In this document: positions 1 to 45,255 of the stretch, piece by piece
How positions within the stretch are numbered: position 1 is the stretch's first letter
Layout: each line of letters opens with the position of its first letter
From: Bacilli bacterium
GTDB lineage: Bacteria; Bacillota_I; Bacilli_A; RFN20; CAG-826
Direction: 5' to 3'
NCBI GenBank assembly: GCA_034116505.1
Contig: JAXERM010000012.1
Coordinates: 1-45,255, forward strand
DNA: 45,255 nucleotides
Made by a program: the position numbers and the translations under genes
Notes under the pieces: model-generated
What the model was told of the DNA's origin: nothing
What the model saw: only the letters and a program-made list of their open reading frames with translations
Databases searched by the model: none

Positions 1-1863
1 TCTTCTCCCCTTACTTTAAAACATGCTTTTAATCAAATTAATGATGAAGAATACGCTGATGAAGTGACATTATCTACTGAAGGCGAATATACTTTTACAA
101 ATAATTCCCCATTATATTTACGCTTAGAAAATAATAATGAAGCGGAAGTAAATGTCAATTATATTACCTTATATTATCCATGCGCGTCCGTGTACGAAGA
201 CTTTACTATCACTTATCACACTAATGGTGGTTCGATCGCAGATCATGAACCAAAAACACATTTCTGCGAACTAACAGAAAATAATGGGTTCTACTATACT
301 GAAAAAGCTGGAACTTATTTCGCTATGTATGCTTCTAAAATAATCATTATGCCCAGCTCTGTTAAAAATCAATCTTTCTTATGGGCATACAAATTAGGTT
401 TAAAAATACATAACTTAACAAATGAATACGAAGTTAATCAATATGTTGCCGCAGGTACATCTAATCAAGAAGTTTTAACAAACAGTGATTATTGGATTTA
501 TTGGCATGATGATTATACAACAATAAATACAGATTTTTTCGATCCTGCAAAAGATGAACCTAAAGTTAAAATCGGTAATGTGATTCATTTTGGCCAATCT
601 CTATCTGGGTCTAGTGAAGGGGCTTCAATAAGCGCAAAAATTTACACTAAAGAAAACGCCTCTATTTATGAAATTACTTATAATAACCTCGCTACTGTCC
701 CAGAAGTAATCAAAAGTGGAGATGTCTTTAAATATTGGAAAGCACAAAACAATAAAGACGCTTTATCTTTATATCAATACGGTAACAGCACTACTTTATA
801 TGCATATTACAACTCTGATTATCAAAAAGGTTTAGCGGTTTCTTATTTATACACAAACACATTAAAAACATCCGATAATGTTTTAAAGAATTCTGATATC
901 GTGATTTGTGCATTCGCTCATCCTAACGCCGATGGTACATTTTCTGATATGGCAGATACAATGTATCGAGCAAGAACAATTAAGAATACTATTAAAGAAA
1001 AGGGCTACGGCACTAAAGTATTATTCTCTATCCAAAACCCAATACCTATCCAAGAACCAACACAAATGTCTATTATTTCTGCAAGTGCTAAATTACGTGC
1101 CACATTCGTAAATAACATCGTAACAGCAATTAGGGATAATGGTATTGATGGTGTTGATGTTGATTGGGAGTTCCCAAAAGCTGAAGAAGCCACTAATTAT
1201 ACCCTTTTAATGAAAGATGTTTATGAAGGTGTTAAAGGTTTAAATTCTTCGCTCTTAGTAATGTCTTCAGTCGGGGTTGATACTTGGAAGCGTTATGATG
1301 TGACAAATTCACAAAATTATGTCGATTATTTCAACGTAATGACATACGATTTACAATCAACAGGCACTGTACAACATTGTTCAGCATTATATAAATATAC
1401 TTTTGGTGACAATAACACCTTGTCGAGTTATTCAAGCTGTGAAAAAGCAATCGGTTATTATATTAATGCTGGAGTGCCAACTAATAAATTATTATTAGGA
1501 ATCCCATATTATGGACGTGTCTATTCTGGTGTCAGTGGTATAGGTAGCACCGGCACAACAATTGGTATAGGTAGCTCTTATACAGGTTTAGCAATAATGC
1601 ATTTTTCCGCTATTATCGAAACATACAATAATGGCAATTCCGGATATGTATATTGTTATGATGACCAAGCTCAAGTTCCATATCTTGTTAATGAAGCAGA
1701 AGGTAAAGTTATTGTATATGATAACGAACTCTCAATTGCTAAAAAGGCTGAATACGCCAAAAACCTTGGTTTGGCTGGTTTATTCTCCTGGCAGGACGGC
1801 CTCGATTATGAAGACACATTAGCAAACGGCATGTTTGATAGTGTTAAAGGTTGGACTAAATAA
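1..1863 (+). CDS. GH18 chitinase-like glycosyl hydrolase, 5'-truncated by the window edge
   Basis: Frame 1 is open from nt 1, with no stop before the GTG at 64 used by the ORF track, so the gene continues upstream. The C-terminal half carries the family-18 catalytic signature DGVDVDWEFP (DxxDxDxE) and a downstream MTYD motif. The N-terminal half has TITYHTNGG... and YEITYNN...FKYW...LYAYY modules resembling Listeria-Bacteroides (InlB B / Flg_new) repeats. It ends in TAA followed by a hairpin terminator. Confidence 0.85.
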   Translation, partial: SSPLTLKHAFNQINDEEYADEVTLSTEGEYTFTNNSPLYLRLENNNEAEVNVNYITLYYPCASVYEDFTITYHTNGGSIADHEPKTHFCELTENNGFYYTEKAGTYFAMYASKIIIMPSSVKNQSFLWAYKLGLKIHNLTNEYEVNQYVAAGTSNQEVLTNSDYWIYWHDDYTTINTDFFDPAKDEPKVKIGNVIHFGQSLSGSSEGASISAKIYTKENASIYEITYNNLATVPEVIKSGDVFKYWKAQNNKDALSLYQYGNSTTLYAYYNSDYQKGLAVSYLYTNTLKTSDNVLKNSDIVICAFAHPNADGTFSDMADTMYRARTIKNTIKEKGYGTKVLFSIQNPIPIQEPTQMSIISASAKLRATFVNNIVTAIRDNGIDGVDVDWEFPKAEEATNYTLLMKDVYEGVKGLNSSLLVMSSVGVDTWKRYDVTNSQNYVDYFNVMTYDLQSTGTVQHCSALYKYTFGDNNTLSSYSSCEKAIGYYINAGVPTNKLLLGIPYYGRVYSGVSGIGSTGTTIGIGSSYTGLAIMHFSAIIETYNNGNSGYVYCYDDQAQVPYLVNEAEGKVIVYDNELSIAKKAEYAKNLGLAGLFSWQDGLDYEDTLANGMFDSVKGWTK

Positions 1864-1875
1864 CATTAAACACAC

Positions 1876-1916
1876 AAAAAACACCTTAAGATGTGGAAGT
1901 CTTAAGGTGTTTTATT
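1876..1916. terminator. Bidirectional rho-independent terminator between the convergent GH18 gene and thiI
   Basis: A perfect 10-bp stem pairs ACACCTTAAG (1881-1890) with CTTAAGGTGT (1901-1910) around a 10-nt loop. It is flanked by an A-run upstream and TTTATTATTT downstream. Confidence 0.8.
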
Positions 1917-1918
1917 AT

Positions 1919-3112
1919 TTATAATAAATCGTCATTATTATCTTCTTCACTCGAGATAAATTTTACTTCGAGATTATTTAACGCTTCTTGAATTAAAGGT
2001 TCATAATCGAATTCATTTTCGAATTTTAAACATTCATCTAAATGAGGAGCGGTTTTAGGATTTTTAGGAGTGAAGATTGTGCAGCAATCAATAAATGGTC
2101 TAATTGAGATATCATAAGTGCCAATCTTCTTAGAAATATTGATAATGTCAACTTTATCCATACAGGCGCATGGACGAATTATCGGTGTGTTTGTCACTTC
2201 GTTAATTACTTTCATCGATATTAATGTTTGGCTAGCAACTTGACCAACAGATTCCCCACTAGAGATAACAGGACATTTTCTTCTTTTTGCTAGACGATCC
2301 GCTAGGCGGAACATCATTCTTCGCATCATCGTAATACAATAAGATTCTGGAACATGATCATATATCGCTTCTTGAATCTTGGTAAAAGGAATAATGTGCA
2401 AGCGGATACGAGGCTGATAATTATTTAATACTTTTAATAAATCTTCTAATTTATAGATAACCCCTTGTTGTGTATATGGAGGAGAAGCAAAATGAATGCA
2501 TTCAATGCTTACGCCTCTTTTCATCATTAAATAAGCCGCGACCGGAGAATCAATTCCGCCAGAAAGCATATGCATCGATTTTCCACCTACTCCTAAAGGA
2601 TAACCGCCTGCCCCTAAGAATGTTTTTGCAAAAATATAGCAAGCTTCATTTCTTACTTCGATAGAAAGAAGGATATCGGGGTTATGAACATCAACTTTCA
2701 AAGATAAATTTCTTAAGATATGACCGGCAACCATCCGTGTAATATCATCAGAAATAATCGGATATTGTTTATCACTTCTTTTGACTTTAATTTTAAAAGT
2801 ATTTCCTTCTTCTTGTTGAATCAACATCAACGAAGTTTCTTTAATTTTTTCAATGTCGCGGTCAATTAATTTATAAACTAAAGATAAAGATTGAATACCA
2901 CTGACACCTTGCAAACGGTTGATAACAGGTTGATAATCTTCGCCGTTTAATATCACATAAATATGGTCAAATCTCGTCTCAAACTCTAAAGAGGGGAAAT
3001 CTTTCAATGCTTGTTTAACATTTTTAGCTAAGATACGAATAAAATCTTTTTTGTTTTTCCCTTTAGTGGATAATTCACCAAAACGAATCATTATATGGTC
3101 ATATGTCATCAT
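1919..3112 (-). CDS. thiI: tRNA 4-thiouridine(8) synthase / tRNA sulfurtransferase ThiI
   Basis: The N-terminus is the canonical IMIRFGELSTKGKNKKDF. A PP-loop SGGIDSPVAAY is present. At 397 aa it lacks a rhodanese domain, as is usual in Bacillota. It sits directly downstream of a cysteine desulfurase, the conserved nifZ-thiI pair. Confidence 0.95.
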   Translation of the reverse strand: MMTYDHIMIRFGELSTKGKNKKDFIRILAKNVKQALKDFPSLEFETRFDHIYVILNGEDYQPVINRLQGVSGIQSLSLVYKLIDRDIEKIKETSLMLIQQEEGNTFKIKVKRSDKQYPIISDDITRMVAGHILRNLSLKVDVHNPDILLSIEVRNEACYIFAKTFLGAGGYPLGVGGKSMHMLSGGIDSPVAAYLMMKRGVSIECIHFASPPYTQQGVIYKLEDLLKVLNNYQPRIRLHIIPFTKIQEAIYDHVPESYCITMMRRMMFRLADRLAKRRKCPVISSGESVGQVASQTLISMKVINEVTNTPIIRPCACMDKVDIINISKKIGTYDISIRPFIDCCTIFTPKNPKTAPHLDECLKFENEFDYEPLIQEALNNLEVKFISSEEDNNDDLL

Positions 3113-3113
3113 A

Positions 3114-4253
3114 TTATTTCACTTCCTCCACGATCTTTTCTAACGATGATATAAACTTATTTATATCATTTTCATTATTTGATAAATCCACACTAACACG
3201 AATTGTGTTATGGGCTAATAATTCATTATGTTTAATTGCTTGCACAACATAACTGATTGGTTCTTCTTTTGCGTGACAAGCAGAAACACTACTAACCATA
3301 ATACCTGCATTAGATAAAGCTTCCACGACCACACTAGCTTTTTTATTTAATAATGAAAAATTCACAATATGAACATTTTCTTTTGAATTTAAAACATATA
3401 AGTCAGGATGCTTTAATAAATAATCCACTAATAAAGAAGATAATCTTTTTGCATGTACATATAGTTGTTCTTTTCTTGATAAAGATAGTCTAAGTGCCTT
3501 GGCTAATGAAGCAAAAAGCGCGACATCACTTGTGCCACTTCGATAATTATTTTCTTGTCCTCCACCAGAGAATAGCGGTAATAAATTAATGTTTTTTCTT
3601 TTTAATAAACAACCACTGCTATTGAGTCCATGAATCTTATGACCGCTAAAAGTGAACATATCTATATCTTGATATGGCAAATCAATTTTTCCAATCGCTT
3701 GTGTGGCGTCAACATGAAAAGCAATTAAAGGATAATCTTTTAATAAAGCCGCCATTTCTTTAATCGGATTAATGGAACCAATCTCATTATTAACCGCCAT
3801 AAGGGAAACTAATATTGTCTCTTTTTTTATTGCGTCTTTTAATTGTTTAACTTCAATAATACCTGCTTCATTAACGGGCAATACCGTAATATCAAAGCCA
3901 AAATAATCTCTCAATTGATAGAATATTTCTAAAACAGAAGGATGTTCAATATTAGAAGTGATAATATGTTTTCCGCGATTTTTATTGTATAAACAATAAC
4001 CTTTAATCGCTAAATTATTGCCTTCGGTGGCCCCGCTTGTAAATATTAATTCATGACTAGATTCAATATTAAAAAGATGCAATATTTGCGTTCTAGCTTT
4101 TAATAACAAGCGGTCTGCTTCTTGCCCTAATAAATGGATGCTAGAAGGATTGGCAAAATATTGTTTTTTAACTTTATTAAAAGTTTCTATTACTTCTTCA
4201 TCCACTAAAGTGGTAGAAGCATTATCTAAAAATATTATTTCTTTATCGGCCAT
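3114..4253 (-). CDS. iscS: Class V aminotransferase-fold cysteine desulfurase (NifZ/IscS-like, ThiI partner)
   Basis: It contains FLDNASTT, GATEGNN, the PLP-lysine motif SGHKIHG and a C-terminal SACH active-site Cys region. The ORF track starts at 4316, but I prefer the ATG at 4253 (MADKEIIFLDNAST), which reduces the overlap with ezrA to 11 nt. The start is uncertain; 4271 is also possible. Confidence 0.9.
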   Translation of the reverse strand: MADKEIIFLDNASTTLVDEEVIETFNKVKKQYFANPSSIHLLGQEADRLLLKARTQILHLFNIESSHELIFTSGATEGNNLAIKGYCLYNKNRGKHIITSNIEHPSVLEIFYQLRDYFGFDITVLPVNEAGIIEVKQLKDAIKKETILVSLMAVNNEIGSINPIKEMAALLKDYPLIAFHVDATQAIGKIDLPYQDIDMFTFSGHKIHGLNSSGCLLKRKNINLLPLFSGGGQENNYRSGTSDVALFASLAKALRLSLSRKEQLYVHAKRLSSLLVDYLLKHPDLYVLNSKENVHIVNFSLLNKKASVVVEALSNAGIMVSSVSACHAKEEPISYVVQAIKHNELLAHNTIRVSVDLSNNENDINKFISSLEKIVEEVK

Positions 4254-5976
4254 TGTTTGAATCTTCGACATGCATGCGGCGATATAAGGAGTTCGCGTCA
4301 TGATAAACTTTGCCAAATTCCCCGTTAAAGAAAGATTTTTCTAAAACGCACAATTGTTGATGCACATCTTGTTGGTGTTTGCGGTCTCTATTGGCATAAA
4401 CAATCGCTGACTCCGCTAATTGGCATTCACGATATTTATTTTCAATATCTTCAAATAACGCATTTGCGATATGTTTTAATTCTTCTACTTTTTCATTAAC
4501 GGCCGCAACATCGATTGGTTTTGTTTTAATTGTTTGATCAATTTCATTGAGTAAATTATAACAAGTCTCAATTTGCGGTTGATAATTATCGTATAAAGGA
4601 GTGACGTTAATTTCTCTTAACATCGCTTCACATTTTTTACAATTATAATAATAGACAAACACCATGCTATAAGCTTCTTCAGAATATGACTTTAATCCTT
4701 CGATATAAGCCTTGAAATCTTGAATGCCTTTATAAGCAACATCATAATCTTTTTTCAATTCTTCCATTTTACTACGTAAGATGGAATAAGGTTGTTTTGT
4801 TCCACTATGGATGTAATTATCTAAGACACGCTTAGATTTACCGAGATTATTCATATCAGTCTTTAAAACTTCGATGTTTTGTAATTGTTCTTTACAGATG
4901 ATATAAACATCATTTACTTCCGGTAATAAAGAACAGATTTTTAAGAATTCTTTTTCTAAATTAATCGCACTTTGATAAAGGCCTAATTCTTCTGTTTCGA
5001 AGATTTTTTTATCTTCAATTTCATTAATTAAGCGATTATGCATTTGCTCCACTTCTTCAATGATTTTCTCTAATTGTTCCATGATCCCAGCGGTCTTTAA
5101 TTGGATTAAAGAATTTTTAACATGTTCTAAAGTTTGATTCCATTCATCGACTTTATGACGGAAAGATAAATTGAATAATGGGATACCTTTTCTTTCGTAT
5201 TCTGTATATTCGTTTGTTAAATTATGAATCTTTTCTGGTACGACAGTTTGTAAAACGATGCATAAATTAGGTAGAGAAGATAATGCGGATTCTAATGCCT
5301 TAATAACATTCGCGATTACTGGCAATAAATTATTAGCTTCTTCATATTCAGCACTTTCAATATGTTCATCGAAATCTAAAAAGTTACGGTCTAATTTATC
5401 AAAAACTTTTGTAAATGAAGTTGCCACTAATTCTAGGTCGTTAGAATTGGAATAAAAGATTTTCTTAACGCGACGATAATTTTCTCTTAATTTCAAAATA
5501 GCTTGTCTTGCTTCTTCTTCCGGTTTAATCACTTCCACTAAATCGCGGTCTAATAAAGTCACCGCTTCTTCAAAAGAATTAATTGCGTGCTTTGCGTCAC
5601 TAATGACAGCTTTAAGGTTTTTATATTGTCCTCCCGCCACTAAAGAGTTGAGTTGCTTTAACATTGATTGAGCAAAACGATCATCATTTTCAAATACTTC
5701 TTTAAAGCGTTTAGAATATTTTGTGTATTTTTCCACATATAAAAGATTTGTACGCGAAATAATTTCTAAACGGTTAATATATTGACTATCTTGACCCACC
5801 AGCAAAGCGTTGCAATAAGAATATTTCTTTTCTAAATCACGGATTTGACGTTTATAGGCTTTACGAGAAAAGACAAAAACATATAAAAGAATAAAAACAA
5901 TCACTAGAATAACTGCGATAACGGAGATGATAATGGCAATACCAACAATGTTATTATCAGAAGCTAAGATATGCAT
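4243..5976 (-). CDS. ezrA: Septation ring formation regulator EzrA
   Basis: The 577-aa protein has a single N-terminal TM helix (IVGIAIIISVIAVILVIVFILLYVFVF) followed by SRKAYKRQIRDLEKKY and a long, repeated coiled-coil body. That is the typical EzrA architecture, and the position next to iscS/thiI and rpsD is as in Bacillus. Confidence 0.9.
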   Translation of the reverse strand: MHILASDNNIVGIAIIISVIAVILVIVFILLYVFVFSRKAYKRQIRDLEKKYSYCNALLVGQDSQYINRLEIISRTNLLYVEKYTKYSKRFKEVFENDDRFAQSMLKQLNSLVAGGQYKNLKAVISDAKHAINSFEEAVTLLDRDLVEVIKPEEEARQAILKLRENYRRVKKIFYSNSNDLELVATSFTKVFDKLDRNFLDFDEHIESAEYEEANNLLPVIANVIKALESALSSLPNLCIVLQTVVPEKIHNLTNEYTEYERKGIPLFNLSFRHKVDEWNQTLEHVKNSLIQLKTAGIMEQLEKIIEEVEQMHNRLINEIEDKKIFETEELGLYQSAINLEKEFLKICSLLPEVNDVYIICKEQLQNIEVLKTDMNNLGKSKRVLDNYIHSGTKQPYSILRSKMEELKKDYDVAYKGIQDFKAYIEGLKSYSEEAYSMVFVYYYNCKKCEAMLREINVTPLYDNYQPQIETCYNLLNEIDQTIKTKPIDVAAVNEKVEELKHIANALFEDIENKYRECQLAESAIVYANRDRKHQQDVHQQLCVLEKSFFNGEFGKVYHDANSLYRRMHVEDSNNGR

Positions 5977-6149
5977 AAAATTCCCTCCAATTATGTTCTA
6001 TATATCGAATTACAATAAAATTGTATTTTTTAATATCTTGTGAATTAATTCTAAATGTTTTTATGCTTCACCGCAACTTTATTGTAAATAAAACAATCGT
6101 TTGTTCGATAATACTGGTTTAAAAGGCAAAAATCGATGAAAAAGATGAA

Positions 6150-6338
6150 AAAAAGTTTGATTATAATGTCGGTATTTATTATATTAATACTGCATGTAAT
6201 GCAGCATGTGAATACGACTTGTCTGATGTTCTTAATTAAGAAGTAGCCGAAGCTCAATGGTGAAATAAGAACACCCGGAGTCAGGGATTCACACCTATTC
6301 ATTATTTTGCAAAAAAATAAAGAAAAGGAGGATATATC
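6150..6338 (+). promoter_or_regulatory. rpsD 5' leader, a possible S4 autoregulatory mRNA element (promoter not pinned down)
   Basis: A 360-bp non-coding gap lies upstream of rpsD. A TATAAT is at 6162-6167, with TG two nt upstream. A local hairpin pairs CTGCAT with ATGCAG (6190-6204). A possible long-range pairing joins TGTGAAT (6207-6213) to ATTCACA (6287-6293). A strong SD AAGGAGG is at 6325-6331. S4 autoregulation through the leader is known for Bacillus rpsD, but the structure here is unverified. Confidence 0.3.
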
Positions 6339-6944
6339 ATGAGATATACAGGATCAGATTGGAAAAGAAGCCGTCGTCTTGGTTTTTCTACACTCGAAAC
6401 TGGTAAAGAATTAAAGAAACGTCCTTATGGGCCAGGCCAACATGGTAACGCTCGTAAAAAGAAATTATCAGAATACGGTAAACAATTAACAGAAAAACAA
6501 AAATTAAGACAAATGTACGGTGTCAACGAAAGACAATTCCGTCGCTTATTCATGATCGCTTTAGCTTCTAAAGAAGTCACAGGTGTCGCTTTCATGAAAT
6601 TATTAGAAAGCCGTCTTGATAATTTAGTCTATCGTATGGGCTTCGCTCGTACACGTAGAGCAGCTAGACAATTAGTCAACCACGGTCACGTCGAAGTCAA
6701 CGGAAAGAAAGTTGATATCCCATCCGCATTATGCTCTGTTGGTGATGTTATCGCAATCAGAGAAAACAGCCGCGATCTTAAAGTTGTTAAAGAATCTTTA
6801 GATTCATTAGGAACAAAATGGCCTTGGGTTGAAGTTGATGCGGAAAAACTTTCTGGTAAATATGTGCGCGAAGTTGAACGCAATGAATTACCAAAAGATA
6901 TTCAAGAAAGTCAAATCGTTGAATTCTACAACCGTAAGCTCTAA
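6339..6944 (+). CDS. rpsD: 30S ribosomal protein S4
   Basis: The sequence begins [17 protein letters not shown]...[22 protein letters not shown], with the S4 RNA-binding domain [29 protein letters not shown]. It has a strong SD. Confidence 0.98.
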
Positions 6945-6964
6945 TCTAAGATTACAAGCAAAGA

Positions 6965-6997
6965 AAAAGTCGTTAATGTTCTTAACGGCTTTTTTTG
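6965..6997. terminator. Rho-independent terminator after rpsD, also positioned for the convergent NAPRT-family gene
   Basis: The stem pairs GTCGTTAA (6969-6976) with TTAACGGC (6982-6989), 8 bp including one G-U, around the loop TGTTC. A T7 run follows and an A-run precedes it. Confidence 0.75.
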
Positions 6998-7014
6998 TTA
7001 TTAAAATTGAATGA

Positions 7015-8112
7015 TTAATAGATAGGATACGCTACTTTCTTTAAGCGACTATTTGGATAATTTTCTCTTCCTTCTTTTGCTTGTTTATTTCCGTCAAGCA
7101 TGACCAAATCGCCGGTAAATCCACATGTCGTATTGTTGACAAAATATGTTCCAACACCATACATGTCAACTGGGACATTTAACGCTTTCCATTCTTTGAT
7201 CTTTTCGGCTGTGAATGAAGAAGAAACAACAATTTTTACATAGGTAAAACCTTCATCATCTAACGCTTTTCTTAAAGCAAAGATCAATTCTTTACAAACA
7301 CCATGAGGATCAAATCCACTAGTATCTTTATCATCGAAATAATGATCGATTAATGATTTAGAAGTGTCGACACGGACAGCGTTTAATTTTTCTTTTAAAT
7401 GTCTCGCTAAAAGTAAAGAATCACGAACCACATTATTATGGTAATCGATTAAAGCGGTGACTTTTTCGTTTGGGAATGATTTTAAATAAATATCAGCGGC
7501 TTTAAGTACATCACCACCACAAATTTGAATCAAAGCATGTGGCATTGTTCCCATACCTTTTCCACCCCACCATAATCCTTGCGCGTCAGTCGATACTTTT
7601 TTAATGCCCGCAACATAAGTTGCATAGCCATCACCAATTTGTGTATGATAATCGTCTTGACGATCCCCCATCGAGAAGATTGGTGTATCACCAATTTCCT
7701 TCATCACGTTATATACGTTTGTGGCCACGCTGCTACGGCGAGCTAAAATACCGTCCACGACTGATTCTAAGAAACCAAAATTTTCATATTTACCAGTAAC
7801 TTTTAAGACAGGTTCACCATAATTAATGATATCTCCATCATTTAAAGCTTCGATTTCTAATTCTTCTGGGTGAATCGCAAATGTATGAATTAATGCAATT
7901 GCCTCATCAACACCACAGAGCATTGTGTCATCTCTTCTTTGAAACCATTGCATCGTGACAATGTGGTTTGGTTCATTTTCTTTAACGATTTTATTGCTTT
8001 TTAAAAAATAATTTGCGGAATAAAATCCATCTTTTAATTTGGGATCAAATTGGAATGTCTTGTTCGTTAAACGAGATATCTTTCCTTGTTCCTTTAATTC
8101 AATCTCCAACAT
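7015..8112 (-). CDS. Nicotinate phosphoribosyltransferase-family protein (type II PRTase, short archaeal/Firmicute form)
   Basis: The 365-aa protein has an N-terminal FYSANYFLK, GTMPHALIQ, AVRVDTS and a C-terminal GVGT. These resemble the NAPRT/QPRT superfamily. Substrate assignment is by family resemblance only. Confidence 0.7.
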   Translation of the reverse strand: MLEIELKEQGKISRLTNKTFQFDPKLKDGFYSANYFLKSNKIVKENEPNHIVTMQWFQRRDDTMLCGVDEAIALIHTFAIHPEELEIEALNDGDIINYGEPVLKVTGKYENFGFLESVVDGILARRSSVATNVYNVMKEIGDTPIFSMGDRQDDYHTQIGDGYATYVAGIKKVSTDAQGLWWGGKGMGTMPHALIQICGGDVLKAADIYLKSFPNEKVTALIDYHNNVVRDSLLLARHLKEKLNAVRVDTSKSLIDHYFDDKDTSGFDPHGVCKELIFALRKALDDEGFTYVKIVVSSSFTAEKIKEWKALNVPVDMYGVGTYFVNNTTCGFTGDLVMLDGNKQAKEGRENYPNSRLKKVAYPIY

Positions 8113-8716
8113 AATTTGTTTCCTCCATTTGGAAAAAGTCTTTTCCTAACATATTTTTATCATCAACAACGACTATTTCATCGTCAAAAGATAAACCTAA
8201 TTCTTTATTTGTGCAAATATGACCGTTTAGTAATGTGCCTTCAAATACACTTTCCTTCACTAATTCACCATTATTTAGTCTCGTGCCACTTTTTGTCACA
8301 ACCACTAAGTCATGAATATTAACATTTTTATCTTTAATGATTGTGCTTATGACATCATTTTTTGTGTCAACAATCACATATTTTTTATGTTCATCTAAAT
8401 CGATAACATCAATCACTTCACCCACGAAATATTGGGGATTATCATTAAATTCTAAAGTGGTTAATTGATGATTGACTAAAATGGAATTAATAATTTCTAT
8501 TAAAGGTAAAGATGGTGAAAAGATTTGCCCATTTGTTTTAATCTTCACCACTTCTTTAATATTAAAAATGTTGTATCCTAATAACACATCATCATGATAA
8601 AGCGATACGACATTATCATTAATCACAACACGATTATTTTCTAGTTCATTATTAAAAATAATAATTAAGACATCGCCGATATTTTTATAGGAATAATAAA
8701 GTACATAATCTCTCAT
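8099..8716 (-). CDS. ytpR: YtpR-like tRNA-binding domain protein (DUF4479 + tRNA_bind OB fold)
   Basis: The 205-aa protein aligns by eye with B. subtilis YtpR at GDVLII, GYNIFN, FVGEV and ICTNKELGL. It ends in TGA and overlaps the downstream start by 14 nt. Confidence 0.75.
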   Translation of the reverse strand: MRDYVLYYSYKNIGDVLIIIFNNELENNRVVINDNVVSLYHDDVLLGYNIFNIKEVVKIKTNGQIFSPSLPLIEIINSILVNHQLTTLEFNDNPQYFVGEVIDVIDLDEHKKYVIVDTKNDVISTIIKDKNVNIHDLVVVTKSGTRLNNGELVKESVFEGTLLNGHICTNKELGLSFDDEIVVVDDKNMLGKDFFQMEETNYVGD

Positions 8717-9327
8717 AATTTTTTAACCTTTATTCGATATATTGGTTGTCCTTTTGTGCGAAAATTGATTTCGTATTCTGTCAAAGCATCATAAGGATCT
8801 AAACCATCGTAATTATCATCGTTACTAGTAATAGTAAATGAAGATAAATTAGATAATGTTTCTAAAGTAAATAAATATAAATCACGGTTATCTGTTTTAA
8901 AGATTATTTCTCCATCTTTAGTTAATACACGGTGATATTTAAGGAAGAAATTTTCCGCTGTTAATCTTCTTTTTGCGTGACGTTTTTTAGGCCATGGATC
9001 AGAGAAATTTAAGAAGATAGTTTTTACTGAATTATCTTTTAATTCATCCAATAATTTATCAGCGTCGATATACATTAATTTTGCGTTATTGATATGTCCT
9101 TCATATAATTTTTTGGCTAATATACCAGAGCAAGTGGTATTACGTTCAACACCGATAAAATTTTGTTCAGGATATTTATTCGCCATATCAACTAAAAATT
9201 TCCCTTTCCCAGATCCGATTTCTAATAATAATGGCATTTTTAAATCATTTATGGTGGAAGGATCCACTAATAATTCGGGATGTTCTTGTAAAAATGGCAA
9301 AGCCCAAGCTTTATATTTTGTTCTCAT
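8713..9327 (-). CDS. trmB: tRNA (guanine46-N7)-methyltransferase TrmB
   Basis: It contains LLEIGSGKGKF (SAM motif I) and NFSDPWPKKRHAKRRL. The 204-aa protein shares an ATGA stop/start overlap with ytpR. Confidence 0.95.
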   Translation of the reverse strand: MRTKYKAWALPFLQEHPELLVDPSTINDLKMPLLLEIGSGKGKFLVDMANKYPEQNFIGVERNTTCSGILAKKLYEGHINNAKLMYIDADKLLDELKDNSVKTIFLNFSDPWPKKRHAKRRLTAENFFLKYHRVLTKDGEIIFKTDNRDLYLFTLETLSNLSSFTITSNDDNYDGLDPYDALTEYEINFRTKGQPIYRIKVKKL

Positions 9328-10693
9328 CTAATGCCTTTCCTAAATCGTAAATAGCACGTGCGTAAATCGCGATGCCGCTAAATAAGTCGGCTTTTCTAAC
9401 ACGTTCATGATTTGAGTGCATATAACAATCATAATCAATATGTTCCATACCAAAAGCGATGATGTTATCAGCTTCTTTTGCGTATGTCCCACCACCAATT
9501 GCTAAAATCGGAGTTTTATCATCTTTAGTTTCATCGATGTAGCTATGATGTAAGATTTTCACTAATGGAGAATTTTTTGGATAATAAAGAAGTTTAGAAG
9601 TGCCTAATATTTCAATATTAAAAGGAGCAGAATTCTTTTTAATGTTCTCTAATAAAACATTAGGTTTACAAGTGTCAACATAGCGGAAATTAACCACCAT
9701 AGAAAATTCGTTATCCTTATAATTTAATAAACCTACATTTAAGGAATTATTACCCATGTCTTTACTATGGGCAGAAGCTTCTAAACCAGCACCTGTTAAA
9801 GAAGAATAATGCTTAATAATAATTTCTAAATTAGGATCTTGATAAAATTTGGCAAGAGCGTCTAATGCTTTCATTCCGGCGTTATCACCTAATTCAGGAG
9901 AAGCACCATGCGCGGCTTTTCCGTGCACTATCACTTTCATCATTTTATCAATATATTCTACTTCGTAATCATAATGTTCAACTGCTAAGAAATGGATAAA
10001 TCCATCATCTTTATCCATCATGATTTCACATTTTTCAATAACCGAATTAGCGGCAACTCCACCATGAATTTCTTTAACATGAGTAATTGGGAAATGATGT
10101 TTAACTGCAAAATTAACGATGCCTTTTTCCGCAAAGATTAAAGGGAAGGAAGCATCAGGAGAAAACCCAGCATTTGGTTGCGGTTTCTTCAAAGTATAAA
10201 AATAATGATGCATACCTAATGAACCGCTTTCTTCATTTCCACCTACTAAGAAACGCACTTGATAATTGCCTAACAAATGATTATCACGTAATGCTTTTAA
10301 AGCATAATAAGCCGATAAAAGAGGACCTTTATCATCGGCCACGCCTCTACCAGTAAAATGATCGCCGCGGTCCACCGCCATAAATGGATCTTGATTCCAC
10401 CCTTCTCCAGGCGGGACAACATCCGCGTGAGCTAAGATGGTGATATTTTTATCACCTTCGCCGCACAATATTTCTACGACCATGTTGTCGTAGTTAGTGA
10501 CCTTAAAACCATCTTTATTTGCTAAATCAGCAATAAAAGATAAAGCGTTTGAGACACCTTTACCAAACGGATCTAATTTCGTCACTGTTTTTTCATCATA
10601 AACGGAATCGATCGCTACGAATTGTTTCAATGATTCCACTAATTCTTTTTGATATCTTTCAGTTATTTTTGGAAATATCGACATATCAATCAT
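9311..10693 (-). CDS. pepV: M20-family (Sapep/PepV-type) dipeptidase
   Basis: The 460-aa protein has the metal ligand motifs LAHADVVP, GRGVADDKGP and GGNEESGS. These are typical of PepV/Sapep dipeptidases. Confidence 0.85.
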   Translation of the reverse strand: MIDMSIFPKITERYQKELVESLKQFVAIDSVYDEKTVTKLDPFGKGVSNALSFIADLANKDGFKVTNYDNMVVEILCGEGDKNITILAHADVVPPGEGWNQDPFMAVDRGDHFTGRGVADDKGPLLSAYYALKALRDNHLLGNYQVRFLVGGNEESGSLGMHHYFYTLKKPQPNAGFSPDASFPLIFAEKGIVNFAVKHHFPITHVKEIHGGVAANSVIEKCEIMMDKDDGFIHFLAVEHYDYEVEYIDKMMKVIVHGKAAHGASPELGDNAGMKALDALAKFYQDPNLEIIIKHYSSLTGAGLEASAHSKDMGNNSLNVGLLNYKDNEFSMVVNFRYVDTCKPNVLLENIKKNSAPFNIEILGTSKLLYYPKNSPLVKILHHSYIDETKDDKTPILAIGGGTYAKEADNIIAFGMEHIDYDCYMHSNHERVRKADLFSGIAIYARAIYDLGKALDENKI

Positions 10694-10702
10694 AACCTCT
10701 TT

Positions 10703-11473
10703 CTATTTATTAATATTTCTATTAATAATATGATTAAGACCTTTTAAGCAAATGTCTTCATCATAAATATAATCTTTTGGTAATAAATCTTTAATGAAAA
10801 CGCTATTTCCACCTGTAATGATATGTTTACAAGGATAGCCTAATTCATTTTCATAGCGGTTAATTAAACCTAAAATCATTTCTAAATGACCATAAACAAT
10901 GCCGGCATTCATCGCTTCAATTGTGTTACTAGCTAAAATAGATTTTGGTGCTTCTAGACTGACTTCAGGCAACAAAGCGGCTTTAGAAATTAAACTATTC
11001 GCACTTAAAGTTAATCCCGGCATAATTAAACAACTAGTAAACACACCTTTATTATCTAATAGCAATATCTTACTAGCGGTCCCTAAATCTGCGATTAATA
11101 TCGGATAGCCATATTCCTCTTTTGCGCCTACTAAATCCGCGATTAAATCATTACCGATTTCACTTGGATTATCAGTTTTTAACATCAATCCAGTTTTAAC
11201 TCCAGGTTGAATTGAAATAACGTCGACATTAAATATTCTTTTTAAAGCGTTTTTTAAAGGAACATTAACGCTAGGAACAACACTCGAAAGAATAATATGT
11301 TGGATTTTATTAATTTTTATATCATTATCTTCAAGACGACGTTTGATCACGGTGAAATATTCGTCTTCGGTATGTTCTAAACCAGTTGTAAGACGAATCT
11401 TTTTGATTAATTTGTCATTATAGAAAACACCTACACCAATGGAGGTGTTACCAACATCGATACATAAATTCAT
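10703..11473 (-). CDS. coaX: Type III pantothenate kinase CoaX
   Basis: It has MNLCIDVGNTSIGVGVF (ASKHA phosphate-1 motif), IADLGTA and ITGGN. The ORF-track start at 11488 is a TTG. I prefer the ATG at 11473, which lies 1 nt after the leuS stop. Confidence 0.9.
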   Translation of the reverse strand: MNLCIDVGNTSIGVGVFYNDKLIKKIRLTTGLEHTEDEYFTVIKRRLEDNDIKINKIQHIILSSVVPSVNVPLKNALKRIFNVDVISIQPGVKTGLMLKTDNPSEIGNDLIADLVGAKEEYGYPILIADLGTASKILLLDNKGVFTSCLIMPGLTLSANSLISKAALLPEVSLEAPKSILASNTIEAMNAGIVYGHLEMILGLINRYENELGYPCKHIITGGNSVFIKDLLPKDYIYDEDICLKGLNHIINRNINK

Positions 11474-11474
11474 A

Positions 11475-13871
11475 TTAAATTGCGACAATATTCAAGATCT
11501 TATTTTTTACAAAAATAATTTTCTTAATTTGTTTCCCTTCTATATGGCGTAGTACGCCGTCTAATTTCATAGCCTTTTCTTTGACACTTTCTTCATCGCT
11601 ATCAATCGCCATCTCTAGCGTTGCTCTTAATTTACCATTCACGCTGACGGCAATTTTAACATTTTTATTAACGATCTTATCCGCGTCATAAGTTGGCCAT
11701 GGCTCATAAGCAATCGTGTGGTCATGACCTAATTTTTCCCACATTTCTTCACCGATATGCGGCGTGATACAAGAAATTAATTTAACAAATCCTTCCGCGT
11801 ATTCTTTTGGTAATTTATTCACTTTATAAACTTCGTTAATAAAGATCATCATTTGTGAAATCGCAGTGTTAAACGCTAAAGATTCATAATCTTCAGTAAC
11901 TTTTTTCACTGTTTGATGATAAACCATTTCTAATTCAGGCACTTTTTCATCAGTTAAAATATTATTTTCAATAATCGCACGATACACTCTTTCTAAGAAT
12001 TTATGCGCCCCTTCCACTCCTTGATTTGACCAAGGTTTACTCGCTTCAAGTGGACCCATAAACATTTCATATAATCTTAATGTATCCGCACCATATTGCT
12101 TAACAATATCACTTGGATTAACGACAAATTCTGGATAACGTTTGCCCATCTTAATACCGTTGGAGCCTAAGATAAAGCCTTGGTGCACTAATTTTTTGAA
12201 CGGTTCATCAAAATTAATGTAGCCTTTTTCATATAAATATTTTGTCCAAATACGCGCATAAATCAAATGACCAACCGCGTGTTCTGGACCACCGATATAT
12301 AAATCTACTGGCAACCAATGGTTAGCTAATTCTTTATTACAAAATTCTTTATTATTATGTGGATCTACATAGCGTAAGAAATACCAGCTACTACCCGCAC
12401 TACCAGGCATTGTAGATGTCTCTCTTTGACCTTGTATGCCATTTTTATCATAATTTTTCCATTCTTTAGCGTTTTCTAAAGGTGCTTTGCCGTTATGACC
12501 TTTATAATCATCTAATTCTGGTAAAACTAATGGTAATTCATCATCATCTAAAACATGGATTGTGCCATCATTAAGATGAACGACAGGAACTGGTTCACCC
12601 CAATATCTTTGACGGGCAAAAATCCATTCTCTGAATTTATAATTAATCTTTTGTTCGCCTAATTTATTTTCTTTTAAATAATCAAGCATCTTATTGATCG
12701 CGTCAACTTTATTTAAACCATCTAAGAAAGATGAATTAATATGCACGCCATCACCTTCAAATGCTTCTTTAGAAATGTCTCCACCTTCTAACACCGGAAT
12801 AATATCTAAACCAAATTTTTTCGCGAAAGCATAATCGCGGCTATCATGAGCAGGAACTGCCATAATGGCGCCAGTGCCGTAAGAGGCTAAAACATAATCT
12901 GATATATAAATCGGAATTGCTTTATTATTCACTGGGTTAATTGCGTAACTACCAGTAAAACAACCGGTTTTTTCTTTTGATAAACTAGTTCTTTCTAGTT
13001 CACTTTTTTGGCTAGCTTCTAATATATAAGCATTAATTGCTTCTAATTGTTCTTTTGTTGTAATCTTTTTTACTAATTCATGTTCTGGAGATAAAACGCA
13101 ATAAGTTGCTCCAAATAATGTATCGCATCTTGTAGTAAAAACGACAAAAGATTCTTTACTATCTTTAACATTAAATCTAACTGAAGCACCGATAGATTTA
13201 CCAATCCAGTTTCTTTGAATTTCTTTTGTGGATTCTGGCCAATCAATTTTATCTAAACCGCTTAATAATCTTTCAGCGAATTTAGGTTGATCAATCACCC
13301 ATTGTTTTAAATTTTTGCGAATGACTGGATATCCACCTCTTTCGCTTTTACCATCAATCACTTCATCATTAGATAATACTGTGCCTAATTCTTCACACCA
13401 GTTAACTGGCATATCGACATATTTAGCGTATCCATCTAAGAATAAACCTTTAAAAATCCATTGTGTCCAATGATAAAATTCCGGATCGGATGTTGAAATG
13501 GTACGGTCATAATCATAATCAAAACCTAATTCTTTTAATTGTTTAGTAAAAGTTTCGATATTGGTTTTTGTAAAACCTTCTGGATGATGTCCAGTTTGAA
13601 TCGCGTATTGTTCGGCTGGTAAACCAAAAGAATCAAATCCCATTGGATGGAGGACATTATATCCTTGCATTCTTTTCATTCTAGAGACGATGTCAGTTGC
13701 GGTATATCCTTCTGGGTGACCAGCATGTAAACCAACTCCAGATGGATATGGGAACATATCTAAAGCATAAAATTTAGGTTTAGAAAAATCATAAATATCT
13801 GTTTTAAATGTTTGATTATCAGCCCAATATTTTTGCCATTTTTTCTCAATATTAAAAAAATCGTAACTCAT
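11475..13871 (-). CDS. leuS: Leucyl-tRNA synthetase
   Basis: It has the class I HIGH-type motif ([16 protein letters not shown]), a KMSKS-equivalent (IKMGKRY) and the start [17 protein letters not shown] prefer the ATG at 13871, which has AGGTGA 7 nt upstream, over the GTG at 13880. Confidence 0.97.
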
Positions 13872-13883
13872 AAAAATCACCTA

Positions 13884-15311
13884 TTAATCTATAATTTGAT
13901 GATATAAAGATAAATATTGTTTTGCGCTCTTTTGCCAAGAATTATCAGTTTTCATCGCATTAAGTTTTAATCTTTTGATTAAATTTTTATCTTTACTAGC
14001 GTCTAATGCGTAAAGAGATGTATATCGCATATCATCATTAGCGTAATTATCAAAGCCAAATCCGTTAGATGTTAAACGGTTATTATTATCATAATTAATA
14101 ACAGAATCTTTTAAACCACCCGTTCTTCTGACGATTGGTAAGGTTCCATATCTTTGAGCGATCATTTGTCCTAAACCACATGGTTCGAATAAAGATGGCA
14201 TCATGAAGAAATCGCTACTCGCGTATATTAAGTGAGCAAGTTCATCGTTATAACCGATATAAATCGCCATTACATTCGGATATTTCGCTCTAAGATATTC
14301 TAAATGTTGTTCATAATCATATTCGCCACTTCCAAGAACAACAATATTGCAACCCTTGGAGGCAAGTTCTTCAATTGTGTCAAACAAAATATCGAATCCT
14401 TTTTGCCATGTAATTCTACTAACCATAGAAAATAATGGTAAACCATTATCAACAATATGTAATCTTTCGAATAAAGCTTTCTTATTTAATTTCTTTTGAC
14501 TGGTGAAATTGTTAATAGAGAAGCGATATGGAATATATGGATCGGTTTCTGGATTAAATTCTTCATAATCGATACCATTTAAAATACCGATAAAATCGTC
14601 TTGTCTAATTTGTAGGACTCCATCTAAATGCATACCACCCCATTCAGATAATAATTCATAATGATGGTTAGGGGAAACGGTGGTAATTTTATCAGCGTAT
14701 ACAATGCCGGTTTTTAAAGTAGATATCCTACCATCATGACGGCAGTTGCCTCTTTCATATAATGAATATGGAAGATTAAATAAATTACCTAATGCTTCTG
14801 GATCTAACATGCCTTGGAAAGCAGGATTATGAATTGTTAAAACGAATTTAGTGTTTCTAAATTCATAACGATAATAATCATCTTCTTTAACTAAACATGG
14901 TAACATCGCACTTTGCCAATCGTGGACATGGACAATGTCGATATTTCCGATACGGCGTAATAATTCTCTAGACGCCATGACGAAAAAGGCAAATCTTTCC
15001 CCGTCATCATTATCGCCATAAATATGATCGCGACCAAAATACTGGTCGTTTTCAATTAAATAATACGTAATACCATCGGTATATGTCTTATATATAATTG
15101 CGGCATTACGACGCCAAGACATATAGACGTCAAAGCCATCAACTTTTTCTAATTGGCAATTCGCGTGCTTAATCATTTCATATAAAGGCATGACAATAAT
15201 CACTTCTTCACCCGCAATCGCTAATTCTTTAGATAAAGAATATGTGACGTCTGCGAGTCCGCCTGTTTTACAAAATGGTTTAGCTTCGGAAGCCACCATT
15301 GCTATTTTCAT
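13884..15311 (-). CDS. glgA: Glycogen synthase (ADP-glucose type)
   Basis: It begins MKIAMVASEAKPFCKTGGLADV (KTGGL motif). The 475-aa protein has a GT5 fold and ends 12 nt before leuS. Confidence 0.95.
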   Translation of the reverse strand: MKIAMVASEAKPFCKTGGLADVTYSLSKELAIAGEEVIIVMPLYEMIKHANCQLEKVDGFDVYMSWRRNAAIIYKTYTDGITYYLIENDQYFGRDHIYGDNDDGERFAFFVMASRELLRRIGNIDIVHVHDWQSAMLPCLVKEDDYYRYEFRNTKFVLTIHNPAFQGMLDPEALGNLFNLPYSLYERGNCRHDGRISTLKTGIVYADKITTVSPNHHYELLSEWGGMHLDGVLQIRQDDFIGILNGIDYEEFNPETDPYIPYRFSINNFTSQKKLNKKALFERLHIVDNGLPLFSMVSRITWQKGFDILFDTIEELASKGCNIVVLGSGEYDYEQHLEYLRAKYPNVMAIYIGYNDELAHLIYASSDFFMMPSLFEPCGLGQMIAQRYGTLPIVRRTGGLKDSVINYDNNNRLTSNGFGFDNYANDDMRYTSLYALDASKDKNLIKRLKLNAMKTDNSWQKSAKQYLSLYHQIID

Positions 15312-16426
15312 TAAATTATTTCTCCTTGAGAAATGACCACAACTTGGTCTTTCTTACCACTGATTTTTTTCACTTGTCGTGCTTTTGCGTCACGATCCAT
15401 AATAACATAAGTCATTTTTGTATTTGTTTCAATGGATGAATTAGCGAATAAAATACAGTTTTTAATCGCTGCGCCTTTTTCCACTGTCACACCACGTGAC
15501 AAAATACTATTTTCAACTTTGCCTTTAATAATACATCCGTTTGCAACGAATGAATTTTTAATGTTCGCTTCCGGTCCATATAAGGCTGGAGGAGTGTTAT
15601 GAGTAGAAGTATAAATTGGCCAATTATCTAAGAATAATTTTTGACGATTAGAAAATTCTAATAATTCTAAAGAATGATTAACATAATCGTTCAATGATAA
15701 AATCGGTACGACATAACCGGAAAATTCATAACCGCGGATAAATAATTGATGATTGCTAATCGCGTAAGAAATCATATCTCTTAAATTAAATAAAGAGGAA
15801 ATATGAACTGAATTAGCAATTAATCCATTAAAAATTGATGATTTAATAATATAAGTATCTAAAGAAATGTTGCGGTCATTTTTATTACCAGGGTTAGCGA
15901 ATATTCTTTTCACTTCGTTATTAACGCCTAGTTCAATGCAATCAGCACCGATAAATTCCTTATTAGCGTCTTCTCTAGCAGAATAAACAATCGTAATATC
16001 CGCTCCGGATTTAATCGCTTCAGAAACAATGTCGCGATAATCAATACTCATTAAGTAATGAGCGGGAGCAACAACAATATAATCGCTACACACATCATCC
16101 ATTAACGAAGCATTCATGAGTAAATTGTTCACATCTGTGTTAAATGGAGTGCCTAATTGTTTTTCGTTCATCAATAAACGTAAAAAACCAGTTTTAGTAT
16201 TATTAATATAAATATTACCGTCACGAATATGACCTCTAATCGCATTCATATTCTCTTCCACTAAAACCGCAATTTGATCAATGCCTGAATTAGAAAAATT
16301 AGATAAAGTGAAGTCAATTAAACCATAACGGCTTAAAAATGATGTCGCGGCTAAAGGACGATATTCAGTTAATCGGCCTAATTTAGGAGCGTGATGTAGA
16401 TCACAAATACCGAGAATTTTACTCAT
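15311..16426 (-). CDS. glgD: Glucose-1-phosphate adenylyltransferase regulatory subunit GlgD
   Basis: This 371-aa GlgC paralogue lacks the GGxGxRL motif and has a C-terminal left-handed beta-helix. It sits between glgC and glgA as in Bacillota. Confidence 0.9.
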   Translation of the reverse strand: MSKILGICDLHHAPKLGRLTEYRPLAATSFLSRYGLIDFTLSNFSNSGIDQIAVLVEENMNAIRGHIRDGNIYINNTKTGFLRLLMNEKQLGTPFNTDVNNLLMNASLMDDVCSDYIVVAPAHYLMSIDYRDIVSEAIKSGADITIVYSAREDANKEFIGADCIELGVNNEVKRIFANPGNKNDRNISLDTYIIKSSIFNGLIANSVHISSLFNLRDMISYAISNHQLFIRGYEFSGYVVPILSLNDYVNHSLELLEFSNRQKLFLDNWPIYTSTHNTPPALYGPEANIKNSFVANGCIIKGKVENSILSRGVTVEKGAAIKNCILFANSSIETNTKMTYVIMDRDAKARQVKKISGKKDQVVVISQGEII

Positions 16427-17556
16427 TATTTTTTTCCTCCTTTAGAGATTAAAATCACTGTATCATTACCGAGATTGATTTCTTCATTTGCTTCAATCTC
16501 CACATTCGGTGCAATAATCGCATTATGAATTTTTGCCCCTCTTTTCACTCTAACGCCATCCATGATGACGCATCTTGTACAAACCGCATCTTCCTCAATC
16601 ACGACTTCATCAGAAACAACACAAGAATCAACCATGCCTAAGATAATTGCTCCTTGGTTTGCGATTGAACGGACGATTGAACCTTCGTGTCCAATATAAT
16701 GTGGTAAAGAATATCTATCTTGTGTATAAATACGTGTGGATGGATCGCGGTCATATAAATCTAAATCTTTACCTCCTAAAGCGATATCCATATTCGCTTC
16801 GTGGAGTGAAGATAAAGTCCCAACATCCCGCCAATAGCCTTTAAAACGGTAAGCTTGTAATTTTTTGCCGTCATTAAGCATATTAGGAATGATATTTTTA
16901 CCAAAATCGTGATCGCTATTTTCATCTTTTTGGTCATCTTTTAAATATTTTCTTAAAACCTTCCAACTAAAGACGTAAACACCCATTGAAGCTAAATTAC
17001 TTTTTGGTTGTTTTGGTTTTTCTTGGAATTCAGTAATTCGGTCATTTTCGTTGACCGCCATAATACCAAAACGGCTCGCTTCTTTTGGATCAACTTCAAT
17101 GACAGAAATGGTCGCATCAGCGTTTGTTTTGATATGTAAATCAATCATTTCGTTATATGTAGTTTTATAAATATGATCACCAGATAAAATTAAGACATAA
17201 TCTGGATTAGTACTATCGAGAAAATCAATATTTTGGGCAATTGCGTCGGCTGTACCTTTATACCAATTAGCCCCTTCTTCTGTTTGTCTAGGCGCTAAAG
17301 ATGTCATTAATGAGTGAACACCATTAAGCCCCCATTTTTCACCATTACCGATATAGCTATCAAGCATCGTCGATTCGTATTGTGTTAATACTCCAACGGT
17401 GTTAATTCCACTATTTGCACAATTGCTTAGTGGGAAATCAATAATACGATATTTAGCAGCAAAAGATACAGCTGGTTTTGCATTCTTTTTAGTTAAGGCT
17501 TCTAATCTTGTGCCTTTGCCACCAGCAAGAATCATTGCGACTACTTTATTTGACAT
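16426..17556 (-). CDS. glgC: Glucose-1-phosphate adenylyltransferase GlgC
   Basis: It contains [23 protein letters not shown] and [15 protein letters not shown]. The 376-aa protein has an SD GGAGG upstream. Confidence 0.96.
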
Positions 17557-17689
17557 ATTCTAAAACCTCCAATACACGCTTATTATAGCACTCGCACACG
17601 CGTTATGCACGCACACTTTAATTATGAAATGATGGTTTTAAATGCGTTTTTTTCTTTTTATCGTCAACGACTTGTAATAAACTATTGCT

Positions 17690-18139
17690 ATGAAAGTTCA
17701 TCCAAGTTATTTAAGATTGTTGTTATTATTTTCTGCCAGTGTCTTACTATGTGGGATAATATTATTCCTGGTATGTATTTCATTTTTTCTGTCTATTCCT
17801 TGGGGATGGCAAGCATACGCAATTATCGCGATTTGGGTAGTTTTATCATCAATATTCGCGTTTTTCACTTTTTTTCGTAATTATTATGAAGTAAATAAAC
17901 GCTATGTGATTGTGCATCGTGGTTTTAGACAATTAATCTATTATTACAACGATGTAGTTTATATCGATGAAGAAAAATCAACCCGCAAAAAAATGATTCA
18001 TTTCTACACGAATAAAGGTCATACAAGATATATCACTTTTGATAAAAATCAAATTCTTTATAAAACGATGCTCTCGAATTGTAAAAACCGTTTAACAAAA
18101 GAAGAATTTGAAAGAAGATATCCAAAAGTGAAATTATAG
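17690..18139 (+). CDS. Small membrane protein with two N-terminal TM helices and a bacterial PH-like (YdbS/YdbT-type) C-terminal domain
   Basis: There are two hydrophobic helices (LLLLFSASVLLCGIILFLVCISFFL and AIIAIWVVLSSIFAFFTFF). The following segment, YYEVNKRYVIVHRGFRQLIYYYNDVVYID, resembles bPH_2 domains. No SD is obvious. Confidence 0.6.
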   Translation: MKVHPSYLRLLLLFSASVLLCGIILFLVCISFFLSIPWGWQAYAIIAIWVVLSSIFAFFTFFRNYYEVNKRYVIVHRGFRQLIYYYNDVVYIDEEKSTRKKMIHFYTNKGHTRYITFDKNQILYKTMLSNCKNRLTKEEFERRYPKVKL

Positions 18140-18149
18140 AAAAACGATA

Positions 18150-18179
18150 TTGCAAACCCTTATAGGATTATGATATTAT
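18150..18179 (+). promoter_or_regulatory. Sigma-A type promoter of rpmB with an extended -10
   Basis: The -35 is TTGCAA (18150-18155). After an 18-nt spacer comes TGaTATTAT, with TG at 18171-18172 and the -10 TATTAT at 18174-18179. This lies about 30 nt upstream of the rpmB ATG. Confidence 0.55.
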
Positions 18180-18208
18180 TTACCGCGAACGAATAGGAGG
18201 GCTACGAT

Positions 18209-18403
18209 ATGTCAAGAGTATGTCCAGTTACAGGAAAAGGACCATTAAGCGGCAATAACCGTTCACATTCATTAAGAGCAACTCGCCGTAGATGGAACAC
18301 CAATCTTCAACCAAGAACAGTGGTCGTTGATGGTAAAGTAATGCGTGTTCGTATGTCCACACGCGCCTATCGCAGTCTCAATAAACAATATAAAGAGAGA
18401 TAA
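18209..18403 (+). CDS. rpmB: 50S ribosomal protein L28
   Basis: The sequence begins MSRVCPVTGKGPLSGNNRSHSLRATRRRWNTNLQ. An SD AGGAGG is at 18195-18200. It is divergent from the rpe cluster, as in Bacillus. Confidence 0.98.
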   Translation: MSRVCPVTGKGPLSGNNRSHSLRATRRRWNTNLQPRTVVVDGKVMRVRMSTRAYRSLNKQYKER

Positions 18404-18420
18404 AATAGGATTATCCTGAT

Positions 18421-18450
18421 AAAAAAACAGCCGTGTTGGCTGTTTTTTTG
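18421..18450. terminator. Bidirectional rho-independent terminator after rpmB
   Basis: An A7 run precedes the stem AACAGCC (18426-18432), which pairs with GGCTGTT (18438-18444) around the loop GTGTT. A T-run follows. Confidence 0.8.
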
Positions 18451-18460
18451 TTATTTAATT

Positions 18461-19126
18461 TTAAGCTTGAAGCACTAATAATATAATCAATAAAAGCGGA
18501 TGGATAATTGCGCCAAAAATACTGAGCCATTCACTAAATGCATAAGTGATATATTTCGGACGAACATATGTTTCTTGTCCTTTGTCATCTAATTTCACAT
18601 CCATTTTAATATTTAATGTTAATTTCGGATTCATTGTAACTCCGAAATAAAATAAAGCTACAACACTGCTTACGATGAAGAACACTAAATATAAAGGTTC
18701 TAAGAAATCTTGATAATAAGGGAAATAAATAACCGCGGTAATTCCTGGAAGTAAAAAGGCGGTTAAAAATAAGAAAATAGAAAAGGCCATATGGGTCTTT
18801 AATAATTTAAGCGGAACGAAAAACATCGTACCGATCAAAATTGAATTAATGCATCCAACGATCGAAGCAATTAATACAATCGGATTATTTAAATGAACAT
18901 TTAAAATAACATAAAAACCAATTAGAAAACATAAGCTCATGATCAATGCTGCGTTTCCTAAAATATTATCGCTAAAACGACTTTCATAATTTAATTCATA
19001 AGGAAAAGTGTTACGAACGTGATAAGTTAAATTAAATCTTTTTTTATAATTAAATATAGAAGCAAAAACGCTGACAAAAAAGAAGATGACAAAAAAGATA
19101 TAAAAGCCAATCGAAAACATTAGCAT
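18461..19126 (-). CDS. Polytopic membrane protein, function unknown
   Basis: The 221-aa protein has about six hydrophobic helices and no recognisable motif. It occupies the slot downstream of rpe where Bacillus has thiN. Confidence 0.65.
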   Translation of the reverse strand: MLMFSIGFYIFFVIFFFVSVFASIFNYKKRFNLTYHVRNTFPYELNYESRFSDNILGNAALIMSLCFLIGFYVILNVHLNNPIVLIASIVGCINSILIGTMFFVPLKLLKTHMAFSIFLFLTAFLLPGITAVIYFPYYQDFLEPLYLVFFIVSSVVALFYFGVTMNPKLTLNIKMDVKLDDKGQETYVRPKYITYAFSEWLSIFGAIIHPLLLIILLVLQA

Positions 19127-19782
19127 TGTTTCATCTCCTTAATTCTCTCTTCCATATCTTCATGACCAAATAAATAAGAACCCGCCACTAAGATGTCAAC
19201 TCCAGCGTCAACACACTTTTTACTAGTTTCTTTATTTATCCCACCATCGACTTCAATTAAGGTTTGATAATTATGAGTTTTTATGTAACTAGATAAATAA
19301 GAAATCTTATCTAAAGAACATTCGATAAATGATTGCCCACCAAATCCAGGCTCGACACTCATAATTAAGACTAAATATAAATCTTTCATAAAAGGAAGGA
19401 CCTTATCAACGGATGTATTTGGTTTAATCGAAATACCAGGTTTTGCCCCTAATTCTTTAATTAAATCAATCACTTCTTGCACTTCATTATCATCTTTGCA
19501 TGCTTCATAATGGAAGGTTAAAACATCCGCGCCAGCTTTGATAAAAGCTTCCGCATATCTTTTAGGGTCACTAATCATAATATGAACATCGTTAATCATA
19601 TGATGAGAATGAGAAATCGATTTTAAAACTGGAACACCAAAAGAAATGTTGTTAACAAAATGACCATCCATTACATCGAAATGTAAATATTCAGCACCTG
19701 ATTTTTCGGCTTTTCGAATTTCTTTTTCTAAATAAAGAAAATCCGCACTTAATAAAGATGGAGAAACATAAACTTTTTTCAT
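19120..19782 (-). CDS. rpe: Ribulose-phosphate 3-epimerase
   Basis: It contains SPSLLSADF, HFDVMDGHFV, MSVEPGFGGQSF and VDGGI, the hallmarks of Rpe. Confidence 0.96.
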   Translation of the reverse strand: MKKVYVSPSLLSADFLYLEKEIRKAEKSGAEYLHFDVMDGHFVNNISFGVPVLKSISHSHHMINDVHIMISDPKRYAEAFIKAGADVLTFHYEACKDDNEVQEVIDLIKELGAKPGISIKPNTSVDKVLPFMKDLYLVLIMSVEPGFGGQSFIECSLDKISYLSSYIKTHNYQTLIEVDGGINKETSKKCVDAGVDILVAGSYLFGHEDMEERIKEMKQC

Positions 19783-20645
19783 TTTTCAAACCTCTTAAAC
19801 TTATTTATTGCTTGATTCGATAATTTTAAATAACAATCATAGGCAACTTTAGGATATTGTCCAGAAGCCACCATTTCTTTAATTAAACAATTTTTTTCAT
19901 TGATGTGTAAACAATCATTAAAGAAACATTTACCGTAAAATTTAGCAAAACCAGGGTAAAACTCCGCTAAATCTTCTTTATAAAGTTCTAAATCTAATGA
20001 CGAAAACCCTGGAGTGTCAGCGATATATCCATTTTCGTATGGCAATAAAATCACTTCTTTAGTTTGATGCTTGCCTCTTCCTAATGCTTTAGAATATTCA
20101 CCAATCGCCCTTTCATAATTTTCATCAAGCGAATTGATTAAAGAAGATTTTCCCACTCCGGTTTGACCTATTAATGCTGTGATATGGTTAGCAAATAATG
20201 ATTTAACTTCATTCACACCAGCATGATCTATGTTTGATAAAGGATAGACTTCAACTTCAAATTTTAAGAAGACTTTTTTAATTTCATCAATCAAAGCAAG
20301 GTCTTTTAATTTATCGATTTTAGTTAAGATAATTTTAGCTTTCAGATTATGCATATTTGCGTATGTCAAATATTTAAACGCTAATAAGTAGGAGAATTCT
20401 GGTTCTAAAACACTCTCGACAATTAAGAGTTGATCAATATTAGCGATTAATGGTCTTTTTAAATAATTTTGCCTCTCATAAACTTTGGTAATAACAAAAT
20501 TATTATCATCAAAATCAACTAAGTCGCCAACGACTGGCTTAATCCCTAAATTACGAAATACTCCACGGGCTGAAGCTTGATAATTTACGCCTTGATAATT
20601 GACGGTATAAGTACCGCAGTTGACACCAATAATTACTCCGGGCAT
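19779..20645 (-). CDS. rsgA: Ribosome small-subunit biogenesis GTPase RsgA (YloQ/CpgA)
   Basis: It has an N-terminal OB domain, a circularly permuted GTPase (LTKIDKL ... GQTGVGKSSL ... DTPGF) and a C-terminal Zn-finger Cys/His cluster (CFFNDCLHINEKNC). Confidence 0.93.
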   Translation of the reverse strand: MPGVIIGVNCGTYTVNYQGVNYQASARGVFRNLGIKPVVGDLVDFDDNNFVITKVYERQNYLKRPLIANIDQLLIVESVLEPEFSYLLAFKYLTYANMHNLKAKIILTKIDKLKDLALIDEIKKVFLKFEVEVYPLSNIDHAGVNEVKSLFANHITALIGQTGVGKSSLINSLDENYERAIGEYSKALGRGKHQTKEVILLPYENGYIADTPGFSSLDLELYKEDLAEFYPGFAKFYGKCFFNDCLHINEKNCLIKEMVASGQYPKVAYDCYLKLSNQAINKFKRFEK

Positions 20646-21526
20646 TATTTAAAACCAAACAACCTACGAAGGAAGCCTTTCTTCTCTTGTAATAATTGGG
20701 GATTTTTCTTAATATTCTCTAAATCATCATATAAGTCTGCTGCCGTTTTATAGCGATCTTTTGGATTACGCTTACAACATTTAAAGATGATTCTTTCAAT
20801 CTCTTTCGGGCAGGAAGGAAGATATTTTTCTGGGCTAGGAAATTTTTCACGGACATGAGCAATTGCAATATCAATTGCCTTTTCTTTTAAGAATGGTAAA
20901 TGACCAGTAATTAATTCAAAGAAAGTCACGCCAGCCGCATAAATATCTGATTGGATACTAGCTGGTTTACCTTCAGTAATTTCTGGAGCGAGATAATGAA
21001 CACTACCGACAATCTCTTTTTTATTTAAAGAAAGCGTATCTTCAACGGTTTGAGCGATACCAAAATCACCTAACTTAATCGTGCCATCATTCATCAAATA
21101 AATATTATCTGGTTTGATATCACGATGAACAATTCCATGACGATGTGCGTAATTTAATGCGCTCGCTAATTGAATCATATATGTCACTGCTTCTTCGATA
21201 GAAATGAAACCGCGGAAATCTAACATTTCTTTTAAATTTTGTCCTTTAATATATTCATTCGCGATATAAGGAATACCATCTACTTCACCATGGTTATATA
21301 CTTTGACAATATTTGGGTGATTTAAACAAGCGGCAATACTTGCTTCGTTATGGAAACGACGTAAATTGATTGGATTTTCCATTACATCTTCTTTGATTAA
21401 TTTAATCGCAATTGCGTTTTTAGTTATGACGTCTTGAGCTTCATAAACTTCCGCCATTCCACCATGACCAATGCGGGCTAATATACGATATCTAGTGTCT
21501 AATAATGAACCTATTTTTACTGGCAT
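20645..21526 (-). CDS. prkC: Hanks-type Ser/Thr protein kinase, catalytic domain only (no TM or PASTA domains)
   Basis: It contains GHGGMAEVY...AIKLI, HRDIKPDNI, DFGIA and YLAPE. I prefer the ATG at 21526 (MPVKIGSLLDTRYRI), 1 nt after the prpC stop, over the ORF-track start at 21577. The product is about 293 aa and ends in a short basic tail. Confidence 0.9.
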   Translation of the reverse strand: MPVKIGSLLDTRYRILARIGHGGMAEVYEAQDVITKNAIAIKLIKEDVMENPINLRRFHNEASIAACLNHPNIVKVYNHGEVDGIPYIANEYIKGQNLKEMLDFRGFISIEEAVTYMIQLASALNYAHRHGIVHRDIKPDNIYLMNDGTIKLGDFGIAQTVEDTLSLNKKEIVGSVHYLAPEITEGKPASIQSDIYAAGVTFFELITGHLPFLKEKAIDIAIAHVREKFPSPEKYLPSCPKEIERIIFKCCKRNPKDRYKTAADLYDDLENIKKNPQLLQEKKGFLRRLFGFK

Positions 21527-21527
21527 A

Positions 21528-22283
21528 TTATTTACTAGCCTCCCAAAGGACAATGGCAATATTATCAGATCCACCATTAGAATTGGCTAATCTGATTAAT
21601 TTAGTCGCTTTTTGCTCAGGTGTATCATCACAATTAATGATATTTTTTATATCATTAAATGGAATATTATTATATAAACCATCTGAACATAACAAAAATG
21701 TTTCGTTCATGTATGGATAAATTCTAATGTCTAAATCTAAAGAAGGATATACACCTAAAGCATTTAACAAAACATGTCTTTTTGGATGTATTAATAAATC
21801 TTCTTCAGTAATTTGTTTTGTTTTAAATAAATATTGAACGTAAGTTTGGTCTTCAGTAATTTGTCTAAATACACGATTACGTGAGGAATATAAACGAGAA
21901 TCGCCGATTTGGGCAACAATATAAAAATCATTAATAATCAGACATAAAGTTAAGGTTGTCCCCATACCTTGGAATGAAGGGTTAAGAGAAGCGTGACGAT
22001 AAATATGAGAATTCACTTTTCTTAATATATTGCTCACCCAATATCTCGCTTCAAACCGATTGAGGAAACGCGCTTTGTTTTGAAATGCTTCGGAAATTTC
22101 ATTGATCGCCATGCTAGCAGCAAAATCACCTTTATTTTCTCCACCCATGCCATCGCACACAATTAAAAGAATATTGCCTCGAGCGTTAGTTAATGCTGCG
22201 ACTCGATCTTCGTTATTAATTCTGACCCGGCCGATGTCAGTTTGCGCATAATAACGACCGGATATATATTTTTTATTGCTCAT
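21528..22283 (-). CDS. prpC: PP2C-family Ser/Thr phosphatase (PrpC/Stp)
   Basis: It contains RINNEDR, VCDGMGG and GGSDNIA. The 251-aa protein is paired with the kinase as in Bacillota. Confidence 0.93.
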   Translation of the reverse strand: MSNKKYISGRYYAQTDIGRVRINNEDRVAALTNARGNILLIVCDGMGGENKGDFAASMAINEISEAFQNKARFLNRFEARYWVSNILRKVNSHIYRHASLNPSFQGMGTTLTLCLIINDFYIVAQIGDSRLYSSRNRVFRQITEDQTYVQYLFKTKQITEEDLLIHPKRHVLLNALGVYPSLDLDIRIYPYMNETFLLCSDGLYNNIPFNDIKNIINCDDTPEQKATKLIRLANSNGGSDNIAIVLWEASK

Positions 22284-23319
22284 GGTTATCTACTTTTGCT
22301 TTTAATTGCCCACATGCGGCGTCGATATCACTACCAAATTCTTTCCTAATCGTAGCCATGACACCACCTTTTAATAAATAATCTAAAAAGGCATGGACGC
22401 GATTATTTGAACTACGTTTATAGTCATTTTTATTAGTTTCGTTATATGGAATTAAATTCACATAACCTTTTGTGCCTTTAATCAATTTAATTAATTCTTC
22501 CGCGTGTTCTTTTGAATCATTAATATTTGCTAATAGCAAATATTCATATGTCACTCTTCGCTTTGTCAACGTTTCATATTCCTTAATCGCAGGAATTAAT
22601 AATTCTAAAGGATAAGCTTTATTTATTTTCATCAATTGATTTCTCAGCTCATTATTTGGAGCGTGTAAAGAAATAGCTAAATTAGTCTGTAATCCTTCTA
22701 AAGCATATTTTTTAATACCGTCAATTAATCCACAAGTGGAAACAGTAATATGTCTCGCCCCAATCGCTAAACCTTTTTGTTCATTGATGATACGAATAAA
22801 ATCAATCACGTTATCATAATTATCGAATGGTTCTCCAGTCCCCATCACCACGACATGTGTGACATGTAAATCTGGGTTTTCTTCTTTTAGAAGATTATTC
22901 ATTACTAATATTTGCCCCACCATTTCTTCCGGTAATAAATTTCTTTGTTTACCTAAGATACCACTAGAGCAAAAACTGCAAGCCATATTACATCCAACTT
23001 GGGAAGAGACACAAATGCTACATCCGTATTCATAACGCATTAAGACGCATTCAACTTTCATTCCATCAGATAATTGTAATAACAATTTAATCGTGCCATC
23101 TTTAGATACTTGTTTGAGATAGATAGAAGGTAATTCTAAACAATATTTTTCTTTTAATACTTCACGGAAACGTAAAGAAATATCACTCATCTCATCAAAA
23201 GATGTTGCCTTCTTTTCATACATCCATGTGTATAACTGCACAGCACGAAAAGATTTTTGGCCTTCTTGCACCATTTGATTTTTGAGTTTTTCCATCGTTA
23301 ATCCGTAAAGATTAATCAT
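22273..23319 (-). CDS. rlmN: 23S rRNA/tRNA adenine-C2 methyltransferase RlmN (radical SAM)
   Basis: It has the CxxxCxxC cluster (VGCNMACSFCSSG), GEPFDNYDNV and a C-terminal DIDAACGQL. Confidence 0.95.
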   Translation of the reverse strand: MINLYGLTMEKLKNQMVQEGQKSFRAVQLYTWMYEKKATSFDEMSDISLRFREVLKEKYCLELPSIYLKQVSKDGTIKLLLQLSDGMKVECVLMRYEYGCSICVSSQVGCNMACSFCSSGILGKQRNLLPEEMVGQILVMNNLLKEENPDLHVTHVVVMGTGEPFDNYDNVIDFIRIINEQKGLAIGARHITVSTCGLIDGIKKYALEGLQTNLAISLHAPNNELRNQLMKINKAYPLELLIPAIKEYETLTKRRVTYEYLLLANINDSKEHAEELIKLIKGTKGYVNLIPYNETNKNDYKRSSNNRVHAFLDYLLKGGVMATIRKEFGSDIDAACGQLKAKVDNHEQ

Positions 23320-24541
23320 GTTCTTTCACCCTCGTTAATATCGCGTAATAACCAGTTAATAAATCGCTTTCAAAATTATAAGATTGATGAGCTTTTGTTA
23401 AAACAAAATCATCATTATCATTTAAGAATTTATTAATCACGTTATTAGTTTCTTTATTAGATAAAGTTGGGACAAAATAAATGAGTTGCCCACCTAATTC
23501 GACAAATTCTTTCGCGTTTTCTAATGTTTCAATTTGATTAATAATGAATTGATCTAAATCATTTTGATTAATTCTTAAGAAATAATCAGGTTCATTATTT
23601 AATCTATTTAATTCCGTATTGATTGGGCAAACAAAGAATGTGTGCACTTTATTTGATAAACAAGTGATAATTGATGTATGTGCACATTCATATAATTGAA
23701 TGCCTGATAACTTAAAAGCTTCTAATTGTTTTTTGATATTGAATAAAACGGTTTTGCCTTCCACTAATAAATCAAAATTTAAAGATTGGCCAGTGCGGGC
23801 AAACATTTCTTTAATGATGTCGTTATTAGAACCAACAAAGAAACCAATTCCGCGATAAGGATCATAATCAATTTCATTCAATAAATTACGATAGAATGGT
23901 TCTAAACGGACAACATTTTTATTTTGATAAGCTTTACTATATTGGATTTTTGTTTCTCCGACATAATGAACGAAATCATCATCTATATAATCAAAGCCTT
24001 CTAAATCATCTTTTCTAATAATGCGATAAGTATTTACTTTATTAACATTATTTGTTCTTAAAAATTTAATTAGATTCACTAACCCGTATTGTTTTCTAAT
24101 CATATTAACAACCCAAGTCGGGACATTATAACGGAGTGAATAATATAAATTAGAACGACGATTTATTTCTTCTGGGATTAATTTATTAACATCGTTTACA
24201 TCATTAACAAACTCCTCCATATCATCAAGATGAATTCTTTGTAAAACAATACTAACTAATTCACTATCAGGATATTTTTTCACAAATAATCGATTTGCGA
24301 ACGTGATGAATAATAAATATAAATGTTCGTGAGGTATTTCGTTATATTTCTTATTAATTAAATAAGAAAAGATATAATAATGCCTTAAAGAACATCCAAC
24401 GAGAGAAATGATATCGTTTTTATCAGTCGCAGTTAATTTAGTTTCTTTCTTGATAAAGTTATTAACCGCCACTTTAAAAGGAACTTCTTTATCAATGACA
24501 TAAGTAAGGATATCAATCGCTAAATCAAAATACTTTTTCAT
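23312..24541 (-). CDS. RsmB/Sun-like protein with NusB-like N-domain and a degenerate m5C-methyltransferase domain
   Basis: It occupies the rsmB slot upstream of rlmN. YSLRYNVPTWVVNMIRKQYG matches the RsmB linker. The C-terminal half aligns by eye with RsmB motifs IV-VI (FFVCPINTE...LGGQLIYFVPTLS). However, motif I (AAPGGKT) and both catalytic Cys residues appear to be replaced. Confidence 0.6.
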   Translation of the reverse strand: MKKYFDLAIDILTYVIDKEVPFKVAVNNFIKKETKLTATDKNDIISLVGCSLRHYYIFSYLINKKYNEIPHEHLYLLFITFANRLFVKKYPDSELVSIVLQRIHLDDMEEFVNDVNDVNKLIPEEINRRSNLYYSLRYNVPTWVVNMIRKQYGLVNLIKFLRTNNVNKVNTYRIIRKDDLEGFDYIDDDFVHYVGETKIQYSKAYQNKNVVRLEPFYRNLLNEIDYDPYRGIGFFVGSNNDIIKEMFARTGQSLNFDLLVEGKTVLFNIKKQLEAFKLSGIQLYECAHTSIITCLSNKVHTFFVCPINTELNRLNNEPDYFLRINQNDLDQFIINQIETLENAKEFVELGGQLIYFVPTLSNKETNNVINKFLNDNDDFVLTKAHQSYNFESDLLTGYYAILTRVKEHD

Positions 24542-24545
24542 ATGA

Positions 24546-25001
24546 TTAATCTTTTTTTAGGATATCTTTAAAGATATCTCCTGTATATATTTCTTCATCT
24601 CCATCGCCTTCTTCTAAATCAGAAGAATTATCTTCATCAAAATTTACGATATTGTCTTCCTTCATGAAACGAGGATAATCTTCATTGAATGAATAATAGC
24701 GGCGTCCTTCCTGATAATAATGGAATTCAACCACGACATGAATCGCGTTATTACCTAAGCAATTAAATAATAAGTCACGCATTTCTTCTTCTTTGTCCAT
24801 TTTTGAAACTGGAGCATGAACAATCATTAAAACGTTCCAAGATGTTTGATCAACACCATTATGAAAATACATAACTGAAGGAGCGATAAAATCAATTTCG
24901 TCTTCGCTAGTTTCATAAATTTTGCTGATTAAAGGAGTGATATCTCTTGAGACATCACCAACGATGAATTGGTCTAAACCGATAAATGTAACTGATACCA
25001 T
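24546..25001 (-). CDS. Hypothetical protein with a DUF1904-like N-terminal domain and a strongly acidic C-terminal tail
   Basis: The 151-aa protein has MVSVTFIGLDQFIVGDVSRDI...DEIDFIAPSV, reminiscent of DUF1904 (tautomerase-like) proteins. Its tail is DEDNSSDLEEGDGDEE. It sits where def-fmt lie in the Bacillus cluster. Confidence 0.5.
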   Translation of the reverse strand: MVSVTFIGLDQFIVGDVSRDITPLISKIYETSEDEIDFIAPSVMYFHNGVDQTSWNVLMIVHAPVSKMDKEEEMRDLLFNCLGNNAIHVVVEFHYYQEGRRYYSFNEDYPRFMKEDNIVNFDEDNSSDLEEGDGDEEIYTGDIFKDILKKD

Positions 25002-25051
25002 AATAAATAACCTCGTTAGTTATTATAATATATCTAGATACATTTTTAATA

Positions 25052-27247
25052 TTAAAAATTGTATGGATCGATATTTATTGAAATTTGGAATTGATTTTTT
25101 TGCTTAAAAATCTCATTTAATTTTCTTAAAACAGGAAGAACAACATCCTTTTTACGATATTTAATTAAAATATTTCTAACGACATTATCTCCTTCATAAG
25201 GAACATATGGGGTTGTTGGTCCTAAAACAACCGCTTCATCTAATAAAGAATCATTAAGAAAATCAATCACATCATAGACACCGTTAATGACATTTTCTTC
25301 GTTTTTTCCTTTAACTAAAATAGACACTAAATAAGTATAAGGAGGATAAGAGACAGCCTTACGAATTTTCATCTCTTTTTCATAGAACAATTCATAGTTT
25401 TGTCTGGCTGCCATTGTGATAGCGTAATGATCAGGAATGTAGGTTTGAATAATCGCTTGACCTTTTTTATCTTTTCTCCCGCTTCTACCAATGGCTTGCG
25501 TTAAAAGTTGAAACGCTCTTTCACTTGATCTAAATGTTGGCATAGATAAGCCGATATCAGCTAAAACGACACCCACTAAAGTCACTAAAGGAAAGTCGTG
25601 TCCCTTAGCGATCATCTGTGTGCCAACTAAAATATCGGCCTCGTAATTTCGGAACTTTTCAACTGTTTGCGGAATTTTTTCGCGAATTTTGGCGTAATCA
25701 CTATCTAATCTAAGAACGCGGGCTGAAGGGAATAAGCGACGACATTCATCTTCGATTCTTTCTGTGCCAAATCCAGTTTTCATCAAATGATTTCCACCGC
25801 ATTCTTCACAAGCATCTGGATAATTTATCACATAATCACAGTAGTGACATTTTAGCATATTATCTGTGCGATGATAGGTTAAAGGAATATTGCAGGTTGG
25901 GCAGCGGAAAATGTGCCCACATTCTCTACAAGATACACTAGAAGAATAACCTCGTCGATTGATTAATAATATCGCTTGTTCTTTGCGTTCTAATACATGA
26001 TTAATCTCTTCCCTTAAACGTAAAGAAAATATAGATGATTCACGATCTAAATTTTTATAAGAACAAAGATTAATTACGGTTGTTGTTGGTAGTTTTTGAT
26101 TGTTAATTCTTTTAGTTAATCTTAATAGATGATAAACACCTTTTTGTGCTCTTGCACGCGATTCTAAACTTGGAGTAGCGCTGCTTAAAAGCACTTTGCA
26201 TTGATGCATTTCGCTTCTCATAATCGCCACTTCTCTTGCGTGATAAAAAGGAGCTACATCTTGTTTATATGATTCTGTATGTTCTTCATCTAAAACAATT
26301 AAGCCAATATTATCAAGTGGAGCGAATATCGCGCTTCTTGCACCCACCACTACCATAGATTTACCTTGTGCAATTTTTCGATATTCGTCATATTTTTCTG
26401 CTGGTGTTAATTCACTATGTAAAACTGCAACTTTATTAGAGAAGCGACGCATAAAATATTCCACCATCATCGGTGTTAATGATATTTCTGGAACAAGCAT
26501 TAAAACAGATTTTCCTTCTTGTAAAACTTGTTCTGATAACCTTAAATAGATCTCTGTTTTACCACTGCCAGTGACACCTTCTAAAAGGAAGATTCGATCC
26601 GAAGAATGATTAAATTCATCAATCACCTTATTTTGTTCATCAGTTAAAGAAGGAGGAACTTGATAAGAAAAATCTTTAATTTTTAATCGATTTTTTTCTT
26701 CTTTAACGATTTTAATACGTTCTTTTAATAATAAATTATCTAATACAGCTTTTTGTTTGATGTCTTTCTTGAGAACTTTACTTTCACTAGATAATAAACG
26801 TAACAATTCAATTTGTTTATTGGTTAATCCTGTCTCATCATTATTTGTTACAACAATATATTGATCATATGCAATCTTTGGTGCTTTTAAAGAGCTTCTT
26901 CGAGGAGATAGGCTAGGGGGGAGCATCGATTGTAGAACACTGATTTTGGGAGCGATATAATATTCGCTAATTCTTTCACTTAACGCGATTAAATCCGGTT
27001 TTAAAAGTGGTTCTTTATCAATCACATCGATAATTGGTTCAATTTTAAAACCCATATTTTCTTCTAAAGAAGAAATTGAATCAGCATATTCGTATGTTTT
27101 ATTGACATAGCCAACAATTTCTTTCTTATTGAAATGAATTAAAACGCGATACCCCACATCAAGTGGTTTATCACCATTATAATAATAAGAAAAAGGACGA
27201 TCTAATGAACGGTTATTGTATTCAATTAACACTTCGACAATCTTCAT
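25052..27247 (-). CDS. priA: Primosomal replication-restart helicase PriA
   Basis: The 731-aa protein has Walker A (GVTGSGKTE), DEEH and a Zn-binding Cys cluster (CRECGHIFRCPTCNIPLTYH...CHYCDY...CEECGG). Confidence 0.96.
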   Translation of the reverse strand: MKIVEVLIEYNNRSLDRPFSYYYNGDKPLDVGYRVLIHFNKKEIVGYVNKTYEYADSISSLEENMGFKIEPIIDVIDKEPLLKPDLIALSERISEYYIAPKISVLQSMLPPSLSPRRSSLKAPKIAYDQYIVVTNNDETGLTNKQIELLRLLSSESKVLKKDIKQKAVLDNLLLKERIKIVKEEKNRLKIKDFSYQVPPSLTDEQNKVIDEFNHSSDRIFLLEGVTGSGKTEIYLRLSEQVLQEGKSVLMLVPEISLTPMMVEYFMRRFSNKVAVLHSELTPAEKYDEYRKIAQGKSMVVVGARSAIFAPLDNIGLIVLDEEHTESYKQDVAPFYHAREVAIMRSEMHQCKVLLSSATPSLESRARAQKGVYHLLRLTKRINNQKLPTTTVINLCSYKNLDRESSIFSLRLREEINHVLERKEQAILLINRRGYSSSVSCRECGHIFRCPTCNIPLTYHRTDNMLKCHYCDYVINYPDACEECGGNHLMKTGFGTERIEDECRRLFPSARVLRLDSDYAKIREKIPQTVEKFRNYEADILVGTQMIAKGHDFPLVTLVGVVLADIGLSMPTFRSSERAFQLLTQAIGRSGRKDKKGQAIIQTYIPDHYAITMAARQNYELFYEKEMKIRKAVSYPPYTYLVSILVKGKNEENVINGVYDVIDFLNDSLLDEAVVLGPTTPYVPYEGDNVVRNILIKYRKKDVVLPVLRKLNEIFKQKNQFQISINIDPYNF

Positions 27248-27255
27248 CTTCGTCC

Positions 27256-27840
27256 TTATTTTTCCTTCATTTTATTTTTAATAATGCTAATGATTTCATT
27301 TGAGGCACGATCAATTTTATCATTTAAGACAACGTAATCATAATCTTCTGTCATCGTCATCTCTTTTTTACCTTTTTCTAGGCGTTCTTTAATGATGTCA
27401 TCACTTTCGGTTTTTCTTCTTCTAATTCTTTCTTCTAATGCATCAAGGGAAGGAGGCATTAAGAAGATGGTTAACGCCCTATCATCATTTGCTTCACGGA
27501 CATGTTCCATTACTTGTTTAGCGCCGTTAATTTCGATTTCTAGGAAAACGTTATAACCTTGGCTTCTTAACGATTCGACTTTATCACGTGGTGTACCATA
27601 ACGATGACCAACAAATTCCGCCCATTCAAGGAAATTGCCGCTATCGATATTTTTTTGGAATTCTGCGTCAGAGACGAAATAATAATCCACTCCATCTTCT
27701 TCTTTGTTGCGTTTTTCTCTTGTCGTCATAGAAATGGAATAGACGAGATTTAAACTTTCATCACGCATGATGGAATTACGCAACGTCCCTTTACCAACGC
27801 CAGAAGGCCCACTTAAAATAATTAATAATCCCTTTTTCAT
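27256..27840 (-). CDS. gmk: Guanylate kinase
   Basis: It begins MKKGLLIILSGPSGVGKGT, and TTRxxR is represented by TTREKR. The ORF track starts two codons earlier, at 27846. Neither ATG has an SD. The ATG at 27840 lies 8 nt downstream of a TATAAT box, so the transcript may be leaderless. Confidence 0.93.
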   Translation of the reverse strand: MKKGLLIILSGPSGVGKGTLRNSIMRDESLNLVYSISMTTREKRNKEEDGVDYYFVSDAEFQKNIDSGNFLEWAEFVGHRYGTPRDKVESLRSQGYNVFLEIEINGAKQVMEHVREANDDRALTIFLMPPSLDALEERIRRRKTESDDIIKERLEKGKKEMTMTEDYDYVVLNDKIDRASNEIISIIKNKMKEK

Positions 27841-27848
27841 TGTCATTT

Positions 27849-27877
27849 ATTATAAATATAAATTTATATTATCGCAA
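27849..27877 (-). promoter_or_regulatory. Putative gmk promoter (TTGCGA-17-TATAAT), close enough to the ATG to give a leaderless mRNA
   Basis: On the minus strand the -35 TTGCGA is at plus 27872-27877. After a 17-nt spacer the -10 TATAAT is at plus 27849-27854. The ATG at 27840 follows after 8 nt. Confidence 0.45.
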
Positions 27878-27883
27878 ACTGTA

Positions 27884-27892
27884 TGTTAAAAT
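27884..27892 (+). promoter_or_regulatory. Extended -10 element (TGtTAAAAT) of the rqcH-like gene, predicting a leaderless mRNA
   Basis: TG is at 27884-27885 and TAAAAT at 27887-27892. After 7 nt comes the ATG at 27900. There is no SD sequence. Confidence 0.45.
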
Positions 27893-27899
27893 CTTTTAC

Positions 27900-29273
27900 A
27901 TGATTAGCAAATTGACAAGCAAAAACATCGAAACTATTTCTTTAGATTTGAAACAGAAAATTGTTCATAATCATATCGCAAATATCTCAATTATTAATTC
28001 AACCGATCTATTATGCACTTTTTCTTTATGTCGAAAAGAAAGATTGATCATCTCTTTATCACACCAAAATCCTTTTATTGCTTTAGTGGATATTTTAATT
28101 AATGTGCCAACGACTTTAGGACAATTTAATGACGTGATAAGAAAAGAAGTGAAAGACGGTTTTATTTTAGATGTGAACGCGATTAAAGATGATCGCATAA
28201 TCAATATTGATTATGAGATAACCGACGATTATTTTATTAAACATCGTCGTACTTTAGTATTAGAGTTAATACCTCATCGCCCTAATTTAATGATTTTAGA
28301 TGAGAATCAAAATATTATATACGCTTCGCATTATTCTTCTTTGACCGCTAATCGAATTGTGCTAAAGGGTTTTAAATATCAGCCTCTTCCGATCAATAAT
28401 AAAAAGATAGAAGATGATGATTTTGATTATCTTCAATTTAAACAAGAAGTTAAAGATTATTTTTATCAAGCAAAAACAAAGCGTTTAGAAGAACAATTCA
28501 AACCTTTGATTACGAGCATGAAAATTCGGATCAAATCATTAAAACAGAAATTAAATAAATTAGATAAGGAAAATGAATTAGCTGAGCAAAGATTTATTTA
28601 TAAAGAAATCGCCGACACCTTATTAGCGTACCAATATGATAAAGATTTATTATTAGAATACATCAAAGAAAAAGATATTAAATATGACCAATCAATCTCA
28701 ATTGGTAATAACGCTAATTATTATTATAAATGGTATAAAAAAGCAAAAAGAACATTGCAAATGAATGAAATAGAAAGACAAAAGAGTCTTTTTGAAATCG
28801 CTAAATATGAGGATTTGTTAAATAAAATTCCTTATATGAATGAAGATGACTTACTAGAATTAAGCGAAGAACTAATGGTGAAGAAACTTTTATCTAATAA
28901 GAAAAAGAAAAAGGTCAACAATATCAGTTTTATACAAATAGATAACACTAAAATCTATTATGGCAAAAACGCAAAACAAAATAATGAAATCACTTTCTCT
29001 ATCGCTCATAAAGATGATTATTATTTCCATATCAAAGATTATCATGGATCACATGTTGTTATTAAAAATAACAATCCTAATGATGAACTAAAATTAATCG
29101 CAGCAGAAATCGCCCTATTATTAAGCGGAAAGGAAAGCGGAGAAGTATTGTTTACGCAAAATAAATATGTGAAAAAAGGCTCCAGTTTAGGTGAAGCCAT
29201 TTTACAAAAATATCAATCTATTTATATTAATAAGATAAGAGAAGAAACAAAGAAAAAACTAATCGCTAATTAG
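27900..29273 (+). CDS. rqcH: RqcH / FbpA-family (NFACT) ribosome quality-control protein, short form
   Basis: The N-terminal NFACT-N domain retains the DR motif (AIKDDRIINIDYE). A central coiled coil is present. The C-terminal NFACT-R/DUF814 domain has YYFHIKDYHGSHVVIK. I prefer the ATG at 27900 over the TTG at 27840. The product is 457 aa, against about 570 aa in B. subtilis. Confidence 0.85.
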   Translation: MISKLTSKNIETISLDLKQKIVHNHIANISIINSTDLLCTFSLCRKERLIISLSHQNPFIALVDILINVPTTLGQFNDVIRKEVKDGFILDVNAIKDDRIINIDYEITDDYFIKHRRTLVLELIPHRPNLMILDENQNIIYASHYSSLTANRIVLKGFKYQPLPINNKKIEDDDFDYLQFKQEVKDYFYQAKTKRLEEQFKPLITSMKIRIKSLKQKLNKLDKENELAEQRFIYKEIADTLLAYQYDKDLLLEYIKEKDIKYDQSISIGNNANYYYKWYKKAKRTLQMNEIERQKSLFEIAKYEDLLNKIPYMNEDDLLELSEELMVKKLLSNKKKKKVNNISFIQIDNTKIYYGKNAKQNNEITFSIAHKDDYYFHIKDYHGSHVVIKNNNPNDELKLIAAEIALLLSGKESGEVLFTQNKYVKKGSSLGEAILQKYQSIYINKIREETKKKLIAN

Positions 29274-29730
29274 GATTAGATACTTCGACATAGCGGTCTA
29301 AATATTTAATTGTGTTGCTGTCATTAGCTTTAAAAGCGACACTTCCTTGCATAAAGAAATAAGTGGTTGGAACAATATCCTGGTCTTGCCAAACATAATA
29401 TCCTTCTGTCGCATCCAAAACATAATGTTTATTACTTTCAGTAATTGAAGAAATCGGTAAATAATATATTTTTGCGTGATAATATTTAGCCCACGCTTCC
29501 ATTGAATTTTTCAAAGATAGACATGCTTCACACCCACTATCGCCGAATAAATAAATTGAATCAATGCGATCGATAAAAGCATGATTATATAAAAATTCAG
29601 GATCAATCGTGACAAAACCACCATTTTCCGCATATTCAATCTTCATCTTTTCCCCGGTATAAGAAGAATTTTGATTATTGCATCCAATTAATAATGGGAT
29701 AAAAAATAATAAATATATTTTTCTTTTCAT
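29266..29730 (-). CDS. Thioredoxin-fold lipoprotein (CxxC = CEAC)
   Basis: A lipobox signal peptide, MKRKIYLLFFIPLLIGC, is followed by IYLFGDSGCEACLSLKNSMEAW in a Trx-like beta-alpha context. Confidence 0.7.
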   Translation of the reverse strand: MKRKIYLLFFIPLLIGCNNQNSSYTGEKMKIEYAENGGFVTIDPEFLYNHAFIDRIDSIYLFGDSGCEACLSLKNSMEAWAKYYHAKIYYLPISSITESNKHYVLDATEGYYVWQDQDIVPTTYFFMQGSVAFKANDSNTIKYLDRYVEVSNPN

Positions 29731-30248
29731 TTTATTTCATCCTTAAATAAGAAATCTTCACCCTTGATCGCTTCAGAAGTCGCTAAATCATGAAAATTCT
29801 GTTGTCTTAATATCTCATAAGCAACAATTGCGACGCAGTTTGATAAATTTAAACTTCTTGCTTCAGGCACCATTGGAAGACGCATCGTATTTTCATAATG
29901 ATTAACTAAAATATCGTGCGGGATACCAGTCGATTCTCTTCCAAACATCACATAATAATCTTTGTTAATTTTAGAAAAATCAAATGTGCTATATACTTTC
30001 GTAGAATAGCGGGTGACATAATAAATATCATGATGAGAATGACTTTTTAAAAATGTTTCATAATCGTCATAATAAAACATCTTCAATTCTTCAATATAAT
30101 CCATGCCCACTCTTTTTAGATCTTTTGTGTCCAAAGAAAAAGTGATTGGCCCAATAATATGTAATGTAGCGTGAATGGCTACACATGTTCGCATAATATT
30201 GCCTGTATTTTGTGGTTTTTCAGGACGAAATAAGACAATATGAATCAT
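29727..30248 (-). CDS. trmL: SpoU/TrmH-family tRNA (cytidine/uridine34-2'-O)-methyltransferase TrmL (CspR/YibK type)
   Basis: It begins MIHIVLFRPEKPQNTGNIMRTC and has GRESTGIP and SLNLSNCVAIVAYE knot motifs. It is 173 aa. Confidence 0.88.
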   Translation of the reverse strand: MIHIVLFRPEKPQNTGNIMRTCVAIHATLHIIGPITFSLDTKDLKRVGMDYIEELKMFYYDDYETFLKSHSHHDIYYVTRYSTKVYSTFDFSKINKDYYVMFGRESTGIPHDILVNHYENTMRLPMVPEARSLNLSNCVAIVAYEILRQQNFHDLATSEAIKGEDFLFKDEIK

Positions 30249-30250
30249 GA

Positions 30251-30814
30251 TTAATAGCCTCTAGCTTTACGTTCAGCAATAATTTTTGGTTCAATATTTC
30301 TTTTATATGAAGCGATGCTTTCTTTAATAACTTCAATCGCTTTTTCTCTACCTAAAATCTCATCGACATCAGTAGATTTATCTTCTAAAGATTTATAGAC
30401 AGTAAAGAAGTGACGAATTTCCACCATCACATGATCAGGGATGTCGCTAATATCTTTAAAATCTTTATAGAAAGGATCATCAACACAAACCGCAATGATC
30501 TTCTCATCTGGTAAACCGTTATCAGACATAATTAATACACCGATTGGTGCGCATCTGACAAAACTCATAGGAAGAATTGTTTCGCTGCAAAGAACCAAAA
30601 CATCTAATGGGTCGTAGTCTCGAGCGTATGTACGAGGAATAAAACCATAATTTTGTGGATAATGGGTAGAAGTAAATAAAACACGGTCCAAGATTAAATG
30701 ACCAGTTTCCTTATCTAATTCATATTTGTTTTTACTACCTTTTGATATTTCAATTAAAGAAATAAAATTATCTGGTTGAATACGTAAAGGTTTGACATCA
30801 TGCCAAGCGTGCAT
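30251..30814 (-). CDS. ppa: Family I soluble inorganic pyrophosphatase
   Basis: It contains KYELDKETG, YPQNYGFIP, DYDPLDVLVL and DEKIIAV. I prefer the ATG at 30814, which has a perfect AGGAGG 8 nt upstream, over the ORF-track start at 30853. Confidence 0.93.
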   Translation of the reverse strand: MHAWHDVKPLRIQPDNFISLIEISKGSKNKYELDKETGHLILDRVLFTSTHYPQNYGFIPRTYARDYDPLDVLVLCSETILPMSFVRCAPIGVLIMSDNGLPDEKIIAVCVDDPFYKDFKDISDIPDHVMVEIRHFFTVYKSLEDKSTDVDEILGREKAIEVIKESIASYKRNIEPKIIAERKARGY

Positions 30815-31035
30815 ATAATAATTCCTCCTAAATTGGTAATAATATCTTATCACACCAAGCGAATTACTTCACATTATTTAAGTTCATGCTTTAATTGAAA
30901 AATTAAATAATGCAATTTTGACGCTAAATTGTTATCTATTTTTAATATCCATGTTTAATAATTAACTTATTCACTTATTCACTTAGAAAATATGATTAAT
31001 TTCAATAATTAATAACAATCGAGATATCAAAAGTA

Positions 31036-31044
31036 TGATATTAT
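31036..31044 (+). promoter_or_regulatory. Extended -10 element (TGaTATTAT) upstream of the 31057 lipoprotein gene, implying a very short leader
   Basis: This is the same TGATATTAT sequence as in the rpmB promoter. It ends 12 nt before the ATG at 31057, and there is no SD between them. Confidence 0.4.
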
Positions 31045-31056
31045 ATTCTCATCTAT

Positions 31057-31845
31057 ATGAAAAAAATTGCCAAAATCTCATTCTTATTAGCGTTATTACC
31101 TTCGTTAAGTGCGTGTCAAGATGTCAAACATTCAATATACGCGATTAATGTTCAAGGTGATTTTATGGTGAACTTAACAGTCACACAATTGCTCAATTTA
31201 TTAGAAAATCAAGCAACTTTTATGTTAGAAGTTTATTCTCCTCAATGCGGTCATTGTGAAGACATGGAAGTTTTACTAAATAATTATGTTAAGAAAAAAC
31301 ATAAATTACTCTATCGTTTTAATTTAACGCAGATTCCAACTATTGAAGAATTTAATGAAAAATTATCTATTCCGTATAATGATATTTTTCCTAATTCATT
31401 TGTGCCTTCCTTACAATTTATTAAAGAGAGTAAATTAACCTATTCTGTATCTCCAAATAAATTTGATTCATATACGGGAGTGTCTAATGAATTATCAAAA
31501 CATTTCATCAACACAAAGATGACAATGGTGCAAGATTATCAACAATATGAACATTATAAAAACGAATATAACAATTATGTTATTGCTTCTTATTCGTTAG
31601 ATGATCCTCGTAGTGTTAATCTCATTCATCGTACTTTATTAAACAATTCTTCTTTAAACAAAAAAATGAATATTTTAATTGTTAATCAGTCGTTATTTTC
31701 TGATGAAGATTTCAGTTCTATTAAGCAAGAAATGAATGTTCAATATGACACTTTTACGGCAATTTATCAAAATAACACATATAAAAACGCCTCCAATTAT
31801 CTTTTAGATGAAGGCGCTTCTATTTTAAATAATATTAATAATTAA
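31057..31845 (+). CDS. Lipoprotein with an N-terminal thioredoxin/PDI-like domain (CGHC) and a C-terminal domain of unknown function
   Basis: The lipobox is MKKIAKISFLLALLPSLSAC. The motif FMLEVYSPQCGHCEDME matches the classical Trx/PDI xxCGHC context. The protein is 262 aa. Confidence 0.7.
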   Translation: MKKIAKISFLLALLPSLSACQDVKHSIYAINVQGDFMVNLTVTQLLNLLENQATFMLEVYSPQCGHCEDMEVLLNNYVKKKHKLLYRFNLTQIPTIEEFNEKLSIPYNDIFPNSFVPSLQFIKESKLTYSVSPNKFDSYTGVSNELSKHFINTKMTMVQDYQQYEHYKNEYNNYVIASYSLDDPRSVNLIHRTLLNNSSLNKKMNILIVNQSLFSDEDFSSIKQEMNVQYDTFTAIYQNNTYKNASNYLLDEGASILNNINN

Positions 31846-32255
31846 TGATTTTCTTCTTTTAAGTTAATGCGATTTAAGGCTCTTTTTAATGAGGCTTCAG
31901 CTCGATAAATATCAATCGAAGAATCATTCTTAGCTAGATTAATTCTCTCTAACGCTCTATTTTTACTATTTAAAGCGCGAGATAAATCAATCTCATCGAT
32001 ACTTTCGCAAGAATTAACCACTAAGGTTACGACATTATCCTTGATTTTAATTAACCCACCACCGACAGCGAATTTTCTATTTCCGGTTGATGTTTTAATG
32101 AGCATTGAGCAAATCTTAATGCTGGAAATTAAATCAGCGTGATTTTTTAAAATGCCTAATGTATATTCTTCCGAAGCAATACTTAAAAACGAAACTTCCG
32201 TTTCTAAATATTTACCATAAGGAGTGAGGACAATTAAAAGAAATTCGTCTTTCAT
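31842..32255 (-). CDS. atpC: F1 ATP synthase epsilon subunit
   Basis: The 137-aa protein is last in the atp operon and has a beta-sandwich plus helical hairpin pattern (VTPYG-like TPYGKYL). Confidence 0.9.
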   Translation of the reverse strand: MKDEFLLIVLTPYGKYLETEVSFLSIASEEYTLGILKNHADLISSIKICSMLIKTSTGNRKFAVGGGLIKIKDNVVTLVVNSCESIDEIDLSRALNSKNRALERINLAKNDSSIDIYRAEASLKRALNRINLKEENH

Positions 32256-32256
32256 A

Positions 32257-34523
<2,267 letters not shown>

Positions 34524-34528
34524 AAATG

Positions 34529-36040
34529 TTATTCACTCTTAATAACTGCAAAGAAATCTTTACTAATTGTGTCTAATTTCTTTTCTAATTCATTAGATAA
34601 AACTTTTTCTTTGTTAATTTGATTAACTACATCAGCGTGATTATTAACAAAATAATCGTATGCACGGTCTAATATTGCACGAACATCACTAACAGCGAAT
34701 TCATCTAGATAACGATTTTTAGCGATGAATAATTCAATAATTTCTCTCGCTAATGAACGTGGTTCATATTGTGGTTGACGGAGAACTTGTAATAAAACTT
34801 CACCGTGTTTAAGAATTGATAAAGTGGTTTTATCTAAATCACTACCAAATTGCGAGAATGATTTCATTTCTTGGAAGTTCGCTAAATCAATTTTTAACCC
34901 CCGAGATACTTGTTTCATCGCTTTAAATTGTGCGTCACCACCAACACGAGAAACAGATAGACCACTATCGATTGCCGGTCTTTGACCAGCATTAAATAGA
35001 TCAGTCACTAAGAAAATTTGTCCATCGGTAATCGAGATGACATTAGTTGGAATATAACTTGAAATATCCCCAGATTGCGTTTCAACGATAGGTAAGGCGG
35101 TAATTGAACCACCACCATATTCTTTTGATAATTTACACGCTCTTTCTAATAAACGGGAATGTAAATAGAAAACATCGCCAGGATAAGCTTCTCTACCAGG
35201 AGATCTTTTTAATAATAATGATAAAGCACGATAACTAACCGCATGTTTGCTTAAATCGTCATAGACGATTAAAACATCTTTACCTTGGCTCATCCATTCT
35301 TCCGCCACTGCACATCCAGCATATGGGGCAACATATAATAATGGTGCCGGTTCACTTGCGGTCGCAGCCATCACCATTGTGTAATCCATCGCACCGTGGT
35401 TTCTTAATTTTTCAACAATTTGAGCAACAGTAGAACTCTTTTGTCCAATCGCGACATAAATACATAAAACATCTTTACCTTTTTGGTTAATAATTGTGTC
35501 AATTGCTATCGCGGTTTTTCCAGTTTGACGATCGCCGATAATAAGTTCACGTTGACCACGGCCAATCGGTGTCATCGCATCGATTGCTGTAATACCAGTT
35601 TCTAAAGGAGTATCAACACTTTTACGAGTAATAACGCCAGGAGCGATTCTTTCAATTGGACGGGTTTTAGTTGTTTGAATTGGTCCTTTACCATCAATTG
35701 GTTGACCTAATGCATTAACAACACGGCCAAGCATTTCATCCCCTACAGGAACTTCCATAACTTGTTTAGTTCTTTTAACGATATCGCCTTCTTTGATTAA
35801 AGAATCGTCACCTAATAAAACAGCCCCGACATGGTCGGTTTCTAGATTCATGACTAAACCATAAATATCATTTGGGAACAATAATAATTCACCAAGCATC
35901 GCATCATCTAAACCATAAATAATGGCGATACCATCACCGACAGTCACAACTGTGCCGACATCGACAGAATCGACTTTATGATGATAATTTTTGATTTGCT
36001 GTTTAATTAAAGCACTAATTTCGTTCGCGTTAATTTTCAT
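34529..36040 (-). CDS. atpA: F1 ATP synthase alpha subunit
   Basis: It contains GDRQTGKTA (Walker A) and is 503 aa, a canonical alpha subunit sequence. Confidence 0.99.
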
Positions 36041-36041
36041 A

Positions 36042-36581
36042 TCAATTTGCCTCCTTTTTCAAAAGGTCGTTTTTCATGTTTTCTATTTTGTTTTTAATCG
36101 AACCATCATAAATATGATCATGAATGACAATTTTTACCCCACCGATTAAAGAAGGGTCGATTTGATTCTTGAGTTCGACTTTTTTGTTTTCAATTGAAGA
36201 TATCTTTTGTTCGATTTGTTCAATTGTTTGTTCATCTAATTTAAAGGCACTATAGATGTAGCCCTCGTCTACGCCAAAATATTCATTACAGTAAGAATTA
36301 AAACTATAAAGAATATCGAGCAAATAATTTGTGCGATTATTCTCGATCACAATATTGATTAATGAAATGATGTTTTCATCTAATCCTTTTAATGTTTGAT
36401 TGACCATCTCAATTCTTTCTTCTTTTGTTAGAAATGAGCTACCAAGGACATTAATAAATTCACTGTTTTCTTTTAAAACAGCGATCAATATTTTTATTTC
36501 TTCTTGCAAAGAAGATATTTTATTTTCTTCTTTTGCAATTGAGAATAAAGCTAAACCATAACGAGCACTGACATCGTTCAT
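36042..36581 (-). CDS. atpH: F1 ATP synthase delta (OSCP) subunit
   Basis: The 179-aa protein begins [11 protein letters not shown] and sits between atpF and atpA. Confidence 0.9.
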
Positions 36582-36584
36582 AAT

Positions 36585-37121
36585 TTATTTCATATCCTTG
36601 ATAAAGTCTTCAATCACGCGTTTGTTATCTTCTTCGTTAACTTCGCGTTTTAAAATTTCATTACTAGCATCTAATGCCACGCCGACAATTTCTTTTCTAA
36701 TATCTTCTAAAGCTTCTAAACGACTTTGTTCGATATCTTTTTCTGCTTGGATTTTTAATAAACGAATCTGTTCTTTGGATTCATTAATTTCCTTCGCAGC
36801 AATATTTTGTGCTTCTCTTTTGGCATTAGAAATAATTTCACTAGCTTCTTTTTTGCTAGCGATTACTAATTCATTTGCTTGTTTGATATTTTTCTCAGAG
36901 AGAATCTTGTTTGCTTCTGCTTCTTTGATGTTATTGACGACATAATCTTGTCTTTTCTTTAACATTTTTTTCACTGGTTTATAAGCAACAAAGAAGATTA
37001 CTAAAATCATGATGACTAGCGCAGCAACTTGAACAACAAAAGATATCCAGTTAGGAATCAATTTATGCCCAACATCTTCTACAATTGAAGAAAAATCAAT
37101 CAAGATTGATAGACCTATCAT
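36585..37121 (-). CDS. atpF: Fo ATP synthase b subunit
   Basis: It has a single N-terminal TM helix followed by a long charged coiled coil, and its operon position fits. Confidence 0.9.
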   Translation of the reverse strand: MIGLSILIDFSSIVEDVGHKLIPNWISFVVQVAALVIMILVIFFVAYKPVKKMLKKRQDYVVNNIKEAEANKILSEKNIKQANELVIASKKEASEIISNAKREAQNIAAKEINESKEQIRLLKIQAEKDIEQSRLEALEDIRKEIVGVALDASNEILKREVNEEDNKRVIEDFIKDMK

Positions 37122-37136
37122 GAAAAGTTAACCTCC

Positions 37137-37349
37137 TTATCCAATAAATAAACACAAAATAGCAATTAATAATGCATAAATAGCGGTTGTTTCTGTTAAT
37201 GCGCAACCTAAAATCATTGTAGTTCTAATCTTGCTATAAAGTTCAGGATTGCGAGAAATTCCATCGATTGCATGACAGCAGATTAAACCTTCACCGATTG
37301 CACTTGCCGCAACAGAGAGCATTGTAATACCAGCAGCTAAATAATTCAT
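37137..37349 (-). CDS. atpE: Fo ATP synthase c subunit (Na+-type ion-site signature)
   Basis: The 70-aa helical hairpin has the loop RNPE. Helix 2 reads LTETTAIYALL and helix 1 reads AIGEG. Confidence 0.95.
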   Translation of the reverse strand: MNYLAAGITMLSVAASAIGEGLICCHAIDGISRNPELYSKIRTTMILGCALTETTAIYALLIAILCLFIG

Positions 37350-37364
37350 AACATTCTCCTTTCT

Positions 37365-38108
37365 TTAGTCTTCAACAAAATCTTCTGGTGCTTCTTGACC
37401 AACATAAATCATCGTCAAAGAAATAAAGACGGTTGTTTGGATAAAAGCACCCCATAAATCAAAATATAAATGTAAAATCCATGTCACTAATGGAGCGAGG
37501 AACACTTGATTCCATTGACCAATAATCGGTTCTAAAGAAGCAAAAACCATACCGGATAATTCTTCTAGACCTAAATAGAGGATGGACATAATAACAGTAC
37601 CCGCGATTGCATTACCAAATAGACGTAACGCCATACTTAATAATGGGGCCCACATGGATATTAAATTGATTGGTAAAAATAAAGGTAATGGATCGATATA
37701 ACGTTTAAAATATTTCCATTTTGTGAAGCGAATACTCGTCGCGTGAATCATCACAAAGGAAGATAAACCTAAAGATAAAGGAACAGCCAAATAAGCAATT
37801 GGACTAGGTAAACCAGTTAAGCCAAAGATAAAAGAGATGAAAAGATATAAGGCGATGCCCATGATATATCCACCGAAATCTTTGAATTGTTTGCCCATTA
37901 ATCCACTAGCCATGTTATCGAAGAATTCGACACCAAATTCCGCTAAGAAAAGGATACCTTTAGGCTTTTTTAATGGATCTTGAAAATGAGCGCGAATCCC
38001 AACATATATCGCTAAAATGCACAATATTAAAACCACAATTAGCGAAGATATTACTTCGGGCGCTAAATCGAATTCTAGAAATTGTTGTACAATATCAATA
38101 AATAACAT
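37365..38108 (-). CDS. atpB: Fo ATP synthase a subunit
   Basis: This polytopic membrane protein has the conserved Arg region LSMALRLFGNAIAG. I prefer the ATG at 38108, which has GAAGGT upstream, over the TTG at 38132. Confidence 0.93.
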   Translation of the reverse strand: MLFIDIVQQFLEFDLAPEVISSLIVVLILCILAIYVGIRAHFQDPLKKPKGILFLAEFGVEFFDNMASGLMGKQFKDFGGYIMGIALYLFISFIFGLTGLPSPIAYLAVPLSLGLSSFVMIHATSIRFTKWKYFKRYIDPLPLFLPINLISMWAPLLSMALRLFGNAIAGTVIMSILYLGLEELSGMVFASLEPIIGQWNQVFLAPLVTWILHLYFDLWGAFIQTTVFISLTMIYVGQEAPEDFVED

Positions 38109-38505
38109 TTTTACCTTCAATAAATGAGACAATAATAGTGATAAATAAACCGATCATATATCCACCCGCTAAAGCGAATAAATTAAATATATGAATGCGG
38201 TAATGATAATATAATAATCCGTTTGCCACTAATGTAAATACAATAATTGATAAACGAATTGCGATAATAATAATTTCATTAAAAGCGGACGACTTCTTTA
38301 AAGAAAGACTCCGCCTATTTTGAATTATATTTATTATAAATATAATCAAAGTGTAAATTCCTAATCCTAATAAAACACCTAATGGATATTCAAATAATTG
38401 CAAGAAATATAAAGGACTTGTTAATAAACCAATCGCTAATAAAGTGATAGAGCAAATTAGGCTAATTTTTCCATATGTGTTAAGACTAGAAAACCACTTT
38501 TTCAT
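38095..38505 (-). CDS. atpI: AtpI-like small membrane protein preceding the atp structural genes
   Basis: The 136-aa protein has four hydrophobic helices and lies immediately upstream of atpB. It has no catalytic motifs, so the assignment is by position and topology. Confidence 0.65.
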   Translation of the reverse strand: MKKWFSSLNTYGKISLICSITLLAIGLLTSPLYFLQLFEYPLGVLLGLGIYTLIIFIINIIQNRRSLSLKKSSAFNEIIIIAIRLSIIVFTLVANGLLYYHYRIHIFNLFALAGGYMIGLFITIIVSFIEGKNVIY

Positions 38506-38507
38506 TA

Positions 38508-39704
38508 TTAAGCCTTAATTTTCTTCAAATTTGTTAATAAAGCTACACCGTCTTGATATTTGATTTCCACTTCACCTTTAATTAATGGACGAATATAATC
38601 GCGGAAAGAATCCGCCATTCTAGTTTCATCCACCATCATTGATTGTGGAATGACGCTTTCAGCATTAGCAACTAAAGAAAGATCCGCTAATTCATATTCA
38701 ATTTGATATGGTTCTTGGCTCACTCTCTTAAAGATTACCATTTTGCCAGTAATGCCTTTTAAAGCAGCCTTAACCGCGTATCTACCAGTCATAATTGCTT
38801 CTTGACGGTCAGTTAAAGAGATATAAACTGGGCAAGCGCGTTGTGTTAAAGATAATTCAACCGCTCTAGTAGGTAAATTTAAACGATCTTCCACAATGTG
38901 GCATAAATCACTTGCGGCACCACCTAATTGAGCGTGACCGAAACCATCAACACGAACATTGCTCATATCACGAGGGAAATCAATACCTTCACTAATACAA
39001 ACCATCGCATAGCCTTCACGATCATAAACTTCCTTAATTGAAGCTAAGAATTTTTCAAGATCGAATTTGTTTTCTGGTAAATAGAATAAGTGAGGTCTAT
39101 TACCTTCTGGAAGGATATCAGGGGCTGCTGTTAACCATCCAGCATTACGTCCCATCACTTCCACGATGTGAACTTTACCAACTTTGAAGCAGTTCGCATC
39201 TTTATTTAATGCATTGACAGTGTTAATGACAAATTTTGCCGCGCTAGGGAAACCTAATGAGTGATCGGTACAAGCTAAGTCGTTATCGATTGTTTTTGGA
39301 ATACCAACTACCACGATATCTAAACCTAATTCTTTTACTAATTGACTCATTTTGTAGCAAGTGTCCATCGAGTCATTACCACCATTGATAAATACATATT
39401 TAATATTGTGTTTAACGAGGTTATTCATAATGTTTGTATAGATTGGATCATGAATATCTTTAGGTAATTTTCTTCTTGTTGTGCCAAGAATAGAACCTGG
39501 TGTTTGTAACAATAATTCAATTTGTTCATCGTCTTCTTGATTAATATCAATCAAATCATCATCAATTAGTCCTTCAATGCCGTGTAAAGAACCATAGATG
39601 TGATCGATTTCTGGTGAAGATTGCGCTTCTTTAATCGCACCGTATAAGGAGGTGTTGATGACAGAAGTAGGTCCACCAGATTGAATGTAAACCATATTTT
39701 TCAT
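38508..39704 (-). CDS. pfp: 6-phosphofructokinase, predicted pyrophosphate-dependent (PFK group with GGxDS and PKTIDND)
   Basis: The 398-aa protein has the PFK motifs FINGGNDSMDT, GIPKTIDNDL and MGRNAGWL. The Asp and Lys at the two nucleotide-discriminating positions fit the PPi type. An SD AAGGAG is upstream. Confidence 0.85.
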   Translation of the reverse strand: MKNMVYIQSGGPTSVINTSLYGAIKEAQSSPEIDHIYGSLHGIEGLIDDDLIDINQEDDEQIELLLQTPGSILGTTRRKLPKDIHDPIYTNIMNNLVKHNIKYVFINGGNDSMDTCYKMSQLVKELGLDIVVVGIPKTIDNDLACTDHSLGFPSAAKFVINTVNALNKDANCFKVGKVHIVEVMGRNAGWLTAAPDILPEGNRPHLFYLPENKFDLEKFLASIKEVYDREGYAMVCISEGIDFPRDMSNVRVDGFGHAQLGGAASDLCHIVEDRLNLPTRAVELSLTQRACPVYISLTDRQEAIMTGRYAVKAALKGITGKMVIFKRVSQEPYQIEYELADLSLVANAESVIPQSMMVDETRMADSFRDYIRPLIKGEVEIKYQDGVALLTNLKKIKA

Positions 39705-39730
39705 ATTTAAGCTCCTTTTGCTTACAAAAT

Positions 39731-39760
39731 ATTATAATAATATTTATTTATTATTTTCAA
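39731..39760 (-). promoter_or_regulatory. Putative promoter of the pfp-atp transcription unit
   Basis: On the minus strand the -35 TTGAAA is at plus 39755-39760. After an 18-nt spacer the -10 TATAAT is at plus 39731-39736. This lies about 27 nt upstream of the pfp ATG. Confidence 0.5.
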
Positions 39761-39807
39761 GCAATATACAACGCATTAAATAAAAAGTAATACCCTTTTG
39801 TATTTTG

Positions 39808-39836
39808 TTGCTATATAGTTATTTTTATCGTAAAAT
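39808..39836 (+). promoter_or_regulatory. Putative promoter of the TGS-uridine kinase fusion gene
   Basis: The -35 TTGCTA is at 39808-39813. After a 17-nt spacer the -10 TAAAAT is at 39831-39836. The SD AAGGAG is at 39861-39866. Confidence 0.55.
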
Positions 39837-39874
39837 TAATACGCTACTTAAGATATTTGAAAGGAGTTATCAAT

Positions 39875-41512
39875 ATGTCATTTAAAGTGGTTTTTGGAAG
39901 CGAAACAAAAATATATGAAAAACCAGTATCCGTTTTAGAAGTTGTTGGTGATAATAAAGAATTTGTTTGTGCTTATGTAAATCGTCGTGTTCGTGAATTA
40001 ACATTCATGATTGATAAAGATAGTGAAGTTATTCCATTAACTGTTAAAGATCGTGACGCAAAACCTTGTTATGAAGCATCTTTGCGTTTTTTAGTGGCGA
40101 TGGCCATGCGCAACATTCGTCCAGAATTAGAAATTCGTTTCTCTTATAACGTTTCTCGTTCTATTTTTATGCAAATTCTCACTCCAGGTGTCAGTGCCAC
40201 TAACGCTTTAGTGAAAGAATTAGAAAAAGAAATGCTCAGAATTATCCAAGCAGATTATCCATTAATTAGATCAATCGTCAGCAAAGATGAAGCGAGCAGA
40301 ATCTTCGATAAGGAAGGTTTCCAAGATAAAGTTAATATCTTACAATACCGTCCAGAAAAAACCGCACACGTATATACATGCGATAACTATAAAAACTACA
40401 TGTATAATCGTATGGTTCCAAGCACTGGATATATTAACAAATTCAAAATTCGTTTCTATCACCCTGGTGTAATCATTCAATATCCTCGTCCAGAAGTTAA
40501 TGGTGAAATCCCACAATTTGAAGACGCTCCAACATTTGGTAAAACATTAAAGAGAGCCCATCAATGGAGTAAAGCGACTGGATGCGACACTGTTGTCGGT
40601 ATCAACCGTCGTATTGAACAAGATGGACCGATTGATTTCATCACTCTTTGTGAACAAAAACACAATCGTCAATTATGTGAATTAGGTCAAATGATTGAAG
40701 ACGATAAAGAAAACATTCGTTTAATTTGTATTGCTGGTCCTTCAAGTTCTGGTAAGACAACATTCGCTAATCGTTTAAGAATTGAATTATTATCTCGTGG
40801 TCTTAATCCAATTAGAATTTCATTAGACGACTATTATTTACCAAAATCACAAGCACCAAAAGATGAAAACGGTGACCCAGATTTAGAAGCAATTGAAGCT
40901 TTAGATATCGAATTATTCAACCAAAACATGTCTGACTTAATCGCAGGCGAAAGAGTGGAATTACCAAAATTCGATTTCAAAGTGGGACATAGAGTCAAAG
41001 GCCGCACATTACGTATTCCTTCTGATCAACCAATTATTATCGAAGGTATCCACGCCTTAAACGAAAGAATGACCGCTTCTATTCCAAGCCATCAAAAATT
41101 CAAAATCTTCATCGCTCCACAAGCACAAGTTAATATCGATAATCACAACCCATTATCATTAACTGACTTACGTTTATTAAGAAGAATTATTCGTGACTAC
41201 CGTACACGTAATGCTTCCGCAACTGACACAATGAGTATGTGGGCGAGCGTTAGAAAAGGTGAATTTAAATCAATTTACGGCACACAAGAAGGAGCAAATT
41301 ATGTCTATAATTCCTTCTCATCATTCGAATTATCCGCGATGAAAAAATATGCGATGCCATTATTAGAAAAAATCGATGTTGAAAGCGAATATTTCCCAGT
41401 CGCTGAAAGATTAATTCGTATGTTAAAATTCTTCGATGATTTACCAGATGAATGGGTCCCATGCAATTCCATCATTAGAGAATTCATCGGTGGTTCTTGT
41501 TACGAAGATTAA
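39875..41512 (+). CDS. Multidomain protein with a ThrRS-N-like TGS domain, a degenerate SAD and a C-terminal uridine/cytidine-kinase (PRK family) P-loop domain
   Basis: I prefer the ATG at 39875 (MSFKVVFG), 8 nt after the SD. The segment HVYTCDNYKNYMYNRMVPSTGYINKFKI aligns with the ThrRS second additional domain (FxDLCRGPHVPxTGxIKAFKL), but the Cys/His pair is lost. Walker A is GPSSSGKTT, followed by SLDDYY and IIEGIH as in Udk. Confidence 0.8.
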   Translation: MSFKVVFGSETKIYEKPVSVLEVVGDNKEFVCAYVNRRVRELTFMIDKDSEVIPLTVKDRDAKPCYEASLRFLVAMAMRNIRPELEIRFSYNVSRSIFMQILTPGVSATNALVKELEKEMLRIIQADYPLIRSIVSKDEASRIFDKEGFQDKVNILQYRPEKTAHVYTCDNYKNYMYNRMVPSTGYINKFKIRFYHPGVIIQYPRPEVNGEIPQFEDAPTFGKTLKRAHQWSKATGCDTVVGINRRIEQDGPIDFITLCEQKHNRQLCELGQMIEDDKENIRLICIAGPSSSGKTTFANRLRIELLSRGLNPIRISLDDYYLPKSQAPKDENGDPDLEAIEALDIELFNQNMSDLIAGERVELPKFDFKVGHRVKGRTLRIPSDQPIIIEGIHALNERMTASIPSHQKFKIFIAPQAQVNIDNHNPLSLTDLRLLRRIIRDYRTRNASATDTMSMWASVRKGEFKSIYGTQEGANYVYNSFSSFELSAMKKYAMPLLEKIDVESEYFPVAERLIRMLKFFDDLPDEWVPCNSIIREFIGGSCYED

Positions 41513-41524
41513 TTAAAAAGTATT

Positions 41525-41571
41525 AAGACCTAAATGTGTTCAAGCGTTTGAACTCAGATAGGTCTTTTTTA
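41525..41571 (+). terminator. Rho-independent terminator marking the end of the housekeeping block
   Basis: The outer stem pairs AAGACCTA (41525-41532) with TAGGTCTT (41559-41566). The inner stem pairs GTTCAA (41538-41543) with TTGAAC (41548-41553). A T6 run follows. Confidence 0.75.
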
Positions 41572-43139
41572 TATATATTAAATAGGATAGAGACATTATT
41601 GTGCCATCAAGCGGTCTTAATATTAAAGATGACGGAGTTTTTTGATAAATCTAAGAATAGTTATGATTTTTTTCTCTTCTTCAGTCCCTTTAAATAAATT
41701 TAAAAGTTTTGTTTATATCAAATAAAAAAATATAAAAATTAAGACAGTGTCAAAAAAATCAACGCAATAATTTAGATTTGAATATCAACCCTCATAAAAT
41801 TTAATTGTAAAGCTTATCAGGGGGAAAATTATGATTAAATACGTTTCAAATCTCGCTTCCAATTCTTCATCACCAAAAATTGATATTTCTTGTAAATTAA
41901 TTAAGATATCAAACACTAGTTATTCTTCTAATACCACTGCACTTAATGCTGGCAATGTCTTGTTTTATCATATTAAATTTAATGGGCTAACATCTAACGA
42001 CAAAATATATCAGACATACTTAACCTTAGTGTTATTATGCCCAACATATAGTTTTTCAATGAAGTTATATTATGTGGATTCTTTAACTACGTTTCCATCA
42101 ATCTAAACCATATCCAAAGTAATGATACACTCATTAACGAAAGTCCATTTAACATCGATGAATTGTTGTTCTTTAAGCAAACATTAGAAGATTTCCAAAG
42201 CGAAACATCATCAGGATGATTAGAAATATCCAGTTATGCTGCTTCAATCGAAATCGCTTTATATTTATTTGGTATTTCCTCTCATGAATATACTAGTGAT
42301 GAATTATTCGAAATGGACCAAGCGTGGCAAAAATATTTCCTTGGCCAAGCATATAACAATTTAAATAATTGCAGCAAAACATTAATCAATCACAACATCG
42401 ATGAAGGAGAGGATTTTATTTCCTTAAATGGAGATGCGACTTCCTATCGCGGAAGAATCCCGTTAAATCCTTCAATGAATTATCAACATTTTGATATTCA
42501 AAAAGATGCATATTTTAAATACGATAGTCTAATCAATCGACACATATATTACATCGATGAATCTTCATCGTTTTATCCGTTACATTACAATTTACCTTTA
42601 ACTAGTTCAGGCACACTCAGTTTATTCTTTAAACTAAATTATACGTGCACTCATTTGAGATACCTGTTTAGTTTTATGATGAGAATGATAATTTATATTT
42701 TGCAGTTTATATCAATCAAAATAATCAATGCTATTATCATAAAGATAATCAGGACATCCTTATAAAGGAGAATATCTCTTTATCAACTTGGAAAAATATA
42801 TATTTAACATATTCGTTAGGATCAGGACAAATCATCATTGATAGACAAACTGTTAACATCACAAATTTAGATTTAAGTAATCTATCATTCTATTTAGGAA
42901 GTAATATCGATAAAACATTATCTTTAAAAGGAGAAATTGAAAGTCTCTTCTTTGCTGAAGATTATAAAGAATATGATCTAGATAGAATCAATAAATATAG
43001 GCCAGTAACAATCGCTTCTTCCTTAGATAATTTCAAAAGAACTACACAAAAAATTATCAATGTTAATGATCGAAGATTTATCACTACATACACATATGAT
43101 TTATCACGTGTTGCTTCTGAAAACATATTAGGTGATGAT

Positions 43140-44645
43140 TTGATTAATTATACATACACTGAATCAAATCAACTCTTTAGTAGGACTATTGATAATGTTG
43201 CTGATCAATTTAGCTATGATGTTTTCGGAAGACTAGCTTCTTATAACCATTTAAATGGCCAACATCTTGAAACATATTCGTATGATAACAACGGCAATAT
43301 TTTATCAATTAATATTGCTGGAGATGAAATATCAACTTATTCATTCACATATGATAATCAGCGTCTAGTTAGTGTCACTAAAAATGGGTCGATAATTAAC
43401 ACGATTGCTTATAATGATGATAATGTTCTTTTTCCTTCATCAATGACGATTAAAGGAGAAAATAAATCATTAATATGGCAAGGACACCGATTAGTGTGCA
43501 TTGGTGATAATATTCTATATCGATATAACTCTGATGGTGTTAGAACTTATAAACACACTGATTTAGAAGAAACAACTTATGGTTTAGAACAAGAGAAGAT
43601 TATTTCATTAACAAAAACTGTTAACAATGTCTCTTATTCCTTTGCTTTTACATATGATATGAACAATTTGTTATCTTCAATCATTTATAAAGATAAATAT
43701 TATTTTTACATTAGAGATATTTTTGGAAATATTCTTGGTATAATAAATGATAACAAGCAATTTATTGTTAAATATACTTATCGTCCTTATGGTCAATTTA
43801 TAAGAACAATAGTAACAACAGATAATGATGAATTGGTTGTTGCTAACCATAATCCATTCTTATATAAAGGATATTATTATGACGAAGAGACTAATTGGTA
43901 TTACGTCACTTCTCGATATTATAATCCTGAAATTATTAGGTGGATATCTCCTGACAGTATTGATTATCTAGATCCCGAAAGCATCAATGGATTGAACTTA
44001 TATGCGTACTGCGAGAATGATCCTATAAATTACGCCGACCCTAGCGGGTGCTTCCCAATTTTGACTGTAATTTTGTGTGGGCTAGCAGTTGCTGGTTTGG
44101 CAACTATGGGTGTTGGAATGGCAACGGATAACAATTTAGTTACAGCTATTGGCTTAACTATGGTATCAATACCAGCATTGGTTTCTGGTAGTTTGGCAGT
44201 TTTTGCAACAACAGGAACTTTGGCCACATGGATTGGTGCAGGAACTATGGTTGCGGGTCTAGGAACGGGGTTGTTTGCGTCTGCAGAATATCAAGAAGCA
44301 TTTACTGGAAATAACTGGATGTCAAGCAGCTTGAGTGAAGACTGGTATAATGGATTAATGATAGTTACAGCAAGTTTGGCAACTTTAGGAACATTTGCAT
44401 CAAGTTTTGCGTATTCATTTAATATTAATTCGATACAAAACATAGGCAAGATTGATAAGTATTATGGTATCAAATTTACTCAAAAAGCTCCTAGCGGTAA
44501 TTTAAGAGTTAAAACATTAGGAATTCATCCGCCACATAATGGGCACCCTATCCATTGGCAATTAAATAATATAAATCCATCTACGGGTGGAATTGGTAAG
44601 AGAATTAGATGGGATTTACTACTAAGAAGATTAATAGGTAAGTAA
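43140..44645 (+). CDS. RHS repeat-associated core domain protein with C-terminal toxin tip (the longest intact ORF of the rhs gene)
   Basis: YD repeats are present (FSYDVFGRL, YSYDNNGNI, FTYDNQRL, YRYNSDGVR, FTYDMNNLL). The RHS core consensus reads YYFYIRDIFGNILGII...YTYRPYGQ...NPFLYKGYYYDEETNWYYVTSRYYNPEIIRWISPDS...NLYAYCENDPINYADPSG. The frame is open from 42672, but the first ATG/GTG/TTG is the TTG at 43140. Confidence 0.85.
   Translation: MINYTYTESNQLFSRTIDNVADQFSYDVFGRLASYNHLNGQHLETYSYDNNGNILSINIAGDEISTYSFTYDNQRLVSVTKNGSIINTIAYNDDNVLFPSSMTIKGENKSLIWQGHRLVCIGDNILYRYNSDGVRTYKHTDLEETTYGLEQEKIISLTKTVNNVSYSFAFTYDMNNLLSSIIYKDKYYFYIRDIFGNILGIINDNKQFIVKYTYRPYGQFIRTIVTTDNDELVVANHNPFLYKGYYYDEETNWYYVTSRYYNPEIIRWISPDSIDYLDPESINGLNLYAYCENDPINYADPSGCFPILTVILCGLAVAGLATMGVGMATDNNLVTAIGLTMVSIPALVSGSLAVFATTGTLATWIGAGTMVAGLGTGLFASAEYQEAFTGNNWMSSSLSEDWYNGLMIVTASLATLGTFASSFAYSFNINSIQNIGKIDKYYGIKFTQKAPSGNLRVKTLGIHPPHNGHPIHWQLNNINPSTGGIGKRIRWDLLLRRLIGK
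43683..43823 (+). repeat. rhs core segment, copy 1 of a dispersed direct repeat shared with the orphan fragment
   Basis: A codon-by-codon hand alignment with 45115-45255 gives about 104/141 identical nucleotides (roughly 74%) with no gaps. Confidence 0.8.
44049..44642 (+). other. Variable C-terminal (toxin) region of the RHS protein, downstream of the DPxxxxDPSG core boundary
   Basis: The 198 aa include about four Gly/Ala-rich hydrophobic helices (44052-44417) flanking AEYQEAFTGNNW. A 75-aa basic His-rich tail follows (44418-44642, ...LGIHPPHNGHPIHWQLNN...KRIRWDLLLRRLIGK). I recognise no catalytic family. Confidence 0.6.
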
Positions 44646-44661
44646 AAAAATGGAGGATTTT

Positions 44662-45024
44662 ATGGAAACTAGTGTAAAAGAAATGTTGAAATATTATTGT
44701 GAATTAGAAATTGAAAAATTTAATAGTAGTTCCATATTCTCTATGTTAAACGAATTGGTTAAATCTCAAGAGTTAAATCTTAAAATTGAATTTGGAAAAG
44801 CTAAAGACGAAAATGACAAAAATTTATATTTGAGTCTTTCAATTTATAATAAAAATGGTCAATTAGTAGAAATCTTTGATGAAGGATTTCTAACTACATA
44901 TACTACATTAGTTTTAATTGATAAAAAAGATAGATGCAAATTTTTGTCTTGGCAAGATGACGAATTTATTGAAGATTTAAACTGGATTATCAAGCAATTA
45001 AATATATTAGCGAAAAATAAATAG
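44662..45024 (+). CDS. Putative cognate immunity protein (small, soluble, acidic)
   Basis: It starts 16 nt after the rhs stop. GGAGG (44652-44656) lies 5 nt before the ATG at 44662. The ORF-track ATG at 44650 overlaps that SD. The 120-aa product has no TM or signal peptide. The assignment rests on its position immediately 3' of a polymorphic toxin tip. Confidence 0.65.
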   Translation: METSVKEMLKYYCELEIEKFNSSSIFSMLNELVKSQELNLKIEFGKAKDENDKNLYLSLSIYNKNGQLVEIFDEGFLTTYTTLVLIDKKDRCKFLSWQDDEFIEDLNWIIKQLNILAKNK

Positions 45025-45255
45025 CAAATTACTTTTACAAGCAAAACTGGCGAGTTTGCCTTTGGACTATCCAACGCAAAGTAGGTGCAATTGTTTAAAT
45101 TGTAATTTGTCGTTATTTATAAGAACAAGAAATATTTTTATATTAAAGATGCATTAAATAATATCCTTGGTATTATTAATAGTGATAAGCAATATATCGT
45201 TAAAAAGTCTTATCGACCTTTTGGTCAATTTATTAAGAATATATTAACTAAGAAT
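45025..45255 (+). pseudogene. Orphan rhs core fragment with no start codon and 5' in-frame stops, continuing beyond the window
   Basis: Frame 1 reads QITFTSKTGEFAFGLSNAK*VQLFKL*FVVIYKNKKYFYIKDALNNILGIINSDKQYIVKKSYRPFGQFIKNILTKN. This parallels the main gene's ...SYSFAFTYDMNNLLSSIIYKDKYYFYIRDIFGNILGIINDNKQFIVKYTYRPYGQFIRTIVTTDN. The frame is open from 45106 to the window end. Confidence 0.75.
45115..45255 (+). repeat. rhs core segment, copy 2 (orphan)
   Basis: See 43683-43823. The orientation is the same and the copy lies 1.43 kb downstream. Confidence 0.8.

Follow-up and report, generated by a model that had tools for sequence, protein, structure and literature searches.

At the 3' end of the 45,255-bp stretch analysed here (the window, which is the entire contig of an NCBI MAG, so that no sequence follows 45255) lies an rhs-type locus, which raises the question of whether a working polymorphic toxin is encoded there. 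A sequence-only reading had described a single intact gene at 41831-44645 (938 codons), but we found three reading frames and an in-frame TGA instead. We judge, with a probability of about 75%, that 41513-45255 forms the left portion of an rhs polymorphic-toxin locus that varies between strains, in which two rhs genes have been fused and from which a full-length toxin cannot be made. By its sequence features, the locus is a pseudogene or remnant among the RHS/YD-repeat polymorphic toxins rather than a functional toxin gene; no continuous gene links a trafficking N-terminus to repeats, core, and tip, the 5' end being foreign and the region spanning three frames with a TGA. Because the toxin gene is recombined and frameshifted, and only its 3' half, the antidote, and a silent spare cassette are intact, we read this as an ordinary decaying bacterial-warfare locus. 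The annotation is corrected from an apparent compact toxin gene to the recombination scar of two rhs genes plus an intact antidote. The features are listed in Table 1.

Table 1. Features of the rhs locus at the end of the window, with the evidence for each.
Feature	Positions	Strand	Evidence
Left end of strain-variable segment, AT-rich spacer	41513..41830	+	Composition, Logan contigs
Intrinsic terminator of PRK-family gene	41525..41571	+	RNA fold
Codons 1-89 of another, large rhs gene (P0228 type)	41831..42099	+	P0228/L090 homology
Decayed 5' part of LamG-type rhs gene	42100..43139	+	Family HMM, tblastn with P0022, frames
Longest intact ORF, 501 codons, TTG start; YD repeats, Rhs core, tip	43140..44645	+	
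Exchangeable cassette: core end, tip, and immunity gene	43914..45024	+	L089 comparison, GC
Hydrophobic pre-toxin module	44049..44420	+	AF2 pLDDT mostly at least 90, composition
End domain, 73 aa, basic, His-rich	44421..44642	+	Alignment, AF2
120-aa putative cognate immunity gene; acidic product without TM segment	44662..45024	+	Exact NCBI protein match MDY4848811.1
Orphan rhs core fragment, no start codon, ends at contig edge	45097..45255	+	72% nt identity

The apparent N-terminus of the gene was found not to be its own. Behind the strong Shine-Dalgarno sequence that had been pointed out (GGGGG at 41820-41824, 6 nt ahead of the ATG at 41831), the ORF from that ATG terminates at 42106 in the window. 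Its codons 1-89 belong to a different rhs gene: these residues are common to P0228 and L090 (99%), both of which then run on in frame as another YD protein, and P0228 is similar to the N-terminus of a 2253-aa RHS ORF in L050 (E 3e-11). The DNA homology with P0228 and L090 stops at 42099, L090 sharing window positions 41431-42099 at 99.4%. At the 42099/42100 junction, the sequence is joined out of frame to a LamG-type rhs gene that lacks ~76 N-terminal family positions. An HMM of this family, representing 10 full-length relatives, had no match in the start-codon frame over 41831-42099; it matches 42076-42702 in one frame (HMM 77-287, E 4e-17) and, colinearly, 42672-43334 in another (HMM 277-513, E 2e-23). 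This LamG-type part is out of frame with the start codon, carries a TGA nonsense codon at 42217-42219, and has a -1 frameshift within 42672-42702 that is probably a T5 to T4 change at 42672-42675. Two simple 1-nt deletions were considered for both frame changes and rejected for the first, where P0228 and L090 reveal a recombination junction.

The in-frame TGA could also have been explained by genetic code 4 (TGA = Trp), which was rejected since 40 long housekeeping ORFs, matched by family models over their full length, contain no internal TGA; five of the 40 terminate in TGA. As the genome is on the standard code, the TGA in the rhs region is a real stop. The earlier hint of a Mollicutes-like lineage holds in spirit, with relatives in Anaeroplasma, Acholeplasmataceae, and Bacilli MAGs, but not as to the code. 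The LamG-like domains that had been assigned to the N-terminus stand only through homology to relatives: PF13385 (Laminin_G_3) did not match the frame-corrected window protein at E up to 1, whereas it matches P0023, P0030, and P0022 (49, 46, and 27 bits, respectively), with which the window aligns colinearly. The AF2 model of P0030 resembles laminin LG4-5 and the BoNT receptor-binding domain in Foldseek (E 1e-9).

We propose that an illegitimate deletion or recombination fused two rhs genes at 42099/42100. Thereby, a large rhs gene would have contributed its promoter, Shine-Dalgarno sequence, and first 89 codons, and these would run out of frame into the interior of a LamG-type rhs gene, which may have acquired the TGA and the 1-nt deletion or already carried them; this order of events and the ancestral arrangement are our reconstruction. 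Given the out-of-frame fusion, the TGA, and the 1-nt deletion, the full-length toxin cannot be made.

The locus is strain-variable, as four contigs from other, near-identical strains (L003-L006) carry different DNA after the flanking stop codon. The TAA of the upstream PRK-family gene occupies 41510-41512, and strains diverge directly after it; the four contigs show 98% identity up to 41512, followed by another terminator and a DUF5677 gene, so the locus is missing there rather than conserved in synteny. Because a different terminator stands at this place in the other strains, the one at 41525-41571 is already island-specific DNA. It is strong, as had been claimed (hairpin 41525-41566 plus T-run, dG -18.4 kcal/mol, z -4.4, 0 of 200 shuffles as stable); a simple consensus scan did not pick it up. 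The AT-rich spacer was likewise confirmed at 24.8% GC and includes a promoter-like site at 41771-41800, although the frequency of such sites was not above that of shuffled sequence. The left end was also observed in SRR14369136 (L090, 99.4%) and SRR21357766 (L087, 100%), and no repeats or att-like site were found at the island boundary.

The ORF that survives 3' of these lesions keeps the diagnostic RHS features, and an exact look-up of its 501-aa product returned no record. TIGR03696 matches 43779-44048 with 77.5 bits (E 8e-22, cutoff 32.5) over model positions 1-75 of 76, up to the terminal DPINYADPSG that had been recognised, and the YD repeats are supported by TIGR01643 (19.5 bits, cutoff 15.8). 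The HMM evidence for RHS is thus strong from TIGR03696 and not from PF05593, which stays at 18.0-18.7 bits, under its cutoff of 22, and reaches 27-55 bits in relatives. A relative's model matches RhsP, teneurin, and TcC in Foldseek (E 1e-18 to 1e-13). The aspartyl-protease motif (DPxG-x18/19-DPxG) reads DPES-x18-DPSG in the window, and of its two aspartates, 22 residues apart, D456 is invariant and D434 at least 90% conserved in the family alignment (piece-C numbering). LamG-type full-length relatives measure 860-950 aa with a YD region of ~300 aa; the AF2 model of P0030 has ~300 aa of confident YD hairpins and TM-scores of 0.13-0.30 against solved cocoons. Many homologues are short forms of 370-550 aa; similar ones, P0001 (462 aa) and P0002 (451 aa), are called genes on long contigs.

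A truncated toxin could still be made from the 501-codon ORF. The rival that survives best holds that 43140-44645 is a working, self-processing "mini-RHS" translated from the TTG, with its tip released on lysis or acting as an island-stabilising addiction module. An SD-like AGGTGA lies 3 nt ahead of the TTG, the lesions spare the core, both Asp residues, and the tip, and the frequent short forms include one that is the first gene of its locus (P0002 in L089). We nevertheless consider it rather unlikely: the ORF has no promoter of its own (promoter-like sites being as frequent in shuffled sequence), the start codon is a TTG at a short distance from its Shine-Dalgarno sequence, neither the jelly-roll domains nor the greater part of the YD region is present, the short form in L089 is without a convincing Shine-Dalgarno sequence, and such fragments are established as silent orphans in classical rhs loci (Poole 2011, PMC3150448).

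The variable tip runs for 198 aa after DPSG (44049-44642), as first read, and its whole-tip AF2 model has a pLDDT of 87. The pre-toxin module comprises four predicted helices of 24-30 residues, with no K, R, or H and many small-xxx-small motifs, and is common to P0001-P0031, where it is coupled to at least three different end domains. The end domain, presumed to be the toxic moiety, is modelled by AF2 as a five-strand beta unit plus a helix, and its invariant residues in the alignment are H163, H169, Q171, and W188 (tip numbering). Pfam, NCBIfam, PHROGs, and PADLOC gave no match for it, a PDB profile search nothing better than E 1.5, and Foldseek with the pLDDT-87 model no E below 0.35; when 5.8 billion proteins were searched with a profile, the matches were just 22 short fragments without annotation. 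The tip/immunity family is small (75 clusters at 50% identity among 1.84 billion representatives), and, being without a known fold, is one lead from this locus. Alignments and models suggest that the tip is modular; a second lead is that the hydrophobic helical module appears to be a shared carrier for different mini-toxins.

The small ORF described as tightly linked starts 17 nt downstream of the tip gene, at the annotated position 44662, behind GGAGG at 44652-44656, and had no family match in Pfam, NCBIfam, PADLOC, or PHROGs. In L089 (87%), L024 (43%), and L007 (35%), a homologue of it is found after the same end domain. The pairing is based on seven loci only: in four of four loci, the presence of an immunity homologue goes with the end domain and not with the helical module; two loci with the same helical module and other end domains have unrelated ORFs downstream; and in L009, an HWQI-type variant, the ORF behind the tip is divergent, without significant similarity. 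Since the homologues pair with the end domain, the 120-aa ORF is likely the cognate immunity gene. The P0002 locus L089 matches our locus in the exchangeable cassette alone (81% nt) and has a different rhs scaffold elsewhere; within the cassette, GC rises to 37.8%.

Beyond the cassette, the second core fragment was confirmed by alignment of 45097-45248 with 43665-43816, and its translation reads VVIYKNKKYFYIKD..GIINSDKQY... The toxin/immunity/orphan layout is borne out, and so are the RHS identity and the variable tip; relatives carry arrays of orphan tip/immunity pairs. Scans found no copy of this species' locus among genome contigs and no close relative among metagenome contigs. What survives in this strain is the 501-codon 3' ORF, the likely immunity gene with its own strong Shine-Dalgarno sequence, and a promoterless orphan core fragment. 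If the immunity gene is expressed, the locus would act in immunity only, protecting against kin that still deliver the same tip, and it may also be a store of tip/immunity cassettes able to recombine with another rhs copy elsewhere in the genome. "Rearrangement hot spots" of this kind would decay into immunity islands even in small genomes.

In intact relatives, we envisage that the tandem jelly-rolls at the N-terminus attach to the target surface, that the Rhs core makes its cut after DPSG, and that the hydrophobic four-helix module enters the target membrane, bringing in the small basic end domain, which would then act, perhaps on nucleic acid, unless bound by the acidic immunity protein. 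The delivery route had been called unexplained, which is not a property of the broken locus, as it probably exports nothing, but is a fair question for the intact relatives, which have no Sec-like h-region. As stated previously, no T6SS, T7SS, or LXG genes were found: no secretion-system family was detected among the ORFs scanned with NCBIfam or Pfam, which make up most of the window, and Sec, T7SS (LXG, WXG100), T6SS (PAAR, VgrG), and Tc (TcA, TcB) domains gave no Pfam or NCBIfam match. Clustering 2,761 ORFs from 82 relatives' loci showed no conserved neighbour genes. ABC/FtsX-type transporters were considered as an export partner and judged to be chance, being scattered over 12 of the 82 loci at inconsistent distances.

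A third lead is that gut Mollicutes-like bacteria carry many RHS toxins without a recognisable export signal. A tentative and on balance doubtful reading is that ~930-aa signal-less RHS proteins of wall-less or streamlined gut Bacilli represent an undescribed delivery design. Its hosts may be Anaeroplasma, Acholeplasmataceae, and RF39-like MAGs. In models, the ~300-aa YD region looks too short for a closed monomeric cocoon; the ~200-aa tips may combine a four-helix self-translocation module with interchangeable 65-90-aa mini-toxins, of which the window's His-rich HWQL-type domain may be one. It is far less probable that the family is not an interbacterial weapon and instead is intracellular or phage-related (abortive infection or prophage payload), which would account for the missing export signal. 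The absence of a signal peptide and of partner genes fits this, as do a PHROG family matching the core and phage tail-fibre-like genes near the L089 orphans. However, that PHROG match is merely another RHS core, PADLOC matched none of the 501-aa ORF, the immunity ORF, P0030, and the 150-aa ORF, and no phage genes were found in the window among the ORFs scanned with NCBIfam or Pfam (most of it). The family also shows hypervariable tips, tightly linked immunity genes that co-vary, and arrays of orphans, the hallmark of polymorphic toxin systems.

The three leads, all testable, would extend a well-known system rather than found a new one. WapA, at ~2,300 aa, has a Sec signal and wall-binding repeats, whereas the LamG-type relatives are ~930 aa and lack a Sec-like h-region. 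WapA of Bacillus subtilis and Streptococcus suis (Sec-dependent; PMC12704120), likewise an RHS toxin of Bacillota, shares with them the variable tip and the immunity gene behind it. There is also a close likeness to the Rhs/YD loci of E. coli, Salmonella, and Dickeya (Poole et al. 2011, PMC3150448; Zhang et al. 2012, PMC3482391), which share the YD repeats, a DPxG-ending core, a hypervariable tip, a linked immunity gene, a strain-variable location, and downstream promoterless core fragments that keep recombination homology. In contrast to those, our locus lies in a low-GC gut Bacilli MAG without T6SS context, its main gene is a fused, inactivated mosaic, and its intact relatives have tandem jelly-rolls, not PAAR, VgrG-binding, or Sec signals. 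Tse5 of Pseudomonas aeruginosa also has a hydrophobic, Gly/Ala-rich helical tip right after the aspartyl-protease site; it has a 1,121-residue shell around a 16-kDa cargo, uses PAAR and T6SS, and its pore-forming helical CT is the toxin (PMC10684867, PMC9637101). Here, unlike Tse5, an exchangeable 65-90-aa domain comes after the helical module and is tracked by the downstream ORF, and the YD region of intact relatives is only ~300 aa.

Hydrophobic segments rich in small-xxx-small motifs also occur in the antibacterial toxins Tde1 (a glycine zipper; PMC10240207) and EsxX (LXG; PMC12744356), and the N-terminal segment of Tde1 permeabilises the target membrane, admitting the enzymatic domain (PMC10240207). 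These have no sequence relationship to our module and are exported by T6SS and T7SS, respectively, whereas ours, predicted to form a four-helix bundle, stands between the Rhs core and the end domain. LrhA of Listeria (PMC10327511), a Bacillota Rhs toxin whose export is attributed to T7SSb rather than Sec, offers a candidate route, but its essC8, WXG100-like neighbours, and DUF6531 are absent from the window and not conserved near relatives.

An assembly artefact, in which the MAG contig is a chimera of rhs paralogues or strains with assembler-made junctions, would fit the tendency of rhs repeats to break assemblies, the end of the contig inside a repeat, and the end of Logan contigs L001 and L002 at the same base, 45144. 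That shared end implies another copy of the core segment. We consider an artefact highly improbable, as the k-mer-based Logan contig L087 reproduces the lesions and runs uninterrupted over 41483-43874 at 100%, across 41512/13 and 42099/100, and L090, from another run, confirms 41431-42099. Independent Logan assemblies therefore cover the internal lesions in one run and the left boundary in two; L087 may stem from the sequencing run that also gave the MAG, in which case the internal TGA and frameshift are confirmed by a second assembler rather than a second population. An intact ~938-aa LamG-RHS toxin from the ATG at 41831, delivered to competitors, has in its favour the Shine-Dalgarno sequence, a total length agreeing with the 860-950-aa relatives, and an intact core, tip, and immunity gene, but is scarcely credible with three frames and a genuine stop, 89 foreign codons before a family match that begins at position 77 in another frame, and the same lesions in a second assembly; only errors at three separate sites of the deposited sequence would keep it from being refuted. 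The mosaic is a warning that frameshifts must not be read through by eye.

The wider window contains no tRNA or Rfam features. The description of the locus as its only accessory DNA is correct as to strain variability and otherwise loose, since a GH18 gene (64-1863) and several ORFs without family matches are also present.

The rhs locus at the right end of the contig is a classical rhs locus in decay, from which a full-length toxin cannot be made in the window strain. Where the sequence-only reading had described one rhs-type gene, we found that translation spreads over three frames (see table). A family HMM, for which the first 520 residues of each of ten full-length relatives were used, matched frames c and b colinearly and gave no match in frame a, and the same colinear frame switch was seen with tblastn when the relative P0022 was used as the query. 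Therefore, the second frame change is a genuine -1 frameshift, for which the simplest account is T5 to T4 at 42672-42675. The first frame change was considered as a point lesion and rejected, because homology to the protein P0228 and its contig L090 ends at the junction. Database homology to the reconstructed N-terminus was confined to P0228; its residues 1-89 are 99% identical to those of the window, and beyond them it reads on in frame into another YD protein, while L090 (run SRR14369136) matches window 41431-42099 at 99.4% and departs at 42100. Given this sharing and divergence, the locus is a fusion, in which the 5' 89 codons of a large rhs gene run, out of frame, into a LamG-type rhs gene missing ~76 N-terminal positions. 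A weak similarity links P0228 to the N-terminal part of a 2,253-aa RHS ORF from a Tenericutes MAG. In L090 (400-2157), the large rhs gene to which the first 89 codons belong is also interrupted, by an in-frame stop that follows codon 460; since YD repeats run on in the same frame past this stop, that copy may be inactivated too.

Coordinates and supporting evidence for features of the contig
Feature	Position	Strand	Evidence
GH18 glycosyl-hydrolase ORF, 599 aa, contig start	64-1863	+	PF00704, 170 bits
PknB-type Ser/Thr kinase, 310 aa, adjoining Stp1 phosphatase	20645-22283	-	family model
ORFs without family match	17690-19126, 23312-25001, 29266-29730, 31057-31845, 38095-38505		Pfam, NCBIfam
AT-rich spacer	41513-41830		24.8% GC
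Terminator, compound hairpin followed by T-run	41525-41566		RNA folding, -18.4 kcal/mol, z = -4.4
Frame a, 91 aa	41831-42106	+	translation
Frame c, TGA at 42217-42219	~42076-42765	+	translation
Family HMM match, frame c	42076-42702		model positions 77-287, E 4e-17
Frame b	42672-44645	+	translation
Family HMM match, frame b	42672-43334		model positions 277-513, E 2e-23
Longest ORF, 501 aa, TTG start	43140-44645
RHS core, ending DPINYADPSG	43779-44048		TIGR03696, 77.5 bits vs cutoff 32.5
Second core fragment	45097-45248		72% identity to core segment 43665-43816

As to an assembly artefact, a Logan contig (L087, run SRR21357766) reproduces window 41483-43874 at 100% and spans the left boundary, the fusion junction, the TGA and the frameshift. 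L087 possibly comes from the MAG's own run, so the internal lesions are confirmed by a second assembler, not necessarily in a second population. The left boundary and first 89 codons are supported by a second run through L090, and 43946/44104-45144 is reproduced by L001 and L002 at 99.9% and 100%. L001 and L002, Logan contigs that come from different runs, break off at the same window base, 45144, within the second core fragment, which has no start codon and is therefore an orphan. Such a shared break suggests that the assembly graph branches there because the genome contains this core segment once more, in a further rhs gene. Together, the orphan and the shared break indicate that another rhs copy is available for recombination.

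Much of the proposed architecture was borne out, including the terminator, the AT-rich spacer, the Shine-Dalgarno sequence (GGGGG, upstream of the ATG at 41831), the RHS core, the 198-aa tip and the second core fragment. The expected linked small ORF encodes 120 aa and lies 17 nt beyond the tip behind a GGAGG Shine-Dalgarno sequence; this presumed immunity gene is well placed for translation. The YD/RHS repeats were recovered above cutoff by TIGR01643, while Pfam RHS_repeat scored below its cutoff. LamG-like domains were not recovered in the window protein, whose frame-corrected sequence had no LamG match; LamG matches were obtained only in relatives. The island was found to be strain-variable. 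Contigs L003-L006, all from samples other than the window's, agree with it at 98% identity through 41512, the final base of the stop codon of the PRK-family gene (MDY4848808, SO176_00885); past this base, these four have another terminator, a DUF5677 gene in convergent orientation and a gene for an FGGY kinase. Therefore, the locus is accessory rather than conserved and syntenic in all relatives. As the GH18 gene is a second non-housekeeping gene, the description as sole accessory DNA does not strictly apply.

The unit of exchange, judged by sequence comparison, is the core end, tip and immunity gene (43914-45024), the only part shared between the window and L089 (81% nucleotide identity). L089 is the locus nearest to the window's cassette, and its orphan tip/immunity pairs are closely followed by a phage tail-fibre-like gene (Gp10_C, 14975-15955). 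In L009, two orphan pairs come after a core-tip/immunity array.

The window tip was modelled (pLDDT 87, pTM 0.78) as four helices of 24-30 residues, with 12 small-xxx-small motifs and no K, R or H, followed by a five-strand beta unit and a terminal helix. The helical module is common to the homologues P0001-P0031, with at least three unrelated end domains behind it: the HWQL type of the window, an RxHYLKHG type and an HGPHFH type. The HWQL-type domain is basic (12 K/R vs 2 D/E), its residues H163, H169, Q171 and W188 (tip numbering) are invariant in the alignment, and no relative was found in Pfam, PDB sequences or Foldseek. An exhaustive phmmer search of 1.84 billion representatives returned only 75 clusters at 50% identity, the longer matches carrying the domain at their C-terminal end. 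The core-end motif could be placed in about two-thirds of P0001-P0120; among these, tip length is mostly 170-225 aa, and the majority of tips open with a hydrophobic Gly/Ala-rich stretch regardless of end domain. This uniformity may point to a limit on size or to a common mechanism of entry. Tips of this length and start include ones ending in Ntox37 and Tox-REase.

The 120-aa ORF (MDY4848811, SO176_00900) is intact and acidic, and has no family match. In the small sample compared, the window and seven further loci, homologues of this ORF come after HWQL-type tips in L089 (87% identity, E 2e-72), L024 (43%, E 3e-25) and L007 (35%, E 5e-20). L088 and L010 have the same helical module with other end domains and unrelated downstream ORFs, and the ORF downstream of the HWQI variant in L009 had no significant similarity to the 120-aa ORF. 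This pairing suggests that the end domain is the part that is toxic and neutralised, and that the helical module serves as a carrier common to different end domains. In L014 (Phytoplasma sp. MAG), an ORF at 1087-1626 comprises a diverged helical tip module and an immunity-like C-terminus (…KLFDWREDSEFIMDINELISKL…), which looks like a deletion fusing toxin and immunity genes.

The sequence-only observation was partly confirmed and its interpretation partly supported. The locus belongs to a known RHS kind, and the interest sits at the family level, in the export route, short YD region, carrier module and end domain, which are not a property of this broken locus itself. Homologues are plentiful in gut Bacillota MAGs and also occur in Anaeroplasma bactoclasticum ATCC 27112, which carries an intact one of 918 aa (L056). 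Relatives of the LamG type measure 860-950 aa at full length. PF13385 was matched by three of the five scanned relatives (P0023, P0030 and, slightly under cutoff, P0022). The AF2 model of P0030 (mean pLDDT 67.7) has two jelly-rolls, ~300 residues of YD hairpins (pLDDT 85-93) and the core. Foldseek matched it to a teneurin-like protein, RhsP, Tse15 and TcC (E 1e-18 to 1e-13, with TM-scores of only 0.13-0.30), and to laminin LG4-5 and the botulinum toxin receptor-binding domain (E 1e-9). No Sec-like hydrophobic segment was found in the LamG-type and large Mollicutes-type proteins checked, while four of the long Clostridia relatives in the same list have one. Clustering all ORFs of 82 loci gave no conserved neighbour gene, PADLOC gave no match, and the sole PHROGs match was another RHS core.

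By analogy, in intact relatives the jelly-rolls would bind the target surface, autoproteolysis would occur at DPSG, and the helical module would insert into the membrane, after which the basic end domain would enter the target. Analogues for the tip mechanism are the hydrophobic CT of Tse5, housed in a shell of 1,121 residues (PMC10684867), and the glycine zipper of Tde1, which permeabilises the target membrane (PMC10240207). Listeria LrhA is a precedent for a signal-less Rhs exported by T7SSb (PMC10327511), but T7SSb hallmarks are absent from the window and not conserved near the relatives.

The window is an entire contig (45,255 bp) of an NCBI MAG labelled 'Bacilli bacterium'; it ends within an rhs repeat, and no sequence extends past 45255. 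ORFs with a family match on it are housekeeping, apart from the GH18 and rhs genes, and most cover nearly the full model length. They include ThiI, cysteine desulfurase, EzrA, S4, LeuRS, GlgA/D/C, Rpe, RsgA, a PknB kinase domain, Stp1, guanylate kinase, F-ATPase subunits, PPi-PFK and PriA; several ORFs of 136-409 aa in the housekeeping part had neither a Pfam nor an NCBIfam match under the thresholds applied. The kinase covers positions 1-274 of the 563-position PASTA-kinase model and therefore has no PASTA domains, as had been noted. The genome uses the standard genetic code: no internal TGA occurs across 40 long ORFs tiling the contig, five of which terminate in TGA.

Follow-up and report, generated by a model that had tools for sequence, protein, structure and literature searches.

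A conserved hydrophobic module ahead of exchangeable small tails, the presumed toxins, in an orphan RHS cassette of an Acholeplasma-like Bacilli genome

Membrane crossing by polymorphic toxins is among the least understood steps of contact-dependent antagonism, especially in monoderm and wall-less bacteria. In the rhs loci of E. coli and Salmonella, orphan CT/immunity cassettes can be reactivated by recombination with the main rhs gene. Two RHS proteins provide a precedent for a shell that can carry and deliver a hydrophobic, membrane-inserting fragment (PMC9935623, PMC10684867). In the Rhs effector Tse5 of the Pseudomonas aeruginosa T6SS, the C-terminal fragment (Tse5-CT) forms pores; the RHS aspartyl protease cuts this fragment free, and the shell around it acts as its chaperone (PMC10684867). 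Mosquito SGS1 (PDB 8fjp) consists of an RHS/YD shell, an aspartic-protease site, ~230 aa of predicted membrane helices and a Tox-SGS domain (PMC9935623). In CDI ionophores the immunity-contacting helices are polymorphic, and the immunity proteins are small hydrophobic hairpins embedded in the membrane (PMC11630599). The glycine-zipper toxin EsxX is reported to be neutralized in different compartments by distinct immunity protein families (PMC12744356). The N-terminal TM domains of prePAAR effectors and the CdiA-CT entry domains have been implicated in crossing the target cytoplasmic membrane (PMC7773334, PMC11630599). Among smaller elements, PT-TG is described as a disordered loop of ~15 residues, predicted at low confidence, in which G, D and R are conserved and which occurs with WXG, LXG and ALF trunks (PMC13483458), and Ntox24 (all-beta, with Y, H and H) and Ntox21 are small RNase-type polymorphic toxin domains (PMC3482391).

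Here we analyzed an RHS gene and its surroundings in a contig of 45,255 nt (referred to as the window) from a Bacilli bacterium; the features are collected in Table 1. The translation of the ORF at 43140..44645 on the plus strand agrees with the sequence-only reading, and all peptides quoted there are present. TIGR03696 (Rhs_assc_core) matches aa 214–303 of this ORF with an E-value of 5.4e-22 over model positions 1–75 of 76, and PF05593 (RHS_repeat) is matched in the same ORF as well. The core occupies nt 43779–44048 and its last residues are DPSG, where the TIGR03696 match stops; 44049 is therefore the first codon past the RHS core boundary. With the core, the DPxG autoproteolysis motif and preceding YD/RHS repeats, the gene belongs to the RHS polymorphic toxins. 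By tblastn the shell fragment corresponds to residues 1429–2085 of a 2087-aa homologue, while the upstream remnant in the other frame corresponds to residues 1250–1371 of a full-length Acholeplasma oculi homologue and overlaps the start of its Laminin_G_3 lectin-like insert (1342–1475, Pfam scan). The stop-to-stop frame of the shell fragment begins at 42672, and the frame changes within the RHS part between 42678 and 42834. The N-terminal ~60% of the full RHS protein is absent at this locus: neither a full shell (~1000+ aa of repeats) nor an N-terminal trafficking region was found, only ~1250–2085 of the 2087-aa homologue. The window gene is thus a 5'-truncated, frameshifted RHS fragment, which had been missed earlier, and the sole listed start of its ORF is an arbitrary TTG. 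Directly 5' of the fragment we found housekeeping genes. Downstream, the second orphan RHS fragment forms a 152-nt direct repeat (72% identity) with 43665–43816. The tip comprises the 198 residues past DPSG (44049–44642) and has 133 homologues with E-values down to 2.5e-118, so it is not a chance ORF.

Table 1. Features of the RHS cassette, in window coordinates
Feature	Position	Strand	Basis
Upstream remnant of the same RHS gene, other frame (frame 1)	42334..42678	+	tblastn of full-length homologues against the window
RHS/YD-repeat shell fragment ending in the RHS-associated core	42834..44048	+	TIGR03696, PF05593, tblastn
Conserved four-helix hydrophobic pre-toxin module (tip residues 1–123)	44049..44417	+	AlphaFold2 (AF2), composition, profile search
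Predicted module helices	H1 44058–44123, H2 44133–44204, H3 44217–44306, H4 44337–44417	+	AF2
Hallmark segment (tip residues 76–104), FASAEYQEAFTGNNWMSSSLSEDWYNGLM: end of H3, loop, start of H4	44274..44360	+	alignment A5
Variable, basic, mostly-beta 75-aa tail (tip residues 124–198; stop 44643–44645), presumed toxin	44418..44645	+	AF2, conservation
Candidate immunity gene, 120 aa (ATG 44662 behind GGAGG 44652–44656)	44662..45024	+	sequence, NCBI annotation, homologous loci
Start of a second orphan RHS fragment, ended by the contig end	45097..45255	+	repeat search, translation, tblastn

The state of the gene makes it reasonably likely that the locus is a decaying RHS relic which no longer functions as a toxin, with selection, if any, acting on the immunity gene only. 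The truncation at about residue 1250 of ~2087, the frame change, the arbitrary start and the housekeeping genes directly upstream all agree with decay, as does the observation that many homologues are themselves short fragments or chimeras (e.g. P0147 and P0149). On the other hand, the frame of the tip is intact, the tip is 93% identical to that of P0001, and every family-invariant residue is kept. Moreover, recombination with a main rhs gene can bring orphan cassettes of this kind back into use, and the 152-nt repeat flanking the cassette could support such an exchange. Decay concerns this copy and not the nature of its domains, and can therefore coexist with the explanation that we prefer below. 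The window copy is an orphan cassette that is probably not deployable itself; its role is probably that of a reserve for recombination and a carrier of immunity.

For structural insight into the tip we used AlphaFold2 with an alignment of 75 sequences (pLDDT 92.5, pTM 0.86). We observed a bipartite build, in which helices at residues 4–25, 29–52, 57–86 and 97–123 (pLDDT 93–99 across the module) are followed by strands at 126–135, 138–146, 152–160, 169–175 and 182–189. Residues 1–123 are free of K, R and H, have G, A, S or T at 60 of the 123 positions, and have a pI of 4.05. The helices had been called glycine-zipper-like. That four hydrophobic helices are present was confirmed, but the zipper label is only loosely true, as a single strict small-xxx-small-xxx-small motif occurs (residues 70–78). 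According to Kyte–Doolittle GRAVY values H1 (2.15) and H2 (1.72) are clearly membrane-like, while H3 (0.65) and H4 (0.54) are only moderately hydrophobic. The latter speaks against membrane insertion, and AlphaFold2 is uninformative on the membrane state. The hallmark segment, which is the 'TG motif' of the sequence-only reading, and the conserved AEYQEAFTGNNW loop are both present in the tip. In alignment A5 residues F76, A77, A79, E80, Q82, N89, Y100 and L103 are invariant, and W90 and N101 are conserved in at least 90% of the sequences.

A filter-free profile search with the module alone found 103 representatives among 1.84 billion proteins, nearly all of which sit directly past an RHS core. 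Among 100 proteins with upstream sequence, 72 have a module that starts 0–2 residues past [DN]PxG, and most of the remaining ones carry a variant core ending (D-x-S/T/D-G) at the same place. Other trunk types bearing the module were not found in the profile searches with tail and module. The more distant matches have E-values of 1e-9 to 1e-4 in hydrophobic segments, where inflation by composition is possible, but they share the AExQE...GxNW...YNxL motif, and this hallmark is also seen in distant members that carry PT-HINT, Ntox21 or Ntox24. The module-only profile gave no match in the PDB, and Foldseek of the whole tip against the PDB returned generic helix bundles only (best E 0.22). The module is conserved and lineage-restricted. 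We also confirmed that this stretch is richer in G+C than its surroundings (0.415 in the module, compared with 0.294 for the RHS part and 0.234 for the ORF that follows). Codon positions 1 (0.42) and 2 (0.545) carry the excess, which hardly shows at position 3 (0.276 versus 0.21), so it reflects amino acid composition (Gly, Ala and Thr codons). For this reason, a foreign origin as source of the rise was rejected.

The last 75 residues are basic and bear histidines, as had been noted (pI 11.1, 12 K/R, 4 His). Modeled alone, the tail again gave five strands and a short C-terminal helix (pLDDT 87.5). G140, H163, Q171 and W188 are invariant in the tail family, Y138, F143 and H169 are conserved in at least 90% of its members, and a conserved His/Gln cluster (H160, H163, H169 and Q171) is encoded at nt 44526–44561. 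The tail evolves fast and in 87% of pairs is less conserved than the module; mean identity is 0.45 for the tail and 0.65 for the module. The window tip shows no match to a nuclease, deaminase or ART family in Pfam and NCBIfam, in line with the earlier impression that it is unlike such tips, and 29 diverse tails match no known family in Pfam. The sequence-only reading had staked its claim on the tail having no confident HMM or structural match; searches of Pfam, the PDB and BFVD returned none. The tail profile found nothing below an E-value of 0.5 among PDB sequences, and the best Foldseek hits of the tail model had E-values of 0.45 in the PDB (TM below 0.45) and 0.17 in BFVD, so that in these three comparisons it resembles neither the HNH/EndoVII-type nor other known toxin folds. 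Several candidates were tried and rejected. Ntox24 (PF15529) matches 0 of 29 tails at E ≤ 10, and hhalign assigned a probability of 0.1% to a link with five Ntox24-like tails, a comparison of low power due to the small alignment. Kinship with the 'HGPHFHPW' tail, suggested by a shared H..PH.H.W look, received an hhalign probability of 0.3%. LXG, WXG or CdiA trunks carrying the tail were not recovered, as all 33 proteins in the tail profile search are fragments or chimeras of the same lineage. The argument that 75 aa is very small for an enzyme does not hold: the Pfam models of Ntox21 and Ntox24 have 71 and 91 positions.

The two parts of the tip are distributed differently among relatives. While the whole tip is matched by ~50 homologues, ~31 are matched only over residues 1 to ~105–131, after which other tails of ~90 aa follow. 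Behind the module we counted at least 10 unrelated tail clusters among the 103 representatives, which places the locus among polymorphic toxin cassettes with an exchangeable C-terminal region. According to Pfam, P0234 combines the module with PT-HINT and Ntox21 (E 6.7e-27), P0215 combines it with Ntox24 (E 1.2e-7; named type 24 polymorphic toxin by NCBI, Acholeplasma oculi), and P0211 and P0214 combine it with PT-HINT. For one alternative tail a 'DGNHR' motif suggested a ParB-like reading, which Pfam did not confirm at E ≤ 1. The C-terminal ends of several tail families are Trp-rich and basic (RWIWWNLRRM, HFHPWI and IHWWYI). The sequence-only reading had left two alternatives, a membrane-inserting toxin or a translocation module carrying a novel mini-toxin. 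The second is favored, since the block is common to at least 10 unrelated tails, some of them Pfam toxins, and since the type of the downstream ORF goes with the tail and not with the block.

The ORF downstream of the window tail starts at 44650 in the ORF list (124 aa), but its true start is probably the ATG at 44662, which was unremarked earlier and which stands behind a GGAGG. The NCBI annotation gives a hypothetical protein of 120 aa (locus tag SO176_00900). The protein is acidic (pI 4.7) and soluble without a membrane-like segment; it has no match in Pfam and NCBIfam, and all of its 31 homologues are unnamed or 'hypothetical protein'. A basic toxin together with an acidic, non-membrane immunity protein is the usual pattern of nuclease/RNase toxin–immunity pairs. 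For the tail family of the window (HWQLN tail) we compared 22 loci, and in 19 of them one ORF family lies downstream. The HGPHFHPW tail is followed by another ORF family in all 9 of its 9 loci, and each of three singleton tails has a unique downstream ORF. Within the HWQLN family, immunity identity correlates with tail identity (Spearman 0.64) much more than with module identity (0.18), and OLS coefficients were 0.91 for the tail and 0.08 for the module. The cassette thus contains a small ORF that co-varies with its tail. None of the genes beside the cassette encodes a membrane protein. The product of the ORF is likely the immunity protein of the tail, and the tail is probably the real toxin of the cassette.

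We hold it reasonably likely that the tip is a bipartite RHS C-terminal fragment, in which a membrane-inserting pre-toxin module is joined to a small cytosolic toxin neutralized by the product of the next gene. The stretch would then encode the C-terminal fragment that an RHS polymorphic toxin releases by self-cleavage. In the full-length protein the aspartyl-protease core would cut past DPSG and the hydrophobic fragment would stay within the RHS shell. We infer that the module, once in contact with a target cell, would insert into the cytoplasmic membrane of that cell and would carry the small basic domain to the cytoplasmic face or position it there. In the cytosol the domain may use the H163/H169/Q171 cluster to attack its target, for which RNA or another nucleic acid is the most likely candidate, while the acidic soluble immunity protein would neutralize the domain in turn. 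Because the tail has no detectable kinship to known enzymes, the suggestion that it is possibly an RNase draws on its charge, its size, its conserved His/Gln and the company it keeps. With four spans, a simple hairpin insertion from outside leaves the C-terminal tail outside, so translocation would need an extra step. The window copy itself is without most of the RHS shell, which counts against the scheme at this locus. A bolder and rather doubtful version would make the module an undescribed, self-contained translocation domain that is packed in the shell, inserts in Acholeplasma-like cells, where wall-less, or in other monoderm targets, and carries any of a dozen small basic toxins with no host receptor or separate translocon; the tail would then be a metal-independent RNase of new fold that acts via H163, H169 and Q171.

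It is unlikely that the whole 198-aa tip is instead a single membrane-depolarizing pore former like Tse5-CT, EsxX or the CDI ionophores. Here the helices would form the pore, the basic beta tail would be an accessory for gating, lipid binding or orientation, and a cytoplasmic immunity protein would grip the tail and block insertion from inside the producer. Four helices rich in small residues with one small-xxx-small zipper are compatible with such a pore, the Trp-rich basic tail ends could sit at the membrane interface, an RHS shell that delivers an integral-membrane toxin is established for Tse5 (PMC10684867), and the case of EsxX suggests that a membrane toxin can be paired with an immunity protein that is not in the membrane (PMC12744356). 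However, a conserved helical block with a variable tail is the opposite of what is described for CDI ionophores (PMC11630599), from which the locus also departs in its soluble immunity protein that follows the tail. Furthermore, the same block precedes RNase-type toxins of Pfam and PT-HINT release domains, the type and the divergence of the immunity protein follow the tail, no membrane protein is encoded beside the cassette, and neither the tip sequence nor the module profile matches a Tse5 chain, or any sequence pointing to Tse5-CT homology, in the PDB at E ≤ 10.

Still less probable is that the module is a packaging or holding element of the producer, lining the shell interior or anchoring in the producer membrane, with no role in target entry: characterized RHS and Tc proteins (PDB Tc and RhsA entries) package soluble toxins without such a hydrophobic module, and the strictly conserved polar, aromatic loop (AExQE..GxNW..YNGL), with no basic residues, looks like a membrane or partner interface and not like filler. 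Such a role would fit the invariable fusion of the module to the core boundary, the lack of other trunk types in the searches made, the unexplained export of full-length homologues, and the predicted membrane helices of SGS1 past the aspartic-protease site, which line hydrophobic patches inside the shell (PMC9935623); it is also compatible with a later role at the target membrane.

On the preferred reading of a bipartite fragment, the module is a candidate for the entry step that is compact and open to testing, because it is short, highly conserved, free of basic residues, fixed to the RHS cleavage site and placed before at least 10 unrelated toxin domains. Wall-less Acholeplasma cells would let the module be tested by external addition of the protein. 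One new candidate toxin/immunity pair also emerges, the HWQLN tail with its acidic protein of ~120 aa, and several more tail families that lack annotation are indicated among Bacilli MAGs from gut and rumen. Should the module serve packaging only, or should the tip prove to be an ordinary pore former, the locus would be a routine addition to the polymorphic toxin catalogue.

Compared with known systems, the design of the cassette is ordinary, while neither the module nor the tail matches a described family. As in the orphan rhs-CT/immunity cassettes of Enterobacteria and the WapA-type cassettes of Bacillus (monoderms), the core ends in DPxG, the tip is variable and adjoined by a small immunity ORF, the copy is truncated at its 5' end, and a further fragment that shares a repeat follows in tandem. 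The locus differs from them in its host, an Acholeplasma-like Bacilli MAG, in the conserved hydrophobic module between core and toxin, and in that its full-length relatives have no recognizable secretion domain, as Pfam yields only RHS repeats and the Laminin_G_3 insert in them. In Tse5-CT the hydrophobic fragment is the toxin itself, whereas the hydrophobic part of this cassette is conserved, the tails behind it are exchangeable, and soluble immunity proteins match these tails. SGS1 shares the order of parts (RHS core boundary, Gly/Ala-rich hydrophobic helices, small C-terminal domain) and is the best PDB sequence match when the RHS core is included (8fjp, E 3.5e-10). This match is carried by the RHS core and vanishes without it. 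Since the module-only profile scores the SGS1 helices below shuffled controls (−5.5 bits versus 7.7 bits for the best of 1000 shuffles), SGS1 is an analogue and not a demonstrable homologue. The earlier comparison with PT-TG (PF14449) was not borne out. Both elements are placed just before toxin domains and have a TG dipeptide in a conserved loop, but PF14449 has no match at E ≤ 10 in the tip or in the whole ORF, the module is without any Arg, and the published low-confidence loop contrasts with four confidently predicted hydrophobic helices on RHS cores. The tail resembles Ntox24 in being mostly beta with conserved Y, H and H, and it shares with Ntox24 and Ntox21 a similar size and the same slot behind the same module in relatives, although 0 of 29 window-family tails give a Pfam match to either. 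The prePAAR T6SS effectors (Tse6 and RhsA; PMC7773334) and the CdiA-CT entry domains (PMC11630599) likewise fuse a conserved element to exchangeable toxins. The prePAAR elements lie N-terminal to PAAR outside the shell, and the CdiA-CT domains are soluble and hijack inner-membrane proteins, whereas the module is part of the cleaved RHS cargo and immediately precedes the toxin. By analogy, the module most plausibly works like these prePAAR TM and CdiA-CT entry elements.

The 198-residue tip encoded behind the RHS core consists of two parts, a constant hydrophobic module (tip residues 1-123, numbered from 44049) and a tail (residues 124-198) that is exchanged behind it; a candidate immunity ORF follows the tip. 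The RHS repeat-associated core was found at residues 214-303 of the fragment ORF, with DPSG as its last residues (NCBIfam TIGR03696, E 5.4e-22). Because the match stops there, the codon at 44049 is the first one beyond the site of RHS autoproteolysis, and the cleaved tip is encoded by 44049-44642. A first search returned 133 homologues, about 50 of which cover the whole tip and about 31 only residues 1 to ~105-131, followed by different tails of ~90-100 aa. The window has its closest relatives in Acholeplasma, Izemoplasma, Anaeroplasma and in MAGs from gut or rumen. A filter-free profile search with the module alone (alignment A5, E<=1e-3) gave 103 matches among 1.84 billion representative proteins, so that the module family is small and lineage-restricted. 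We observed at least 10 unrelated tail clusters behind the module; Pfam identified PT-HINT plus Ntox21 (protein P0234, E 6.7e-27), Ntox24 (P0215 of Acholeplasma oculi, E 1.2e-7, named type 24 polymorphic toxin by NCBI) and PT-HINT plus a short tail (P0211, P0214). Of 100 proteins for which upstream sequence was available, 72 have the module beginning 0-2 residues past [DN]PxG, and in most of the rest a variant core ending occupies that position. By this start position and the tail variety the helical block is a conserved pre-toxin module fixed at the RHS cleavage site with a putative toxin slot behind it, which as an architecture agrees with the 'translocation module carrying a novel mini-toxin' offered as an alternative by the sequence-only reading. 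The distant matches, being hydrophobic, may be partly compositional, but the hallmark F-[AG]-[ST]-A-E-x-Q-[EQ]...G-x-N-W...Y-N-x-L that they retain argues against that; it reads FASAEYQEAFTGNNW...WYNGL in the window, and in the module alignment some of these residues never vary. Full-length module-bearing RHS proteins (1482-2084 aa) were seen at L025:4358-10609, L015:5081-10603 and L013:6119-10564; these have no signal peptide-like start, and Pfam found no trafficking domain in them (PAAR, LXG, TcdB/TcaC or similar).

Tails and downstream ORFs were compared in 32 genome loci and the window. The tail family of the window (HWQLN) was present in 22 loci, with a homologue of the window's next ORF behind 19 of them, and a second family (HGPHFHPW) was followed by a different ORF of ~85 aa in nine of nine loci. 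Three singleton tails had one unique ORF apiece, and HWQLN sub-variants at L011 and L013 had their own distinct ORFs. Within the HWQLN family, immunity identity followed tail identity (Spearman 0.64) rather than module identity (0.18), with regression coefficients of 0.91 and 0.08, the pairwise comparisons being non-independent so that the contrast is informative and the p-values are not. Mean pairwise identity was 0.65 for the module vs 0.45 for the tail, the module being higher in 87% of pairs. Judged from these sequences, the type of downstream ORF tracks the tail and couples it to a candidate immunity gene. The predicted product in the window is acidic (pI 4.7) without a membrane-like segment, and its likely start, ATG 44662 behind GGAGG, matches the 120-aa NCBI annotation.

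The tip was modelled confidently (AlphaFold2, 75-sequence alignment, pLDDT 92.5, pTM 0.86) as four helices (4-25, 29-52, 57-86, 97-123) followed by five strands; in a separate model of residues 120-198 (pLDDT 87.5) a short helix closes the C-terminus after five strands. The four hydrophobic helices read from the sequence were thus recovered, H1 and H2 being clearly membrane-like and H3 and H4 merely moderately hydrophobic. Gly/Ala/Ser/Thr make up 60 of 123 module residues and Lys/Arg/His none; with a single strict small-xxx-small-xxx-small zipper, the description as glycine-zipper-like fits only loosely. The tail is basic and contains His as described (pI 11.1, 12 K/R, 4 His). The G+C content of the module (0.415) does exceed that upstream (0.29) and downstream (0.23); since the excess falls on the first and second codon positions and not on the third, it reflects amino-acid composition, not foreign origin.

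At E<=10 neither Pfam nor NCBIfam had a model that matched the tip, a negative that covers PT-TG (PF14449) and every Ntox/Tox model and is in line with the impression that the tip is unlike nuclease, deaminase or ADP-ribosyltransferase tips. The proposed resemblance to PT-TG was rejected on this result and on structure, as the published description (PMC13483458) makes PT-TG a loop that is predicted at low confidence and conserves Gly, Asp and Arg, and the 'TG' of the window lies in a confidently predicted helix-loop-helix without Arg. Foldseek with the whole tip found only generic helical bundles in the PDB (best E 0.22) and with the tail alone no usable match (PDB best E 0.45, BFVD best E 0.17); PDB sequence-profile searches with module and tail alone were empty. 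Across Pfam, NCBIfam, PDB profiles and Foldseek (PDB, BFVD), no confident HMM or structural match placed the tail in a known toxin family, and Pfam assigned none to 29 diverse tails. The best module-only PDB profile match, 6esb chain 7 (hydrophobic N-terminal region of minor capsid protein VP2, E 0.29, non-significant), is probably compositional.

In the tail, G140, H163, Q171 and W188 are invariant (alignment A3), Y138, F143 and H169 at least 90% conserved, and H160 is mostly His. The model places H160 at the end of strand 3, H163 in a hairpin loop, and has strand 4 begin with H169 and Q171, which are spaced by two residues, and from this predicted secondary structure a clustered His/His/Gln site is plausible. 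The objection that 75 aa is very small for an enzyme loses its force against the Pfam models of Ntox21 and Ntox24, with 71 and 91 positions. Ntox24 is described (PMC3482391) as an all-beta domain that conserves Y, H and H, with a predicted function as a metal-independent RNase; the likeness to the tail is suggestive, but a profile comparison with only five Ntox24-like sequences was unsupportive. Otherwise unrelated tails (P0215, P0219, P0214, P0079, window tip 186-198) end Trp/aromatic-rich and often basic (RWIWWNLRRM, IHWWYI, NIHIWFM, HFHPWI), which may be a shared need of the module-toxin arrangement, e.g. a membrane-interface or packaging signal. Another tail cluster (P0073, P0077, P0082, P0088; ~100 aa, motif NW.GWR.MR[SR]H[YF].KHG...Y.N...YTN) has no Pfam match and, at L023 and L024, its own distinct downstream ORFs, and may be another new toxin/immunity pair.

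RHS features in the window
Feature	Position	Strand	Remark
Upstream RHS remnant	42334-42678	+	frame 1, match to full-length homologues
Downstream RHS part	42834-44618	+	frame 3, match to full-length homologues
RHS fragment ORF	43140..44645	+	translation identical to the peptides of the sequence-only reading
Second RHS fragment	from 45097, past contig end		direct repeat with the first

The window is a complete contig (45,255 bp) of a low-G+C 'Bacilli bacterium' MAG, and its RHS gene is incomplete, spanning only the equivalent of residues ~1250-2085 of full-length homologues (1482-2084 aa), with the reading frame changing from 42678 to 42834 and an unrelated 551-aa ORF adjoining upstream. Truncated and frameshifted as it is, this copy most likely serves as a silent reserve with an immunity gene. 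The layout is an orphan rhs-CT/immunity array, and the direct repeat (152 nt, 72% identity, 43665-43816 vs 45097-45248, spacing 1432 nt) probably provides a substrate for exchanging cassettes. In another orphan array, L002:303-3415, an RHS fragment with an HGPHFHPW tail and its 86-aa ORF precede a further RHS fragment, which a 156-aa ORF follows; tandem cassettes are thus common in this lineage. The chimeric short ORFs P0147 (immunity N-terminus of the HGPHFHPW tail joined to the C-terminal half of the HWQLN tail), P0149 (UvrD-like N-terminus joined to a tail fragment) and P0150 look like debris from inter-cassette recombination. Window 42334-43140 matches the A. oculi full-length protein around a Laminin_G_3 (ConA-like lectin) insert (residues 1342-1475), whose counterpart here is broken by the frame change; the insert could decorate the RHS shell and bind a receptor, which would liken it to the lectin and CBM domains on SGS1.

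The object is of an ordinary kind, an orphan RHS polymorphic toxin/immunity cassette, with two undescribed parts: the conserved hydrophobic pre-toxin module, which occurs in an Acholeplasma-like lineage, and a new putative small, mostly-beta toxin domain with its matching immunity family. The data show a tip built of two parts, tails swapped behind an unchanging module, and an immunity ORF coupled to the tail; the mechanism that follows is inferred. A full-length protein would be cleaved after DPSG and would keep its hydrophobic cargo inside the RHS shell, as demonstrated for Tse5 (PMC10684867) and seen in SGS1 (PMC9935623). At the target cell the module would insert in the cytoplasmic membrane and carry the basic toxin to the side facing the cytoplasm, where the toxin would attack a cytosolic target, probably nucleic acid, unless blocked by the acidic immunity protein. 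A role of the module in packaging only is possible, and it could also act on membranes by itself. The main rival reading, in which the entire tip forms pores in the manner of Tse5-CT, EsxX or the CDI ionophores, is disfavoured, as the hydrophobic part is here the constant one and also precedes RNase-type toxins, and the immunity protein is soluble and tracks the tail; CDI ionophores show the opposite pattern (PMC11630599). If the module is a self-contained translocation device, the finding gains interest. In the order of its parts the protein resembles mosquito SGS1 (an RHS shell and protease site, then hydrophobic helices and a small Tox-SGS domain; PMC9935623), the best PDB sequence match (8fjp, E 3.5e-10) only with the RHS core in the query. 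That alignment extends into the post-cleavage helices of SGS1, which we rejected as a module homologue at -5.5 bits with the module-only HMM, below shuffled controls; the likeness to SGS1 is one of architecture, with no demonstrable homology. The N-terminal transmembrane domains of prePAAR effectors (PMC7773334) and the CdiA-CT entry domains (PMC11630599) are similar in their proposed working, but differ in position and have no sequence relationship to the module.
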